Source: Candidatus Dormiibacterota bacterium (lineage in GTDB: Bacteria > Chloroflexota > Dormibacteria > Aeolococcales > Aeolococcaceae). From it: DNA of 64,000 bases. The stretch is from positions 160,001-224,000 of the forward strand of contig OY970355.1 of assembly GCA_963718525.1 (NCBI GenBank). The letters run 5' to 3'. The notes under the pieces are model-generated. The model did no database searches. It saw only the letters and a program-made list of their open reading frames with translations, and was not told the DNA's origin. Below are positions 1 to 64,000 of this stretch, in pieces; position 1 is the first letter of the stretch; every line of letters begins with the position of its first letter. The position numbers and the translations under genes were made by a program.

Positions 1-1614
1 AGCGGACTGCTGCGCGACCATGATGCTCGGATTGAGTGTGCCGCTCATGGTGTCGAAGACCATGACCAGGCGGCCCTTCTTGTCCTGCATCATCGCGCCA
101 AACGACGCGGCCTGGTCACCGGCGAAGGCCAGGTATCCGTGCTGGTATAGGTTCGGAAACGGAATGGAAGAGAAGTGGGTGACCTGGATCTGTCCCCAGA
201 GGATGCCGGCGACGAACGAGGAGCCGCCTGCGCCGCCGTTGTTCACCACCGTGTCCAGTGAGAAGGAGATCAGAGGTTGACCTCCCCCGACGCTGTAGAC
301 CGGCGTGCCCGTGATTCGAGTGTCGATCGTTTCGACGCACTGCACGCAGCCGGGCTCGTCAGCATTGGGTGGAGACGCGTACGTCGGGCTGCCGACGGGC
401 GGATCTGCCAGGTTCCCGCCGAGCGTCTGGTTGCTCGGGTCGTACGCCCACACGACGAACCCATGGCACGCCGTGAAGAAGCAGTCATCCCCGAACGGGT
501 CCCCGAAGATGTTGAACGCGTTGACCAGGTACTGGACACCCGGGTCGTTCGCCGGAGTCGTCTCGGTCTCCACTGGCTGGACCGTGTCGACGGGAACGCT
601 GCCGACCGTGAGGTCTGTGAAGGCGACAGACGTGACCGGGTTGCCGGCCTCCATGGTCGCCTTGTCAGCAAACTGGACTTCAGCGAAGTCGTAGTTGCCG
701 GTTGTGAAGTCGAACATGTTGCCGGTGAACGAGATGGTCTTCCCGCTGAAACCGAACTGCGTGTAGTCCGCGCCGGCGTTGACCGTCCCGCCCAGAGTCA
801 TGTCGAAGTGGTACACGTGCTGAACGCCGGTCGCAGGGTTGACGACCGCGACCCAGTAGATGGAAGTGTTCGGGCAGGATGAGCCCACGCCGAACGCGGC
901 TGCCTCAACTTGGAGCGTCGCCGTCCAGAAGAGGCCGGTGTTGGGGTCGTAAAAGGCGCGCGGGTCACTCATGAACGGCCCAAGCGGGTCGCAATTACCA
1001 GGAAGGGGCGGAACCCCGTACCAGGTCAGGTCGTTGATCGGTCCGATCCACGGCGTGCCGTTCGTCTTGAAGATCTCGTAGGAGGTGTTGACTCCCTGCA
1101 GGACGTACTTCGGCGATGCGGCAAGTGCCATATCCGGCGGCTGGCAGCCACCGAAGTACGGGCAGATGGACGCAGAGTCGGCCATACCCTGGAATTTGAC
1201 GCCGCTGATCGTGCCTGCGCCGGCGCTCGATGCGCCGGCAAGGAGCTGCGTAGCGACCGGGGCGCGGAGTCCGGTCCTTGCCCAACTCTTGCTCGCCAGC
1301 GATCCTCGAACGGCCAGCGTTCGGGGCGCGGCTCTGAGCGCCGCCCCGGCCTTGACAGTGGGCAGATTGAAGATGTTTCTCGTCAGGGCCGGAACGGCGT
1401 AGTTGCCAGCGTGATGAGCCGTGGCCACCGCAGCCGAACCGCGTGCCGCAGCGGCGCCGCCGGCGCTGCTGAACATCGCGACGAGTACGGCGAGCGCGGC
1501 GCCGAGTGCCGGGACGACGCGCGCGCCTCTCGGCCGCGACGCAGCGCCCTGTCGATGACGGGCACCGCCTGCGGAAAGCGCAGGCAGCGTCGACCTATGC
1601 TTGAAGACCCCCAT
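1..1614 (-). CDS. Secreted beta-rich hypothetical protein (partial, runs off left edge; absent from ORF track)
   Basis: ATG at 1614 with AAGGAGG SD upstream; frame open to position 1; hydrophobic signal-like segment ALGAALAVLVAMFSS, then CQPPDMALAASP, SDPRAFYD motifs and paired Cys. Confidence 0.8.
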   Translation of the reverse strand, partial: MGVFKHRSTLPALSAGGARHRQGAASRPRGARVVPALGAALAVLVAMFSSAGGAAAARGSAAVATAHHAGNYAVPALTRNIFNLPTVKAGAALRAAPRTLAVRGSLASKSWARTGLRAPVATQLLAGASSAGAGTISGVKFQGMADSASICPYFGGCQPPDMALAASPKYVLQGVNTSYEIFKTNGTPWIGPINDLTWYGVPPLPGNCDPLGPFMSDPRAFYDPNTGLFWTATLQVEAAAFGVGSSCPNTSIYWVAVVNPATGVQHVYHFDMTLGGTVNAGADYTQFGFSGKTISFTGNMFDFTTGNYDFAEVQFADKATMEAGNPVTSVAFTDLTVGSVPVDTVQPVETETTPANDPGVQYLVNAFNIFGDPFGDDCFFTACHGFVVWAYDPSNQTLGGNLADPPVGSPTYASPPNADEPGCVQCVETIDTRITGTPVYSVGGGQPLISFSLDTVVNNGGAGGSSFVAGILWGQIQVTHFSSIPFPNLYQHGYLAFAGDQAASFGAMMQDKKGRLVMVFDTMSGTLNPSIMVAQQSA

Positions 1615-1778
1615 GGCCCACCTCCTTGGTCGGGCAAAAAGCGCCCGTTTGACCAGATCGATACGGGTGACCCGCACGATCGGTTCGGAGTCATAGTCGT
1701 TCGAGTGGGCCTCTGTCAAGCATTCGGACGAGGTCTGTCCCCCATGGATTGAGCGCGGCGCGTGTCATTCTCGTGGAG

Positions 1779-2291
1779 ATGAGTCGAGCGATGGCGCGAC
1801 CCGCCACTCGAGCGGTTGATGACGCGTTCTTCGAACGCTTCTTCGCCGACACCTGCCAGATGGCGGTTGGGGCGGTCGCGGTGACCACTGGGGACGTCGG
1901 CGCCGCTGAAGACGCCGTCCAGGAGGCGTACCTTCGAGCCCATCGCCGCTGGGCGAGAGTCTCGACACTGGATCGCCCCGACCTTTGGATCGTCAGGATC
2001 GCCACGCGGATTGCGGTCTCCAACTGGCGGCGCCACCGGCGCGAGACTCACCTCAGTAGCGAGTTGCAAGCCGAGGTCGCCGACAGCATCACCCGGATCT
2101 GGACCGAGTGGGGGCTCGAGGCGCTCAGCCCCAAGCAGCGCCGAATGGTGATCCTCCACCACATGCATGGACTTCCCGTCGCCGACGTGGCGAGAGCTGC
2201 GGGGTCCTCGACAGAGACGGTGCGGACTCACCTGAAGCGTGCTCGCGTGCGCCTTCGCACCCGATTCTCCGATGAGGATCGTTATGACTGA
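1779..2291 (+). CDS. ECF RNA polymerase sigma factor (SigE-like)
   Basis: AEDAVQEAYLRAHRRW (region 2); LSPKQRRMVILHH...VA...STETVRTHLKRAR (region 4 HTH). Confidence 0.93.
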   Translation: MSRAMARPATRAVDDAFFERFFADTCQMAVGAVAVTTGDVGAAEDAVQEAYLRAHRRWARVSTLDRPDLWIVRIATRIAVSNWRRHRRETHLSSELQAEVADSITRIWTEWGLEALSPKQRRMVILHHMHGLPVADVARAAGSSTETVRTHLKRARVRLRTRFSDEDRYD

Positions 2292-2979
2292 CTTGAAGCG
2301 CGATCTGGAAGAGGTCGGGAGGGCCGTCTGGCCGGCCCCCGAACAGGTTCGGCGTCGCATGATCGACCGCGGCTCCAGGCGTTGGCGTTCTCGCAGGACC
2401 TTCGGGGCAATCCTGGCCACCGCTGCGATTGCAGCAGTGATCGGGGCCGTTTCTGCCCCAGCGATCATTGCTGTGGAGCACGATCTGACGTCGTTATCCA
2501 CGTCGGCGCACCCTGCGCCTAGTGTCGGCTCCGCCGCGCAAGGATCGAGTGGCCGCTTCACCGGTAGACAGGGTGCGACAGGTCCATCGACACCCACGGC
2601 ATCGGCAGGTCACAATGCGCCGCCGCCGGCGGTCACTGTCTCGCCGAGTCCCACCGTCCACTCGCCCTCGAGCGGCGTGTCACTCGTCCTCACGCAGCAA
2701 AGCAGGGGAACCTACTTTGTGACTCTGGGCTCCACGATCACCGTCACCTTGACCGGCGGCACGAGGAGTGACCCCTGGATGATGCCCACGAGCCGGCCCG
2801 ACCAGATCGTCCATTTCTCGCGCGGTGACCGGTCGAGCGGTGGTGATGCCACAGCGACGTTCGTCGCCACCGCCTTCGGCCAGGCGACGATCCAGGCGTC
2901 CCTCTCCCGCGAGTGCCCACCCTTGTGCGGCGGAGGACCCACGTACATTTGGCACGTCCAGGTCAGCGTCGTCGCGTGA
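2284..2979 (+). CDS. Putative membrane-anchored anti-sigma factor with extracellular Ig-like domain
   Basis: Overlaps sigma stop; short cytoplasmic N-terminus, RRR plus TM helix, Ser/Pro/Thr linker, C-terminal beta domain with CPPLC. Confidence 0.7.
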   Translation: MTDLKRDLEEVGRAVWPAPEQVRRRMIDRGSRRWRSRRTFGAILATAAIAAVIGAVSAPAIIAVEHDLTSLSTSAHPAPSVGSAAQGSSGRFTGRQGATGPSTPTASAGHNAPPPAVTVSPSPTVHSPSSGVSLVLTQQSRGTYFVTLGSTITVTLTGGTRSDPWMMPTSRPDQIVHFSRGDRSSGGDATATFVATAFGQATIQASLSRECPPLCGGGPTYIWHVQVSVVA

Positions 2980-3099
2980 CCCCGGCCGTCTCGTGCCCAG
3001 TGCGTCGAGGGGCTCCTGAGGAGGCGACAGGACGGCAGTCTCGAGGACGTGACTTATCACCGGACTCGAGTTGGCACCTAGACACGGAGGTTAGTTCGA

Positions 3100-3381
3100 A
3101 TGGCCGACACCGACTTTCTTACTGCTGGTCAGGCGGCTGCGCTCATTGGCATTTCGCGATCCACTGTCCGCCGGGCTGTTGCTCAGGGACACCTGCTCGC
3201 GTGGCATACGCCTGGAAAGCATCTCCGTGTCGTCCGCGAAACGTGCCTCGAGTTTGCGCGCGACTTGGGGCGCGTTGACCTCGTGGGCCGCCCGAACGGT
3301 AACCCGTCGCCGGAGTGGCTTCCCGAGCTGGCGGCCGCCCGCAACGAGGTGCTCGGCGGGCATATCCCAGCGAGCACATAG
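3100..3381 (+). CDS. Excisionase-type (HTH_17/MerR-like) DNA-binding protein
   Basis: FLTAGQAAALIGISRSTVRR...G.L.AWHTPGKHLRV motif; GGAGG SD. Confidence 0.8.
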   Translation: MADTDFLTAGQAAALIGISRSTVRRAVAQGHLLAWHTPGKHLRVVRETCLEFARDLGRVDLVGRPNGNPSPEWLPELAAARNEVLGGHIPAST

Positions 3382-3450
3382 GTCGGTGTAGGCGCTCTCG
3401 CCCAGGACCACTTTCTCGTTGAGGTCGAAGCGGTAGCTGTCATCGACTAG
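3310..3450 (+). pseudogene. RidA/YjgF C-terminal remnant in frame with the HTH gene, interrupted by TAG at 3379-3381
   Basis: Reading through gives ARNEVLGGHIPAST*VGVGALAQDHFLVEVEAVAVID*, matching the RidA C-terminal PAST.VGV..L....LVEVEA.A signature. Confidence 0.75.
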
Positions 3451-3552
3451 ACGAAGAGACCCTGTACTGAAGCGACGTTCGGCCGATGAGGCGCATATTG
3501 GGCACCCGCTGTTCGGCTTGCCCCGTGCACCGATGCACCTCCCACTGGTACC

Positions 3553-3582
3553 GCTCGAACGACATTGGCGGATGCTCGCGTG
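3553..3582 (+). repeat. Intergenic cassette-boundary repeat, copy 1
   Basis: GCT cgaacg ACATT GGCGG ATGCT CGCGTG; lies between two convergent stop codons. Confidence 0.8.
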
Positions 3583-3625
3583 GACAACTCAGCCGTCATT
3601 CGGCTGCGAGCGGATTCTGTGGGCG

Positions 3626-4786
3626 TCAGCTGCTGAATATGTAAACGGCGCCGAAACCAGAGTTGGCGTTTGGAGCACCTACGAAGATGGCGCCCGTGGA
3701 CAACGCTACCGACAAGCCAAACTCATCTCCCGCCGCGAAGCCGTGAAGAGCGAGCCTCGGGGCGCTGTCCCATCCGGACCGAGACTTGGCAAACTCATAG
3801 GCCGCACCAGCGGTGAATCCGTTGATGGCGCCGACCCCAACGCGGCTTCCCAATACAGTGACCGAGGCCCCGAACTCGGACGCAGCCGTTCCGTAGACGG
3901 CAAGTGTCGGAGTAGTCGTCCATCCTGCAGCGCCCCTCGTATACACATACGCAGCACCGTCGTTATCGTTGTGAAATATCGCACCCACGACGAGGGTTGT
4001 GGCATCCATAGCTAACGAAGCGCCAAATTGAGAATATGTCGAGTGATCGGCGAGGGTTGCGGTCGGAGTCGTATCCCATCCCGCACTCGACTTGGTGAAG
4101 ATGTAAGCGGCTCCCTGACATGATTTAGCGCACGGAGCACCAACCGCGGCGAAGTTTCCGCTAAGAGCGACGGACATCCCGAAACCCGCAAACCCGGACC
4201 CGATACGGGGGAAGACTGCAGTCGGCGCCGTCTTCCAACCGGTGGAGGTGTTTATGAAGACATACGCTCCGTGACCAATCGTGCCGGCCAGGACGGTGCT
4301 CCCCGAAATCGCGACCGACCACCCGAAGCTCGCGAAGGTCTCAGGTCCTGTAAACACAACGGTCGGGGTCGTTTCCCATCCGCTCGCTGTCTGGGTGTAG
4401 AGATATACGGCCCCGGTACTGGAATTACGACCGGGTGCGCCGATCGCCACCGTCGCTCCCGAAATTGCGACAGATGCCCCGAACTCGTCACCCGCCGTAA
4501 CCCCGTGAAGCACTGCGGTTGGGGTCGTGTTCCATCCAAGCGAGGTCTTCGTGTAGAGATACGCCGCGCCGGCATTCGACCCTGCACCCGCGGCGCCGAT
4601 CACCGCGCTTGTACTTGACACCGCAACTGCGTTCCCAAAGTCGTCGCCAGTGGAGGCCCCGCTCAGCGTTGCGAGCAGGTGCCCAGGAACTGCGGTTGCA
4701 CCGGTCGCCGCGCTGGCAGACTGCGAGCCGCCGATGACGCCCATGGTCATCGACGCGGCAACACCGGCTGCGAGTAGAAACCGCAT
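3626..4786 (-). CDS. Secreted FG-GAP repeat (integrin-alpha-like beta-propeller) protein
   Basis: Signal peptide, then about 7 repeats of FG.SVA.SG....GA.......GA.Y.(Y/F). Confidence 0.92.
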   Translation of the reverse strand: MRFLLAAGVAASMTMGVIGGSQSASAATGATAVPGHLLATLSGASTGDDFGNAVAVSSTSAVIGAAGAGSNAGAAYLYTKTSLGWNTTPTAVLHGVTAGDEFGASVAISGATVAIGAPGRNSSTGAVYLYTQTASGWETTPTVVFTGPETFASFGWSVAISGSTVLAGTIGHGAYVFINTSTGWKTAPTAVFPRIGSGFAGFGMSVALSGNFAAVGAPCAKSCQGAAYIFTKSSAGWDTTPTATLADHSTYSQFGASLAMDATTLVVGAIFHNDNDGAAYVYTRGAAGWTTTPTLAVYGTAASEFGASVTVLGSRVGVGAINGFTAGAAYEFAKSRSGWDSAPRLALHGFAAGDEFGLSVALSTGAIFVGAPNANSGFGAVYIFSS

Positions 4787-4920
4787 GCCCATCCCCCTCA
4801 CTGCTTGAAAGAGGGTTCAGCCTATCAGGTTGCTGGATCGTTTCCTCCCATTGGCATGTCCTCCCCAAGAAGCTCGTGTTGGTAAAGCCGGGTGTCTTAG
4901 TGTCTGGGGTGCTGCTTCGA

Positions 4921-4950
4921 GCTATGAGTACATTCGCGGATGCTGGCGTG
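4921..4950 (+). repeat. Cassette-boundary repeat, copy 2
   Basis: GCT atgagt ACATT CGCGG ATGCT GGCGTG; shares downstream GTCATTCGG with copy 1. Confidence 0.8.
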
Positions 4951-5359
4951 CGTCAGTGTCATTCGGTTCCGCGAACCGGCCCAGCCCCGCGCGGCCTATC
5001 GGAGGCCCGGGCGGCGCCGGTCCAACCGCAGATCGACGTTCTCGATCGGCTCGAGTGGCACATCCGCCGCCGCCGAGGCGAGCAGCGACGGGGGTGCAGG
5101 CGCTAGCGGGGACGGTCGTCCGGAGCCCTCGGCCCGGGAATCCGGGCCTATGTCCCAGGACCTGCCGAAGGATGGAAACTGGCGCGATCTAGCGCGAGCC
5201 ATCCGTAGGATCCGGTGAGCGCCGCGCGATATGCTGTGAACAGCTCCTCGCCGAAGGCGGCGCACAACCGTGTCAGGGTGCGAGAGGAGCGCATAACCCG
5301 TATATGGCATTCGCCAATTCTGACTCTTCTTAGAGTTTGCCGCTGTGTTGCGCTGCAGC

Positions 5360-5389
5360 CATCGAGGATCACTTCGGGATGCTGGCCTG
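5360..5389 (+). repeat. Cassette-boundary repeat, degenerate copy 3
   Basis: CAT cgagga TCACT TCGGG ATGCT GGCCTG. Confidence 0.5.
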
Positions 5390-5521
5390 GGCAGCGCTCC
5401 TCTCCGCAGTCGGTTGCGTTTCTTGCGGAATCAGCCGAAACCAGAGATACGATCCTGCGAGACCCGGACGCTCCCTTCGTCGGCGAGCTGACGTGTAAGA
5501 GTCGACACGTACCGGGGTGCC

Positions 5522-5551
5522 CGTCAAGGGATATTTGCGGACCCTGGCCTG
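5522..5551 (+). repeat. Cassette-boundary repeat, copy 4
   Basis: CGT caaggg ATATT TGCGG ACCCT GGCCTG. Confidence 0.6.
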
Positions 5552-5683
5552 GCCGATTTTCGCTTCCTCGGCCGGTCGCCGATGCGGCCAGTTGGTCACT
5601 CGATTGAGCGGGCCGAACGTGCCACGGCACGGCCTCGACCAAAGCCGCTCAAGCGGCATGGGGCAGCTGGCTGGTAAGGCCTC

Positions 5684-5944
5684 TCAGCCTGCCTTGTGTG
5701 ATCTCGCCGACGGCAGCCGCGTGATCGCGAAGGACAGTAGGAGCAAGAAGGCTGCGGCACCTGCACCAAACAAGGCGCATTGCCAGATCGCAAAGGTGGC
5801 CCTCTCCGAGAGTTTGTCGAGGCAGATCTCTCCCCCAAGGGAGCATTGGGTCGGGTAGGTCACGAGCTGCGCGGTCCACAGACCAATCGCGACCCCGACC
5901 GGCGCCGACGCCACCCGAAGGACAAGCGCGAGCAGGCGCCTCAT
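5684..5944 (-). CDS. Small two-TM membrane protein
   Basis: 86 aa, two hydrophobic helices around a C-x6-C loop; TAGCAT -10 element 6 nt before ATG (leaderless). Confidence 0.7.
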   Translation of the reverse strand: MRRLLALVLRVASAPVGVAIGLWTAQLVTYPTQCSLGGEICLDKLSERATFAIWQCALFGAGAAAFLLLLSFAITRLPSARSHKAG

Positions 5945-6043
5945 GCAGTAATGCTATCGCCGCGGCTCGTCTGCTGAGACCCCGGGGGGGAGTAACCCTG
6001 TGTTTGGGGTTTGCGTCCTCACGGTTTAGTGAGGCTGCGCAGC

Positions 6044-6073
6044 GCTCAGGGTACATTCACGGATGCTCGCCTG
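6044..6073 (+). repeat. Cassette-boundary repeat, copy 5
   Basis: GCT cagggt ACATT CACGG ATGCT CGCCTG. Confidence 0.8.
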
Positions 6074-6186
6074 CGCGAAGGGCGCTTCGCTTCGACTAGG
6101 CTGACAGCCGAGCTAGAAGACTGGAACGAGGCGCAGTCCATGTCGACACCGTCGCTGCGTCACGTTGAAGCGCCACGTCCGCCGTA

Positions 6187-6720
6187 TTACTCCGCAGAGT
6201 TCTCGACAGGGTCGGGTCCGAACGTTTCCTCCATCCATGATCCGGTGCTCACCGATCCAACGCTTATAGACCTTGGGAGAGCTGGGCGGAAGCCAGTCAC
6301 CAGGCAGATAAATACCACGGTCCAGATCACCGAGAGCAAGCGCTCGATCATCAACACCCCGCCAGGTTCGGCAATGACGTTGACGACCGTCGCCGCTGCT
6401 TCCACCCCAAGCGCACTTGCGGTTAGCGCCACGCTCCACTGCATGCGGGCCGAAAGAGCAAGACCCCCCATGGCTGCAAACGCAGCAGCGCAGCTCACGA
6501 TGAACGCAGACGCCGCTTCAACTCGCACGGCGACGGGATAGGCAAACGGCTCGCTCGGAAAGCTGACAAACCCGCTGGGAGGTATGTTCAAGACCTCGCC
6601 GAGAGACACGTTTGCCAGCAGCAGTCCAGAAGTGGCGCTGAGCAGCGAGAATCCAAACACCACGAGGCCGAGCGTCACAGGATCTGGAGTCCACCCGTGA
6701 GTTGGGAATCGCCTCCACAC
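6187..6720 (-). CDS. Hypothetical multi-TM membrane protein
   Basis: About 4 TM helices; GTG start 7 nt after TAGAGT -10 element (6728-6733). Confidence 0.7.
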   Translation of the reverse strand: MWRRFPTHGWTPDPVTLGLVVFGFSLLSATSGLLLANVSLGEVLNIPPSGFVSFPSEPFAYPVAVRVEAASAFIVSCAAAFAAMGGLALSARMQWSVALTASALGVEAAATVVNVIAEPGGVLMIERLLSVIWTVVFICLVTGFRPALPRSISVGSVSTGSWMEETFGPDPVENSAE

Positions 6721-6826
6721 AGCAGGGACTCTAGCGACCAGCGATTCTTCCGTGGGGGATGTCTGGTCGTTACGGAAGCGACTAAACCTGACCTGGGGCG
6801 TCGTTGCCTCGATGACTTCGGCCGTC

Positions 6827-6855
6827 GCTACGAGACATTTACGGATGCTGGCCCG
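6827..6855 (+). repeat. Cassette-boundary repeat, copy 6
   Basis: GCT acgag ACATT TACGG ATGCT GGCCCG. Confidence 0.8.
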
Positions 6856-6958
6856 AGCGAGCAGGTTGCCTCCAGGCCGACAGCGGCGGTTCCGCGAGAC
6901 AGCAGCGTGCACGCGCCACACGCGAGAGGGTGAGTCGTTCTCGCGGCGAGGGCCTGCG

Positions 6959-7441
6959 TCAGTGCCAGAGGAGACGGAGGGTCGCATTCATGCCCACTCG
7001 CGTGCCGCGAAAGCTCACCACCACCATTGCGAGCGCAGCGATTGCCGCTGCAAGTCCGCCACCAACAAAGGGATAGAAGCCGAAGGTGATCGGCGGTGGC
7101 GCTCCGACGCCAGTGAAGCTCCCTGGCCAGGTTACAGCCACGTACGTGGATATCAGGGAAGCTGCCAATGTAACCACGGCGGTGATCCGCCGGCAAATCC
7201 TGGCGAGATGAGTCGCGGAGGCTATCCCCACTACGACGAGAAGCACGAGGACAAGCTGCCCACGGCCACCGGCACTCGCAACGAGACTTTCCGTGAGGGG
7301 CGGCGCAGGGGGGCCGCACACCAGGCAGTCTCCCCAGGTGATCGCAACAAAAGGCAGGAATGCCGCCCAACTCATCACCGCGACCGCGCCCAGACAGACC
7401 GTCGCTGGGACGATGGCGGCCCACGTCGCTCGAGCACGCAC
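6959..7441 (-). CDS. Hypothetical four-TM membrane protein
   Basis: Four hydrophobic helices with a CLVC loop; start uncertain (GTG 7441 or TTG 7489). Confidence 0.7.
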   Translation of the reverse strand: MRARATWAAIVPATVCLGAVAVMSWAAFLPFVAITWGDCLVCGPPAPPLTESLVASAGGRGQLVLVLLVVVGIASATHLARICRRITAVVTLAASLISTYVAVTWPGSFTGVGAPPPITFGFYPFVGGGLAAAIAALAMVVVSFRGTRVGMNATLRLLWH

Positions 7442-7489
7442 CCGTGCATCATCGCGTCCCGTCTTCGGAGGACCAATCGGCGTAGCCAA

Positions 7490-7518
7490 GATGTCACGAC
7501 ATTAGGGATGTCGACCGT
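7490..7518 (+). repeat. Cassette-boundary repeat, degenerate copy 7
   Basis: GAT gtcacg ACATT AGGG ATGTC GACCG (1-nt shorter core). Confidence 0.5.
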
Positions 7519-7692
7519 TTTCGCCTACGACGCGGCGGCCGGCCGCGCACACTTCCGCGCGGGGGCACGCCCATGGGTGACGCGGCAGGGGTCGAGCTTC
7601 CCGGACCGTCAAGAGGCATTGGTGGACCCTGGCCGGGACAAACATCCTGGCGTCGGCAGAGGTAGGGTTCGCCAACTGTAGACTTGGCGTGA

Positions 7693-8298
7693 GTGCATGA
7701 CGACCCTTACGCCACAGGCGTATGCGCCTACTGGCACCTATCCACTCCACCACCAGAGCTGACCGGGGCCCTCTCCGATGGCTGGCTCACGCCACCTGGT
7801 CGGGCGCTCGATATCGGGTGTGGGCTCGGCGTCGAGGCTGCAACATTAAGTGAGGCTGGCTTCCGTGCTGTTGGGATGGATCTGTCATCCGTAGCGCTCA
7901 CACGCGCATCTGCCGCACATCCTGAGGTGTTGTTCGTGGAGGCGGATGTGCGATCGCTTCCCTTCGCGGACAGTCACTTCGCCGTGCTAATTGACCGTGG
8001 CTGCTTTCACTATCTGGAGACGGCAGATCGATCCAGGTACGCGAGCGAAGCCTTTCGGGTTATACGTCCCGGTGGACGCTTCCTGTTGAGGGCATGCCTT
8101 CGAGCGGCAGGTGTCCGCAATGACATCGGAATGGAGACGCTGTTGAGCGTCTTCGCCGCCTGGGACGTCATCGCGGCACGTGAAGCGGACGTACCGAGCG
8201 ATACCCGAACGATGAGGGCGCTGGTGATCCGTCTGCAGCGCCCAGCATCCATAAACACGGCGCATCAGGCCGGGCAGGGAGTCCTCCAGAGACCTTGA
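7693..8298 (+). CDS. Class I SAM-dependent methyltransferase
   Basis: ALDIGCGLG motif I, DLS, ADVRSLPF, DRGCFHYL, IRPGG. Confidence 0.92.
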   Translation: MHDDPYATGVCAYWHLSTPPPELTGALSDGWLTPPGRALDIGCGLGVEAATLSEAGFRAVGMDLSSVALTRASAAHPEVLFVEADVRSLPFADSHFAVLIDRGCFHYLETADRSRYASEAFRVIRPGGRFLLRACLRAAGVRNDIGMETLLSVFAAWDVIAAREADVPSDTRTMRALVIRLQRPASINTAHQAGQGVLQRP

Positions 8299-8312
8299 CG
8301 GAGGCTCGCGTG
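8283..8312 (+). repeat. Cassette-boundary repeat, copy 8 (overlaps methyltransferase stop)
   Basis: CCT ccagag ACCTT GACGG AGGCT CGCGTG, followed by CGCG as in copy 5. Confidence 0.65.
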
Positions 8313-8431
8313 CGCGCCCTGCACCCCCCCGGGGAGCGCGAGCAGCGCAAGGGTGTAATCCTCTCTCGCCAATCAAACTGAACGTCTCCGGCATGTGGCG
8401 TTGTGCCTGATGGCTGGTGAGAGCGCAGGGC

Positions 8432-8956
8432 TCACGCCCGGCGCAGCGTGATCCAGAGATCGGGCTTGACGAGTGCCGCCAGGAGTACTGGCCAGAACCT
8501 CGGACCGTAGCAAGTGAAGCCGGCGACCTCGTCCTGGGCGAGGTCGAACGAACGCTCCGTGCTGCGGTGCCTGCCGGACCCGAGACGCAACGTGTGGTGC
8601 CCGGGAGCTACGGCTACCTCGACTGTCTCCCTGTTGGCGATCGACCCCACCACGATGTCGTCGATCGCGATGTTCCACTGCTCACGCTGCGCACCGATAC
8701 CGATCCCACTCCACGCCCGAACCAACCTCACTGTTGCGTCGCTTGCAGCTTCCTCGTGTGCGCGGTGTGTGTTGCGCTGGTGTTGGCTGACATCGCCTGC
8801 AACAGCCCGGACCTCACCGCCGCCGCCCCGACCTCCCAAGCGCAACGCGAAATAGCCGATGAGCGCCAGCACCACCACGATGCCGATGATGATCTGGACG
8901 ACGTGGGTGCCAGAACCACCAAGGATGCCCGCCACCGACTCGCCGCCGCCAATCAC
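8432..8956 (-). CDS. Hypothetical single-TM protein with beta-sandwich domain
   Basis: TM helix IIIGIVVVLALIGYFAL; I.IDD..VG.I...ET.EV.V.PG.H.L pattern. Confidence 0.72.
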   Translation of the reverse strand: MIGGGESVAGILGGSGTHVVQIIIGIVVVLALIGYFALRLGGRGGGGEVRAVAGDVSQHQRNTHRAHEEAASDATVRLVRAWSGIGIGAQREQWNIAIDDIVVGSIANRETVEVAVAPGHHTLRLGSGRHRSTERSFDLAQDEVAGFTCYGPRFWPVLLAALVKPDLWITLRRA

Positions 8957-9083
8957 GAGGGTGTCCCGCCGATCCGTCTCATCGGCTCACTATGCCACCG
9001 CCAGCAACCTCAGCCTCACCAGCTGCGCAAGGGTTCTCCCGGGTCGCGGAGAACACCGCGACCGGCAGCGTCGAGTGAGATGT

Positions 9084-9557
9084 TCAAGACAGCTCGAGAA
9101 TCGTCTCCTCGATCTCGGCGTTCCGTGCTGGAGCAAAGGACACTTCCGTCGCGATCGGCTGGAAGCCCGCCTTCTGAAGCACTCGGAGCGACCCGGCGTT
9201 GTCGCTCGCAGCACGGGCTCGGATCGGCCGAACCGAGATCTCCTCGAGGAGCATGGCCAGCGCCCGCGTTGCAATCCCTTGCCCCCAACAAGTGCGATCG
9301 ATCCAGTAGGTGACCTCGGTCGTGCCCTCGGAGACGTAGCTGCCTATGGTGCCGACGAGCCGAGAATCGCGGATGATCGCCCGAAGCGTGTTCTCAGTGG
9401 AGGACAAGATCTTGGCCATATGGGCGTCGAAGCCGCTTCGATCGCTCGGGTCTTCAGCTGTGAATGCCGCCATGCGCACTGACTCCGGGTCGCGCATCTC
9501 CTCGAAGATCGCGTCGAGATCTGAAACCTCCACCGGACGAAGCACAACCTGCGACAT
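9084..9557 (-). CDS. GNAT acetyltransferase (RimJ/RimL type)
   Basis: YWIDRTCWGQGIATRAL, DNAGSLRVLQKAGF; AGGAGG SD. Confidence 0.93.
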   Translation of the reverse strand: MSQVVLRPVEVSDLDAIFEEMRDPESVRMAAFTAEDPSDRSGFDAHMAKILSSTENTLRAIIRDSRLVGTIGSYVSEGTTEVTYWIDRTCWGQGIATRALAMLLEEISVRPIRARAASDNAGSLRVLQKAGFQPIATEVSFAPARNAEIEETILELS

Positions 9558-9610
9558 GCGGACGGTCCTCCTGGTTCCGACACTTCCGAGCGACTCACCA
9601 ACCCTTGTCG

Positions 9611-10216
9611 TCACTGGGACCGCGCAAGCAAGAAATCGAACGTGGTCCGAATGAATTCATCCATTGGAGCGCGATCACTGATCAACTTCGCGCGCGTTGC
9701 CGCGCCCTCGTAGCCGTCGACGAGATAACGCCCGAGTGCATCGACATCTGCGCCCTCGTCGAGCTCCCCCGCTTCCTGCGCCTGAACGAGCGCCTTGCTG
9801 ACTGCCGCGCTCCAATTGTCGAGGGCTTCGGTCACGGCGTTCGTAATCTGGGTGCTGTGTGGAGCGAGCTCGGTCGCGAAGTTGCCGAGCAAGCAGCCCC
9901 TTCGGACACCGCAGCTGACGTTCTGCTCGATGACCGCTTCGAAATACCTTCGGATCCGCTCGAGTGTGGTGCCATCGCCTGAGAAGATGTCGCTCGCGCC
10001 GGCCTCGACCACGTAGGCGCCGACGAGGCGGCTGTAGGCGTGCACGACCTCGATCCCCAGCGCCTCCTTGCTCGCAAAGTGGTTGTAGAAGGATCCCTTC
10101 GGTACGCCGGCCGCCTCGACGATGTCCTGGACGCTGGAGCCGTTGAACCCGCGGGTGTGGAACACGTCCACGGCGCTCTCGATGAGCTGATCCCTGACGC
10201 TGGCTCGCGGCACCAC
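9611..10216 (-). CDS. TetR/AcrR family regulator (NemR/LmrA-like)
   Basis: GFNGSSVQDIVEAAGVPKGSFYNHFASKE HTH; RGCLLGN. Confidence 0.95.
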   Translation of the reverse strand: MVPRASVRDQLIESAVDVFHTRGFNGSSVQDIVEAAGVPKGSFYNHFASKEALGIEVVHAYSRLVGAYVVEAGASDIFSGDGTTLERIRRYFEAVIEQNVSCGVRRGCLLGNFATELAPHSTQITNAVTEALDNWSAAVSKALVQAQEAGELDEGADVDALGRYLVDGYEGAATRAKLISDRAPMDEFIRTTFDFLLARSQ

Positions 10217-10237
10217 CCCACTATCTCAGGTTTGGAT

Positions 10238-10255
10238 AAGATGACCGGTCATATT
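10238..10255. promoter_or_regulatory. Probable TetR operator
   Basis: Perfect palindrome ATGACCGGTCAT (10241-10252) between divergent tetR and tautomerase. Confidence 0.7.
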
Positions 10256-10314
10256 GCCGATCGGGACATCCCATCCGGCTCCAGCGCCATTCATCGACCG
10301 CAAGGAGGTCTCCC

Positions 10315-10743
10315 ATGCCGATGATCGACGTCTTCGCCTCAGAAGGCACCTTCAAGGACAAGCACCTGCTCGCCCAGGATCTCGCCAGGGCGGTCATGCG
10401 CTGGGAGAAGGTGCCCGAGATCCCCTTGTTCTTCGAGAACACCGCCGCGTTCATCCACGACCTGCCTGCTGCGGCGATCTCGAATGCGGCCGGCGACAGT
10501 AATTACGTCCGCGTCCAGGTGCTCACGCCGGTCCACGTCCTTGATCGCGAGAAGCAACTCGGCGTCGTCAAGGAGCTCACGGAGATCGTCGTCGCAGCCG
10601 CCGGCGACCCGAGCCTGACCGATCGTACGTGGGTATTGATCACGGAATCGCCGGAGGGCGGGTGGGGCATCGACGGTCATGCCAACACCAGCGACGACAT
10701 CGTTGCTTCGGCACGGGCGGCGCTGCAGGCGAAGGCAGGCTGA
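10315..10743 (+). CDS. Tautomerase family protein (4-oxalocrotonate tautomerase-like)
   Basis: N-terminal MPMIDV (catalytic Pro1), TWVLITESPEGGWGI; AAGGAGG SD. Confidence 0.88.
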   Translation: MPMIDVFASEGTFKDKHLLAQDLARAVMRWEKVPEIPLFFENTAAFIHDLPAAAISNAAGDSNYVRVQVLTPVHVLDREKQLGVVKELTEIVVAAAGDPSLTDRTWVLITESPEGGWGIDGHANTSDDIVASARAALQAKAG

Positions 10744-10753
10744 GCCACCGTGA

Positions 10754-12601
10754 TCAACTCGGGGTGGATCCCACATACACGCCGTCCAGATCAAGCGCGG
10801 TTCCGCCTTCGCACGCAAGCCGCAGCGAGCCCGCTCGATCGTCCCCCGACGCCACCACGACGGTGCTCGCCGCGGGGATCCACTGCCCATTGATGGCGAG
10901 GCTGTCATGGGCCGCGGCGGCGGGCGTTGCAAACTGCATGGTGACGGTGCTGCCAATCGCGACAGCGATGTCCGTCGTCACTCCATCGCAGCTCATCATC
11001 TTTGGTGCGGGGATGAGTGATACGGATCCCGCCGCGGGCTCGAACGGTGTGGCCGTCGCGGCGATCCCTGCACTGTCAACGCTGGCGTAGCTGGAACCGA
11101 GGTGGAACAGATCCTGGCTCACCTCGCCGAACCACGCCCAGCGTTCCAGCACCGCACGCGCCGTGGATGAGAAGCGGACGTTCTGTGGAGCGGTGTAAAG
11201 ATACGTGTACCCCTGCGCCGGCAGGGCATCCAGGAGCCGGGTCGTGACGATGATGGGGAGGAGCATCATCCCGCGTCGCCGTGCGTAGTACGGTACCGCC
11301 GGCGACCACGTCAGACCGTCGAACACAATCAGGTCTTGCGGCTTCGTGCCTGCGTCGATCTCGCGTGCCTGCGGTAACACGTTCTCGGGATCGGCCACGT
11401 GGTTTGTGTAGATGGGCGCAAGGAAGTCGCGCTGAGCAACCAGTGCAGAACCCAACGATGCGAGGATGGCGAGCACGGCCACGACCCGCACCGGGGTAGG
11501 ACGCCAGTAGCGGATGACCCCGTCGAGCGAGTAGCCCAGGACAGCCGCAACGGCGGGAGTCACCGCAGCAAGGTAGTACTGCTGGACGACATAGAGATTG
11601 AAGAACACAAGCACCGGCAGGGCGCCGGCCAGGAGGATGCCGATCCACACCGCCCGCCGCTCACGGAGCCACGCAATGCCGCAGAGGATCGCGAATGCCC
11701 ACAGCGGCAGCCCGGTCACGAGGGTGTCGAATGGGTGAATGACGTCGTACCAGGCGTGGACGCTGAAGCGCTGAGCGATGGTGCCGAAGTTCCAGATGAA
11801 CAGTGCCTCGCTGGTGAGCCAGCTGGTGGCAGGGTTCGACGCCTTGATGTCGTCGGCGTGGTGCGTCCAGAGCACGCACGCAATCAGTGGAATCAGGAAC
11901 AGCACCAGGGAGACATTCAGTCGATCACGAAGCCAGATCCGCAGGGGCGGCCTCGGTCCGCGAGACCAATACAGCAACAGTGGCACCATCCAGAAGATCG
12001 CGCTGGTCACCTTGACGACCATCGCGAGCGTGCCGAGAACAATGGCGAGCGCTGCAAAACGCTTGTGACGTTTGTCGATCCAGATCATCCCGGCCCAGAC
12101 GTACGCGACCGAGAAGGCCGTCGCCATGTATTCGATCATCGACGACCGGCTCCACCAGATATTGAACGGTGACAGCAGGAAGACAAGGAGCGCGATCACC
12201 GCGGCAGTCCGCGTCGAGAGGTGGCGAACCAGCCCCCACAGCGCGAACGCAGTTGCCATGAAACAGATCAGCCCGCTCGCTCGCAGCGCAATGTCGGTGG
12301 CCACGCCCAGGTTCATGACGAGAGCAGCCATGGCCTGGAACAGCGGGAACTCGAACGGGACCTGCCATGGGCTGCCCGACACCGGGAGCTGAGGGTTGAG
12401 CAGATTGATCCCCTGCTGGTGATAGATGAGAGCCGGATACGCCGTCTCGGTCTGCCGAAACGACGAGATCGCGGTCAACGGCTGGCTCAGATGCGGCAGG
12501 CGTATGAGGAGTCCGATCGCCAGGAGTCCCAGCACGATTCCTGCCTCTTGGAGACCGGGATCGGCCCAGACGCTCCGACCCCTTCCTGCGAATCGCTGCA
12601 T
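10754..12601 (-). CDS. GT-C fold (GT39/ArnT-like) membrane glycosyltransferase
   Basis: FRQTETA, EFPLFQ, SP...WWSRSSMIE, many TM helices; TACAAT 7 nt before ATG. Confidence 0.85.
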   Translation of the reverse strand: MQRFAGRGRSVWADPGLQEAGIVLGLLAIGLLIRLPHLSQPLTAISSFRQTETAYPALIYHQQGINLLNPQLPVSGSPWQVPFEFPLFQAMAALVMNLGVATDIALRASGLICFMATAFALWGLVRHLSTRTAAVIALLVFLLSPFNIWWSRSSMIEYMATAFSVAYVWAGMIWIDKRHKRFAALAIVLGTLAMVVKVTSAIFWMVPLLLYWSRGPRPPLRIWLRDRLNVSLVLFLIPLIACVLWTHHADDIKASNPATSWLTSEALFIWNFGTIAQRFSVHAWYDVIHPFDTLVTGLPLWAFAILCGIAWLRERRAVWIGILLAGALPVLVFFNLYVVQQYYLAAVTPAVAAVLGYSLDGVIRYWRPTPVRVVAVLAILASLGSALVAQRDFLAPIYTNHVADPENVLPQAREIDAGTKPQDLIVFDGLTWSPAVPYYARRRGMMLLPIIVTTRLLDALPAQGYTYLYTAPQNVRFSSTARAVLERWAWFGEVSQDLFHLGSSYASVDSAGIAATATPFEPAAGSVSLIPAPKMMSCDGVTTDIAVAIGSTVTMQFATPAAAAHDSLAINGQWIPAASTVVVASGDDRAGSLRLACEGGTALDLDGVYVGSTPS

Positions 12602-12729
12602 GGGGCGGATTGTATGGACTTTTGCCCTGCGCGACGATCATCGTTTGCGTAGTAGGGCTGTGTCCGCCCTTCAGCTGAAACTGGACCCGAACACGAGTTT
12701 GCCCCACTCCTATGAGGTACGCCCCCACC

Positions 12730-13074
12730 ATGGCTAAGCCCGAGCGCGAATTCTTCGCCACCAACACCGTCGACTTCACCCCCTGCGCCGGCGACGTCGT
12801 GACTCTCACTGAATCCATCCTTGCCGCCGATCCTGAAACCGGCGTCGCCACCTCGCTGATGCGCTTCGCGCCCGGTGCCGACACCACGCCCAACGGAGTC
12901 CAGACACACGAGTTCTGGGAAGAGGTGTACATCGTCGAGGGCTCGATCACCGATCTGCGGTTGAATGAAACCTTCACCGCCGGTATGTACGCCTGCCGTC
13001 CGCCGGGCATGCCCCACGGACCATGGCGTAGCGATGACGGGTGTCTGACCTTCCAGGTGCGCTACCGGGCTTGA
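12730..13074 (+). CDS. Cupin domain protein (ChrR-like cupin_7)
   Basis: HEFWEEVYIVEG and YACRPPGMPHGPW motifs. Confidence 0.9.
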   Translation: MAKPEREFFATNTVDFTPCAGDVVTLTESILAADPETGVATSLMRFAPGADTTPNGVQTHEFWEEVYIVEGSITDLRLNETFTAGMYACRPPGMPHGPWRSDDGCLTFQVRYRA

Positions 13075-13119
13075 TGGTTCCAGCTGGCCCGACGGTCGGA
13101 CGGTGCGCGCGCAGCGTAT

Positions 13120-13640
13120 CTATGCCTCGAGCTGCGGGGCAACTTCACGCTCGCGTCGCCCCGCCGGCTCTGGATCGCCAGCGTCACGTTCGAGCGCCTG
13201 CCACGCTTCCCCTCGCACGATGTACCCCACGTTTGCGTGGCTGACTCCAAATGCTGATGCGATGGAACGGTAAGTGACTCCATAGCGCGCCATGCGCCTG
13301 ATCGATAACACGTCAATGACGGTGAGCTTCGCATTGGGATGGCGTTCGCCGCGGTATGTGCGGCGATTGAGCACCTGCTGCTCCCAAGTCGTCCAACGAC
13401 AGTTGCCCGGTTCGTAATTGCCGTCGTTGTTGATCCGATCCAGCGTCAGGTGGTCAGGACACGACCCCATGTCGGCGAGGAAGGCCTCGAACCGATGCCA
13501 GCGACGGCAATGGTGATTCCGCGACCGCCATAGCGCACCCAGTCGGCGCTCGAGGGATTCGTGCAGCGCCTCAACATGTCCCTCCAGGCGTGGTATGTGC
13601 GCGTTCCGCTGCCTGCTGCTTGTCCGTGACTGCGCGACAT
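13120..13640 (-). pseudogene. Phage-type HNH endonuclease-like gene with 1-nt frameshift at about 13509
   Basis: Frame A: TYHAWRDMLRRCTNP....YGGRGITI; frame B: CRRWHRFEAFLADMG..P...TLDRINNDGNYEPGNCRW, then GE.HPNAKL and HTH; joined by restoring one T (ATT TGC). Confidence 0.85.
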
Positions 13641-13872
13641 ACACGAATCGAACCAGGACGTCGGGCACGTTTCGCGGACTGTCGAGCGCCGGGGCAGGAA
13701 GGTTCGCCGCCCAGGGTCACAGTCCGCGTGGGTTCACGACGATGGCCCCTTGTGTGATGCGAGCCAAGACGACCCCGGCCTCCTCATCGCGAGACGGGTT
13801 TTCGACGCCGTACGCGGTCCCTGCAACCGATCATGTGCACATTAACGCCCGGGGACACATAGACTCCGAGCT

Positions 13873-14820
13873 GTGCAGCACTTGCGACGGCGGCCTCTCG
13901 GTGCCTCGGGGATCGAGGTCTCGACGCTTGCACTCGGATCCTGGCGCACGTACGAGCGGATTCCGCGAGAGCAGGGCATCGGCGTCATGCGTGCAGCGCG
14001 AGAGCGCGGGATCATCTTCTTCGACGATGCCCGCTACGACGACGAAAGCGGAGGAGCGCCGATCCGGACCGGATATTCAGAGGTCTTGTTCGGGGAGCTG
14101 TTTCGCGCCACAGGATGGAGACGCGACGAGGTCGTCGTCGCCAACAAGCTCTGGTGGGAGTTTTGGCCTGATCAGTCAGCTGCCCAGGAGCTCGACGACT
14201 CCCTGGGTCGAATGGGCTTTGACTACATCGATCTCGCGTATTCCTGGGCGACGCCCGGCGGGCCGCCCATCGAGACGATCGTCACCTCCATCGGAGCGTT
14301 GATCACATCCGGAAAACTGCGCGCGTGGGGCACCGGAAATTGGCAGCCGGCGGATCACGAAAGGGCAGCTGGACTTGCCCTTGAACAGGGGATACCACCG
14401 CCGTGTGCCGCACAGCTACCCTACAACCTCGGCGTCCGTGACTATGTCGAGTCTCCGGCTGCGGTTCAGGCTCTCGACCACTCAGGTGCTGCTGTTGTCG
14501 CCTCCTTCGTCCTTCACGGAGGCGTGCTCACCGGCAAGTACGCAAAGCACCTCGCGTCTGGCCGCATGGCCGACGAGCTCGAGGATCCAGAACTGCAGCC
14601 GCTCCTGCAGGCTGCCAGTGATCTGCGCACACTCGCCACCAAGCTCGACTCGACGCCCGCCATGCTCGCGATCGCATTCGCGATGGCCAATGAACGCGTG
14701 GCGACAGTGCTCTTCGGCGCCACAACCCCCGAGCAGGTCGCTGAAAACGTTCGAGCCATCGAGCTTCTAGATCGCCTTGACGCCGCAAGTCTTGCCGAGC
14801 TGCGGGCGATTGGCACTTGA
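13873..14820 (+). CDS. Aldo/keto reductase (Kv-beta-like)
   Basis: LGASGIEVSTLALGSW, FDDARY, SLGRMGFDYIDL, GATTPEQVAEN. Confidence 0.93.
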   Translation: MQHLRRRPLGASGIEVSTLALGSWRTYERIPREQGIGVMRAARERGIIFFDDARYDDESGGAPIRTGYSEVLFGELFRATGWRRDEVVVANKLWWEFWPDQSAAQELDDSLGRMGFDYIDLAYSWATPGGPPIETIVTSIGALITSGKLRAWGTGNWQPADHERAAGLALEQGIPPPCAAQLPYNLGVRDYVESPAAVQALDHSGAAVVASFVLHGGVLTGKYAKHLASGRMADELEDPELQPLLQAASDLRTLATKLDSTPAMLAIAFAMANERVATVLFGATTPEQVAENVRAIELLDRLDAASLAELRAIGT

Positions 14821-15127
14821 TGAGTTGATTTAGAACCGACCTACTCGAGACGCGCTGACGCAGACAGTCGGTTGCGCCGTGACTCGGCTCCGATGCGCTA
14901 CATCGCTCGGATCTTCACCTCACTTCCCGCAGCTTTTGGCGCCAGTCACCACCACACGGATCAGTGCCTCCGGCACGGTGCTCCCGGTGCCCCCCCGACA
15001 GGAATCGTACCGGCGACCAACTTGCCACCCGGCGCGCCGCAATCGCTGGCAACGATGCCGGACCGGAGACTCAAGCTCACCGCCATACCGCGCGGCGGAT
15101 GGCAGCGCTTCTTTCAAGTATTCGTAC

Positions 15128-15202
15128 TGGAGCGGGAGACGGGGCTCGAACCCGCAACTTCAACCTTGGGAAGGTTGTACTCTACCATTGAGTTACTCCC
15201 GC
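15128..15202 (-). tRNA. tRNA-Gly (anticodon CCC)
   Basis: 75-nt cloverleaf GCGGGAG...CAACC TTCCCAA GGTTG...GGTTCGAGCCC...CTCCCGC TCCA with encoded CCA. Confidence 0.98.
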
Positions 15203-15222
15203 ACGGGATTTGATCTCGGTTA

Positions 15223-15283
15223 GAGTGTTTCCCTTACAAAAGTGAAGTAGTGGATCAACTCCCCAAGGTTGGGGGAAACGCTC
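15223..15283. repeat. Left recombinase-flanking site
   Basis: GAGTGTTTCCC (15223-33), GAAGTAGTGGA (15244-54) and inverted GGGAAACGCTC (15273-83); both 11-mers recur at 16350-16369. Confidence 0.7.
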
Positions 15284-15399
15284 GGCGAGGAGGCCATGGT
15301 AGACGACGCGTGAACCACCGCACGCACACGGCATCTGCGGAATGCGTCAGGCGTGTGAGAGCTCGGGAGATCGGCACGAAGCAAATGCTGAATTTCGGG

Positions 15400-16329
15400 C
15401 TAACGCTCCGCCCGGAGAACCTCCATCAGACGGTCGTGGGCATCGTCACTCCCGAGGTTGTTGTAGTGCTCGCGGATCATCGCCTCCGATCCGTGGCCCA
15501 TGATCTTCTCCACCACGATCGTGCTCTGTCCGCTCATCAGCAGCCAGCGGCACGCGCTGTGGCGGAGGACGTACGGGTTGACGACCTTGCGCACGCCGGC
15601 ATCAATCGCCAACGCGCCGACCATCTGACGAACGCCGGGGACAGTAAGCCCCTCGCGCTCCCCCGTGCGCCGGTTACGACGCAGGCCAACGAAGATCGGA
15701 TCGTTGTCATCACCACGAGCGAGCGCCCGCAAGCGGTCGTACATTTCGCCGGTGATCGGGACGTCGCGCTCGTCGGCCTTGCCACCGATGCGCACGTAAT
15801 GACGACGTCCGACGTGGCGAAGGTCACCCTTCGTAATCGAGATGAGTTCGCCCGGCCTCATGCCGGTGTCGGCGAACAGCCGAATGATCACGCGGTCTCG
15901 CTCAGTGGCGGCGGTGCGCTCCAGCAGCGCGATCTGGTCCCGCTCCAAGGTGTCCACCTTGCGTCCCGGCACCTTGTGCAACGTGACCTTCGGCGCGACG
16001 GCCGCGTGCTCGTCGGCGTACCACTTGAGGAGCTGGTTGGCGGCCTTGTGGTAGGTCTTGACGGTGTTATCCGACAGCGGCGCGTCAGATCGCGTCAGGC
16101 GGTCGCGGATGTCAGCGGCAAAGCGCTCCAGGGTGCCCTGGTCGATGTCGGCGACGCTGGTGATGTCTTGCTCCCGGCACCATGGCAGGAGCACCGCATG
16201 CAGGGAGTACCCGTAGGAGTGCTTGATCGTGCTCGGCTTGACTCCCCGCGAGCGGCACGCGATCAAGTAGTCGCCGATCTCGGTGGCGAGGTCGGGGCGC
16301 GCACCCTTGGCAACCTTGATCCTCGCCAC
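15400..16329 (-). CDS. Tyrosine recombinase/integrase
   Basis: TGMRPGE (R), GGK (K), PYVLRH (Y-x-x-R variant of HxxR), MGH, C-terminal EHY; likely GTG start 16329. Confidence 0.93.
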   Translation of the reverse strand: MARIKVAKGARPDLATEIGDYLIACRSRGVKPSTIKHSYGYSLHAVLLPWCREQDITSVADIDQGTLERFAADIRDRLTRSDAPLSDNTVKTYHKAANQLLKWYADEHAAVAPKVTLHKVPGRKVDTLERDQIALLERTAATERDRVIIRLFADTGMRPGELISITKGDLRHVGRRHYVRIGGKADERDVPITGEMYDRLRALARGDDNDPIFVGLRRNRRTGEREGLTVPGVRQMVGALAIDAGVRKVVNPYVLRHSACRWLLMSGQSTIVVEKIMGHGSEAMIREHYNNLGSDDAHDRLMEVLRAER

Positions 16330-16338
16330 AGTGCCTGT

Positions 16339-16381
16339 CCTCACAAAGGGAAGTAGTGGAGTGTTTCCCCCATTAAAAGGG
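16339..16381. repeat. Right recombinase-flanking site
   Basis: CCTCACAAAGG GAAGTAGTGGA GTGTTTCCCCC ATTAAAAGGG; permuted copy of the left site. Confidence 0.7.
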
Positions 16382-16409
16382 TTTTGGTGGCTATCCGCCA
16401 GTCGCGGCC

Positions 16410-17039
16410 TCAGCTGCAATGCCAGGGCCCTACAGCGCTGATTGTCGAGCTGGACACCGTCGTGTTGTGACCCACAGACAATTGAAGAGTCGCGGCGACC
16501 ATCCCTGACCGACCATCGCCACCCGTAATGGTCAACACCCCCGCGACCGATTGCCACAACTCATCCGTACCGTATCGCAGGATTGGGCCGCCATTCACGT
16601 ACTGCCAGATTGCGCCCGTGCCGTCCTGCTGGATGGCAACCTTTGGCTCGCCATCACCTGCACCGAGTGGTCCAGGCCACGGTGGTAGGTCGTATCTCCC
16701 CGGGCCGGTATAGGCGCCCATGATTTCGATGTAGAGCCAAGCGCCAAGGTCGCCACCCGAAAGACGGAGCACGGCGTCGAGGGTGTGACCGGATACTGAG
16801 CATGTCGACGACGCATCAGGGACCGCCTTGACACACTCGTTAAGACCTCCGACGAGTGCGAGGTGATCAAACGGGCAGTCCATGGGTATTGGCGTTGGTT
16901 CCGAAAACGCGGTGACCGGATGAGCCAGTCTGGTGTCGCGCAGTCCGCTGATGAGCCAGGACGCACCGCCGACCACGACCACGAAGCCCGCCAACCCGAG
17001 CAGGACCGCGCGCCGGAGGTTTCGTTCGGACATGCCCAT
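16410..17039 (-). CDS. Membrane-anchored hypothetical protein
   Basis: N-terminal TM after RR, Cys-containing beta domain ending GPWHCS; GAGGAG SD. Confidence 0.75.
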   Translation of the reverse strand: MGMSERNLRRAVLLGLAGFVVVVGGASWLISGLRDTRLAHPVTAFSEPTPIPMDCPFDHLALVGGLNECVKAVPDASSTCSVSGHTLDAVLRLSGGDLGAWLYIEIMGAYTGPGRYDLPPWPGPLGAGDGEPKVAIQQDGTGAIWQYVNGGPILRYGTDELWQSVAGVLTITGGDGRSGMVAATLQLSVGHNTTVSSSTISAVGPWHCS

Positions 17040-17124
17040 GGAGGACTCCTCGAACTCGACTATAGGCACTCGGATGGAGGTGCGCGACGCACCCGATCAC
17101 GCGCCAGCCAGCACTTCCTCGCAC

Positions 17125-17913
17125 TCACGGAAGAAACTCCGCCGGCTGAAATGGACTGATGAAGATCGTGTCTGGCTGGCACCCTGGTCCTCCTGCGAGA
17201 GTCAGCCTCACCGTGAAGGTGCCGCCGCCGACACGGATTCGGATTGCCGCTATCGCGCTGTTGCATCCGCCATCCTGGTACTGAATTGGTAGCGATGCCT
17301 GCCCGCGAATGCCCCCTTCGGGGTTCGGTCCAGGCGCCGCGCCCTCGTTGCTGAGCGGCAGAAGACCGACACCTCCATTGGGAAGCGTCGGGACATAGCC
17401 GGAAGCGCGGTCAACGGTCGCTGGTGTCGACAGTGGCCGGCCACGAGCGTCCAGCAATTGGACGCTCGGTGTGCCGCGCAGCGTGCATCGTCGCGTTCCA
17501 CGGTCGGTGAAGATCACGTAGGTGATCCCATTGCCCAATGCACCAAAGCTGCTACCCAAACGGACCTCGAGTTGCGACGCGGTGCACGGCGGTCCCACCG
17601 CAGGCAGGAACGAAGTGGGAACGGGCGCCGGAGTCGGCAACGGCGTGGATGCGGGTGTGGGTGTGGGCTGAACGGCGAAGGTCGGGGCGATGGATGCGGT
17701 CGCACGCGGCGGCGTTGTGGCGACGCTTGCGGGGCGGCGCAGCAGCAGCGCGACCGTGAGCACCCCGGCAAGCAACAGGACAGTCGCCATGACCAGTGCA
17801 AACCGTCCGATCCACGGGACCGGGCGCACCGGCGCGCTGTCCCGTGACGGCGGATCCATGGTGACCAGACCGCGCAATCCACCACGGAGGCGTTCCTCGT
17901 CGATCTCAGCCAC
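17125..17913 (-). CDS. DUF4232-like membrane protein, putative anti-sigma factor
   Basis: Coupled to ECF stop; TM, Pro/Thr linker, CTASQL...GA.GN.......FTD.G...CTL.G.P.V.LLD motif. Confidence 0.8.
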   Translation of the reverse strand: MAEIDEERLRGGLRGLVTMDPPSRDSAPVRPVPWIGRFALVMATVLLLAGVLTVALLLRRPASVATTPPRATASIAPTFAVQPTPTPASTPLPTPAPVPTSFLPAVGPPCTASQLEVRLGSSFGALGNGITYVIFTDRGTRRCTLRGTPSVQLLDARGRPLSTPATVDRASGYVPTLPNGGVGLLPLSNEGAAPGPNPEGGIRGQASLPIQYQDGGCNSAIAAIRIRVGGGTFTVRLTLAGGPGCQPDTIFISPFQPAEFLP

Positions 17914-18418
17914 GATCGTCCCCGACGTGCAGGCGCAAGCTCGCCAGTGCGCGGGCAAGGTGACTCCGCACCGTGCCACCTCGCAACTTGAGGATCACCG
18001 CGACTTCATCGAGCGTGAAACCGTGGCCGTAGTGCAGCGTGATCACCGCTCGCTGCCGGGTGCTGAGCTGCCCAATCGCAGCGCCCAACTCGGCATCCCA
18101 CTGCATCACCGATGAGAGCTCGGATGCCTCGGAAAACGGCACGTGAAGGCGGCTGGACAACGCATGGCGCCGGCGTACGCGGATCGCCGAACGCGCAGCA
18201 ATCGACGCCAACCACGACCGCCGTTTCGAGACGTCGCGGATCCGGGTCCAATTCCTGAGCGCGTCGAACCATGCCGTCTGATAGGCGTCCTCGGCGTCGT
18301 GGAGGTTCGCGGTTATCGCCAGCGCCAGCCCGTACATCTCAGATCCAAACCGTGCCACGGCTTCCTCGACGTCATCCTTCCCGGGGAGCGGGGTCTTGGT
18401 GTGCCCCATGGTTGACAT
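17906..18418 (-). CDS. ECF RNA polymerase sigma factor
   Basis: DAEDAYQTAW, SWLASIA, LSTRQRAVITLHY..G....EVA..L....GTVRSHLARA. Confidence 0.92.
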   Translation of the reverse strand: MSTMGHTKTPLPGKDDVEEAVARFGSEMYGLALAITANLHDAEDAYQTAWFDALRNWTRIRDVSKRRSWLASIAARSAIRVRRRHALSSRLHVPFSEASELSSVMQWDAELGAAIGQLSTRQRAVITLHYGHGFTLDEVAVILKLRGGTVRSHLARALASLRLHVGDDRG

Positions 18419-18540
18419 CTCTACAGCGTTTAGAGGTTCAGCAGGGGCAAACGGTTTACATCGACCGCGACACGGGCGACGGCCACGGGTCGTGACTGGC
18501 TCGTCACGATCAACCCGGCCGGCGGGGGGATGCTTCGGAG

Positions 18541-19647
18541 GTGATCCGCTTACGAGCAGAGGCGACGAGCCTCCGGCTGGGCATGGCACTGGTGGGCTCA
18601 CTGATCGTTGTGAGCGCCTGCAGCGACCCATCCGCCCAGGCCGTCCCGTCACCGTCCGGAGGAGTCGTCCTCAGCGCCCTGCCGCACCTCCCCGGTTCGC
18701 CCGCGCCGTCGGCGTCATCGCGAGCCGTAGCAACGGCGCAGGCTGTCGCACGGTCGACCCCGAAGCCGGCCACCCGCACGACGTCGACGAAATCAACGAC
18801 CTCCACAGGGCCGCGAACCATGCTCGGCGGTTGCCAGGTCTTCCCCACCAACAACCCGTGGAACGAGAACATCGCCAACGCACCGGTCAACCCGATGTCC
18901 GCAACGTACATCGCGGCGATTGACGCGACCAAGCAATTCCTGCACCCGGACTTCGGGTCGAATCCGACGTATGGCATTCCGTACACCGTCGTTCCGGCGT
19001 CGCAGAAGTTCGTGCCGATCACGTTCAACGCGTATGGCACTGAGAGCAATCCGGGGCCGTATCCCGTGCCACTCAACGCGCCCGTCGAGTCGGGCAGCGA
19101 TCACCACGTGCTCGTCCTCGACTCCGGCAACTGCCATCTCTACGAGATGTACAACGCACAGCAGTCCGGCAACGGCTGGGTCTGCGCGTCCGGCGCAATC
19201 TTCAACTTGAGCAGCAACGCCCTGCGACCTGATGGCTGGACGTCCGCCGACGCAGCGGGCTTGCCGATTCTGCCAGGGCTCGCCACCTACAGCGAGGTTG
19301 CCTCCGGCGTCATCAACCACGCGCTTCGCTTCACGGTTGCGGAGACCCAGAACGGCTTCATTCATCCCGCGACCCACCAGGCCGGCATCAGCGACCCGAG
19401 CCTTCCTCCGATGGGACTTCGCCTGCGGCTCAACGCGTCGTTCAGCCTCGGGGGATTCACAGGTGAGGCGCTGGTGATCCTGAAGGCGCTCAAGACCTAC
19501 GGCATGATCGTCGCCGACAACGGAAGCAGCTGGTACATCAGTGGCGCGACCGATCCGCGCTGGGACGACAACAACCTCGACGAGCTGAAATCAGTCCCGG
19601 GCAACGCGTTCCAGGTCGTCGAGACCGGGTCGATCCTGCACGGCTAG
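18541..19647 (+). CDS. Conserved secreted lipoprotein of unknown function
   Basis: Lipobox-like LIVVSAC; GCQVFP..NPWN, SDHHVLV, WTSADAAGLPILPGL, HALRFT, YGMIVADNGS. Confidence 0.8.
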   Translation: MIRLRAEATSLRLGMALVGSLIVVSACSDPSAQAVPSPSGGVVLSALPHLPGSPAPSASSRAVATAQAVARSTPKPATRTTSTKSTTSTGPRTMLGGCQVFPTNNPWNENIANAPVNPMSATYIAAIDATKQFLHPDFGSNPTYGIPYTVVPASQKFVPITFNAYGTESNPGPYPVPLNAPVESGSDHHVLVLDSGNCHLYEMYNAQQSGNGWVCASGAIFNLSSNALRPDGWTSADAAGLPILPGLATYSEVASGVINHALRFTVAETQNGFIHPATHQAGISDPSLPPMGLRLRLNASFSLGGFTGEALVILKALKTYGMIVADNGSSWYISGATDPRWDDNNLDELKSVPGNAFQVVETGSILHG

Positions 19648-19663
19648 ATCGCGTCGATGCGAC

Positions 19664-21292
19664 CTACTTCTGCGCCGCCTCGAGCGCGACCACCGAGAAC
19701 TTCTGCTGTGCGTAGTCGGACCTGATCAGCTTCTTGTCGAGCTTGCCGACGCTCGTCTTCGGCAGCTCGTCGACGAACGCCCAGCGCTCGGGCAGCCACC
19801 ACCGTGCCACCTTCGGAGCCAGGAATTCGCGCAGCTCGTTGGGTGTCGCCGTCGCCCCCGGTTTCAGCACGACGAGGGCCAGCGGGCGCTCCGCCCACCG
19901 ATCGTCGGGCACGCCGACCACGGCGGCATCCGCAACTGCCGGATGCCCCACCAGCAGGGTCTCGAGCTCGACCGACGAGATCCATTCGCCGCCCGACTTG
20001 ATCACGTCCTTGGACCGGTCGGTGATCTGCACGTAGTTGCGCGCGTCGATGTTGCCGACGTCGCCGGTGCGCAGCCACCCGTCGTGGAATTTCTCTGGCG
20101 TTTCGGCCTTGTAGTAGGAGGCCGTGATCCACGGTCCGCGCACCTCGATCTCTCCGACCGCCTCGCCGTCGTGCGGAATCTCGGCACCGCTGTCATCGAC
20201 GAGTCGCAGCTCGACACCCGGGACAGCCCGACCGGTCTTTGACCGGTAGTACATCTCGCCCTCCGGCGCCGTGCCCTTGGGCGGCCGGGCGATGGTGGCG
20301 ATCGGGCTCGTCTCGGTCATTCCCCACGCCTGCCACAGCTCGATGCCGAGCACGTCTCGATAGGCGGTAATCAACGTCGCGGGCACGGCGGACCCTCCGC
20401 AGACCGCGGTCTTGATGCTCGACACGTCCCCACCGTTCGCCTGCACGTGGTTGAGCACCGCGGTGAGGATGGTCGGCACGCCGCCGGTGAACGTCGGCCG
20501 CTCCTGCCGGATGAAGTCACAGAGTCCCTGCGGCTGCAGGAACCGCCCCGGGAGCAGCAGAGCGCTGCCCACCATCCAGCCCGCATACGGTGTCCCCCAC
20601 GCGTTGACGTGGAACATCGGCACGATGATCAGCAGGCGACCGCGGTCGTCGAGATGGAACGCTCCCCACACAGCGAACGAGTGCAGGTATACCGAGCGAT
20701 GGCTGTACGCAACACCCTTGGGATCGCCCGTGGTCCCTGTCGTGTAGCACATGGACGCAGCACTGCGTTCGTCGATCGCCGGCCAATCGAAGGTCGATGA
20801 TTCCGCGGCCAGCAAGGTTTCGTAGGCAAGAGATTCGCCAAGACCGGCCACGGCTCCCGAGCCGACCACGATCACCTTCTCGACACTCGGGCACTGGTCC
20901 AGCACCGACGCGAGCAGCGGCGCGAGCAAGTCGTCGACGATCACGACACGATCCTCGGCGTGCTTGATGATCTGTGCCAGCTGCGACGGTGGCAGCCGCA
21001 GGTTGAGCGTGTGCAGGACCGCTCCCATGCAGGGGATGGCGAAGTACGCCTCGAGGTGCTCCTGGTGGTTCCAGCAGAGCGTCCCCACGCGATCACCGGG
21101 GACGATCCCGAGCGTTCGCAACGCGCCGGCCAGGCGGTTGACCCGCTCCGCCACGGTGGCGTAGCTCGTGTGCCGTGCCCGCTCGCCCTCGAACGTGATG
21201 ATCTCGCTGTCCGGATACACCTGGGCACCATGGCGAAAGAGCTCCGTGATGCTCAGCGGCGCGTCCTGCATGGTCGAGTTCATGGGTTCCAT
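19664..21292 (-). CDS. Medium/long-chain fatty acid--CoA ligase
   Basis: YTTGTTGDPKG AMP-binding loop, WGMTET, LRTGD, DRSKDVIKSGGEWISS, PKTSVGK. Confidence 0.95.
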   Translation of the reverse strand: MEPMNSTMQDAPLSITELFRHGAQVYPDSEIITFEGERARHTSYATVAERVNRLAGALRTLGIVPGDRVGTLCWNHQEHLEAYFAIPCMGAVLHTLNLRLPPSQLAQIIKHAEDRVVIVDDLLAPLLASVLDQCPSVEKVIVVGSGAVAGLGESLAYETLLAAESSTFDWPAIDERSAASMCYTTGTTGDPKGVAYSHRSVYLHSFAVWGAFHLDDRGRLLIIVPMFHVNAWGTPYAGWMVGSALLLPGRFLQPQGLCDFIRQERPTFTGGVPTILTAVLNHVQANGGDVSSIKTAVCGGSAVPATLITAYRDVLGIELWQAWGMTETSPIATIARPPKGTAPEGEMYYRSKTGRAVPGVELRLVDDSGAEIPHDGEAVGEIEVRGPWITASYYKAETPEKFHDGWLRTGDVGNIDARNYVQITDRSKDVIKSGGEWISSVELETLLVGHPAVADAAVVGVPDDRWAERPLALVVLKPGATATPNELREFLAPKVARWWLPERWAFVDELPKTSVGKLDKKLIRSDYAQQKFSVVALEAAQK

Positions 21293-21420
21293 GCTCCTCT
21301 GCACGTTCTGGCGCTGACCGGCGCCGATCCCACGGGCACCAAGTCGTCGAGATCGTACTTGGCATCCTGCCCGCAGTGCAGCATCCGTGCGGGGTTGTTG
21401 CTTCGCTACCCTCGGTACCG

Positions 21421-22479
21421 ATGGCAACGATCCAGGCCGGCCCGATGACCGGAGCCGAGCGCATGCTCGCCACCGCGCGCAGCCAGCCCGCCGATCGCAC
21501 CCCGATCTGGTTCATGCGCCAGGCCGGCCGCTGCCTCGCGGGCTATCGCGCCCTTCGCGAGACCTACGACATCCTCACGATCACCAGGACCCCGGAGCTC
21601 TGCGCCCGCGTGACACTCATGCCGGTGGAGGAATTCGGCGTCGACGCAGCGGTGATGTACGCCGACATCATGCTGCCCCTGATCGGCATGGGAGTCCCGT
21701 TCTCGATCGACCCTGGGATCGGCCCTCTGATCCATGCGCCGGTGCGCTCCGAGGCGGACATCGCAGCGCTGCGAATCGTCGACCCGCGCGACGCGACCCC
21801 GGAGCTGTTCGAGGCCATCAAGCTCGTGCGTCAAGAGCTGGATGGGAAGACGGCGGTGGTCGGGTTCGCCGGAGGGCCCTTCACCGTCGCCTCGTACATG
21901 ATCGAGGGCAGGCCGACCAAGGAGTTCTCGCGCACCAAGGCCATGCTCCATGGCGAGCCCGAGCTCTGGCACCGTCTCATGACCACGCTCACCGAGGTCA
22001 CGATCGGCTATCTGCGCGCTCAGGTGGAGTCCGGGGCGCAGATCATCCAGCTCTTCGATTCCTGGGCCGGCGCACTTTCGCTCCGGGCATACGACGCGAT
22101 GGTGCTGCCCTACAGCCAGCGCATCCTGGCGGCGGTCTCGGAGACCGGCGTGCCGACCATCCACTTCGGCACGACCACCACGCATCTTCTCGAGGCGATG
22201 GCGCGCTGCGGATCAGACGTCATCAGCGTCGACTGGCGCCTGCCCCTCGATGTGGCCTGGGACCGGATCGGTGACCGCGGCATCCAGGGCAACCTCGATC
22301 CCGGCGTGATGCTCGCACCGTTCGACGTCGTCGCCCGGGAGGCGCGGCAGATCCTCGCGCTCGCCGGAGGCAGACCGGGTCACATCTTCAACCTGGGCCA
22401 CGGGGTGCTCCCCGAGACCTCGAGCGACCACCTGCGCCGCCTGGCGGACCTGGTCCACGAGGACACGGCCCGAAGCTGA
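21421..22479 (+). CDS. hemE: Uroporphyrinogen decarboxylase
   Basis: TPIWFMRQAGR, GFAGGPFTVASY, QGNLDP, HIFNLGHGV; start 21421 or 21445. Confidence 0.97.
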   Translation: MATIQAGPMTGAERMLATARSQPADRTPIWFMRQAGRCLAGYRALRETYDILTITRTPELCARVTLMPVEEFGVDAAVMYADIMLPLIGMGVPFSIDPGIGPLIHAPVRSEADIAALRIVDPRDATPELFEAIKLVRQELDGKTAVVGFAGGPFTVASYMIEGRPTKEFSRTKAMLHGEPELWHRLMTTLTEVTIGYLRAQVESGAQIIQLFDSWAGALSLRAYDAMVLPYSQRILAAVSETGVPTIHFGTTTTHLLEAMARCGSDVISVDWRLPLDVAWDRIGDRGIQGNLDPGVMLAPFDVVAREARQILALAGGRPGHIFNLGHGVLPETSSDHLRRLADLVHEDTARS

Positions 22480-22515
22480 CCACGCGGCCGCGCAGCCAGC
22501 CTCTACCCTTGCGAG

Positions 22516-23463
22516 ATGGCTCAGCTCGGCGTCGTCCTCGCCACCTTCGGCTCGGCGGTGACTGCCGACGATGTTCCCGCGTATCTCTCGTCGGTGCGCG
22601 ACGGCCGCGAGGTACCCGAGGATCTGATCGAGGAGTTCCGGCGCCGGTACGACCTCATCGGCCGATCCCCGCTCATCGACATCACCCAGGCGCAGTGCGC
22701 TGCGCTGCGGGCGGCGCTCAACCCGGACGGCGGCCCGGATGCGACCGAAGTGGTTGCGGGGATGCTCCACTCGGAACCGTCGCTCACCGATGCGCTCGAC
22801 GGTCTGGCGGCGGGCGGCACGTCTCGCATCGTCGTGATCGCGCTCGCGCCCCAGTACTCGCCGATCATCCTGGCCGGGTACGAGCGAACCGTGGCTGCGT
22901 GGCGCGCCGTGCATCCCGACGTGGACGTGCACATCGCAGGCGCCTGGCACCTCATCCCGGAGTGGATCGCAGCGCTCGCCGAACGCGTTTCGGAGGCGCT
23001 CGCCGGCCTCGATCCCACGGTTCGCTCCCGGATTCCGATCATCTTCACCGCCCACAGCCTTCCCCGTCCTGTCGTCGATCGGGACCCCGGCTACATCACG
23101 CAACTTCGTGAGACGGCCACGGCGGTCGCGACACGGCTCGGCCTCGAGCCCGAGCGATGGAGCTTCGCCTACCAGAGCGCCGGGCACACGCCCGAGGAAT
23201 GGCTGACCCCCGACGTGAAGGATCTCTTCCCCGGGTTTCGAGCCGAGGGATTCAACGAGATCCTCATCGTGCCGCTGCAGTTTCTGGCAGATCACCTCGA
23301 GATCCTGTACGACATCGATATCGCCGCCGGGGACGAGGCCACGGCAGCGGGCATGACCATGCATCGAATCGAGTTGCCGAACACGCAGCCGGCCTTTATC
23401 CGCGCGCTCGCCGCGGTCGTCGAGCGTGAACGCTCGGGAACTGCATCGACCGCTGTGTCCTGA
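22516..23463 (+). CDS. hemH: Ferrochelatase
   Basis: RY..IG.SPL, LAPQYS, FTAHSLP, YQSAG....WL.P, FLADHLEILYDID. Confidence 0.96.
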   Translation: MAQLGVVLATFGSAVTADDVPAYLSSVRDGREVPEDLIEEFRRRYDLIGRSPLIDITQAQCAALRAALNPDGGPDATEVVAGMLHSEPSLTDALDGLAAGGTSRIVVIALAPQYSPIILAGYERTVAAWRAVHPDVDVHIAGAWHLIPEWIAALAERVSEALAGLDPTVRSRIPIIFTAHSLPRPVVDRDPGYITQLRETATAVATRLGLEPERWSFAYQSAGHTPEEWLTPDVKDLFPGFRAEGFNEILIVPLQFLADHLEILYDIDIAAGDEATAAGMTMHRIELPNTQPAFIRALAAVVERERSGTASTAVS

Positions 23464-23483
23464 CGGCGCCGGTCGATCCACCG

Positions 23484-24364
23484 TCAGGCGGGACGGGGCA
23501 CCCCGATCGGGTTCGGATAACGGATGCCGTCGGAAGACTCCAGGAGTCCGGCCAGAGGCCGGAGCCGCGCGAACAGGAGCTCCCGTGACGCGTCATCCAT
23601 GGCCTCCCAGACCTCGCCCGCAAGCCGGTCGGTTGTGTCCTCGACGGCCGTGCGCAGCCCCTGTCCACGATCGGTGAGCGCTCCGGCTGCGTCAAGGATT
23701 CCGCGGCTGCGAAGACCGTCCACCCCCTGCTCCCACTCCGCTTCGGTCCAGCCGCGAAACCGGCGCATCGTGGTGGCGTCGTTACCGCTGCCCGCGGCAA
23801 TCGCGGTCACGAGCGATTCCAATCCGTCGAGACCGTGAACGGTGAGCGCCGCGACGTGGCCGTCGAATCGATGCTCGCGCAGGAGCATGCACGCGTGCCA
23901 GAGCTGGAGGTGCGGCGGCACGGGCGTCTCGAGCGCCGCGTTGGCCGCGAACAGCGGGCGGCCATCGCCGCGCTGGCCCCGGGCCACGGCCAGGGCACTG
24001 CGTGCCGCCGCGGCGACCTCGACGGATTCGACCTCGGCGCCCCAGAGGCGTCGCAACGCGGAGTCCGCAACCGCGATTCGCGCCGCCAGCGCGAGCTCCG
24101 GGCTGGAGTAGTGCCACGCATCGGGAATTGCCCGCGCGACCATCGCCGGCTGGAAGTTGTGGAACACCGCGGTGACCACACTCGCGGGCACCGCGCCCAT
24201 CGCCCCGGCACGGGAGGCGAAGTAGCCCATCCATCCACCCGGAGCCCCGCTGCCGTGTAGTGCTCGCTCGCCTCCGGGACGAAATACACGATCGCATGGA
24301 TGGGCTCGAAGAGGGTCCAGGCGCGGCGTGCAATGCTCAGGGTCTCACTCGTGGTATCGGCCAT
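23484..24364 (-). pseudogene. SCO6745-like conserved protein, split by 1-nt frameshift at about 24238
   Basis: ARRAWTLFEPIHAIVYF..E...AAGLR in one frame, GWMGYFASRA..MG...LREHRFDGH in another; one G short in CGGG. Confidence 0.8.
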
Positions 24365-25482
24365 CAGCGATGGAGTGCGCCCGCCGGGGTCAGGGTGCCG
24401 TGGAAGATCCCCGAATGCGTGAAGGTTGGCGACGTTCCCGGGCTGAGCACCGTACCGGTGAGCTCTGACGAAGGCATGAACTGCACGAAGCGGGGGTCGG
24501 CTCGCGCGGGATCGACGATCAATTTCTCGAGCACGCACGAGTTGTACTGGCGTGCGGTGTCCTCGAGCGTGTTCGCATTGAGCACGACCTCCTGATCCCA
24601 GATGCGTGCGTGGCGGCGCACTCCGGGAATCCGGCTGTGCTCCGGTGTCAGACATTCGGCGGCGATCACATTCTCGCTGCTCGCCCAGATGCCGGTTTCG
24701 GTGTTGACCACGAGGGTCTGATTTCCGATCGTGTGCCCCGGCGTCGCGAGCAATGCGACGCCGGGTCCGATCAGCACATCGCCGTCGATCGGGAACACTG
24801 CCTGCTGCGGCAGCGCCGCAAACGTGGACGCCTGGTACCACGGCACCTGCAACGGATGCAGCGCAGCGAGCGACTCCAGCTCGGCACGCTGCACGATCAG
24901 GCGCGCGTTCGGCAGCGCCGCCGGGACCGGGGCCGCGGGCGACAGATCATGAGCGGGCTCGGTGGTTCCGAGCCACCGGCGCACGTCCTGTGAGTGCAGG
25001 TGATCGAAGGTGATCCAGTCGACGTCGCCGGCATCGATGCCGACGCTGCGCAGATGGCTCAGCACATCCCCGAGTGGTCGCGCGAACGCGCGCTCGAACG
25101 CCGCGGGCCTCGAATCGCGCAACCGCGCGAAATATGGTGTGTGGCGCGCAAGCTCCACGTCGGTCGGCTCGAAGAGCAGCACGCGCGGCTTGCCGTCGGT
25201 CTCGCGCCAGCGCACCACGATCAGTCGGTGTGTCAGGGACAGAAACGGTGCCGGAGTAACCGCCGCGCGAAAGAGGCCGAATCGGGTGGGGTACGGCAGC
25301 GCCACGAGGTCGAAGGTTCCAATCCAGTCCGGCATCCCGGTCGTCCGGAACCATTCTCGGAATCCGGGCGCCGCCTGACGTATGAGGTCCAGTTGACGTC
25401 CCGGCTGCGGCTCGCGGGCGGCCGGAGCGAAATGCGAGATCGTGTGGATCTCCCCGACCGGGGGTGGGACATGCGTTGCCAT
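24364..25482 (-). CDS. Metallo-beta-lactamase-fold protein
   Basis: TFDHLHSQD, ATPGHTIGN. Confidence 0.85.
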   Translation of the reverse strand: MATHVPPPVGEIHTISHFAPAAREPQPGRQLDLIRQAAPGFREWFRTTGMPDWIGTFDLVALPYPTRFGLFRAAVTPAPFLSLTHRLIVVRWRETDGKPRVLLFEPTDVELARHTPYFARLRDSRPAAFERAFARPLGDVLSHLRSVGIDAGDVDWITFDHLHSQDVRRWLGTTEPAHDLSPAAPVPAALPNARLIVQRAELESLAALHPLQVPWYQASTFAALPQQAVFPIDGDVLIGPGVALLATPGHTIGNQTLVVNTETGIWASSENVIAAECLTPEHSRIPGVRRHARIWDQEVVLNANTLEDTARQYNSCVLEKLIVDPARADPRFVQFMPSSELTGTVLSPGTSPTFTHSGIFHGTLTPAGALHR

Positions 25483-25559
25483 CGCGGTCCTCGGCAGTGT
25501 ACGCGGTGCAGAAACCTCGGGTCGATATACTCGATTGCGGTGATCGAAGGAGCATCACG

Positions 25560-27788
25560 GTGAGGCGTTGGGGACATTTCGTCTACCACCGCCGCAAAGT
25601 GGTGCTCGCCGCGTCACTCGGGTGTTTCGTGCTCTCGATCATCGGGCTGCTCACCGGCGGCCAGCCGATCAATGCGAGCAACTACGACGTCGAGTCGGTG
25701 CGTGCCGCCAACCTCGAGAGTGCGCAACTGCCGTCGACGACAGGCTCGTCGTTCACGCTCGTTCTCACCAGCTCGCAGCTGACGTACGGGTCACCGGCGT
25801 TTGCGTCTGCGGTCAACGCCGCGGTGGCGCCACTGCGCGGTGACTCGCGGGTGAGCGCGCTGGTCACACCGTTCACCGTCCCAGCACCGGCGAGCGCATC
25901 GATGGTCTCCACCGACAAGCACAGCGTGCTGGTGCAGGTGGGTCTGAAGATCGACTTCTCGCAGGCTCGCGCCCAATACGGGACGATTCGCGGCGAGGTG
26001 CAGTCGCCGTCGCTCAGCGTGACCTCCACCGGCGACGTTCCGCTCGCCTACGACTTCGACACGTACCTCGCGAGCGACCTGCGCAGGTCCGAGGTGGTGT
26101 CGCTGCCGCTGGCGCTCATCCTCCTCGTCATCGTGTTCACCACCGGGGTGGCCGCGCTGTTGTGCCTCGGAGTCGGCGTGTTCGCGGTGCTCGGTGGTGT
26201 TGGTGCGGCGCTCGCGCTTGCACACGCCATCGACGTCTCGACCTATGCGGTCAACGTCGTCACATTGGTGGGGCTCGGCATCGCCATCGACTACTCGCTC
26301 TTCATCGTGACTCGTTTCCGCGAGGAGCTCGCAGCGGGTCACACGGTTGAGGATTCAGTCGCCACCACCATGGCGACGGCCGGCCGGGCGATCATGTTCA
26401 GCGGCCTCACCGTCGCGATCGGCCTGTCCGGCCTGCTCTTCTACACCGGGACCGCGCTTGTCTCGATGGGGGTCGCGGGCGCGATCGTCGTGGCCGTCTC
26501 CGTGCTCTACGCAGTCACGTTGTTGCCATCGATGCTGGCAGTCCTCGGCCCGCGTATCAACAGCATCAGGATCCCCATCCTGCAACCCAAGCCGTTCGGC
26601 CAGGGCGCGTGGCATCGCCTCGCCACATGGGTGATGCGCCGCCCCTGGACCGTGCTCATCCCCACGATCGCGATTCTCCTTATCGCCGGATCGCCGTTCC
26701 TCGACCTGCAACTCGCCAACAGCGACGTGAACCAGCTGCCGCCGTCCGCCGAGGCGCGTCGAGGTGCTGATCTTCTCCAGGCCCAGTTTCCGAAGGTCGG
26801 GCAGAACACGATCGCGGTGGTCGTTGACTTCCAGCACGGCGCACCAACTAGCCCCGCCAACGTCGCCGCGGCATACAACCTCGCGCAACGGATCTCCTCT
26901 CTCAAGGGCGTTACCGGAGTGCGCAGCTACGTCACGGGCGATCCGTCGCTCACGCTCACCTCGTATCAGACCCTGTACTCGAAGCCGAAGAGCGCACTGC
27001 CCGCGTCGGTGCAGTCGCTGCTCACGAACCTGACGGGCTCGAGCATCGCCGTCCTCGATGTCGCCAACCCGTACTTTGTCACCAGCGACCAGGCACATAA
27101 CCTCGTGCGCAGCATCCGCTCCACCAACTCGGTGCCGGGAGCAACCGTCGAGGTCACCGGCGACACCGCCTTCGACATCGACCTCGTCAACTACATGATC
27201 GACCACACACCACTCGCCATCGGCTTCGTGCTGATCACCACCCTGATCGTGCTGACCGTCCTGCTCCGTTCGCTGGTGCTCCCATTCAAGGCAGTGCTGA
27301 TGAATGCGCTCTCACTCAGCGCCGCGTTCGGCGCGCTGGTGTGGGTGTTCGACCAGGGCCACCTGTCGAACATCCTCGGCTTCACCGCCGGACCGCTTGA
27401 TCCGACCATCCCGGTGTTGCTGTTCTGCGTTGTCTTCGGACTGTCGATGGACTATGAGGTGTTCCTGCTGACCCGCATGCAGGAAGCGTGGGTTCGCACC
27501 GGCGACAACACCACTGCGGTGGCCGACGGGCTCGAACGCAGTGGTCGCCTCGTCACCGGAGCCGCGGCGATCATGGCGTGTGTCTTTCTCGCCTTTGCGC
27601 TCGCGAGTGTCGTCACCATCAAATCCATCGGCGTCGGCATGGCGGTCGCCGTCATCGTCGACGCGACCCTCGTTCGTGCACTCGTGGTGCCGGCGGTGAT
27701 GCGCCTGCTCGGCACAATGAACTGGTGGGCGCCTCGCTGGCTCCGTCCTCCGGAGCCGGAACGCCAGGAGATCGCTCCAGCTGCCTGA
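25560..27788 (+). CDS. MMPL/RND family transporter
   Basis: GLGIAIDYSLFIVTRFREEL, AGRAIMFSG, FGLSMDYEVFLL, DATLVRALVVPA; AAGGAG SD. Confidence 0.95.
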   Translation: MRRWGHFVYHRRKVVLAASLGCFVLSIIGLLTGGQPINASNYDVESVRAANLESAQLPSTTGSSFTLVLTSSQLTYGSPAFASAVNAAVAPLRGDSRVSALVTPFTVPAPASASMVSTDKHSVLVQVGLKIDFSQARAQYGTIRGEVQSPSLSVTSTGDVPLAYDFDTYLASDLRRSEVVSLPLALILLVIVFTTGVAALLCLGVGVFAVLGGVGAALALAHAIDVSTYAVNVVTLVGLGIAIDYSLFIVTRFREELAAGHTVEDSVATTMATAGRAIMFSGLTVAIGLSGLLFYTGTALVSMGVAGAIVVAVSVLYAVTLLPSMLAVLGPRINSIRIPILQPKPFGQGAWHRLATWVMRRPWTVLIPTIAILLIAGSPFLDLQLANSDVNQLPPSAEARRGADLLQAQFPKVGQNTIAVVVDFQHGAPTSPANVAAAYNLAQRISSLKGVTGVRSYVTGDPSLTLTSYQTLYSKPKSALPASVQSLLTNLTGSSIAVLDVANPYFVTSDQAHNLVRSIRSTNSVPGATVEVTGDTAFDIDLVNYMIDHTPLAIGFVLITTLIVLTVLLRSLVLPFKAVLMNALSLSAAFGALVWVFDQGHLSNILGFTAGPLDPTIPVLLFCVVFGLSMDYEVFLLTRMQEAWVRTGDNTTAVADGLERSGRLVTGAAAIMACVFLAFALASVVTIKSIGVGMAVAVIVDATLVRALVVPAVMRLLGTMNWWAPRWLRPPEPERQEIAPAA

Positions 27789-28446
27789 GACGACACTGAC
27801 CGCCGCCGCGTCCCGTCCATCGCTGCGCGGGTGGAGTCATCTCGCGACGATTCCACTCGCTCTGGCCGGCGCGATCACGCTCGTCGCGATCAGCGGTGGC
27901 AACTCGGCTCGTCAGATCTCCCTTGGTGTCTACGGTGTCTGCATCGTGCTGCTGTTCGCCGTGAGCGCCACGTACCATCGCGGGCCGTGGTCACCGCGGA
28001 CGCGCGGCGTCTGGCGACGTCTCGACCATGCGACGATCTTCCTCGCCATCGCGGGCACCTACACACCGGTCGTCGTCAACGTGCTGCGGGGCTGGCCGTC
28101 AGTCGTGTTGCTGGTGGTCATCTGGACCCTGGCGATCAGCGGGGTGGTGGTCGCGACCACCGGGATCCCACTGCCACGCTGGGTGACCGTGGTGCTGTAT
28201 GCCGGCGTGGCTTGCACGGTCGTTTTCTTCCTTCCGGCACTCGGGGATCGCATCCACGCGAGTGGTCTGCTGGTGCTGGCGATCGGCGGCGCCCTGTACG
28301 GTGCCGGGGCGTTCGTCTACGCATTCAAACGTCCGCGGCTCTGGCCCAATGTGTTCGGATACCACGAGGTGTTTCACGTCCTCGTGATCGCCGCCACGTC
28401 GGTCTATTTCGTATTCATCCTGGCGACGGTCGCACTGCCGCGGTAG
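27781..28446 (+). CDS. Hemolysin III/PAQR family membrane protein (probable CTG start)
   Basis: RPSLRGWSH, SATYH, RRLDHATIFLAIAGTYTP, FGYHEVFH; homology extends upstream of the ORF-track start. Confidence 0.88.
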   Translation: MPETTLTAAASRPSLRGWSHLATIPLALAGAITLVAISGGNSARQISLGVYGVCIVLLFAVSATYHRGPWSPRTRGVWRRLDHATIFLAIAGTYTPVVVNVLRGWPSVVLLVVIWTLAISGVVVATTGIPLPRWVTVVLYAGVACTVVFFLPALGDRIHASGLLVLAIGGALYGAGAFVYAFKRPRLWPNVFGYHEVFHVLVIAATSVYFVFILATVALPR

Positions 28447-28492
28447 TTACGCCCGACCGCGGAGCACGTTCGTCGGGGTGGCGGCTCCCTGA

Positions 28493-31003
28493 CTACTCGG
28501 CTACGGCCGCCGCCTCAACAGGGACACGCGCACCGTTGGTCCCCTGCGCCTCGCGCACCTCGGCAAGATACTCGTCGACGAGCTGACGTCCACGCTCGGG
28601 GTCGGCAACGGAGGCCACAACGTGATACGCGGGCTCGTCGGGATCAGGGCGCACCAGCACGAAGCCGTCGTCGACGTACACCTTGATGCCGTCGACGAGG
28701 TCCACGGAGTCGGTGCGGTGACGATCGAGGAGCAGGCGCATCACCCGTCCCTTCGCCTCCCACGGGCAGAACTCGGTGGCGGTGATGTACGCGACCTGCG
28801 GCAGCGCCGCGCGCGCCTGGCTCAACGGGATACCGAGCTTGGCGCGCAGCTCGAGCAGCTTCACGAGCGTGTACATGGCGTCAAAGGCGCCGAGGTGACC
28901 CGGCCATGCGAATCCGCCCTCACCGTCCGACGCGAGGCTGGTCCCCGGCGTGCTCGAGGCGCGGAGCACCGCGGCAGGCTCGCCGGGAGTGGCGCTGAAG
29001 GTGCCTCCTTCCTTGCGTACCAGCTCACTGATCCACATCGGCGTCGCCGCGGGCGCGAGCACGGCTCCAGGACTCGAGCGCACCCACCACGACGCCAGCA
29101 CCGCCAGGCACTCGTGCGGGGTGAGCACCACGCCCTTGTCGTCGATGATCCAGATGCGCTCCCCCGTCGGGTTGATCATGCAGCCGACGTCGGCGCGCAC
29201 CGTCTTGCTGATCAACGCAGTCTCGTCGGGCACGGTGCGGTGGTGCTCGCCCTCGCGCATGCCGGCGTTGAGCGGGATGGTGGTGACGCCGAGGTCGTTG
29301 AGGATCGTTGGCAGGACCGCCGATGCGTCGCTGTAGTCGTAGTCGATCAGCACGCGGAACCCTGCGTTGCGAATGCTCTCCGCATCCACCGACTTGAACA
29401 GGTGCTGGATGTACCCGGGGATGGGCTCGCCGTACTCGATGTCCCCCATCTCGTAGAAGCCGGCACGCCGGAAGTCCTCACGAAACAGCAGGTTCTCGAG
29501 CTTTCGCTCGGCCCGCTTGTCGATCTGCAGGCCTTCAGTGTCGAAAAAGCGAATGTCGGCGCTGCGCTGGTCGAGCGGTGACACCAGCACATGAATGCCC
29601 GCGGCGCACTCGGCGTCCAGCGTCGCCCACTGCGTGACCGGAACCGGTAGCTCGCGCACGTCGCGTGCCTTGGCTCCGGCGCTGACGATCCCGCTGACGA
29701 TGGCGCGTTTGATCATGCGGGACGAGCGCGCATGATCCTGACCGACGACGACACACGCGCCCTTCGACAGCGTCGCGCCGAACGCCGCGCCGAGACGTGC
29801 GCAGAACTCGGGTGTGAGCTCAACGTTGATCAGTCCGCCGAGCCCGTACGACGAAAACAGCCCGCTTCGCCACTCTCCGGCCCAGATCACCAACTCGTTC
29901 ACCGTGGATCCCGGTTCGACGGTCTTGCTCGGCCAGATCTTGACTCCGGCACGTACCTGCGAGCCTCTGCCGAGCACGCACTCGTCGGCGATCACCGAGT
30001 TCTCCTCGAGCAGCGAATCATTCTTGATGGTCACGTTGCGGCAGACGATGGCCTGGCGCAGCCGGCAGCGCTCGCCGATGTACGAGTGCGGCCAGATCAC
30101 GCTGTTGCTGACCTTGGTGTTGTCGTCGATGACGCTGTATCGGTCGATGACACCGTGCTCGTTGACGTGCGTGCCGGCCTTGAGCTTCACCTCGTCGCCG
30201 ATGAACGCGGGGCCGTCAAGCTGCACGCCGATACCGATCTCCACGTTGTCGCCCATCCAGACGGTGCCCTCGCGGCGCCCCGAGATGTGGCAGCGCACCT
30301 TGCCGTCGAGCGCGTCCCAGTTCGCCTGCATGTACGACTGGATTGAGCCGATGTCGCACCAGTAGTCGTCGACCACGATGCCGTGCAGTGGCTCGTGACG
30401 TCGGAGCATCGTGGGAAACACGTCCTGCGACCAGTCCGCGTTGGAGCCCTCCTTGATGTGATCGAGCACCTTCGGCTCGATCACGTAGATGCCGGTGTTC
30501 GCGTGGTCACTGAAGACCTCACCCCATGACGGCTTTTCCAGGAAGCGCTTGATGTTCCCCTCGTCGTCGGTGACCACCACCCCGTACTCGAGAGGATTCG
30601 GCACCGAGTGGAGCACGATCGTCGCGTGCGAGCCGCGTTCGGCGTGGGCGCGCATCACGCTGGTGAGGTCGATGTCGGTGAGCGCGTCGCCGCTGATCAC
30701 CAGGAAGGTGTCGTCGAGGAGGTGGGCGGCGTTGCGCACGCTCCCCGCCGTGCCCAGCGGCCGGTCCTCGACGACGTACTCGATCTCCATGTCGAGCTCC
30801 GAGCCGTCGCCAAGGCGGTTGCGGATCTCCGCACCGAGGTAGGCGAGCGTCACCACGACCTGGGTGATCCCGTGCTCCCTGAGGAGACGAAGGATGTGCT
30901 CGAGCACCGGCGTGCCGACCACCGGGACGAGCGGTTTGGGAAGGCGGCTGGTCAGCGGACGCAGTCGCGCCCCTTCACCTCCCGCCATGACCACTGCCTT
31001 CAC
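28493..31003 (-). CDS. Mannose-1-phosphate guanylyltransferase / phosphomannomutase fusion
   Basis: [39 protein letters not shown], hexapeptide region, PMM-like C-half. Confidence 0.93.
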
Positions 31004-31061
31004 ACGGCCACCTCCTCGGCACCGGCCTCGTGGTTCAGATCATATGGTGCGAGGCGACGAA

Positions 31062-32363
31062 TTACGCGCGTGAGCTTGCTCCGGGGGCCGGCAGGATCAC
31101 GCGCTGATGCAGGCACATGAAGCGGAGGCGCTCAAGCAACCCGTCGATGACGACCGGCCAGGCGAAGTCGGCCGCGTCGCGGCGAGCCGCAACGCGCAGC
31201 CGCTCTCCCAGCGCCGGCTGCTCGACGAGCCCGCGAAGCGCGCTGGCGATCTCGGACGGATCGTCGGTCTCGATGACGATCGCATTGCCGTACGGGCGGG
31301 CATACTCCTCACCCGTGGCGCCCACCATCGCAACGCCGCCCGCGGCCATCGCCTCGAGCCCGACGAGCCCGAACGGCTCGTGCCCCGAGTTGGCGAGCAC
31401 GGCCGACACCCCGACGTTGATCTCGGTGATCACCCGGTCGGGGAGGAATCGTCGCAGGTGCACGATGGGAGCGCCCTCCGTCTCGGTGAGCGCACGAACG
31501 ATCCCACCCACGTCCGCCACCGGTTCGTACCAGTCGGTGACCACCAGCCCGGACGCAGCCGCAAAGTCGAGCACGGTGGCGCCGTAGGGCTCGATGCCGC
31601 CGCGCATGAGCATGCGAGCCGGCAGACCGTCGGAACGCATCTCGGCGATGGCCGCGACGGCCTGGTTCCAGCGCTTGTCCGGGCTGAAGCGGCCGATCTT
31701 GAAGGTGAGACATGGCGTGCCCGCTGCGGCCCGGATCGCCTTCGCGGCGGACTCATCCACCGTGGCGAGCGCACCCTCCGGAATGCCATTCGGGATGACC
31801 ACCGGATTGACCCCATACGGCCACATGAGGTGCTTCATGTATTTGCTGACGGTGGTGATCGACGCCACGAAGTCGAGCACCGGCCAGTCGATGGCCTCGA
31901 ACCCGAACAGATTGTTGGCGTTCCAGAGCAGCACCGCGTTGCGCCGGAGTCCGAGGGTGTGGAGGCGGTCGCTCAGCGCCTTGCAGAACCACGCCGTGTG
32001 CCACTCCTCGCACAGGACGGCGGTGACCCTCCCCGATTCCGCTGCTGGGCGCACGATGGTGTCGATGAGCTCGTCGGGGAGCGTCGCGGTGAGGTCGCGA
32101 ATCTTCGCCAGCTCTCCCTCGTAGACACCGGCGCGGTAGCGATCGCTGAGCTGCTGAGACCAGCGCACGAGCTGCACTCCCTGGTCGAGCTCGACCGCGG
32201 GCTTGTCCGGGTCGCCGACGAAGACGAGCGTGGTGCGATACCCGAGGGCTGCGAAGGCTCGGCAGAGCTCGCGAGCGCGGACACCGAGACCACCGGCCTG
32301 GCTGTACTGATCGGGTCCTTCGAAGGACACCATCACGACGTCGAGCGTGTCAGGGGTGAACAT
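31062..32363 (-). CDS. Glycosyltransferase family 4 (GT-B)
   Basis: AGGLG, IPNGI, GRFSPDK, HEPFGLVGLEAMAAG. Confidence 0.9.
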   Translation of the reverse strand: MFTPDTLDVVMVSFEGPDQYSQAGGLGVRARELCRAFAALGYRTTLVFVGDPDKPAVELDQGVQLVRWSQQLSDRYRAGVYEGELAKIRDLTATLPDELIDTIVRPAAESGRVTAVLCEEWHTAWFCKALSDRLHTLGLRRNAVLLWNANNLFGFEAIDWPVLDFVASITTVSKYMKHLMWPYGVNPVVIPNGIPEGALATVDESAAKAIRAAAGTPCLTFKIGRFSPDKRWNQAVAAIAEMRSDGLPARMLMRGGIEPYGATVLDFAAASGLVVTDWYEPVADVGGIVRALTETEGAPIVHLRRFLPDRVITEINVGVSAVLANSGHEPFGLVGLEAMAAGGVAMVGATGEEYARPYGNAIVIETDDPSEIASALRGLVEQPALGERLRVAARRDAADFAWPVVIDGLLERLRFMCLHQRVILPAPGASSRA

Positions 32364-32418
32364 CGCCGCACAGTGTGCGAAACCGGCCCACAGGGGTGCC
32401 GGCATCAACTCGCACCCG

Positions 32419-32571
32419 GTCCCTCATCGGAGCGTTGGTTGCGACCACGGATGGGGGCCGAAGCCCCCGATCCTGGTCACGAAAGAGGCGAAGGACCGGC
32501 TGGCGGGCGCCGGTTTCTCCGCCCAACGAAAGTGTCGCAAAGGGCCCGAACGTAGCCTCCGATGGTGGGAC
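32419..32571. ncRNA. Candidate structured RNA or palindromic element (unassigned)
   Basis: Nested pairing GTCCC/GGGAC, CATCGGAG/CTCCGATG, CGTT/AACG, TTGCGAC/GTCGCAA enclosing three hairpins including GGGGGC-CGAA-GCCCCC. Confidence 0.5.
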
Positions 32572-32599
32572 ACAGATCCGTAACGGGAGGGCCACGTTG

Positions 32600-33430
32600 T
32601 CACAGACCAAGCAGCCGGGCGGCGTTGCCGCCCAGCACGAGCTCGCGCTCCGCCGCCGTGAGCTCCGCCTCCGCGAACGCGTCAATGTAACGCCGTGCGG
32701 GCAGCAGCGGGTGATCCGACCCGAAGAGCAGACGGTCCGCACCGCACAGGTCGGCGACAGCACGGTACGCGGTGGGCGCGTACAGGAACGGCCCCGCGGC
32801 GGTGTCGAACCAGAGCCGGCGGCACAGCTCTGCAACCTCGGGCATGTGTGCGTAGAAGGGCAGGCCGCCGCCGAGGTGCGCGCACACCAGGCGCAGCTCC
32901 GGATGCCGCAGGGCCAACGACGCAACCCGCCCCGGGGTCGCCGTGCCTTTGCCGGGATAGTCGTGCCCGACGGGCTCACTGCAGTGCAGAACCAGCGGAA
33001 TTCCCAGCTCCGTGCACGCCACCGCGACCTCGTCGATCGCAGGCAACTCGAGGTCGAATCCCTGGGCGTCGGCATTCAGCTCACCGGCACCGCGCAGGCC
33101 CGCTGCGGCGCAACGCTGCAGCTCGGCGACGGCCCCGGGTCGGGCTGCGCTCACGGTCGCAAAGCACGTGAGCCTGTCAGGGTGGTCGCGCTGGACGGCG
33201 ATGAGGTGGTCGTTGACCTCGGCGCAATGCTCCGGGTCGGCGAACGGCCAGCCGAAGCACACTGAGCGGTCAACGCCGGACGCATCCATGGTCGCGAGCA
33301 GCTCGCCGGCGGTGACGATCGATCGGGTACCGCGGTGGCAGAGGTCGAACCAGGGGTCGAGCGCCGCGAGTCGATTCCTCGCGTCGCGCATGTCCGCAGG
33401 CAGGATGTGCACGTGGCTGTCGATGATCAT
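32600..33430 (-). CDS. Amidohydrolase family protein (amidohydro_2)
   Basis: MIIDSHVH, GAGEL, LHCSEPVGH.YPGKG, AHLGGG, FGSDHP. Confidence 0.92.
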   Translation of the reverse strand: MIIDSHVHILPADMRDARNRLAALDPWFDLCHRGTRSIVTAGELLATMDASGVDRSVCFGWPFADPEHCAEVNDHLIAVQRDHPDRLTCFATVSAARPGAVAELQRCAAAGLRGAGELNADAQGFDLELPAIDEVAVACTELGIPLVLHCSEPVGHDYPGKGTATPGRVASLALRHPELRLVCAHLGGGLPFYAHMPEVAELCRRLWFDTAAGPFLYAPTAYRAVADLCGADRLLFGSDHPLLPARRYIDAFAEAELTAAERELVLGGNAARLLGL

Positions 33431-34539
33431 CCGAGCCAGCGCCCCTGGGCGAAGATCCAGGTGCCGGCGCACATGAGCACGGCACTCGCGCCGAGCATCG
33501 CCTGCCGGACGCGTGGAACGCGCTGGGTGAGATCGGACACGAGCAGCACCGCCGGGAATAGGGCGAGGACGTAGCGAGGCTGGGAGCGCCAGAACGGCAA
33601 CGAGGCAGTCATCAACCAGGCGATGGTGCAATACAGAGCGAGCGATCGGGGAATTCGCGACGACACCCACATGCCCACGCAGAGCAGCAGCCCGAGCAGG
33701 CCGAAGGCCACCTCGCGGGCAAAGATCGATCGCGTCTCCCCGTTGAAGGCGCTCAAGAGCGTGTGCCAGGTGGCTGCGAACCCTGTCCACGGCGGAGTCG
33801 GCGTCAAACCGAACGACGGGAGGCGGTCGGCGTGGAGCAGCGCCAGCCCATCGCCGATGTGGATCTGCATGTACAGGCCGTACAGCACGAGCGGCAGCGC
33901 CGGGAGCAGGACGGCGAGCATCTCTGCGCGGGGCCGCCATCCCGTTCTGCGCAGGAGCTCGAGAGCGAGTGCGGGGATCAATGCGAGCCCCGTGAGGCGG
34001 ATTGCGCAGGCCACCGCCGCCGCCACGATCGCCTTTCGGGATTCACCCGCACGCGCGTAATACAGGCTCGCGGCAGCCGATGCGATGAAGGTGCTCTCGG
34101 TGAAGGGCGCGATGAGAAAGAGCGCCGTTGGAGCGAGCGCGAGCAACCATGCAGAGAAGGTCGCCGCCGCCTGGTCGCGCTCCCCGAGCACGAGACGGCC
34201 GAGGTACCAGAGCGCGATCGTCTCAGCAACTGCATTGACCAGCCACGCTGCGGTGACGTCGTCGCGCACCACGACCATCAGCGCGCGCACCAGCATCGGG
34301 AAGCCGGGAAGGAACGCGTCGCGGTAGTCCAGATGCACCGGGTACCCGTGAGCGGCGATCGACATGTAGCTGATCGCGTCCCATGCCACCAGGTGATCGT
34401 GGATGCCGGTCAGCAACGGGGTTCCCGGGAAGTCGATCACCAGCACGGCGATGAAGACGCCGAGCCAGAGGAGCCGGGACACGGCGACTGCGGCTAGGGC
34501 CGTGGTCCACAGCGACGAGGCTGCCGGCCGCCGAGTCAC
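33427..34539 (-). CDS. PIG-V-like (GT76) mannosyltransferase
   Basis: WDAISYMSIAAHGY, AFLPGFP, FTESTF, IRLTG, SQPRY. Confidence 0.85.
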   Translation of the reverse strand: MTRRPAASSLWTTALAAVAVSRLLWLGVFIAVLVIDFPGTPLLTGIHDHLVAWDAISYMSIAAHGYPVHLDYRDAFLPGFPMLVRALMVVVRDDVTAAWLVNAVAETIALWYLGRLVLGERDQAAATFSAWLLALAPTALFLIAPFTESTFIASAAASLYYARAGESRKAIVAAAVACAIRLTGLALIPALALELLRRTGWRPRAEMLAVLLPALPLVLYGLYMQIHIGDGLALLHADRLPSFGLTPTPPWTGFAATWHTLLSAFNGETRSIFAREVAFGLLGLLLCVGMWVSSRIPRSLALYCTIAWLMTASLPFWRSQPRYVLALFPAVLLVSDLTQRVPRVRQAMLGASAVLMCAGTWIFAQGRWLG

Positions 34540-35270
34540 GTGGGCGGTTCGAGCCCGTCGAGCATCGCAGGGTCGTTGCGGAGCTCCCAGAGCTCGCGGA
34601 ATGCACGCAGCACAACGCGGATGTCGGCGCCGGTCGCGCGCCCGGTGGTGCGCGGATAGTGATGCACGCCGACATTCATCAACCTGTATCCGCTCCGACG
34701 CGCGCGGACCAGCAGCTCGGTGGACACCAGCGCTCCCTCCGCATGCAGCCCCTGCCCGACGGCGCGCGGAAACAGCTTGAAGGCGCAGTTGACGTCGCGC
34801 GCCGTCGGGCCGAATCCGATCCGAACAAGCCGGAAGAAAGCCTTGTGATAGAAGCGCCGGACCAAGGTGTCCTTGCGCCGGATGCGATACCCGCAGATGA
34901 CCCGGTCCGGCCCGTACAGCGCGAGAAGCCGGGAGATCTCGGTCGGATCGAACTGGCCATCGCTGTCCATGAGAAAGACCGCGTCACGCGTCGCCGCGTC
35001 GAACCCGGTGCGCAAAGCTGCGCCATAGCCGCGGTTGCGTGGATGCGACACAACGCGAACGCGCGTACCGGGGTTGCCAGCGCTCGACGCGCGGGCGGCC
35101 GTCGCATCGCTGCTGCCGTCGTCGACGACGATGATCTCGTGATCGGCGATCCCGAGTTCGGTGAGCGCCGCCGCGGTGCGCCTGACCGTCTCGGCGATCA
35201 CCGCCTCCTCGTTGTAGGCGGGAAGCACCGCGCTGATCGATGGATGCGAAACCGCCGTGCGCTCCGACAC
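34536..35270 (-). CDS. GT2 glycosyltransferase (DPM1/Ppm1-like)
   Basis: LPAYNEE, VDDGSSD, NRGYGAALRTG, MDSDGQFD, DVNCAFKLF. Confidence 0.92.
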   Translation of the reverse strand: MSERTAVSHPSISAVLPAYNEEAVIAETVRRTAAALTELGIADHEIIVVDDGSSDATAARASSAGNPGTRVRVVSHPRNRGYGAALRTGFDAATRDAVFLMDSDGQFDPTEISRLLALYGPDRVICGYRIRRKDTLVRRFYHKAFFRLVRIGFGPTARDVNCAFKLFPRAVGQGLHAEGALVSTELLVRARRSGYRLMNVGVHHYPRTTGRATGADIRVVLRAFRELWELRNDPAMLDGLEPPT

Positions 35271-35271
35271 G

Positions 35272-37494
35272 TCAGCTCCTTCCACGGACGTCGTAGATGG
35301 TGATGTGGTCGGTGCGCGCGACGACTGGGAGGCCCTGCTCGGCCCACCACGTGAGCCCGACGTGCGGATCGATCGCGCCGGGGTCGTTCAGCCGGTTGTC
35401 AATCTCGACGTAGCTGACGCCGTACTGGTGCAGCAGGCTGAACACCGGGCACGCGGCCTGGCCGGCGCAGCCCGTGTACATGGTCTGGACGTCGTTGTAG
35501 CGCGTCTCGAAGCTGATGCCGTAGCTCCACAGCCATCCGCCATACCCCATGACCCCGATGCGGCCGGCCGCCGCGAGCACGGGGTCGTTGGGACGGCCGA
35601 ACGTCAGGAACACACTGCCTTTCGGGGTCACGGCGTCGATTGTCGAGGCAAGTTGAAGCTCCTGCGTGTTCGCAATCGTGTACGGACCCGTGATCGAGTC
35701 CTGTGGGGGCGTCCACGGCAGCAGCCTGAGCACCACCAGGGTGCCGGTGAGGACCACCGGCGCCACAAGCACGATCGCCGCCACCCGTGGCCAGACGCGC
35801 CGCCACCAGTGCGCGGCGAGCGCGCCGATGAGCAGGGCGATGACCAGGTACCAGTACACGAGCATCTTGGTGTTGTCCCAATTCCAGGATTGAAAGACGA
35901 CGAGGTTGCACGCCGCGAAGATGATCAGGGCCCCGAGTGTGAGTTCGAGGAGCGGCACGGGAAACACGCGGGTCACCACACGTCCGACGTTCCCTCCGAG
36001 CAGGCGCACTGCGACCGCGAGCGTGAGGAAGGAGAGCAACGGGACCGCGATACCCAAATTGGCAAGCCAGAAGCCCCACCACTGTGCGGTCCCGACCATC
36101 CCGATCGCCCGGATCGCGCCGGTGAAGAGGTTGCCGATAGTGAACGTGAGCCGCCCGCTCGGATCGGCAGCGGTGCCGGCGTTGGCGAGCCATCCGGGCT
36201 CGAGCCACGGATACACGTTGCTCCCGTACGGCGTCACCGAAGCGCCGTGCTGCGTCAGCGCAAGCTGAGCGAGCCTGAAACCCCCGAGCACGACGGCGAC
36301 GCCGAGCAATGCGAACCACTCGCGCCGCCGTCTCCGCCACAGCAAGACGAACAGGAGAATCGCGAGCGCGATCAGCGTCTGCACGTGGACGGCCGGGAGC
36401 AGGCCGATCAGGACTCCGGCGAGCGCGAACGGCTCCCAGCCGGGGCCGTGCGATGACGCCCCCGCGAACACAAGCAGCAGCACCGAGATCGCCGCTGCGA
36501 ACCCGAAGAGCAACGTGCGCTGCGGCAGCCACCAGGCCATGAGCGGGGTGTACCACTGCATGTTGGTGAAGGGTGGCGTGCCGCCGTCGGAGGGCAGCCC
36601 GTCATAGGCGCGGGGCTGCGCAGCGATCGTCCCGGGAAGGTCGTGCAATGTCCACCCGACAATCGAGATCCCTGTCGCCGGGTGGCCGACAACGTACTGC
36701 AGTGTGCACTGCGTTGCGGTGAAACCGTGGCTGGTGCACGCATCCGAGAAGGCGCCGACGAATCCCAGACCGCCGCCGATGAAACAGATGAGCACGGCGA
36801 TCACACCCGCGCCCGTGCCGAGACCAAGGCGCCGCCCCAATGCCACCAACAGCACGCCGATCACCACCATCAGCACGGCGCCGGGGATGGCCAGCGCCAG
36901 CCCGGGCGCCAGACCGAGCGTGGTCAACGTGGCCGCATGGAAATCCGGCAGAAACGGATAGAGCAGTGCGGTGCCGCTGAAGAGCGGGTTGACCGGCGGG
37001 ATATTGCCGCCCTGCGTAAAGCTCGCGGCGGTGCTGAGGTGCTGCGACCAGTCCGCCCATACAGTGGGGTACCCCGCCTCGAGCCCACCCGCGTCCGAGT
37101 ACACGGTGTGAGCGAAGATCGCGATCACCACCGCGGTACCGCCCGCCAGCGCCAGGAGCGAAAACCACGGGATGCGCGCTGCCCAGCGATCGCGCGACTC
37201 CACCCATGACGCGTGCCATGTCGCACGCGGATTGACGGTCAGCAGCGACACCCCGAGCGCGATCACGAGTGCGAGCGCGGGGCCGGCCAGAACCGTGGCC
37301 GCGCTGAGTCCCGCGAGCAACGCCAATACGTACGTGACGCCGGTCCCGATCAGCAACCCGCAGGTCAGCCCGATCACGGCGCGTTCGACCAGCGTGAGAT
37401 GAGTCCTGACGAGTCCTGCAAGGGTGGCGCCGGCCGCGAGCGTCAATGCGGCGTCGAGGATGAGCAGAAAGGCGGTCACCCGACGTCGACCCAC
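35272..37494 (-). CDS. Large GT-C fold membrane protein (putative glycosyltransferase)
   Basis: More than 12 TM helices; WADWSQHL, YPFLPDF, PQR, WDNTK, GYGGWLWSYG. Confidence 0.75.
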   Translation of the reverse strand: MGRRRVTAFLLILDAALTLAAGATLAGLVRTHLTLVERAVIGLTCGLLIGTGVTYVLALLAGLSAATVLAGPALALVIALGVSLLTVNPRATWHASWVESRDRWAARIPWFSLLALAGGTAVVIAIFAHTVYSDAGGLEAGYPTVWADWSQHLSTAASFTQGGNIPPVNPLFSGTALLYPFLPDFHAATLTTLGLAPGLALAIPGAVLMVVIGVLLVALGRRLGLGTGAGVIAVLICFIGGGLGFVGAFSDACTSHGFTATQCTLQYVVGHPATGISIVGWTLHDLPGTIAAQPRAYDGLPSDGGTPPFTNMQWYTPLMAWWLPQRTLLFGFAAAISVLLLVFAGASSHGPGWEPFALAGVLIGLLPAVHVQTLIALAILLFVLLWRRRRREWFALLGVAVVLGGFRLAQLALTQHGASVTPYGSNVYPWLEPGWLANAGTAADPSGRLTFTIGNLFTGAIRAIGMVGTAQWWGFWLANLGIAVPLLSFLTLAVAVRLLGGNVGRVVTRVFPVPLLELTLGALIIFAACNLVVFQSWNWDNTKMLVYWYLVIALLIGALAAHWWRRVWPRVAAIVLVAPVVLTGTLVVLRLLPWTPPQDSITGPYTIANTQELQLASTIDAVTPKGSVFLTFGRPNDPVLAAAGRIGVMGYGGWLWSYGISFETRYNDVQTMYTGCAGQAACPVFSLLHQYGVSYVEIDNRLNDPGAIDPHVGLTWWAEQGLPVVARTDHITIYDVRGRS

Positions 37495-39422
37495 ATCCTC
37501 GTCTGCTGGTCGGCCGAGGTCTGGGGCATGGCCGTCCAGATCGGATAGAAGAAGATGAAGGCCGCGAGCACGGTGCCGATCACGGCGTACGCGACCGGCG
37601 CCAGCGACACCTGCCTGCCACCGAACCGGATCTTCACGCCACGGATCGCAGTCAACGCATACGCAAGCGCGAGCGCCGTGAAGAGGAGCATGCCGAGCGC
37701 GTGATAGAAGAACAGCACGCGGCGCTCATTCCCCGGCACCCACATCATCCATGACGCGATGTACCCCAGCACGATGAAGGCCGGCACGAACCGGCGCGAG
37801 ATCACGGCGGAAACGGTGATCAGCCCGGCAAACACGACCATCCCGACGAAGGCGACGGCAAACCAGAACCCTGGAGTAGTCCGCGCAATCTCGTACTGGG
37901 ACGACGGCTGTTGATGGAACAGTGCAGTGAACTGCGCAGCCGTGTACGACGTGTTGAAGTTGTTGGGGTTGTGATACCGGACCGCGGCCTGGTACAGCAG
38001 GATCATCGCGATGAGGGAGGCGAGACCGAGCAGCGCGACAAACAATCGCCATAACGTCGGTCCGCGGGTCGCACGCCAGACGCAGAAGAGCAGCGCGAGG
38101 ATTCCGAGCCACCAGATCGCGGGATTGCCCATGTCGGTGATTTCCGCGACCGGTCCATTGTTGGGCTGCGACGTCGCGTAGAACAGGACCGGGTGCTCCA
38201 TGACCGGCCATGTCAGCCAGAGCGATGAGTACGGGTGGCTGTGGCATTCCTCGGCGTGATACCGCAGCGACGCTGCGGTGATCTGGACGATGTTGTCGAC
38301 GGCCTCGACCGGGTTCGGGACCGTCAGGGACCCTACGTGCATGACCGGGACGTTGAGCGTCTTCGGGGTCCCGGGCAGCCCGCTGACCGCGGGGTTGCAC
38401 CCGGTGAAGAAGTACACGTCCTGGTGCTGGATCGTCTCGTACCGCGAGAACGACGCGCCGAAGATGGCGAGCGCTATCAGCCCGGCGACGATGTAGTGCA
38501 GGATCGCTCGCGGCCCGGCGGCGTGCCGCCACATGATCGTCGCGGCCCGTCCCGGTCCGGCGATGCGGCGCAACCAGGGGATGAACCCCGCGAGATACGG
38601 GGCGATGCCCCGCATCGCGATCAGCCCGGCCGCCACGACAAGCGGAGCGAGAGCGGTGAGCTTCGCAGCAAAGGCGAGTCCCGCCACGCCCGCCATCACG
38701 TACAAGGTGGTGCGCCACTGGGCGCGGGTCCGCGCCTGCCAGTGCAGCAGGAAGACGTAATAGAACAGCGCGACGAAGCAGATCGCGATGATGTCGATCA
38801 CCCCGGTGCGCGATTCGACAAACGCCAGTCCGTCGAAGCACACGAAGAGCGCGGCGGCGACAGCGAAGAAACGGTCACGCCGCAGCCGGAGCGCGATCAG
38901 GTACATGAGCCCGACCAGCAGGCTCCCGAATAGCGTCGTGCTCAGCCGCCAGCTCCAACTGTTGAAGCCCAAGATGGCGATCGGCGGGGCCATGAGCAGC
39001 TTGGCCAGTGGCGGCTCGGGGTCGAAGTAGGACTCGGCGGGTTGACGCAGGTCCTTGGCGGCGTCGACCGGAAAGTAGATCTCGTCGAAGACGTAGCCGC
39101 AGACGCTCACATCCGTATGGCTGACCCTGACCCCGGCGACCACGCCCGGTGGCCCGACCGGCACCGGCGTGCACTCGGCGCTGGATCCGCCCGTGGTCGG
39201 GTAGCCGACGCCAAGGGCGCTGACGGTCCCCGCTCCACTCAGGAAATTCGGGAAGATCGGACTTGCGAACCGGAGCCCAAAGGCGACAAGCACGAGCGCG
39301 ATGACAGCGATGACGTCGAGGCGATCGAGGTCGAGGAACCCCCGCAGCCCTGCACGTACCAAGGGCGGACCGCCATCGGATTCGACGCTGCTACGCTGTG
39401 AGTTCAAAACTTCAGCTGACAT
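37476..39422 (-). CDS. pmt: Protein O-mannosyltransferase (PMT, GT39)
   Basis: FDEIY, PPLAKLL, ESRTGVID, HPYSSLWLTWP, MGNPAIWW, FFYH, FFYPIW; start uncertain (39422 or further downstream). Confidence 0.88.
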   Translation of the reverse strand: MSAEVLNSQRSSVESDGGPPLVRAGLRGFLDLDRLDVIAVIALVLVAFGLRFASPIFPNFLSGAGTVSALGVGYPTTGGSSAECTPVPVGPPGVVAGVRVSHTDVSVCGYVFDEIYFPVDAAKDLRQPAESYFDPEPPLAKLLMAPPIAILGFNSWSWRLSTTLFGSLLVGLMYLIALRLRRDRFFAVAAALFVCFDGLAFVESRTGVIDIIAICFVALFYYVFLLHWQARTRAQWRTTLYVMAGVAGLAFAAKLTALAPLVVAAGLIAMRGIAPYLAGFIPWLRRIAGPGRAATIMWRHAAGPRAILHYIVAGLIALAIFGASFSRYETIQHQDVYFFTGCNPAVSGLPGTPKTLNVPVMHVGSLTVPNPVEAVDNIVQITAASLRYHAEECHSHPYSSLWLTWPVMEHPVLFYATSQPNNGPVAEITDMGNPAIWWLGILALLFCVWRATRGPTLWRLFVALLGLASLIAMILLYQAAVRYHNPNNFNTSYTAAQFTALFHQQPSSQYEIARTTPGFWFAVAFVGMVVFAGLITVSAVISRRFVPAFIVLGYIASWMMWVPGNERRVLFFYHALGMLLFTALALAYALTAIRGVKIRFGGRQVSLAPVAYAVIGTVLAAFIFFYPIWTAMPQTSADQQTRMWVDVG

Positions 39423-39563
39423 CTCTTCACAAGAATTGGGAGTTCCTTTACTGCTATCCTGAGAAGCGAGGGTTACAGTCAAGGCCGCAGCCCGAAGGCT
39501 GCCCACGTGTGAAACTCATTCCCTTCCTGAAAGGCCGGAGGGTTCCCCCTCCGGTCTTTTTTT
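39398..39563 (+). ncRNA. Candidate small RNA, 6S-like
   Basis: TG-C-TACGCT extended -10 at 39389-39397, own terminator, AT-richer structured body with GCTGACATCT..CACAAGAATTGGGAG and CCCAC motifs recalling the 6S central bubble. Confidence 0.45.
39531..39563 (+). terminator. Rho-independent terminator on + strand
   Basis: AGGCCGGAGGG-ttcc-CCCTCCGGTC stem followed by a 7-T run, although both flanking CDS are on the - strand. Confidence 0.8.
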
Positions 39564-39667
39564 GCCCGGCGACGGTCACAAGGCGCCCGATCGCCGATCG
39601 CGCGCTCGAAGGAGTTGGCTCACGCGAGGGATGCTGACATAGGCGTCAGCCCCACGGACGCGCGGCG

Positions 39668-40675
39668 TCAGGCGGCGGTTGTGATCCGCTGTGCGCCGGC
39701 GGGAGCGATCGCGAGCATGCGATCGATGGCCCCACGTGCCTGGGCCGCGATCGTCGCGTCGACCGTGACCCGGGGGGCCATGCGCTCGAGGGAGCGGGCC
39801 ACCTTCTCCAGCGTGATCTTCTTCATGTAGGGACAGACCGCAGCCTCTGAGGCCGCGAGGAATCGTTTGCCTGGCGATTGTTCGCGCATGCGATGGAGGA
39901 TGCCGACCTCGGTCGCGACGATGAAGGTGCTGGCCGAGGAGGCGGCGGCGCGCCGGACCATGCCCTCGGTCGAGGTCACCACCGTCGCCGGGCCGGCGAG
40001 GTCGCCGGAGGACATGCGATACATCGTCGACGAGGTGCACCCGCACTCGGGGTGGATGAGCAGCTCCGCATCCGGGTGCTCGCGACGCAAGGCATCGAGC
40101 CGCTCCGGGACGATGCCGGCATGCACGTGGCACTCGCCCATCCAGACGTGCAACCGGCGACCCGTGACCCGCTCCAGGTGAGCGCCGAGAAACATGTCCG
40201 GGCAGAAGAGGATCTCCCGGTCCAGCGGGATCGAGCGGATCACAGCCTCGGCATTTGACGAGGTGCAGCAGTAGTCGGAAAGGGCTTTGACCTCGGCGGT
40301 GGTGTTCACGTACGAGACGACGACCGCTCTCGGGTACTGGGCCTTCCAGGCGCGGAGCTGATCGGCGTCGATGGTTGCCGCGAGCGAGCATCCGGCCTCG
40401 AGATCGGGCAGGAGCACCGTCTTCGCCGGGGACAGGATCGCTGCTGTCTCGGCCATGAAGTGCACCCCGCAGAAGACGATCACCGCAGCGTCGGTTGCGG
40501 CGGCCTGCTGGGAGAGCCCGAGCGAATCGCCGACGAAGTCCGCGATGTCCTGGACCTCGGGGCGCTGGTAGTTGTGTGCCAGGATGACCGCGCTGCGCTC
40601 GCGTCGTAACCGCTCGATCCTATCGAGAAGCTCGGCCCGGCCCTCTGTCGCAACGTCCCGCTCTACAGTGATCAT
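39668..40675 (-). CDS. nadA: Quinolinate synthase
   Basis: ILAHNYQ, VFCGVHFMAETA, AGCSLA, YVNT, CHVH, HPEC, CPYMK. Confidence 0.98.
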   Translation of the reverse strand: MITVERDVATEGRAELLDRIERLRRERSAVILAHNYQRPEVQDIADFVGDSLGLSQQAAATDAAVIVFCGVHFMAETAAILSPAKTVLLPDLEAGCSLAATIDADQLRAWKAQYPRAVVVSYVNTTAEVKALSDYCCTSSNAEAVIRSIPLDREILFCPDMFLGAHLERVTGRRLHVWMGECHVHAGIVPERLDALRREHPDAELLIHPECGCTSSTMYRMSSGDLAGPATVVTSTEGMVRRAAASSASTFIVATEVGILHRMREQSPGKRFLAASEAAVCPYMKKITLEKVARSLERMAPRVTVDATIAAQARGAIDRMLAIAPAGAQRITTAA

Positions 40676-40711
40676 CCCGCCACCTGTCCCGTTTCCGGGG
40701 GGTCTGTGGAT

Positions 40712-40739
40712 TTAGGTCAGATTGACCTAAGCAAGTATA
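40712..40739 (-). promoter_or_regulatory. nadA -10 element (TATACT) and adjacent operator, NrtR-like
   Basis: Perfect inverted repeat TTAGGTCA-gat-TGACCTAA (40712-40730) just downstream of TATACT (40739-40734). Confidence 0.7.
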
Positions 40740-40801
40740 GCAGGGTGGGGACGACTGCCAGCGACCGGTTCACAACGCCCTGCTTCGTCTACCGTGGTGC
40801 G

Positions 40802-41344
40802 GTGACGGTGATCGGGGTCGTGGTCCGGCCGAGAAGCACCTTCGCCGCACTGGCAGGCTCGCCGCGTCTCGTGCTCGGGGTCGCAGCGGTGGAGGGGAGC
40901 GGGATCGTCGCCCTCATTCTTGGGCTCGTCGCCAACCGGGTCGGAGGTGGCGGCGGCCCCGGAACGGTTGCGTCCTTGCTCCTGCCACTGCTGTTCCTGG
41001 TGTATTGGGGTGCCGCCGCGCTGATCATCGACGCAGCCGCGGGCCTCGCCGGAAGCGGAGGCCGGTGGCGTCAGTACCTCGCCGTGAGCGGGTTCACCTT
41101 CATCCCTTGGATCGCCTACGCCGTGCTCGCCGTGGTCGAAGCGGCCGCCGGCGCCGGCAGCGCCGCCGAGTCGGTGCTCGCCTGGCTGACGCTGCCGCTG
41201 CTCGCCTGGTTCCTTTACCTGACCGCCCTCGCCGTGTACACCGTGTTCGACGTCTCGCCGTTCGTCGCGGTGGCGCTGGCGATGCTGCCTGACGCAGTCC
41301 TGCTCTTCATCCTGATCGCCCTTCTTGTCGTGGTCAGCGTCTGA
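40802..41344 (+). CDS. Yip1-like membrane protein
   Basis: VVVRPRSTF..L start and five TM helices. Confidence 0.75.
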   Translation: MTVIGVVVRPRSTFAALAGSPRLVLGVAAVEGSGIVALILGLVANRVGGGGGPGTVASLLLPLLFLVYWGAAALIIDAAAGLAGSGGRWRQYLAVSGFTFIPWIAYAVLAVVEAAAGAGSAAESVLAWLTLPLLAWFLYLTALAVYTVFDVSPFVAVALAMLPDAVLLFILIALLVVVSV

Positions 41345-43078
41345 GTGTTTCGCGCGACGATTGACGGCGCATTCTGGCGAAGTCGCGGCGTTGTCATTGG
41401 GACGGTCGCGGCTGCGTATCTCGTCCTTTCAGTGCTGGTCTGCATCAATGCCTGGCGCGCTCCGTCGGCGATCTACATCGGAGAAGGACCTGACCCGGTC
41501 GGCCAGATGTGGGGTATCGCATGGGTGCCGTACGCGGTCGGCCACGCGCTGAATCCGCTGTACACGCACTTCCTCAATCAGCCGGCAGGCACCGACATCC
41601 TGTGGAACACCCCAACGGCGGTGCCGGTCATGGTGCTCTGGCCGGTCACCGCGCTCTTCGGTGCGATGGTCACCTACAACCTCGTGATGACGCTGAGCCT
41701 CGCCCTGGCGTCGTTCTTCGCGTTTCTCGCCATCCGGCGATGGGTGCCCGGTAGCAGCGTCGCCGCCGCGGTTGGCGGACTCCTCTACGGGTTCTCGCCA
41801 TACATGACCGGTCAGCTGCTCGGTCACTACAACCTCGTGCTCTCCGGAGTGACGCCGCCGCTCGCGCTGATGCTCGCTGACGAGATCCTCGTCCGGCAGC
41901 GCTACCGGCCGCGCACGCTGGGGCTGCTCGCCGCGCTCCTCGCCGTCGTGCAGTACTTCATCGCTCAGGAGTTCCTGCTCACCGAGGCGATCGTGGCCGT
42001 CATTCTCGGCGTCGTTCTCGCGGTCACGCATCGTGATGCCGTCCGCAGCCACCTTGGGTTTGTCGGTCGCAGCATCGCCTGGGCGATTCCTCCAACAGCG
42101 CTGTTGCTTGCGTACCCGATATGGCTGCAGTTCCTCGGGCCTGATCATGTCTTCGCGAGCACCGCCATCCACGGCACCGACATCTACGTCACCGATCCCA
42201 CCAACTTCGTCGTGCCGACAGTTGCGCAGCTGATCGCGCCGCCAGTCGCGACCAGCATCTCTTCGCATTTCAGCGGCAACGCCTCGGAATGGGACGCGTA
42301 CCTCGGGATACCGCTCATCCTGTTGCTGGCCCTGGCGACGGTGCGCTTCTGGCGTGTTCCGCAGATCAGGACAGCGGGAGTCCTCGCTGTGGTCATCGCG
42401 GTGCTCTCGCTCGGTCCGCACATCAATGTGCATGGCCACCCGCTGCTGGCGCTGCCACTGCCGTGGTGGATCCCAGCGCACCTACCGGTGCTTGACGACA
42501 TCCTTCCCAATCGTCTGATGGTCTATGTCGACCTTGCAGCGGCGATCATCGTGGCGTTCACCCTGCGCATGCTGTGGCTCATGCGGTCAAGGCCGATGTT
42601 GAACGTCGCCGTTGCAGCCGTCGTCCTGCTCCCACTGGTGCCGACGCTGCCCGCGCAGACCACGCCCCTCACCACCCCCGCAGCGTTCGCCTCCGCCGCA
42701 CCTGCTGCGATCGCTCCGGGGGCAACGGTGCTCTTCGAACCGTTGCCGAGCAGCGACTATCCCCATGCGATGCAGTGGCAGGTCAGCTCCAGGTTCACCT
42801 TCGCGATGATCGGTGGATACATCGCGGGTCCGTACGCACCGGGTGTCGGCACGCTGCAGGAACGCATCCACTCGATTGCGGCGGCGCCGCAGGCGACCCT
42901 CTCGGAGACTGACCGCGTCGACATCCTGCAGCGACTGTTCTCGCTCGGAGTCAACGACATCGTCGTCGGGAGTGGTGCGAGCCCGGGCACGGTATCGCTG
43001 TTCACGCAGGTGTTCCATGCGCCGCCGGCCGAGTTCGACGGGTTCCTTCTCTGGCAGGTGGGCGTGTACCACGGGTGA
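41345..43078 (+). CDS. Multi-TM GT-C-like membrane protein
   Basis: D...W..AW.P, N.P.G..L.WNT, LYGFSPY...Q..GH, YLG.P, LP.R, MQWQ....F.M.GGY. Confidence 0.75.
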   Translation: MFRATIDGAFWRSRGVVIGTVAAAYLVLSVLVCINAWRAPSAIYIGEGPDPVGQMWGIAWVPYAVGHALNPLYTHFLNQPAGTDILWNTPTAVPVMVLWPVTALFGAMVTYNLVMTLSLALASFFAFLAIRRWVPGSSVAAAVGGLLYGFSPYMTGQLLGHYNLVLSGVTPPLALMLADEILVRQRYRPRTLGLLAALLAVVQYFIAQEFLLTEAIVAVILGVVLAVTHRDAVRSHLGFVGRSIAWAIPPTALLLAYPIWLQFLGPDHVFASTAIHGTDIYVTDPTNFVVPTVAQLIAPPVATSISSHFSGNASEWDAYLGIPLILLLALATVRFWRVPQIRTAGVLAVVIAVLSLGPHINVHGHPLLALPLPWWIPAHLPVLDDILPNRLMVYVDLAAAIIVAFTLRMLWLMRSRPMLNVAVAAVVLLPLVPTLPAQTTPLTTPAAFASAAPAAIAPGATVLFEPLPSSDYPHAMQWQVSSRFTFAMIGGYIAGPYAPGVGTLQERIHSIAAAPQATLSETDRVDILQRLFSLGVNDIVVGSGASPGTVSLFTQVFHAPPAEFDGFLLWQVGVYHG

Positions 43079-43106
43079 CCGCGCGACGCCGATCGAGTGA
43101 CAACCG

Positions 43107-44678
43107 GTGACCAGCACCCGCCTTCGCGCCTATTCTTTGCCCGTGACTCCCGAACGGCCGCGTGGCGGCGCGCCAGTCGTCAGCGTCGTCGTCCCGACGC
43201 GCAATGAGGTCAACAACGTCAGGCCGCTGGTCGAGCGAGTCACGGCCGCACTCGCCGCCACGCCGTTCGAGATCTGCTTTGTCGACGACAGCGACGATGC
43301 GACCGCCGATCTGCTGCTGGATCTCGCCTCGTCGAACCCCTCGGTCCGCGCGCTGCTGCGCCAGGGGGCCGACCGCAAAGGCGGGCTGAGCACCGCCGTC
43401 GTCGCCGGGCTGCACATGGCGCGGGGGCGGTACGTCTGCGTTATGGATGCCGATCTGCAGCATCCGCCGGAGCTCATCCCGGTGCTGCTCGCCGAGGCCG
43501 ATCGCGGCGCGGATCTCGTCATCGCGAGCCGCTACGCGCCCGGAGGGAGTCACGAAGGTCTGGGTACGCCCGTGCGCCGCCTGGTGAGCCGCGAGGCCAC
43601 ATTCGTCGCCCGGATGCTGTTCAAGGAGGCGCGTCAGAGCTCGGATCCGCTCTCCGGGTATTTCCTCTGCCGGCGCGCGCTGATCGATGGCATCGAGTTC
43701 CGGCCCGTCGGCTTCAAGATCCTGCTCGAGCTCCTGGTGTGCGTCCCCGACCTGCGCGTCGTGGACGTCCCCGTCACGCAGGCGCCTCGGGCCGAGGGGG
43801 TGAGCAAGGCGACGGCGCGCCAGGGCCTCCTCTACCTCCGCCATCTCCGCTCGCTCTTCTTCGACGTCCCGGGGTCGGCACGTGTGTGGAAATTCGGGCT
43901 GGTTGGGCTCAGCGGGTTGTGCGTGTTCCTGCCGGTGCTGGCGATCCTCGCCGGGGTTGTACGCCTCAACCCGCTGGTCGCCTTCGTTCCCGCGTTCGGG
44001 CTGAGCGCCGCGTGGAACACCGCCATGAACTGGCGGCTCACCTTCGGCGACCAGCGCCGCGGCGGGCGCGGGTCCCGTCACTACCTCGAATTCGCGCTCC
44101 TCAGCGGGTGCGTCATGTTCTGCGTTTTCGCCGTGCTGATCGACATCTGGGTTCCCAGCGTGGTCGCGGGCCTCGCCGCCGCCCTCGTCGCGATGCTCCT
44201 GAACGGGCTTGTCAACCGGGCGCACCTGCACCACACCCCATCCATGTGGGCATCGGTGGCGATCGACCACGGCGTCCAGGGCGGTCTCGCCCGCCTCGCT
44301 GACGAGGTGGGCGCCGACCGCGCCTATCTGCTCCCTGCTCGCGGCGACGCGTCGTCCGGGCTGCCCGAGGGTCTGGTTGCCCACGTCATCGCCCACCGGC
44401 GACCGGTCCTGATCACCGAGGCGGCGTCATACCGGGCGCAGCGGCGGTCCAACATCGAGACGGCGTCGCGAATGCTGCTTCCGGTGGTTCGCGGGGACCA
44501 GGTCGCGGCGGTCGTCGTATGCGAGCGTTTCGCCCCCGGCGGGTTCGAGGCAGCGGCGCTCGAGACCGCCACACTCGCGGTGGCGGCGATCGAGCCGCTG
44601 CTCACCGCTGCTTCGAGCGACCAGCCGGAACGATCCGAGGTTGCTCCGGCGCGAACCGCGCCCGGAGCGGCGAGGTAG
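43107..44678 (+). CDS. Polyprenol-phosphate mannose synthase-like GT2 fused to GtrA-like and GAF-like domains
   Basis: VPTRNE, VDDSDD, GGLSTAVVAG, MDADLQHPP, DPLSGYF, GFKILLE; KFGLVGLSG...WN...N...TF (GtrA); ADRAYL...LLPVVRGDQVAAVV (GAF-like). Confidence 0.85.
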   Translation: MTSTRLRAYSLPVTPERPRGGAPVVSVVVPTRNEVNNVRPLVERVTAALAATPFEICFVDDSDDATADLLLDLASSNPSVRALLRQGADRKGGLSTAVVAGLHMARGRYVCVMDADLQHPPELIPVLLAEADRGADLVIASRYAPGGSHEGLGTPVRRLVSREATFVARMLFKEARQSSDPLSGYFLCRRALIDGIEFRPVGFKILLELLVCVPDLRVVDVPVTQAPRAEGVSKATARQGLLYLRHLRSLFFDVPGSARVWKFGLVGLSGLCVFLPVLAILAGVVRLNPLVAFVPAFGLSAAWNTAMNWRLTFGDQRRGGRGSRHYLEFALLSGCVMFCVFAVLIDIWVPSVVAGLAAALVAMLLNGLVNRAHLHHTPSMWASVAIDHGVQGGLARLADEVGADRAYLLPARGDASSGLPEGLVAHVIAHRRPVLITEAASYRAQRRSNIETASRMLLPVVRGDQVAAVVVCERFAPGGFEAAALETATLAVAAIEPLLTAASSDQPERSEVAPARTAPGAAR

Positions 44679-44764
44679 TTCGAACGGCGGCGGGGGCGCT
44701 CGTCTCCGCACGCGATCGTGTCCTGGCTCGCCGGCGAGACGCCGGACGCCCGGCCCTGTGCTTC

Positions 44765-45298
44765 GTGGGCATCGTTGCTGCCTGCGCGCTGCGCGCCGCC
44801 GCCGGCTCGCCGGACGCCGCCGCATCCATGCCGGCCGGCGTCGTGTTCGCGATCGCGCTCCTGGCGGTGGCGATTGCCGCCGGGTGGCGTCCCGGCCGGC
44901 CGGGACTGACGGCGGCCGGGCTCGGCATTGCCGGAGGTGGGGCGCTGATCGGCGCATGGCTGCTCTCACGCGGCTCGTTCGGCGTCCATCTCGCGCCGCT
45001 CAATGCTGGGCTCGCCCTCTGGACTCCCGTGGTGGCGCTGGTTGCGGTGGCCGAGGAGATCGCCATCCGCGGAGCGCTGTTCACCCTGCTCGCCGCCCGG
45101 TACGGTGATGGCGGAGCCCTGGTCGTGACCGCCCTGCTGTTCGCGGCGATGCACGTTCCGCTGTATGGGATGGGATCGCTCCCGCTGGACCTCGCGGCCG
45201 GACTGCTCCTGGGAGGTCTCCGGATCGTGAGTCGCGGGGTCCTGGCGCCGGCCCTCGCGCACGTCATCGCCGACCTGGCCGGCGGGTGGTTGCTGTGA
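44765..45298 (+). CDS. CPBP (Abi/CAAX) glutamic intramembrane protease
   Basis: AEEIAIRG, LFAAMH, AH...D motifs; true start may be upstream. Confidence 0.85.
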   Translation: MGIVAACALRAAAGSPDAAASMPAGVVFAIALLAVAIAAGWRPGRPGLTAAGLGIAGGGALIGAWLLSRGSFGVHLAPLNAGLALWTPVVALVAVAEEIAIRGALFTLLAARYGDGGALVVTALLFAAMHVPLYGMGSLPLDLAAGLLLGGLRIVSRGVLAPALAHVIADLAGGWLL

Positions 45299-45996
45299 GC
45301 AGGCGCCGCGGGTGGGTCGTGATCGTCGTGTCGATCGTCGCGCTGACACTGGTCTGGCGGTTCCTCCCGACCGGTTCGCCGCCGATCTACGACGGGCAGT
45401 GCATCGCCAACCCCTACGAGACGCTCGGTGACAGTCCCGCCCCGCAGCCGGCGACCAAAACGTTCCCCGCCGCCAAGACCTTTCCCCCGTCGGAGGTGCT
45501 GACCGGCGAGACGCCGCCGCAGGCGCAGATCCTCATGGAGGCAGCCACATTCGACAACTCGACGCCGGTGACGGTGAGCGTCACGCCGATTCCGGCGCCG
45601 GGCGTCAAACCACCCAACGGAACCATCGAAGGCAACGTGTATCGGTTCTCGGCGGTGAGCGCTTCGGGCACCCCGCTCGAACCCTCGCCGTCACTCCCGG
45701 TGTTCATCATCCTGCGGGGGCTGACATCGTCACCGGCGCCCACCATCGATCGATTCAACGGGACGTCGTGGACACCGATCTCCACCCTCAACGCCGGTTG
45801 CGGCAACACGTTTGAGGTCACCTCACCTCAGCTCGGTGAGTTCGCCGCCGTGAAGCCGGGGTCGGCCGCACAGGCACCGCAGCCCCCGGGCGGTGGCATC
45901 CCCGCGGCGGCAATCGTCGGCGGCCTCGCGCTACTCCTGATCATCTCGGTCGTCGTGCTCTTCAGCCTCGACCGCAGGCGCGGCGCCACTCGCTGA
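45295..45996 (+). CDS. Secreted protein with C-terminal membrane anchor
   Basis: N-terminal signal, PPIYDG motif, Pro/Thr-rich beta domain, GGG-TM-DRRR tail. Confidence 0.8.
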   Translation: MSRRRGWVVIVVSIVALTLVWRFLPTGSPPIYDGQCIANPYETLGDSPAPQPATKTFPAAKTFPPSEVLTGETPPQAQILMEAATFDNSTPVTVSVTPIPAPGVKPPNGTIEGNVYRFSAVSASGTPLEPSPSLPVFIILRGLTSSPAPTIDRFNGTSWTPISTLNAGCGNTFEVTSPQLGEFAAVKPGSAAQAPQPPGGGIPAAAIVGGLALLLIISVVVLFSLDRRRGATR

Positions 45997-46016
45997 CCGG
46001 CGCACCCGGCGAATCG

Positions 46017-46850
46017 TCAGGTGCGAAGTCGCGGTGATCCGAGCCAGCTCTCCATCTCGATCAGCCAGCGTTCCCCGGGAGGGCCCATGCCGGCGCCCGG
46101 CACGCCGAGGCGCTGCAGCACGCTGCGCCGCCCGCCGAGCCGGACGGTCAGGTGGTGGGGCAGTGACGCGAGGTCCTGTGCCGTCTCGAGCGCAGTGTCC
46201 TGATCTTCGGCAAGGGCATCGACGAGTTCAAGCTCGATCGCCCGGGTGCCGAGCCAGACCTCACCGGTGGTCACACGCGCGAGCCGTTCGTCGTCGAAGC
46301 CGCGAGCAGCTCGCACCGCCGACGTGAAGCGCCGGAAGATCGCGTCGACGAGCTCGCGCTCATGCGCCTCGTCCTCCGAGGTGGGTTCGCGCCACGGCGC
46401 GCCCAGGTCCTTGAACGGCCCGGTCTTGGTGACTTGGATCCGCGCGCCGGCGCGGCGGAGTGCGTCCACCAGCACCGGGCGGACGCTGATGACGCCGATG
46501 GAACCGACCAGCGCGCTGGGAAATGCGAGCACGCGCGTAGCGGCGCACGCCAGAAAGTACGCGCCGGACGCTCCGACGCCCTTGATCCATGCGACCACCG
46601 GCTTGCGCGCCGCGAGCCGGCGCACGGCGACGTAGAGCTGCTCCGAGGCGATGGCGGTCCCGCCCGGCGAGTCGATCTCGAGGAGGACTGCGCGGATCCT
46701 CGCATTCCGCCGTGCCTGACCGAGCGTGTGGATCAGATCGTCGGTGCGTGTCGCGCCACCGATGGCGCCGCGGACCTGTACGACGGCGATCCGCCTGCGG
46801 TCGGTGATGCCGGCGAGGCGCTCGGACAGACCGCCTTCGGAGATCACCAC
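46017..46850 (-). CDS. sppA: S49 signal peptide peptidase SppA-like
   Basis: IDSPGG, GASGAY, GSIGVI, KTGPFKD, TGEVWLG..A.ELELVD. Confidence 0.92.
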   Translation of the reverse strand: MVISEGGLSERLAGITDRRRIAVVQVRGAIGGATRTDDLIHTLGQARRNARIRAVLLEIDSPGGTAIASEQLYVAVRRLAARKPVVAWIKGVGASGAYFLACAATRVLAFPSALVGSIGVISVRPVLVDALRRAGARIQVTKTGPFKDLGAPWREPTSEDEAHERELVDAIFRRFTSAVRAARGFDDERLARVTTGEVWLGTRAIELELVDALAEDQDTALETAQDLASLPHHLTVRLGGRRSVLQRLGVPGAGMGPPGERWLIEMESWLGSPRLRT

Positions 46851-46917
46851 TGCATGCTAGTCGGCCCGCACTCCCCGGTGGTCAAGCCCTCGTGATCACA
46901 GGCCGGGCGGAGTCCCG

Positions 46918-47994
46918 TCAGTGCTCGCCCGCACCACGCGCAGCCAACGCCTCGCGCAGCGTCGCGGTCACGGTCTGGCCGCTGACGTCCACCACCAATC
47001 CGATGGTGTCGCCGTCATCCCAGCCGCACAGTGCCACCGCCGTGAGCGGCGCCGGCCCGGTCGCGGGAGAGCACATGAAGTCGCTCCCACCGGTCGTTGT
47101 GTTGAGCGTCTTGGCGCTGTTCACGGTCACGCCCTGCGACTTGAGCCCATTGCTGAAGTCGGTGAAGAACTGATTGGTGCTCTTCTCGATGTTCGGCCCC
47201 TGCGCGAGCAATACCACCAGCGTCGGGCGTCCGGCGTCGCCGTAGACGCCGCTGACGACATGGGTGGCGCCGTAGGCCTGCATGACCTTCTCCATCTGCT
47301 GAGTCACCGCCGTCGCCGCCGGCGTGTGAATCGCGGTGAGCGTGCCGATCGCTGACGGTGCCGTGATGGTGTGAGCGGGATGCGCAGGTCCGACAAACCA
47401 TTCGTAGCCGGCGAACCCCAGGATGCCCACGAGGATCACGGAGAGCACGATTCCAAGCTGCTGCCGGCCGGAGAGGTGCCGGCTTCTCGGAGCCGCGGGC
47501 ACCGTCCATCCAGATCTATCTCGGTCGGCATTGGGGAGCGGTCTCGTCTGCCAGGCGGGGGCATCCGTCTCGGCGCGGCCTCGGTTCGACACGAGCGCTT
47601 CGTCGCGGCTGCGGATGTTCCACCCGCTGCCGCCGGGGCTCGTCGGACCGCCAATGTCAAGGGGCTCGGGACGGACGCCGATGCCCGGTGTCGAGAGCCG
47701 CTGCTGACCGACGCCGAGTGAGGCCGGCACGGCTTCGAAGGCGGGCAGCTTGGATGGAGGTCCCTGCGCCGGCGGTGGGGGCACGAGCGGCGACGTCTTG
47801 AGGGTTCGCGGGTCGGGCGTCATGCGCGGCAGGGGTACCCGAGGGGCGGCCTCGAAGGCGAGGTTGGGGCCACCCGTCTCCCGCGCCGGTTCGCGGGGCG
47901 CAGGGGCGCGTTCGAAGTGCGCCGGGTCCTGAACCTTCTTGAATGAGAGGGGAGTTCCGCCGCCCTCCCCGTTGTGCTCGGTCATCGTCTCCAT
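46918..47994 (-). CDS. Hypothetical membrane protein with Pro-rich cytoplasmic region
   Basis: Long low-complexity N-terminus, single TM, C-terminal domain with C...C.W.D..T.G. Confidence 0.75.
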   Translation of the reverse strand: METMTEHNGEGGGTPLSFKKVQDPAHFERAPAPREPARETGGPNLAFEAAPRVPLPRMTPDPRTLKTSPLVPPPPAQGPPSKLPAFEAVPASLGVGQQRLSTPGIGVRPEPLDIGGPTSPGGSGWNIRSRDEALVSNRGRAETDAPAWQTRPLPNADRDRSGWTVPAAPRSRHLSGRQQLGIVLSVILVGILGFAGYEWFVGPAHPAHTITAPSAIGTLTAIHTPAATAVTQQMEKVMQAYGATHVVSGVYGDAGRPTLVVLLAQGPNIEKSTNQFFTDFSNGLKSQGVTVNSAKTLNTTTGGSDFMCSPATGPAPLTAVALCGWDDGDTIGLVVDVSGQTVTATLREALAARGAGEH

Positions 47995-48131
47995 CCCGCG
48001 TAACGCGCGGCGTAGCAATTCGAGATGCCCGCAGCCTATGACGGCGGTCCGGCGGAGCACGGGGTATGTCAGGGCACTGCTGCCGGAGTGTCACGGATGT
48101 GTCACGACGTGTGGCGACCCGATTCGGCACG

Positions 48132-51100
48132 TCAGCGGTAGTCGTGGGAACCGGGAACACCGGTCGCCGAGGACCTTGGCCCAGGGCGTGTGATCGGGGT
48201 GCCGTCGGGCGTGAGCGCCGTCACGGCCTCGACGAGCACGTTGACCCGCCCGTGCTCGACCTGAAGCCTGCCGTCGACCATGAGCAGGGGATGCCGGCTC
48301 ACCTCAAGGGTCCGCTGCACCACCGGGGGACGGAAGACCAGGTCGAGGTGGGCATCCTCGTCCGCCAGGGTGAAGAACCTGAAGCCACGAGCCGTCGACG
48401 GCTGCTGGCGTGTGATCACCAGGCCGGCGACGCGGATCCTCGTGCCGTCCACGAGATCGCGCACCTTGCCGAGCGGCACGCACCCGAGCGCGGTGAGCCG
48501 TTCGCGCATGAACGACACCAGGTGGGGGCCGGTACTCACCTCGGTGAGCGCGTACTCGGTGTTCACCCGGGTTCGCTCGTCCATCTCCGGCAGCGGCGGT
48601 GGCACTGCCGGGAGCGATACCAGGGACGGCACCGGGTCGGTGCTCGGATCGTGCGGTGCGTGCGGCGCATCGCCGAGTCGGTTGCCGGCGATCGCGCCAC
48701 TGCCCCGCGGAGGTCCGATCACCACCGCCGCGGCAACAATGGCCTGATCGGCCGGCGCGATGGTCGCGCGCCGGCGTTTTCGCGGGGGCAGCGACTCCTC
48801 GGTCTCTTTCAGTGTCCAGAGCAGCTGACGGCGCGACTTGCCGGCGGCCACGGCGTCAAAGGCGCCGACGCGGATGAGGTTCTCCATCGCAACGCGGGGC
48901 AGGAGCGTGTGCCTCCAGAACGCGGCGACCGAGGTGTTCGCCCCGGCCACCACCGCGTCATCGCACGCAGCCCGTGCGGACGGCCCCAACCCATGCACGT
49001 AGGCGAACCCAATCCGTATCCCGAACTCCGCCGGGCCAACAGCCTCGACGAGGCACCGCGCCCGGCTTGTGGTGACATCGACCGGCAGGATCTTGACCCC
49101 GTGCCGCTTGGCGTCGTCGACGAGGACCGACGGATGGTAGAAGCCCATGGGTTGGGCATTGAGCAGCGCGCATGTGTAATGCGCCGGGTAGGTCATGCGC
49201 AGCCATGCGGTCTCATATGCGGTGCGCGCGAACGCCGCGGCGTGTGATTTGCAGAAGCCGAATTCGGCGAAGCCGGCGACGCTCTTGAAGATCTGCTGCG
49301 CCACCGGCTCATCGAGGTCGTGCTCGACGCAGCGCCGGATGAAACCGTCACGGAGCTCCTCCATCTCCACGCGTGAGCGATGCCGGTTCATCGCACGCCG
49401 AAATCGATCCGCCTCCCCCGCGGTGTACGCGGCGATCTCCATGACGATGCGCAGGATCTGCTCCTGGTACAGGACCACCCCGCAGGTTTCAGCCAGGATC
49501 GGCTCTAACTTGGGGTGCAGATAGGTCACCGGCTCGAGTCCCTGACGGCGGCGGAGGTAGGGATGGACCGCGTCGCCCTGGATCGGACCGGGGCGGATGA
49601 TCGCCACCTGCACGATCAGATCGTTGAAACAGCGAGGCTGCGACTGCCACAACGATTGCTGCTGGGCACGCAACTCGATCTGGAAGAGTCCGATGGTGTC
49701 GACCTTGCAGATCACGTCGTAGACACGCTGGTCTTCCAGGGACAGCGCATCGAGATCGGGCCGCTGCCCCGTGGTCTGCTCGATGAGGTCGAGGCACTCC
49801 GCAATCGCCGACAGGGTTCGCAGCCCGAGCAGATCCATCTTGATGAGCCCGAGATCCTCGACGTCGTCCTTGTCGAACTGCACGACGACCCGTCCCGGCA
49901 TGGTTGCCCGTTCCACCGGCACCACATCGACGAGCGGCTCACCGGTGACGAGCATCCCGCCGACATGAATGCTCAGATGCCTGGGCGTGCCCTCGATGCG
50001 TCTGAGGATTTCGATGAATTGCTGCCACGCGCGGTTGGACACATCGACGATCGGTGACGTCGGCGTTGACACATCGACGCTCGCCTCGGGCGGTGCAGGC
50101 ACCACGAGGCCGGGTGGCGTTGCGGGGGGGCGCCGGCCCGGCGTGTTTACGGAAGCTGGGACGGAGGGGCCCCCGCGACGACAGGACCCGGCCGTCGTCG
50201 CATCCACCCCGGCAGACGCGAGTGTTGACTCCACGTCGGCCAGGTACCAGCTGTCGGTGTGCGTGCTGAGCTTGTCGACCACGGTCTCCGGGAAGCCCAT
50301 CGCTGCGCCCACCTGGCGGATCGCCATGCGTGGGCGGAAGGTCACGACGTTGGCGACCATTCCGGTGCGGTCGGGTCCGTATTTGTCGTAGACGTACTGG
50401 AGCACCTGCTCGCGATGGTCCGTGGAGAAGTCGATGTCGATGTCGGGCGTGCCCTGGTGATCCTCGTGCAGGAATCGCTCGAAGAGCAGGTCATGCGCAA
50501 CGGGATCGACACGCGTGATGCCGAGCAGGTAGGCGACGATCGAGTCCGCGGCACTGCCGCGTCCCTGCCCCGGGATGCCGTGCTCGCGGGCAAATCGCAT
50601 GATGTCCCAGGTGATCAGGAAGAACTCGGCAAGCCGGGTCTTCTCGATGACGTCGAGCTCGCGTTGCAACCGTGCGGCAACGGCGCGAGTCATGGGGTGG
50701 TACTTGCTCTGCACCGCCTCCTGGCAGAGCCGGTAGAGCACGGAGAAGGGCGTCTCCCCTTCGGGCACGGGATAGCCTGGGAAACGCACATCGCTGAAGT
50801 CGAGCGATACCTCACATGCGGCGGCGAGACGCATTGTGTTGTCGAACGCCTCGGGGAGGTCGGACAGCAGCACGCGAAGCTCCACCTCGCCATGCAGACG
50901 ATGCTCGCTGTTGGGCAGGAGCAGACCGTGCGCCGCAGCCTGGTCGAGGGTGGTGCGATGGCGGATCGCGGTGAGCACGTCGAGGAGCGGCTTGTCGGCG
51001 GCGGTCGCGTGATCCGGGGTGGCGCTCGCCAGCAGAGGAATGTCCGCCGCATGGGCGATCGCCGCGCATTCCGCGACCAGCCAGCGGTCAGCAGGATGCA

Positions 51101-51935
51101 GGTGATTGCTCACCAGCATCGCCGTGCGTTCGCGCCCGAAGCACTCCCTGACTGCCTGCGCGTGACGCAATGCCTCGCGCCGATCACCATGAATCAGCGC
51201 ATCGACAACCGCACTCCGCGCCCCACCGATGATGGCGATGCAGTCGTCGAGCTCCGCGGGATCAACATGCGCCGGCTCACTCTCAACGAGCAGCGTCGTA
51301 GACGGCAACCCCGGCCACCCAGTAGGGAAAGGCCCCGCCGTCGGCCGAAGCGCTGCCGGGCGCTCGGGCGGCGGCACCGTAGGACGCCGGGATTGAGAAG
51401 GATGCGGGCGGGAGACTCTCGCCCCAGGAGATCCGGACGGACGCGAGTGCGATCCGGACGGGTCCTGCCGTCGCGGGGACCCCTCCGCTCCGGCTTCCGT
51501 GAACCCGCCGGAGCGGCGTCCCCCCACGACGTCACCCGTCCGGATCTCCTGGATCGCTGATTGCCGCGAGGCGGCAGCGGCCGCCTCAGGATCCGGCGCA
51601 ATCCCGTCGATCACCAGGCGCGGCTGCCCTTTGACGCCGGCCAGCTGCGCAGCGCTCACCGCTCGGCACAACTGGCGATACCCGGTGCGGCTGCGTGCGA
51701 GGAGGCGAAGTCGCGAGCCGCCGGCGAGCTCCAGCTCGGTGCCGATAATCGGGTGGATCCCCTGCGCTTTCGCCGCCTGGATCAGCTCGACGGCTCCGTA
51801 GAGGCCGTTGCGATCACAGAGACCGAGCGCGGAGATCCCGAGCCGAGCAGCGGTCTCCACCATGCTCTTGGGCGAGGCGGCGCCTTCCAGGAAGGAGTAG
51901 TGGGAACGGGCAGCGAGTTCAGCGAACCCTGACAT
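48132..51935 (-). CDS. dnaE2: Error-prone DNA polymerase III alpha (DnaE2/ImuC) with three low-complexity insertions
   Basis: PHP SHYSFLEGA, GRGSAADS, PDIDIDF, RHLSIHVGG, KMDLLGL, FGFCKSHA, RQQPSTARG, C-terminal SHDYR. Confidence 0.96.
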   Translation of the reverse strand: MSGFAELAARSHYSFLEGAASPKSMVETAARLGISALGLCDRNGLYGAVELIQAAKAQGIHPIIGTELELAGGSRLRLLARSRTGYRQLCRAVSAAQLAGVKGQPRLVIDGIAPDPEAAAAASRQSAIQEIRTGDVVGGRRSGGFTEAGAEGSPRRQDPSGSHSRPSGSPGARVSRPHPSQSRRPTVPPPERPAALRPTAGPFPTGWPGLPSTTLLVESEPAHVDPAELDDCIAIIGGARSAVVDALIHGDRREALRHAQAVRECFGRERTAMLVSNHLHPADRWLVAECAAIAHAADIPLLASATPDHATAADKPLLDVLTAIRHRTTLDQAAAHGLLLPNSEHRLHGEVELRVLLSDLPEAFDNTMRLAAACEVSLDFSDVRFPGYPVPEGETPFSVLYRLCQEAVQSKYHPMTRAVAARLQRELDVIEKTRLAEFFLITWDIMRFAREHGIPGQGRGSAADSIVAYLLGITRVDPVAHDLLFERFLHEDHQGTPDIDIDFSTDHREQVLQYVYDKYGPDRTGMVANVVTFRPRMAIRQVGAAMGFPETVVDKLSTHTDSWYLADVESTLASAGVDATTAGSCRRGGPSVPASVNTPGRRPPATPPGLVVPAPPEASVDVSTPTSPIVDVSNRAWQQFIEILRRIEGTPRHLSIHVGGMLVTGEPLVDVVPVERATMPGRVVVQFDKDDVEDLGLIKMDLLGLRTLSAIAECLDLIEQTTGQRPDLDALSLEDQRVYDVICKVDTIGLFQIELRAQQQSLWQSQPRCFNDLIVQVAIIRPGPIQGDAVHPYLRRRQGLEPVTYLHPKLEPILAETCGVVLYQEQILRIVMEIAAYTAGEADRFRRAMNRHRSRVEMEELRDGFIRRCVEHDLDEPVAQQIFKSVAGFAEFGFCKSHAAAFARTAYETAWLRMTYPAHYTCALLNAQPMGFYHPSVLVDDAKRHGVKILPVDVTTSRARCLVEAVGPAEFGIRIGFAYVHGLGPSARAACDDAVVAGANTSVAAFWRHTLLPRVAMENLIRVGAFDAVAAGKSRRQLLWTLKETEESLPPRKRRRATIAPADQAIVAAAVVIGPPRGSGAIAGNRLGDAPHAPHDPSTDPVPSLVSLPAVPPPLPEMDERTRVNTEYALTEVSTGPHLVSFMRERLTALGCVPLGKVRDLVDGTRIRVAGLVITRQQPSTARGFRFFTLADEDAHLDLVFRPPVVQRTLEVSRHPLLMVDGRLQVEHGRVNVLVEAVTALTPDGTPITRPGPRSSATGVPGSHDYR
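50104..50199 (+). repeat. Palindromic element copy A, in-frame insert in dnaE2 (antisense)
   Basis: 50111-50194 matches the reverse complement of 51455-51538 at 70/84 positions, ungapped; folds as one hairpin. Confidence 0.85.
51424..51552 (-). repeat. Palindromic element copy B, in-frame insert in dnaE2 (sense)
   Basis: 129 bp (43 codons) bounded by perfect 17-bp inverted repeats CCAGGAGATCCGGACGG / CCGTCCGGATCTCCTGG. Confidence 0.85.
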
Positions 51936-52040
51936 GGGCACTCGGTGGCGGCTTGACAACTACTACAATTTTGTGTAACTATTCGTCAGGTCAGCCCACC
52001 ACCGCACGGGGCACCAGCGGGTGCCCACCTCAGGCCTTCT

Positions 52041-52090
52041 CCCCTTCCCCGGCCGCCGGTTCCCCTCAACCGGCGGCCACCAGGGAGGGG
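52041..52090. other. GC-rich intergenic hairpin
   Basis: GGCCGCCGGTT-cccctc-AACCGGCGGCC with outer CCCCTTCCC/GGGAGGGG; no U-tract. Confidence 0.6.
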
Positions 52091-52101
52091 CGGCGCAGAG
52101 T

Positions 52102-52350
52102 TCAGTCATAGCGGCGCTCCTGATGCCACTCGCCGGTCTCGAGGTCCCGATAGAGGTCGACGCACTCCCCGTCGTGGAGGAGACATCGCACGTAGTCGCG
52201 ACCCACGGGGATGCGCCACCAGTCGGTTTCCACGCGCCAGGTGTTCACCACCTCGGCCACCCGCACCCATGCCGCCCCGCTTCGGAGCGCGAGCGGCAAT
52301 CCATCCGCGCCGGTGCGGACCTCGGCGATCCCCTCGAGCAATTCGGTCAC
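52102..52350 (-). CDS. DUF6504-like small protein
   Basis: V.EV...WRVET.WW.....RDY........DLYRD...G.W...R.YD; GTGA-coupled to imuB. Confidence 0.85.
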   Translation of the reverse strand: MTELLEGIAEVRTGADGLPLALRSGAAWVRVAEVVNTWRVETDWWRIPVGRDYVRCLLHDGECVDLYRDLETGEWHQERRYD

Positions 52351-53555
52351 CGTGCCGCCCCCGCCACAACCGGCGCTTCCCAGGTGAACCGGCGTTCCGG
52401 AAGGTCGCCGGGGTCGAGTGCCAGCCTGGGATGGCGCACCGTGGCGGCACCGAACCGGCTTCGGAGGCGATCCGCCGTGGCGACCACCGCCTCCCGCGCA
52501 CCGTCGCCGGGTCGCAGCAGATCGGTCTGCCGCCCGGCCGCCGGAGCCAGCCGGGTCACCCCGAGCCGGACGGCCGCAACCGGCGCCTGCGGCTTGATCT
52601 GACTCAGGAGGCCGAGCGCCACCGTCCAGAGTTCGCCCACGTTGCCCGAGGGTGCCGCAGGCACCATCGAAGCCGAGATCGCCTCGTGTTCCTCGATCTC
52701 GAATACCACGCTCACCTCGGCGGCCGCCAGGCCCTCGGCGGTGAGCCGGCCGCCAAGCGCCGTGGCGCACTGCCGGACTCCCCGAAGCAGGATCTCGAGA
52801 TCCCCGGTGGCCCCGTCGAGCACGAGCCGCTCACTCCACGCCCGCTGCGCCGGCACCGGGTGGATTCCACCGCTGTCCTCGCCACGCGCCAGCCGGTGCA
52901 ACCGGAGCCCATCGGGACCGAACTGGCGTTGCAGATCGGCCGGACCCAGACTCGCCACCGCGCCCAGGCAATCGAGTCCGAAGGCGGCGAGGCGGGCGGT
53001 GACCGCCGGGTCGACGGGCAGAACGTCGAGGGGCAGCGGCGCCAGGAAGACGGCTTCATCGCCGGAGCGAACCCGGCGGATCCGCCCGGGACGGCTTGCT
53101 CGTGCCGCGAGACGGGCGACGAATCGCGACTCCGCCACGCCCACGGCGATCTCCACGTCGAGCACGCCGCGCAATCCGCGAGCCACGGCGGATGCCCAGG
53201 CAGCCTCATCGGCAAACTCGGCGTGCCGGCCGGAGAGATCGCCGAATGCCTCCTCGTCACCGGCCTCCACCGTGGGCGAGAGCCGGTGGAGCTCGGCGCA
53301 GACGGCGGCGCGCAGCCGTGCGATCCCATCGGGATCGAGGGGGACGAACACCGCGGCCGGGCAGGACTGCTGTGCCTGGCGCAGCGGTTGCCCCACCCGC
53401 ACCCCGGCAGCCAGCGCCGCCTCCGAAGCGGCGACGACCGGGAGGCGCAACTCGGGAGCGCCGCCGAGGATCACCGGCTCCCCACGCAGCTCGGGATAGC
53501 GGCGGAGAGCCGCCACAAGCCCGAGGTGCGGATGGCGAGCGCAGAGAACGCGCAT
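52347..53555 (-). CDS. imuB: Inactive Y-family polymerase ImuB
   Basis: GVRVGQPLRQAQQSCP, LSPTVE, VGVA.SRF.A.LAA, FLAPLPL, L..FG; lacks catalytic carboxylate motifs. Confidence 0.9.
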   Translation of the reverse strand: MRVLCARHPHLGLVAALRRYPELRGEPVILGGAPELRLPVVAASEAALAAGVRVGQPLRQAQQSCPAAVFVPLDPDGIARLRAAVCAELHRLSPTVEAGDEEAFGDLSGRHAEFADEAAWASAVARGLRGVLDVEIAVGVAESRFVARLAARASRPGRIRRVRSGDEAVFLAPLPLDVLPVDPAVTARLAAFGLDCLGAVASLGPADLQRQFGPDGLRLHRLARGEDSGGIHPVPAQRAWSERLVLDGATGDLEILLRGVRQCATALGGRLTAEGLAAAEVSVVFEIEEHEAISASMVPAAPSGNVGELWTVALGLLSQIKPQAPVAAVRLGVTRLAPAAGRQTDLLRPGDGAREAVVATADRLRSRFGAATVRHPRLALDPGDLPERRFTWEAPVVAGAAR

Positions 53556-53556
53556 C

Positions 53557-54357
53557 TCAACCTCGAGCCGCCACGCCGGCTACATCGGGAATCGGAAGGA
53601 CGATCGGCTGCAAGCGCGGTACGACGACACTGGGCAGCCCGACCACCTCGGCGGTGGCGTAGGGACGGGGGTAGCGGAGCAGCACGATTGCCTCGGCGCC
53701 GGGCGCGCCGAGCTTGCTCTTGCCGGTGGTGAGCCGCACCCGCAGCCCTGCCACGTCGCCATTGGCGCGCTGCCAGCCGACGGCCGCACAGACGAGCGTG
53801 AGCGACGAGGCGTGGCGAAGCGGGGCTGCGACCGGAGCGGGGGTGGCGATGACGCAGATCGCACCGCGCTTGGCCACTGCTTCGGCCAGCGCGGCGAGCG
53901 CATGCTCCCAAAGCGACGGCCGTGACTGCTCCCCGCCGAGTGCCACACCCACCCACGGCATGCCCGCGGCCACCAGGGCGCGTGCCATGACCAGCCCACG
54001 CTCCCACCTCGCGGGGCCCGGGGAGATCACCAGGCAGGCGTCGAGATCCGCTCCGAGGTCGGCGAGGAAGCCGGGATCGAGCGAGCCCGCAAGATCCACA
54101 TAGGCGGTGTCATGCGAGCGGCTGGCCAGCGCGACCAGCGACTGGAGCAACGTCAGCCGGCCTGAAGGCCCGCGTCCGGCGGCGGCAAGCAGGGTGACCC
54201 TGCCGTGCGGGAGGCCGCCGGGAGTCAGCACATCATCGAGGACCGGCACCGCTGTGGACCACGTGCCTGCTTCCTCCGCTGTTCCGCCACGGCGAAGCGC
54301 CTGGGGACCGTATCGGGATCGAAGTGTCGCCAGAGCGGCGGACAGGGAATCGGACAT
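53557..54357 (-). CDS. imuA: RecA-like ImuA protein
   Basis: L.SRYG..ALR, ST....LD.VL..GGLP.GRVT, degenerate Walker A, YVD...SLDP..LA.LGADL; first gene of the cassette. Confidence 0.85.
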   Translation of the reverse strand: MSDSLSAALATLRSRYGPQALRRGGTAEEAGTWSTAVPVLDDVLTPGGLPHGRVTLLAAAGRGPSGRLTLLQSLVALASRSHDTAYVDLAGSLDPGFLADLGADLDACLVISPGPARWERGLVMARALVAAGMPWVGVALGGEQSRPSLWEHALAALAEAVAKRGAICVIATPAPVAAPLRHASSLTLVCAAVGWQRANGDVAGLRVRLTTGKSKLGAPGAEAIVLLRYPRPYATAEVVGLPSVVVPRLQPIVLPIPDVAGVAARG

Positions 54358-54422
54358 CGCTCCTCACTGGAAATGACCGCCGCCTACTGGGACGGAAAGC
54401 AGGAGCGCCGAGGCGGGACGTC

Positions 54423-54443
54423 AGTGTAGCGAACAGATGTTCG
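54423..54443 (-). promoter_or_regulatory. LexA (SOS) box next to the imuA -10 element
   Basis: CGAAC-AGAT-GTTCG at 54430-54443 (Gram-positive/Actinobacterial consensus) immediately upstream of TACACT. Confidence 0.92.
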
Positions 54444-54544
54444 ACGCGCAAGTGCCGCACGAGGTCGGCGAAAGGACCTATCTCAGGAGGTCAGCACGCC
54501 GACTCTGATCCGAACCTCGCCGTCCCGGAACTAGAGTCCATCGA

Positions 54545-56098
54545 ATGACTGAGATGCTCGCGAGCTACGTCGCCGGCCAGTGGTATACCGCAGCTGACGA
54601 GGGCGCGGTGGTGGTCGACGCGGTCACGGGGGACGCGGTCGCGCGGGTTTCGAGCACCGGCCTGGACACGCGAACCATGGTTGATCACGCGCGCCATATC
54701 GGCGGACCCGCACTGCGGCGACTGACGTTTCAGGAACGGGCTGCGGCCCTGAAGGACCTCGCCACGTACCTCGATGGCAACAAGGCCGCGTACCACGAGC
54801 TGTCGCTCTCGACCGGCGCGACCCGACGGGATTCCACCGGCGATATCGAAGGGGGTATCGGCACAACCTTTGTCTTCAGCAGCCGCGGGCGGCGCGAGCT
54901 GCCGGAAGGGTTTCTCCTCACCGACGGGGACGTCGAACCCATCGGTAAAGCGGGGACGTTCGTCGGGCGGCACGTGTACACGTCGCTGCGCGGCGTTGTG
55001 CTGCAGGTCAACGCGTTCAACTTCCCGGTGTGGGGCATGCTCGAAAAGCTCGCGCCCGCCGTGCTCGCCGGCGTTCCCACCATCGTCAAGCCGGCGACGC
55101 AGACCGCCTATCTCACGCACGCGGTGGTGCGCGACATCATCGCGTCCGGGGCACTCCCCGACGGCGCCGTGCAGCTCCTGTGCGGCAGCGCGGGGGATGT
55201 CCTCGATCACCTCGGCGGCGAAGACGTGATCGCCTTCACGGGGAGCGCGAGCACCGCGGCGGTGTTGCGCGGCCAGGACGCCGTGACCGCACGCGCCGCG
55301 CGCTTCAACGCCGAGACCAACTCGCTCAACTGCTCAATCCTGGGACCCGACGCCGTGGTGGGCACGCCGGAATTCGACCTGTACATCAAGGAAGTCTCGC
55401 GTGAGATCACCACCAAAGCGGGACAGCGGTGCACCTGCATCCGGCGAGCGCTGGTTCCCGAATCGATGGTTGACGACGTGATCGCCGGTGTCCGCGCGAG
55501 GCTCGACAAGGTCGTCGTCGGCAATCCGCGCAACGAGACGGTGACCATGGGTGCGCTGGTCAGCCTCCAGCAGCGTGATGAGGTCCGCGCCGCGGTCGCC
55601 GAGCTGGCTCGCGCGGCCGAGGTCGTGTACGGCGACCCCATGTCGGTCGACCCGGTGGACGCCGACCCGATGCGCGGCGCGTTCATGGCACCCGTGGTGC
55701 TGCTGGCGACCGGCGACCGCGCGGAACCGCACGAGATCGAGGCATTCGGCCCGGTGACCACCCTCATCCAGTACGGCCCGTCGGACGATCTCGGTGCTCT
55801 TGCGGCGCGCGGCAGCGGCAGCCTGGTCGGATCGGTCATCTCCTACGACCCGGACTTCGTGCGCGAGGTGGTGACCGGCGTTGCGCCGTACCACGGTCGC
55901 CTGCTCGTCCTCGACCGTGACTGCGCAGCGGAATCCACGGGGCACGGGACGCCGATGCCGCAACTCGTCCACGGCGGTCCTGGACGCGCCGGCGGTGGCG
56001 AGGAGCTCGGCGGCATGCGTGCCGTCAAGCACTTCATGCAGCGCACGGCGCTCGAGGGGTCACCGGCGGTGATCACGAGGCTCGTGGGTGGCTCCTGA
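54545..56098 (+). CDS. PaaZ/BoxD-type aldehyde dehydrogenase (ALDH domain only)
   Basis: DIEGGIGT, NAFNFPVWGMLEK, FTGSA.TA, KAGQRCTCIRR, EAFGPV, TGHG.P.P.LVHGGPGRAGGGEELGG; no MaoC domain. Confidence 0.92.
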   Translation: MTEMLASYVAGQWYTAADEGAVVVDAVTGDAVARVSSTGLDTRTMVDHARHIGGPALRRLTFQERAAALKDLATYLDGNKAAYHELSLSTGATRRDSTGDIEGGIGTTFVFSSRGRRELPEGFLLTDGDVEPIGKAGTFVGRHVYTSLRGVVLQVNAFNFPVWGMLEKLAPAVLAGVPTIVKPATQTAYLTHAVVRDIIASGALPDGAVQLLCGSAGDVLDHLGGEDVIAFTGSASTAAVLRGQDAVTARAARFNAETNSLNCSILGPDAVVGTPEFDLYIKEVSREITTKAGQRCTCIRRALVPESMVDDVIAGVRARLDKVVVGNPRNETVTMGALVSLQQRDEVRAAVAELARAAEVVYGDPMSVDPVDADPMRGAFMAPVVLLATGDRAEPHEIEAFGPVTTLIQYGPSDDLGALAARGSGSLVGSVISYDPDFVREVVTGVAPYHGRLLVLDRDCAAESTGHGTPMPQLVHGGPGRAGGGEELGGMRAVKHFMQRTALEGSPAVITRLVGGS

Positions 56099-56169
56099 TC
56101 ACCGGGCACGCGCGGCGGCCCTGCCCGTAAACTCGCGGGCGAACGTCTGACCCGGCGAGGAGGTACTGC

Positions 56170-57052
56170 GTGCGCGTTGCGGTGACCGGTGGTACCGGCT
56201 TTGTCGGCATCCACACCGTTCGTGCGCTCAAGGACGCCGGCCACGAGGTGGTGATCGTGGCCCGCGGAACCACCCGTCGCCCCAAGGGCGATCGAAGTCA
56301 CGTTCGTCCAGGCCGACGTGACCAGCGCACCCAAGCTTGCTGAGGCCTTCGCCGGGTGCGACGCTGTGGTTCACCTCGTCGCGATCATCCAGGAGCGCGG
56401 CCGTCAGACCTTCGACCGCGTGAACCGCGAGGGCACCGAGCGAGTCGTCGAGGCGGCCAAACACGCGAAGGTGAGCCATCTGGTGCACCAGGGTGCGCTC
56501 GGCGCGGACCCCGACCCGCGGTATCCGTACCTGCTGAGCAAATGGCAGGGCGAGCAGGCGGTCCGAGGCGGCGGCGTCCCGTACACGGCGCTGCGGCCGG
56601 GGCTCATCTTCGGGCCGGGCGACGGCTTCTTCACGCTGCTGACCCGGATGATGCGGATCAACCCGGTCATCCCCATCGCCGGCGACGGCCGGACTCTCTT
56701 CCAACCGATCTCGATCGGTGACATGACTCGCTGCATCGTTCTCGCCCTCGAGCGGGGACCGGCCCTGCGCGTGTACGAGATCGGCGGCCCCGACCTGATG
56801 AGCTACGAGGACATCGTCCGCACGATCAAAGCGGAACTCGGGCTGCATCGTAAGATCGTCCACGTGCCGGTGCCGATGATGATGCCCGCCGCGTTCGCGA
56901 TGGAGAAGCTCCTCCGTCATCCGCCGGTCACTCGCGACCAGCTCCGCATGCTCGGGCGCAACAACGTCACCCGCGTCAACTCGGTGCGAGTTGGATTCGG
57001 TTTCGACGCCGAGCGCTTTGCCGACAACTGCGACTACCTCCACGAGTACTGA
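56170..57052 (+). pseudogene. NDUFA9-like NAD(P)-dependent SDR with +1 frameshift at about 56295
   Basis: MRVAVTGGTGFVG Rossmann motif from GTG 56170 is one base out of frame with DAVVHLVAII...YLLSK...RPGLIFG. Confidence 0.85.
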
Positions 57053-57054
57053 GC

Positions 57055-57528
57055 ATGAGTGTCGACGACCGTCTCGCAGAGCTCCACATCGTCATTCCTG
57101 AGGCCGGCGTGCCGGTTGCCAACTACGTCACCGCGCGCCGATCAGGCAACCTGCTGTTCCTCTCCGGACACATCGGCAAGCGCGACGGCGAGGTGGTGAC
57201 GGGCGCGGTCGGCGACGGCGTCGATACCGATACCGCGTACGACCTTGCGCGCCGCGCGGCCATCGACCTCCTGGGGACGGCACGCGCGGCCCTCGGCACG
57301 CTCGACAGCGTCGCCGTGATCAAGCTGACCGGATTCGTGCGCAGCGCGCCCGGGTTCACCGAGCAACCCGCCGTCGTCAATGGCGCGTCCGACCTGCTGG
57401 TGGCGGTGTTCGGCCCCGAGCGCGGTCGGCACGCACGGAGCGCCATCGGTGTCGCGCAGCTGCCGCTGGGCGCCGCGGTGGAGATCGAGGCGATCTTCGA
57501 GGTCGTCGGCCCACCGGCGTCGGTCTGA
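57055..57528 (+). CDS. RidA/YjgF family protein
   Basis: PVANYV, LFLSGH, QPAVVNGASDLL, HARSAIGVAQLPLGAAVEIE. Confidence 0.95.
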   Translation: MSVDDRLAELHIVIPEAGVPVANYVTARRSGNLLFLSGHIGKRDGEVVTGAVGDGVDTDTAYDLARRAAIDLLGTARAALGTLDSVAVIKLTGFVRSAPGFTEQPAVVNGASDLLVAVFGPERGRHARSAIGVAQLPLGAAVEIEAIFEVVGPPASV

Positions 57529-57545
57529 ACCGGTAGGCTCTGGGC

Positions 57546-58730
57546 GTGCGACCGTACCGGCAACTTGGCGACGTGCCCCGCAAGCGCCACATGCGTTTCT
57601 CCGACGACGGGCGCATGGCCTATGAAGAGTTGTTTGGACGCGAGGGCTTCAGCGGTCCGTCCTCCCTCCTCTATCACCGCGGCATGCCCGAAGGCGCGCA
57701 GGACGTCAGCGAAGGACCGCGCGATCTCATGACCCCCGAGCACGAGCAGGTGCACACCAACGCCCACCTGAAGGGGTTCGACCTCCCCTCGCAGGGCGAC
57801 GTCATCACCGGCCGGCGGTGGCTCCTCGTCAACGACGACGTGCACATCGGGCTGGTCGCCCCGGTGAGCGCGCAGCAGGTGCTCTACGTCAACGGGTCCG
57901 CCGACGAGGTGCTCTTCGTGCACGCCGGCAGCGGCGCATTGCACAGTCAGTTCGGCCATCTCGCCTTCAAACGGCACGACTACATCGTGATTCCGCGCGG
58001 CACCATCTACCGGATCGACTTCGACGATCTTGCCGACGTGCGCCTCCTCTGCATGGAGGTGACGGGGCTGGTTGACGTGCCAGACCGGTACCGCGCACGC
58101 AACGGCCAGCTCACCGAGTTCGCGCCATACAGTGAGCGCGACTTTCATGGACCGGACTCACTCGAGAGCAGCGTCGACGGCACCGCGGAAATCTGGCTGA
58201 AGCGCTCGAACCACGTGAGTCGCTACATGCTTGATCATCATCCGTTCGACGTCATCGGATGGGACGGGACGATCTACCCCGTGACATTCAACATCCACGA
58301 CTTCGAGCCGCGCGCGGGCAGGTTCCATGTTCCCCCACCGATCCATCAGACATTCCAGGCGCACAACCTGGTCATCTGCTCGTTCGTGCCGCGCAAGCTC
58401 GACTGGGATCCCGAAGCGATCCATCTGCCGTACCACCACAGCAATCTCGACTCGGACGAAGTCCTGTACTACGTCGAGGGCAACTACGCGGCGCGACGCG
58501 GCATCAGCCAGGGGTCGTTCACGCATCACGTCGGTGGGCTTCCCCATGGGCCGCAACCGGGGGCGCTCGAGGCGTCGCTCGACCGTCCACGCGAGACGGA
58601 CGAGCTCGCTGTCATGGTCGACACCTTCCGCCCGTTGCATCGCACCGCGATCGCGCGGCAGATCTACGACCGCGACTACCCGTTCAGCTGGCATACCGGC
58701 GGCGTTTCCGGCACGACCAGCATCGCCTGA
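57546..58730 (+). CDS. hmgA: Homogentisate 1,2-dioxygenase
   Basis: GDVPRKRH, EELFGREGFSG, HHPFDVIGWDG, PPPIHQTF, PYHHSN.DSDE, HGPQPG, ELAVMVDTF. Confidence 0.93.
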   Translation: MRPYRQLGDVPRKRHMRFSDDGRMAYEELFGREGFSGPSSLLYHRGMPEGAQDVSEGPRDLMTPEHEQVHTNAHLKGFDLPSQGDVITGRRWLLVNDDVHIGLVAPVSAQQVLYVNGSADEVLFVHAGSGALHSQFGHLAFKRHDYIVIPRGTIYRIDFDDLADVRLLCMEVTGLVDVPDRYRARNGQLTEFAPYSERDFHGPDSLESSVDGTAEIWLKRSNHVSRYMLDHHPFDVIGWDGTIYPVTFNIHDFEPRAGRFHVPPPIHQTFQAHNLVICSFVPRKLDWDPEAIHLPYHHSNLDSDEVLYYVEGNYAARRGISQGSFTHHVGGLPHGPQPGALEASLDRPRETDELAVMVDTFRPLHRTAIARQIYDRDYPFSWHTGGVSGTTSIA

Positions 58731-58732
58731 AC

Positions 58733-59905
58733 GTGGCGATCTCCCGGTGGTCGCGTGCGCAGCTCCAGGACGGTGGCTGGATCCGCCGCATGTTCATGGA
58801 GGGCGAGCGGCTTCGCGCTGAATTCGGCGAGGAAACCGTGGCCGACCTGTCCATCGGACAGCCCCTCGAGGCGCCGGAAAGCGTCGTCGAGGCGTTCGCC
58901 GCGGCGAGTCGCGAGCGCTTCGTGGGACGCTTCGGCTACATGCCGAACCTCGGCTACGCCGACGTCCGCGAACGCGCCGCGGAGGACGTCGAGTACCCGG
59001 GCATCAGCAGCGATTCCATCGCTATGACCCCGGGCGCGGCCGCGGCGATCGCGATCGCGATCCGGACGTTCGTCGATCCTGGCGACGACGTGATCGGCGT
59101 GGCGCCGTACTTCCCGGAGTTCCGCCTGTACTGCGAGACCGCATCGGCACGATTCGTTCCCGTGCCCGCGGGTCCCGACCTGCGCCTCGACCTCGACGGC
59201 ATCAGCGGAGCGCTCTCCGCGCACACAGCCGCGGTGATCGTGAACTCGCCCTGCAACCCGAGTGGCCACGTGCTGGACGGCGGCGAATTGTCGGGACTGG
59301 CGGCCGTGCTCGAGGCGCACAACAACAAGCACGACCGCAAGGTGCTGCTGATCATCGACGAGGTGTACCGGCGGCTGACGTATCCGCCGCACCGGCGCGT
59401 CGAACCGTTCGACGTCTACGAGCACACCGTGCTCGCCAGGTCGTTCTCGAAGGACCTGGGCGTCGCCGGAGAGCGCATCGGATATCTCGTGCTGCACCCG
59501 TCGCTGGTGAGCGCCGAGACCCACCGAGGCCTCGCCCAGGCGTTGCGCGCGCTCGGATTCGTCAACGCTCCGGCCACGGCGCAACGCGCACTCCTCCACC
59601 TCGAGTCCTGGGAGATCAACGCCGTCCCATATCGGGAACGTCGCGACATCGTCATGGATCGAGTCCGGGCGGACGGCCTGGAGGCGATCGAGCCGGAGGG
59701 TGGGCTCTATCTCTGGTTGCGAAGCCCGTGGCCGGAGACATTGCAGCTCGTCGATGCGCTCACCGCGCGCCGCGTGCTCGTGACACCCGGAATCGCGTTT
59801 GGTGTGCCTTCACACCTGCGACTGTGTTTCAGCGCCCCCCGGCGCAAACTCGAGATGGCGATGGGGGTGCTTGGCGAGCTGGCGGCGAACCCGATCTCAG
59901 CCTGA
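58733..59905 (+). CDS. Class I/II PLP aminotransferase
   Basis: NSPCNPSG, IIDEVY, SFSKDLGVAGERIGY, TPG.AFG. Confidence 0.93.
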   Translation: MAISRWSRAQLQDGGWIRRMFMEGERLRAEFGEETVADLSIGQPLEAPESVVEAFAAASRERFVGRFGYMPNLGYADVRERAAEDVEYPGISSDSIAMTPGAAAAIAIAIRTFVDPGDDVIGVAPYFPEFRLYCETASARFVPVPAGPDLRLDLDGISGALSAHTAAVIVNSPCNPSGHVLDGGELSGLAAVLEAHNNKHDRKVLLIIDEVYRRLTYPPHRRVEPFDVYEHTVLARSFSKDLGVAGERIGYLVLHPSLVSAETHRGLAQALRALGFVNAPATAQRALLHLESWEINAVPYRERRDIVMDRVRADGLEAIEPEGGLYLWLRSPWPETLQLVDALTARRVLVTPGIAFGVPSHLRLCFSAPRRKLEMAMGVLGELAANPISA

Positions 59906-60943
59906 GCGGGACCCAGACGACGTTTGTGAGGGTCGCACCGGGACGTCGTGCTGAAACATGTTGAAGAGCAGCAGGAGCGACGGAACCAGGATGGCGGACC
60001 CGATCGCGAGGGCCACCAGAAGGGGAAGCAGCGTCTGATCCGGCGCTGCCGCGCCACTCACCGTCACCACTCCCGAGAGGACGTCGGGATACTGTCCGAC
60101 TCCCCACGCCCAGAGGACAGCCACCACGGCGAGAGCCGCCGTCATGCGCACCGCAACGAAGTGTTTGCGCAGGAGCAGCAGGATCGACAACCCCCCGAAG
60201 ATGATGCTCGCGAGCACGAGGGGAAGACCGCGGTGGGCGAGGCCGTCAAAGAGCCGTGGTGCGTCCGCGTGAAGGATGCCGATCCCGGCGAGGGCGGTGA
60301 TCCCGGTGATGACCCCCATGACGAGCGCCCGTCGCTGAAAGTACATCGCCAGCTCGGTCTCGTGATGCCGTTCGCAGTCTCGCGTCAGGTAGACCGCAGC
60401 CAGGTACGCGGACACTTCCACTGCGAGGGCGCCGCCCAGAATCGAAGATGGGTTGAGCCAGCTGGTGATGATGTTGCCCTGCGCAATCCCCAATGGGACC
60501 CGCCCCGACGCGATCGCTCCGGCCACTGTTCCGAGAAAGAACGGCGTCAGCACCGACGACGTCGCGAACACAGCGCCAAAGAGGCGTTGCAGGGAGACTT
60601 CTCTGACAGCACCACGAAACGCGAAGGTGGAACCCCGGAGGATCACGCCGAACGCCGCTGCTGTCAGCGGGATGTACAGAGTCGAGGCGATCGCGGCGAA
60701 GACAGTGGGGAACGCGGTCCACGTGACCACCAGAGCAAAGATGAGCCAGACGTGATTGGCTTCCCACACAGGACCGATCGATTCCTCGATGCGGTGGCGT
60801 CTCGGAGCACCCTCGGTTGCCGAGCCCGCGAGTAAATCCCAGAGTCCAGCACCGAAATCAGCCCCGGCGAGCAACACATACGCGGTGATGCCACTCCACA
60901 GAAAGCCGAGCACGACGTTAGCCAGCATCAGGTCGCTCGGCAT
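59897..60943 (-). CDS. cydB: Cytochrome bd oxidase subunit II
   Basis: GADFGAG.WDL, IGPVWEANHVWLIF, QYP. Confidence 0.95.
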   Translation of the reverse strand: MPSDLMLANVVLGFLWSGITAYVLLAGADFGAGLWDLLAGSATEGAPRRHRIEESIGPVWEANHVWLIFALVVTWTAFPTVFAAIASTLYIPLTAAAFGVILRGSTFAFRGAVREVSLQRLFGAVFATSSVLTPFFLGTVAGAIASGRVPLGIAQGNIITSWLNPSSILGGALAVEVSAYLAAVYLTRDCERHHETELAMYFQRRALVMGVITGITALAGIGILHADAPRLFDGLAHRGLPLVLASIIFGGLSILLLLRKHFVAVRMTAALAVVAVLWAWGVGQYPDVLSGVVTVSGAAAPDQTLLPLLVALAIGSAILVPSLLLLFNMFQHDVPVRPSQTSSGSRSG

Positions 60944-62246
60944 TGGTGCGCGCGATGTAGCGCAGCACGAACAGCGTCACCGCGGTCAGCACGGTGTAGA
61001 CCACGAGCATGACCACGAGACCCCAGTACAGGCCTGGCGCCGGATTGACCGCATCCGACGTGCGCATCACCTGGTACACGATCCAGGGTTGGCGTCCCAC
61101 CTCGGTGGTGATCCATCCACATTCCATCGCCACCACCGCGCCCGGCCCCGCCACCAACGCGGCGCGTAGGAACCAGCGCGAGACTGGTGGGCCGCGCCGC
61201 CGGATCCAGCGGATCAACAGCCAGAGTCCAAGGCCGAGCAGCAGAAAGCCGATGCCGACCATGATGTTGAACGAGAGATGAATGAGCGTGACCGCCTCGG
61301 GTCGGTCCGCCGGCGGGACGCTATCGAGACCGACGACGGTCGCGTTCGCATCGCCCTTGGCGAGAAATGCGAGCACGTGGGGCAGGACGATCGCGTACTG
61401 CAGCTGCCCGTTGATGAACAGGCCACCGATGTGCTCGCCGGCGCCGGCTTCGGTATGCGCCAGCCCCTCCATGGCGGCGAGCTTGATCGGCTGATTGTCG
61501 GCGACCTCGCGCGCCGCGATGTCGCCGACAACGATCTGAGCGGGCGTGATCAGAGTCGCAACGATCAGCGGAAGCAACAGCCCGAGCCTGTGGTAGCGGT
61601 CATTCCGACCCCGGAGCCGCGCCGCCGCGTACACGCTCGCAACCAGAAACCCCGTGACCATGAATGCGGCGAGGATCATGTGGATCGTCTCAACCGGGGT
61701 TGCGGGATTGAACATCGCCACCAGCGGCTGTGGATCGGTGACGCGTCCGTTGACCAGTGTGAAGCCCTGCGGGTCGTTCATCCACGAGTTGGCAGTCACC
61801 ACGAAGAACGCTGAGGCGATGCCGGCGATGGCGATGGGGATCCCGCTGGCGAGGTGCCGCATCGGCGTGAGCCGGTCCCACGCATGGAGATAGATCCCGA
61901 GAAAGATCGCCTCGATGAAGAAGGCGAACCCCTCCAGTGCGAACGGCAGGCCGAGAACGGCGCCGAACTCTCCCATCAGCCTGGGCCAGAGCAGGCCCAT
62001 CTCGAACGAGAGAATGGTCCCCGAGACGGCGCCGACCGCGAAGAGGACGCCCGCTACCTTCGCCCAGGTGTGAGCAAGCCGCATTGCGTCTGCATCTCCG
62101 TGGATGCCTCGCCACTCGGCGATGAGGATCAGCGCTGGAAACCCCACGCCGAGGCACGCGAAGACGATGTGCCAGCCGAGAGAGAGGCCCATCTGGGCGC
62201 GTGCGGCTCCAATGTTTGACGCCGCATCGCCGATCACGCTCACCAC
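60918..62246 (-). CDS. cydA: Cytochrome bd oxidase subunit I
   Basis: ARAQMG.SL.WHI, GAVSGT..SFE, EG.AFF.E, QP.KLAAMEG, GWITTEVGRQPW. Confidence 0.96.
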   Translation of the reverse strand: MVSVIGDAASNIGAARAQMGLSLGWHIVFACLGVGFPALILIAEWRGIHGDADAMRLAHTWAKVAGVLFAVGAVSGTILSFEMGLLWPRLMGEFGAVLGLPFALEGFAFFIEAIFLGIYLHAWDRLTPMRHLASGIPIAIAGIASAFFVVTANSWMNDPQGFTLVNGRVTDPQPLVAMFNPATPVETIHMILAAFMVTGFLVASVYAAARLRGRNDRYHRLGLLLPLIVATLITPAQIVVGDIAAREVADNQPIKLAAMEGLAHTEAGAGEHIGGLFINGQLQYAIVLPHVLAFLAKGDANATVVGLDSVPPADRPEAVTLIHLSFNIMVGIGFLLLGLGLWLLIRWIRRRGPPVSRWFLRAALVAGPGAVVAMECGWITTEVGRQPWIVYQVMRTSDAVNPAPGLYWGLVVMLVVYTVLTAVTLFVLRYIARTNAERPDAG

Positions 62247-62279
62247 CCCCCTCCTGCGGTTGCAAGCACGGACGGTAGC

Positions 62280-62774
62280 TTACGCAGGAGGGCGTGTCTC
62301 GTCGGGCCGCACGTAGCGCGGGACGTCACCCTCTCCGACATCGAGGGCGCTCAGGCTGGTTGCCAGATCTGTCAGCGCGTCGGTGAGCTGCTCGAAGGAG
62401 ACTGCGTTGAGCCCGGCGACGGTCTGTTCGGCCACACGCCGCCATGCAGTCTTCAGCTTCGGCAGCAGCGCGATGCCCTCATCCGTCAGTTCGACGATCG
62501 TGGCCCGGCCGTCGGTTGGAGATGGGCGGCGAACCACAAGGCCGGCCGCCTCGAGCTGACGAACGCTCAAGGTGATGGTCGGCGGCTCGTAGCCGCTTGC
62601 AGTCGCGAGCTGGGCCTGGGTGCTGGGACCGGCGGCTTCGAGCTCGAGGAGCAGCAGCTTGTGGCCGGGGTGGATGCCAAAGGGGGCGAGCGCGGCGATG
62701 GCGAGCGCTCGGTGGCGGATGCCGATGGCGCGGATCGCTTCGTTGAACGCGTCGGCCTGATCGAAGTTCATCAA
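62280..62774 (-). CDS. MarR family regulator
   Basis: TQAQLA......PTIT..V..LE.AGLV.R.....DGRA..V.LT..G. Confidence 0.92.
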   Translation of the reverse strand: MMNFDQADAFNEAIRAIGIRHRALAIAALAPFGIHPGHKLLLLELEAAGPSTQAQLATASGYEPPTITLSVRQLEAAGLVVRRPSPTDGRATIVELTDEGIALLPKLKTAWRRVAEQTVAGLNAVSFEQLTDALTDLATSLSALDVGEGDVPRYVRPDETRPPA

Positions 62775-62794
62775 CGAGCCTCTTGACTTCTGGA

Positions 62795-62841
62795 TAGTTA
62801 GTTGTCTAACCTTTAGGCGCCTAAGGTTAGGCCCCTAACTA
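62795..62841. promoter_or_regulatory. Triple MarR-type operator
   Basis: TTAG-N4-CTAA at 62798, 62813 and 62827 between divergent marR and its target. Confidence 0.8.
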
Positions 62842-62908
62842 AGTCTACTGCTGGGCGCGTCGGCGTCGCAGCTGTGCCATCAGCCACGGTTACACGAGGA
62901 GCCCTGAC

Positions 62909-63343
62909 ATGACCACCACAACCATGGACCGCACCGCATCGGCGACACGACCTGGGCTGGCCAGAGCGTTCACGGTCGTCGGAGCGGCGATCGCAGCCGT
63001 CGCCATCTGGGGCATATCGGTGCCACTTCTGGGCGCGCACCTGCTCGTCCGTTTCGGCTCGGGCCCTGCTCAGAGCGTCGGGGTCGACTACATCATCGGC
63101 GCAACCGTGATCGCGTCCCTAGCCGCCTGGGGTGTGCTCGCACTGCTCGAGCGACGGACTCCCCGTGCCCACACGATCTGGACTGCGCTCGCGGTGGTCG
63201 TGCTGATTGCGTCGCTCAGCCTGCCCTTTATAGCGGCAACAACCACGTCGGCCCGTGTGGTCTTGGTTGTAATGCATGTGGCCGTCGCGGCTGTCCTCAT
63301 TGTCGGGTTGCTCCGCGCTGGAGCACCGCAACAGCGTCGCTGA
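62909..63343 (+). CDS. DUF6069-like four-TM membrane protein
   Basis: AAWG.LALLER......W...A..VL..SL..P..........L..MH..VA; GAGGAG SD. Confidence 0.8.
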   Translation: MTTTTMDRTASATRPGLARAFTVVGAAIAAVAIWGISVPLLGAHLLVRFGSGPAQSVGVDYIIGATVIASLAAWGVLALLERRTPRAHTIWTALAVVVLIASLSLPFIAATTTSARVVLVVMHVAVAAVLIVGLLRAGAPQQRR

Positions 63344-63414
63344 ACGTGGCGTCGATCAGCTCCACGAGCTGATCGCGGACGGCTGCCGGACTACGACTGC
63401 TAAATAATGGGCAG

Positions 63415-64000
63415 GTGGCTCACAACGTTGCTCTGGTTCTCGGTGGTGGCGGGGCTGCTGGAAATGCGTGGGAGATCGGTGTCATCGCAGGCTTGGCCGA
63501 AGCTGGTCTCGATATGACAGAGGCCGCCGATCTGGTGATCGGCACCTCGGCCGGTGCCACCGCGGCAGCGCACGTGCGCAGCGGTGTGCCGGCGGCCGAA
63601 CTGCTGGCATCGGTGCTATCCACGCCGGTTCAACCTGTCGGGCAGAGCCGGGAACGGCCGCCGTCCTTGCCCATCGCAACGGTGTTCGAGCGGATGAGGG
63701 CCATCGGCGCCGCCGCCACCTCTGCAGCCGATCTACAGCGTGCGATGGGCGCGTTCGGGTTGGAGAGCGACTCCACGCTGGGACCCGAGGCGGGGGGACA
63801 AAGGCGTGCGATGGTCGCGGCCCGGTTGCCCAGCTCAGAGTGGCCTGACAGGCCGATGATCGTGGTGGCCGTCAACGCGCATACGGGGGAGCTGACTGCG
63901 TTCGACCGCGAATCCGGCGTCGAGCTGGTGGACGCGGTCACGGCGAGCACTGCGGCGCCCGGTCTGGTCCCCACCGTCAGCATCAACGGCGCGCGCTACA
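63415..64000 (+). CDS. Patatin-like phospholipase (partial, runs off right edge; absent from ORF track)
   Basis: VALVLGGGGAAGNAWEIG and GTSAG nucleophile motif. Confidence 0.9.
   Translation, partial: MAHNVALVLGGGGAAGNAWEIGVIAGLAEAGLDMTEAADLVIGTSAGATAAAHVRSGVPAAELLASVLSTPVQPVGQSRERPPSLPIATVFERMRAIGAAATSAADLQRAMGAFGLESDSTLGPEAGGQRRAMVAARLPSSEWPDRPMIVVAVNAHTGELTAFDRESGVELVDAVTASTAAPGLVPTVSINGARY

Follow-up and report, generated by a model that had tools for sequence, protein, structure and literature searches.

As judged from comparison of genome sequences, the repeat in this stretch of DNA is the border of dozens of small single-gene modules swapped among related soil bacteria. The architecture of the repeat site, together with the genes that adjoin it in relatives, points to a large serine recombinase (LSR), not to a tyrosine recombinase or Xer. 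We consider it likely that the repeat forms the strong half of an LSR attachment site of about 50 bp and that an LSR-Rep element shuttles the cassettes. Given this anatomy, the array appears to be a gene store similar to an integron but served by another family of enzymes. An earlier note on this DNA had proposed that single-gene cassettes, mobile through a site-specific recombination site at their borders, form an array distinct from integrons, and gene-content breakpoints between genomes, which fall on the motif, bear this out.

Repeat copies in the window, the genome and the genus

The window, that is, the whole 64-kb stretch analyzed, lies in the genome G000, and each site was anchored at its ACATT. 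A PWM trained on 29 repeat copies was applied to the eight copies claimed earlier, with 2000 random 50-bp windows from window positions 20-63 kb as the null (99th percentile -1.3, maximum 4.7). Seven copies (3553, 4921, 5360, 5522, 6044, 6827 and 8283) were recovered at 20.8 to 48.0 bits, while the one placed at 7490 scored -20.4 and is not supported; a copy that the note had not mentioned, with its anchor at 7616, scored 19.3. The "weaker possible copies" at 3466, 13666, 14892 and 15331 scored -24.5, -7.0, -22.2 and -13.1, within the null. The PWM scan agreed with the note that all window copies lie on one strand, the + strand, and that the housekeeping region is free of them, with none of at least 6 bits across window 8.4-64 kb. 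The proposed repeat length of ~30 bp was too short, as conservation spans about 50 bp, from -8 to +41 relative to ACATT. The core ACATTNNCGGATGCT has four exact occurrences in the window.

The window holds only the last eight of the 31 copies of a 34-kb array (genome 134,557-168,292; 31/31 on the + strand), whose left end lies 25 kb left of the window. G000 also carries a second cluster of five copies at 2,747,517-2,750,062 and single copies at 1,876,878 and 2,204,312, and rightward of the array the next copy of at least 12 bits is at 731,409. This genome-wide scan thus shows the motif to be clustered rather than evenly spread, as the earlier reading implied.

Among same-genus genomes, each an incomplete metagenome assembly like every genome compared here, 22 of 24 contain the motif, in arrays, with a maximum of 82 copies per genome; in the sister family it was found in 2 of 16 genomes with 1-2 matches each, and a reversed-pattern control gave 0-2 matches per genome. 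Arrays occupy several intergenic loci per genome, the largest single ones having 31 sites in G000 and about 35 in G016:C12, and many sites are weak (18-25 bits). A comparison of the motif with tRNA and tmRNA ends gave no match: the best alignment score was 13, which the top one among 30 shuffled controls also reached.

Anatomy of the attachment site

A logo of 349 sites was conserved from -8 to +41, with T at 0.97 at +19 and G at 0.98 at +20. The site consists of a 27-bp P-type half, CTCnrGkACATTnnCGGAyvCTsGCs, followed by TG and a weakly conserved B-type half of 21 bp. When the halves were compared with each other, the inner 11 columns matched best at shift 0 (0.63; next 0.17), and the outer 12 columns at a 5-bp inward shift (0.55; other shifts at most 0.16). 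In attP and attB half-sites, according to Rutherford et al. 2013 (PMC3783163), the inner motif is the same and the outer, zinc-ribbon motif of the B-type lies 5 bp nearer the centre. A strong 27-bp half, TG and a weak half with its outer motif 5 bp inward therefore form the P-type/B-type signature of an LSR attR site. Features of LSR sites were found, namely a length of 40-50 bp, imperfect dyad symmetry around a 2-bp dinucleotide, and P-type and B-type halves.

Sites and cassettes in the window

All eight window sites lie on the + strand. The attR-type site at 3554..3603 (anchor 3562, central TG 3581-3582; PWM 38.7) scored 32.4 as P-type versus 2.1 as B-type in its left half, and 7.9 as B-type versus -47.4 as P-type in its right half, with typing matrices derived from these same sites. 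This site and the one at genome 155,438 are paralogues with a common left flank, and their homology stops after the TG. On its left, window 1..3582 (+) is the right portion of an interval of 6.1 kb with several genes, delimited by the sites at genome 157,422 and 163,562. This interval includes a 635-aa secreted-looking protein (1-1719, - strand, running on leftward beyond the window) and an ECF sigma factor (1749-2291) alongside other ORFs, and a recombinase domain was found in none of them.

Rightward, the cassette at 3583..4950 (-), flanked by the sites anchored at 3562 and 4930, carries an FG-GAP repeat protein (ORF 3626-4801; Pfam FG-GAP_2, E 7e-45) and ends in the attR-type site at 4922..4971 (TG 4949-4950; PWM 42.1; left half P-type 31.9). 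A 439-bp cassette at 4951..5389, with short ORFs lacking a family match and no strand assigned, reaches the weak attR-type site at 5361..5410 (anchor 5369, TG 5388-5389; PWM 20.8). Between this site and the ACCCT variant of the attR-type site at 5523..5572 (anchor 5531, TG 5550-5551; PWM 31.9) lies a 162-bp "empty" cassette (5390..5551, likewise unstranded). The cassette at 5552..6073 (-) has an 86-aa ORF (5684-5944) with no family match and closes at the top copy of the window, the attR-type site at 6045..6094 (anchor 6053, TG 6072-6073; PWM 48.0; left half P-type 40.0). Two further minus-strand cassettes, at 6074..6855 (ORF 6187-6720, no Pfam match) and 6856..7636 (ORF 6959-7489, no family match), lead to an attR-type site at 6827..6876 (anchor 6835; PWM 35.7) and to the weak site at 7608..7657 (PWM 19.3), respectively. 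The central TG is lost in both, mutated to CG in the former and present as GG in the latter, and this loss in 2 of 8 window sites counts against the LSR reading. The last cassette, at 7637..8312 (+), encodes a SAM-dependent methyltransferase (7693-8298; Pfam Methyltransf_11 and Methyltransf_25, E about 2e-18), whose stop codon falls inside the cassette's own site, the final attR-type site of the array (8284..8333; anchor 8292, TG 8311-8312; PWM 34.1).

The claim of one gene per interval was roughly true: the FG-GAP and methyltransferase genes are confirmed by Pfam, and the 162-bp interval between anchors 5369 and 5531 has no ORF of at least 50 aa inside. Short site-to-site units of 69-140 bp also occur in L013, L026, L031 and L039. 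In general, cassettes measure about 0.4-1.5 kb and mostly hold a single gene, with a median site spacing of 666 bp (301 intervals).

Breakpoints between genomes

When G000 150,000-157,600 was compared by BLAST with 41 other genus genomes, the starts and ends of matching blocks fell at site positions. Homologous cassettes have different neighbours from genome to genome, as in G012, where the block q2632-3256 is directly followed by q192-776, an order unlike that of G000. Across 410 unique sites, flank sharing was limited to the left side in 40 pairs and to the right side in 35, and 3 pairs shared both flanks. Identity was left-linked up to +20 and right-linked from +21, and breakpoints were confined to +13..+21 despite 28 identical bases. 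The comparative junction thus lies 19-21 nt downstream of ACATT, at the invariant TG. In the 40 + 35 one-sided pairs the switch falls between +18 and +21, and strand exchange at the central TG would be consistent with these positions. The quasi-symmetric RCAT-N6-ATGY core highlighted in the earlier note is not supported as the crossover, because its variable NN and ATG/ACC positions stay with the left-hand cassette.

G000 and G003 or G008 have cassette DNA in common at 92-96% identity, against 84% or 72% for the PolX gene, which argues for recent exchange. The motif keeps no fixed distance to start codons, in line with the earlier note, and Pfam-supported cassette ORFs occur in both orientations, 20 along the motif and 15 opposite (n=35).

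Serine recombinase elements and array heads in relatives

At array ends in relatives we found a 2.6-3.3 kb element with a 467-aa LSR and a rolling-circle Rep gene. The LSR has Resolvase, Recombinase and Zn_ribbon_recom domains plus a coiled-coil stretch, its sequences match serine integrases in PDB, and the adjoining gene matches REP_ORF2-G2P. A reverse-oriented variant of the site lies over the LSR start codon or at most 50 bp from it in L021, L019 (where the LSR copy is a pseudogene), L098, L157, L151, L152, L153 and L158. The L158 site types as attL with the same site-derived matrices (left half B 16.0 vs P -33.7; right half P 16.1 vs B -0.9). In six of the eight, P-type sites follow 2.55-3.3 kb downstream; of the other two, one is on a contig that stops at this distance and one lacks such sites. 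In L157, an intact LSR element with attL adjoins 14 sites.

Arrays that lack the enzyme start with an attB-type site. The top three attB-type (B-TG-B') scores among the 195,732 + strand TG positions of G000, at 2,746,635, 134,340 and 149,249, sit 217-944 bp left of array starts. In other genomes, attB-type scores at or above the 99.9th percentile were found in 13 of 21 left flanks versus 1 of 24 right flanks (Fisher p = 4e-5).

G000 itself gave no cognate LSR, and its arrays are all enzyme-less; its two LSRs share only 43-45% identity with the attL-linked clade, and no motif copy lies next to them. Searches of this genome for attL- or attP-type sites and for the LSR-proximal P' sequence found none. 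The P' sequence occurs in only 6 of 42 genus genomes, whereas arrays are nearly universal, which counts against the LSR explanation. A search for an attP (P-TG-P') junction or circle revealed none: the single metagenome match proved to be a further attL, and there was no match among viral contigs.

A model of cassette transfer

In the model that we favor, an array has one attB-type site at its head and, after it, attR-type sites in tandem and in a single orientation, each cassette opening with a B' half and closing with a P half. The LSR-Rep element, which in relatives sits at the attB end and has its LSR start codon covered by an attL-type site (B-TG-P'), would first integrate at the array head by attP x attB. 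It could then exit through attL and any downstream attR, carrying the proximal cassette or cassettes along as a circle. After integration at another attB, exit through attL and its own first attR would leave the cassettes there. Canonical LSRs are not known to recombine one attR with another. We infer both the identity of the acting LSR and this pick-up and deposit cycle. Neighbours are rarely conserved (3 pairs sharing both flanks vs 75 one-sided), so the pick-up model fits only if mostly one cassette moves per transfer. The syntenic array-free loci of G051, G006, G019 and G003 have no attB-type site, and the seeding of arrays is therefore not explained by the LSR model.

More broadly, and more tentatively, the arrays could represent a serine-recombinase counterpart of the integron across a Candidatus Dormibacterota genus, with the LSR-Rep mini-replicon as the shuttle between attB-headed arrays. 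If true, an uncultured soil phylum would share a pool of hundreds of cassettes.

Alternative explanations

The same enzyme family might perform another reaction, in which single cassettes excise and integrate by direct attR x attR recombination, as in Ccr systems, and LSR-Rep pick-up is unnecessary. The rarity of conserved neighbours (3 pairs against 40 and 35) fits such single-cassette moves, as does the occurrence of "empty" units of 69-162 bp. However, the structural model of Rutherford et al. 2013 (PMC3783163) disfavours like-with-like pairings, with attL and attR auto-inhibited, and the attB-type array heads and the presence of the LSR at that end only are left unexplained. We regard this reaction as rather unlikely.

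It is less probable still that the sites are fossil scars, left as attR sites by serial integrations of LSR elements, with cassettes that are now immobile and a diversity owed to old events, deletion and homologous recombination. The lack of a cognate LSR in G000, the mutated TG in two window sites and the many weak sites are in keeping with this idea, whereas the close cassette identity relative to PolX, the sharp TG breakpoints in 75 pairs and the intact LSR element with attL beside 14 sites in L157 speak against it.

A tyrosine-recombinase system, integron-like or Xer/dif-like, acting on an ACAT-N6-ATGC core and served by the tRNA-Gly integrase or host Xer, is already largely refuted and very improbable. 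A Phage_integrase protein does lie 7 kb rightward beside tRNA-Gly, and small arrays in L007, L017, L019 and L020 have phage-type integrases at a distance of 1-4 kb, yet their position and orientation relative to arrays are inconsistent. The link drawn in the earlier note between the array and the recombinase at 15400-16557 did not hold up, as orthologues (63-80% identity) occur in only 7 of 24 same-genus genomes. A homologue also adjoins tRNA-Gly in G051, where the syntenic locus is free of sites, which likewise speaks against the tRNA-Gly integrase as the array enzyme. The note was right that this is not an integron: all eight full-length PF00589 proteins of G000 scored 22-76 bits on the integron-integrase model TIGR02249 (cut-off 265), and the logo is a contiguous sequence block with no RYYYAAC or GTTRRRY attC boxes. 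Single-stranded folding gave no hairpin signal (z-scores -0.19 to +0.05 vs -0.49 for controls; 40 sites, both strands, two windows), and the mixed ORF orientations do not agree with integron-like co-orientation behind a common promoter. Xer/dif modules were rejected because the breakpoints place the crossover outside the N6 spacer, markers in or beside the TNNCGG "spacer" staying with the left cassette, and because all sites have one orientation instead of alternating; nor did a scan for palindromes turn up a dif-like site similar to the motif.

Shuffling by homologous recombination between regulatory short repeats has been proposed for the PeSL elements of T4-type phages. There is very little chance that the motif is likewise a promoter, operator or terminator and shuffling a by-product of recombination between short repeats: it is intergenic, lies upstream of many minus-strand genes and has a reverse-strand TGTACC stretch that, in sequence, resembles a -10 element, but start-codon distances and gene orientations vary, genes on the + strand have stop codons that the site overlaps, breakpoints fall within +13..+21 and not across all 28 identical bases, and neither the weak right half with its 5-bp-shifted outer motif nor the attL-type site over LSR start codons has a regulatory rationale.

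Comparison with known systems

Read as LSR attachment-site arrays, these loci resemble integrons, including integrase-less CALIN, in their long one-orientation arrays of compact single-gene cassettes, with the recombination site at one end of the cassette, many arrays without an enzyme and, as the breakpoints suggest, a crossover at the outer edge of the conserved block. The cargo is likewise rich in GNAT, HAD, glyoxalase, methyltransferase and immunity-protein families. IS1111 elements target attC and, comparably, an IS110-family element targets the repeat site here. In contrast to integrons, there is no IntI, the enzyme family is serine and not tyrosine, and the sites are sequence-defined duplexes without a hairpin or RYYYAAC/GTTRRRY boxes. 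Because cassette genes face both ways, there is no common promoter logic, unlike in integrons.

The ssrA-linked islands of Dehalococcoides, whose phylum is said to be related to that of our host, are also tandem, with short direct repeats between them and serine recombinases. Those islands are multi-gene, each with its own recombinase, and their repeat derives from the end of the tmRNA gene, whereas the motif here matches no tRNA or tmRNA end.

With the serine integrases of phages and ICEs (phiC31, Bxb1, A118/LI, TP901-1), the arrays share a 40-50 bp site with a non-palindromic central dinucleotide, an integrase gene directly adjoining attL and, following PMC3783163, P- and B-type halves that differ by a 5-bp shift of the zinc-ribbon motif. 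There, one element occupies one attB; here, tens of tandem attR-type sites each close a tiny cargo module, and the enzyme carrier is a 2.6-3.3 kb Rep replicon and no phage.

SCC and SCCmec elements of staphylococci, which belong to a different phylum, share, as described in PMC11470126, with the arrays a large serine recombinase, tandem cassettes between repeated att sites of one orientation, and cassettes that mostly lack their own recombinase and rely on that of a neighbouring unit. According to the same paper, tandem SCC-like cassettes that have no recombinase of their own are excised by Ccr serine recombinases, either singly or joined. The cassettes here are 0.4-1.5 kb and mostly hold one gene, whereas SCC spans 17-48 kb, and the arrays occupy several intergenic loci per genome with up to 31 sites per array in G000 and about 35 in G016:C12, whereas SCC uses one attB in rlmH (orfX), by CcrAB or CcrC. 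The recombinase here shares an element of 2.6-3.3 kb with a rolling-circle Rep gene, and the host belongs to an uncultured soil phylum; the resemblance to SCC is one of function, not of membership.

Distribution of the repeat in the window and the genome

Within region 3300-8500 of the window, a motif whose core is ACATTNNCGGATGCT recurs, always on the same strand. The window holds four exact copies of this core and five at no more than two mismatches, against 1.2 expected, and five were reached in 2 of 100 shuffles. We scored sites with a weight matrix built from 29 copies, using 2000 random 50-bp windows as the null (99th percentile -1.3, maximum 4.7). Seven of the eight copies claimed in the earlier note scored 20.8-48.0 bits; the one at 7490 failed (-20.4), a copy at 7616 (19.3 bits) had been overlooked, and four copies listed as weaker (3466, 13666, 14892 and 15331) scored inside the null.

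A genome-wide scan of the window's genome (G000; 3.34 Mb in a single contig, 66% G+C, with the window at C1:160001-224000) revealed sharp clustering of the motif, as the same note had anticipated. The main cluster comprises 31 copies of at least 18 bits at genome 134,557-168,292, all on the + strand, and the window therefore holds the rightmost fifth of this 34-kb array. A second cluster of five copies lies at 2,747,517-2,750,062, and isolated copies were found at 1,876,878 and 2,204,312. Across the 301 intervals of all fetched arrays, the median site spacing was 666 bp (quartiles 509 and 1021).

A 12-bit match within the tmRNA gene (3,335,831, sense direction, 118-132 nt from the 3' end of the gene) was taken as chance. 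An origin of the motif from tRNA or tmRNA genes was rejected, as local alignment to 48 ARAGORN genes scored 13 at most, the same as the top score among 30 shuffled controls. A search of window positions 1-20000 with Rfam returned just the tRNA-Gly and one sub-threshold match.

Distribution among related genomes and cassette cargo

With up to two mismatches allowed, the first draw of 24 same-genus genomes contained 22 with the motif, and 82 copies were counted in one. The sister family had 1-2 matches each in 2 of 16 genomes, absence from a genome being weak evidence because the genomes, all of them MAGs, are 61-92% complete; a reversed-pattern control gave 0-2 matches per genome. When the exact pattern was sought across prokaryotes, each species being represented by one genome, 94 stretches were recovered. 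Among the 80 listed, 68 were titled Candidatus Dormibacterota or Dormibacteria MAGs, and the remaining 12, under other titles, had a single match apiece. One related genome carries a variant site, ACATTGCC[GT][CG]ACGCTSGGGTG, in four spaced copies (G015:C77:55-2571); this may be a second family of sites, served by a separate enzyme.

The array of G000 encodes members of the Pfam families HAD, ECF sigma, MST/DinB, glyoxalase, GNAT, DinB_2 and FG-GAP, and a methyltransferase. When 150 of 188 cassettes were sampled, the longest ORF had a Pfam match in 35, with GNAT and HAD appearing several times each, together with the immunity proteins WapI, Imm74 and Imm26 and others such as DUF4265, methyltransferases, zf-C4_ClpX, L-PSP, RibD_C and MFS. 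Twenty of these Pfam-supported ORFs run along the motif direction and 15 run opposite to it. A 635-aa protein in an array gap showed no recombinase features and no homologues at other array loci.

Cassette breakpoints fall on the central dinucleotide

To follow cassettes between genomes, we compared G000 150,000-157,600 with 42 genomes of the genus using BLAST. In the 41 genomes besides G000, homology blocks start and stop at site positions, which bears out the expectation that gene-content breakpoints between genomes fall on the motif; in one of them (G012), two blocks adjoin in an order unlike that in G000. In cassette DNA, G000 shows 92-96% identity to either G003 or G008, while the flanking PolX gene is 84% and 72% identical in these two comparisons, respectively, pointing to recent exchange of the cassettes.

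We further compared the flanks of 410 unique sites from 146 loci after collapsing shared contexts. Site pairs with a common flank shared only the left side in 40 cases, only the right side in 35 and both sides in three. Counted from the ACATT, the variable positions -5, +5/+6 and +12 go with the left cassette and +15 and +18 are mostly linked to it, while identity from +21 on tracks the right cassette. This places the junction at the invariant TG (+19/+20), and not in the TNNCGG "spacer" within the quasi-palindrome.

Four soil runs of one study contain the window stretch (0.84-0.98 of words), and the assembly may derive from one of them. Four of seven contig joints in these runs begin exactly at site+20 and end 3-8 nt before the ACATT of another site, and a fifth ends 1 nt before an ACATT with a start that is not at a site; as the short sides span 21-29 letters and the data are contigs throughout, these joints were not counted as evidence.

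Anatomy of the sites and polarity of the arrays

Across 349 sites, conservation in the logo extends from -8 to +41, over a strong left half (-8 to +18), the TG (0.97, 0.98) and a weak right half (+21 to +41). Comparing the halves from the TG outward, we found the best match of the inner 11 columns at shift 0 (0.63; next best 0.17) and that of the outer 12 columns with the right half moved 5 bp inward (0.55; all others at most 0.16). A passage in Rutherford et al. (2013, PMC3783163) gives the attP half-site of serine integrases as 25 bp and describes the attB zinc-ribbon motif as "shifted by 5 bp toward the center". The outer-motif shift in the logo is exactly the attP/attB difference stated in that passage. 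On this basis, array sites type as P-TG-B', the attR type of a large serine recombinase (LSR), and sites next to LSR genes type as B-TG-P', the attL type. At one such site, on the metagenome contig L158, the left half scored 16.0 as B and -33.7 as P, and the right half 16.1 as P and -0.9 as B. The TG is replaced by CG at window 6854-6855 and by GG at 7635-7636, in two of the eight window sites; under the serine-recombinase reading, such sites would be dead and would fuse the adjacent cassettes.

To locate attB-type sites, every TG of G000 was scored for B-type halves on both sides. The best three scores among 195,732 TGs of the + strand fell at 2,746,635, 134,340 and 149,249. An array segment begins to the right of each, with its first P-type site 217-944 bp away. 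The isolated copy at 2,204,312 likewise has a B-type left half, about 700 bp to its "left". At 40 loci of other genomes, an attB-type site at or above the 99.9th percentile was present in 13 of 21 left flanks, counting arrays with a complete 2.5-kb left flank, versus 1 of 24 right flanks (Fisher p = 4e-5). The array-free syntenic loci of four relatives (G051, G006, G019 and G003) contained no attB-type site.

A serine recombinase paired with a Rep gene

G000 carries three resolvase-family genes, and tblastn identified homologues of their proteins, of about 470 aa, in several array loci. In four loci (L021, L019, L098 and L057), the LSR gene has at its start a variant of the motif in reverse orientation, which reads ...CAGGATACGCTAATGTACCTTGATG in gene sense; the LSR of L019 is a pseudogene, and L057 is the same stretch as L157 and was counted once. 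A site is likewise present at the LSR start in L151, L152, L153, L157 and L158, the last being an independent contig. The start codon lies inside the reverse-oriented site or at most 50 bp downstream of it. The proteins combine Resolvase, Recombinase and Zn_ribbon_recom domains with a coiled-coil stretch, their sequence matches in the PDB are serine integrases, and the convergent neighbour of the gene encodes a REP_ORF2-G2P rolling-circle initiator. In six of eight loci, P-type sites follow in the gene direction at +2.55 to +3.3 kb from the LSR; of the other two, one contig stops at that distance and L153 is without P-type sites. Downstream of the LSR in L157 there are 14 P-type sites of at least 12 bits.

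G000 itself lacks attL and attP sites, and neither the P' sequence, which occurs in 6 of the 42 genomes, nor an LSR of the attL-linked clade is present in it. A 467-aa LSR is encoded outside the window at 2,467,621-2,469,024, and the sequence upstream of it, ...CGCTAATATGACC, is similar to the array system's P' half-site but differs in its inner part; the two may form a paralogous enzyme/site pair. Two other loci (L154 and L155, on G017:C8 and G045:C7) encode serine recombinases that share 46-47% identity with the attL-linked clade, and there ...GCGCTAATGTAT..., a related yet distinct P'-like half-site, directly precedes the start codon.

Proposed mechanism and alternatives

These sequence comparisons show that cassettes are bounded by LSR-type attR sites, with breakpoints at the central dinucleotide, and that arrays are headed by attB-type sites and, in relatives, by an LSR-Rep element with an attL-type site. 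Such an element would integrate by attP x attB and exit by attL x any downstream attR, taking the proximal cassettes along; after re-integration elsewhere, it would exit alone and leave the cassettes behind. This cycle needs canonical LSR reactions alone and would explain the B' start and P end of every cassette. Alternatively, cassettes might be exchanged directly by attR x attR, without pick-up by the element, which would fit the scarcity of conserved neighbours. A search for attP or circle junctions gave a single metagenome match, itself an attL, and none in viral contigs.

The earlier note had raised the tyrosine recombinase near tRNA-Gly as one candidate for excision between the repeats. 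Its orthologues are patchy (63-80% identity, in just 7 of 24 genomes), and a homologue still adjoins the tRNA in G051 despite the site-free locus there. PolX and tRNA-Gly(CCC) are separated by a site-free 5-7 kb in G051, G006, G019 and G003 and by 41 kb in G000 (compared region: genome 132,800-175,300, window 8300-15300). A native gene that neighbours PolX in relatives (G000 148,686-149,203) now lies in the middle of this array region. Other candidates were rejected as well: a XerA-like 318-aa protein is patchy, multi-copy and present in the sister family too, an integrase at 2,205,410 is matched by orthologues of 87-89% identity in 6 of 24 genomes, and a divergent 352-aa protein has matches in 3 of 24. 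The sister-family homologues of two tyrosine recombinases rest in part on G027 and G036, which are unpublished genomes. No tyrosine recombinase examined tracks the arrays. Clustering of ORFs of at least 150 aa from 44 array loci revealed no recombinase common to array flanks, in a top list that also missed the LSRs. A palindrome scan for dif found no motif-like site, GC skew was too weak for locating the terminus, and G000 has no HUH Y1 transposase (PF01797). An integron was dismissed, as no PF00589 protein of G000 comes near the integron-integrase model and single-strand fold z-scores at 40 sites were near 0.

IS110-family elements in cassette sites

An IS110-family element of about 1.33 kb (DEDD_Tnp_IS110 and Transposase_20) is inserted in the cassette site between GGTA and CATT. 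Seven copies were found, including those at L011:6487-7560, L031:12513-13520, L040:7792-8865, L029:11370-12443 and L029:13717-14859, and all five copies with readable ends share the same insertion point and orientation. The IS1111-attC elements of integrons are their counterpart. Outside the window, a 2.69-kb element occurs in G000 as two copies sharing 95% identity (2,241,344-2,244,037 and 2,469,338-2,472,031), with terminal inverted repeats, 7-bp target duplications and an IS110-like gene; this is a different element, not inserted in the motif.

Comparison with integrons

To our knowledge, no platform other than integrons has been described for storing and shuffling single-gene cassettes in long arrays, and we know of no cultured members of the host phylum. 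Our literature search on Dormibacter with integrons or serine recombinases, and on serine-recombinase cassette arrays, returned no description of such arrays in the portions of text it covered. We read the system as probably LSR-mobilised tandem cassettes at integron-like scale and with integron-like cargo. If confirmed, it would show that cassette platforms have evolved convergently, carry the SCC principle to units as small as single genes and to arrays of tens of cassettes, and explain much of the accessory-gene flux of these soil bacteria. It would also provide a natural set of hundreds of typed P/B half-site variants for one serine integrase family, of use for understanding and engineering integrase specificity.

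Here an integron-like genomic outcome appears to rest on a large serine recombinase and on sites that are plain duplex DNA. The arrays resemble integrons in their dozens of compact cassettes, their integron-like cargo, the many arrays that lack an enzyme and the site-targeting IS110-family element. In contrast, integrons rely on a tyrosine recombinase and folded single-stranded DNA sites, whereas the arrays described here would rely on a serine recombinase and duplex sites.
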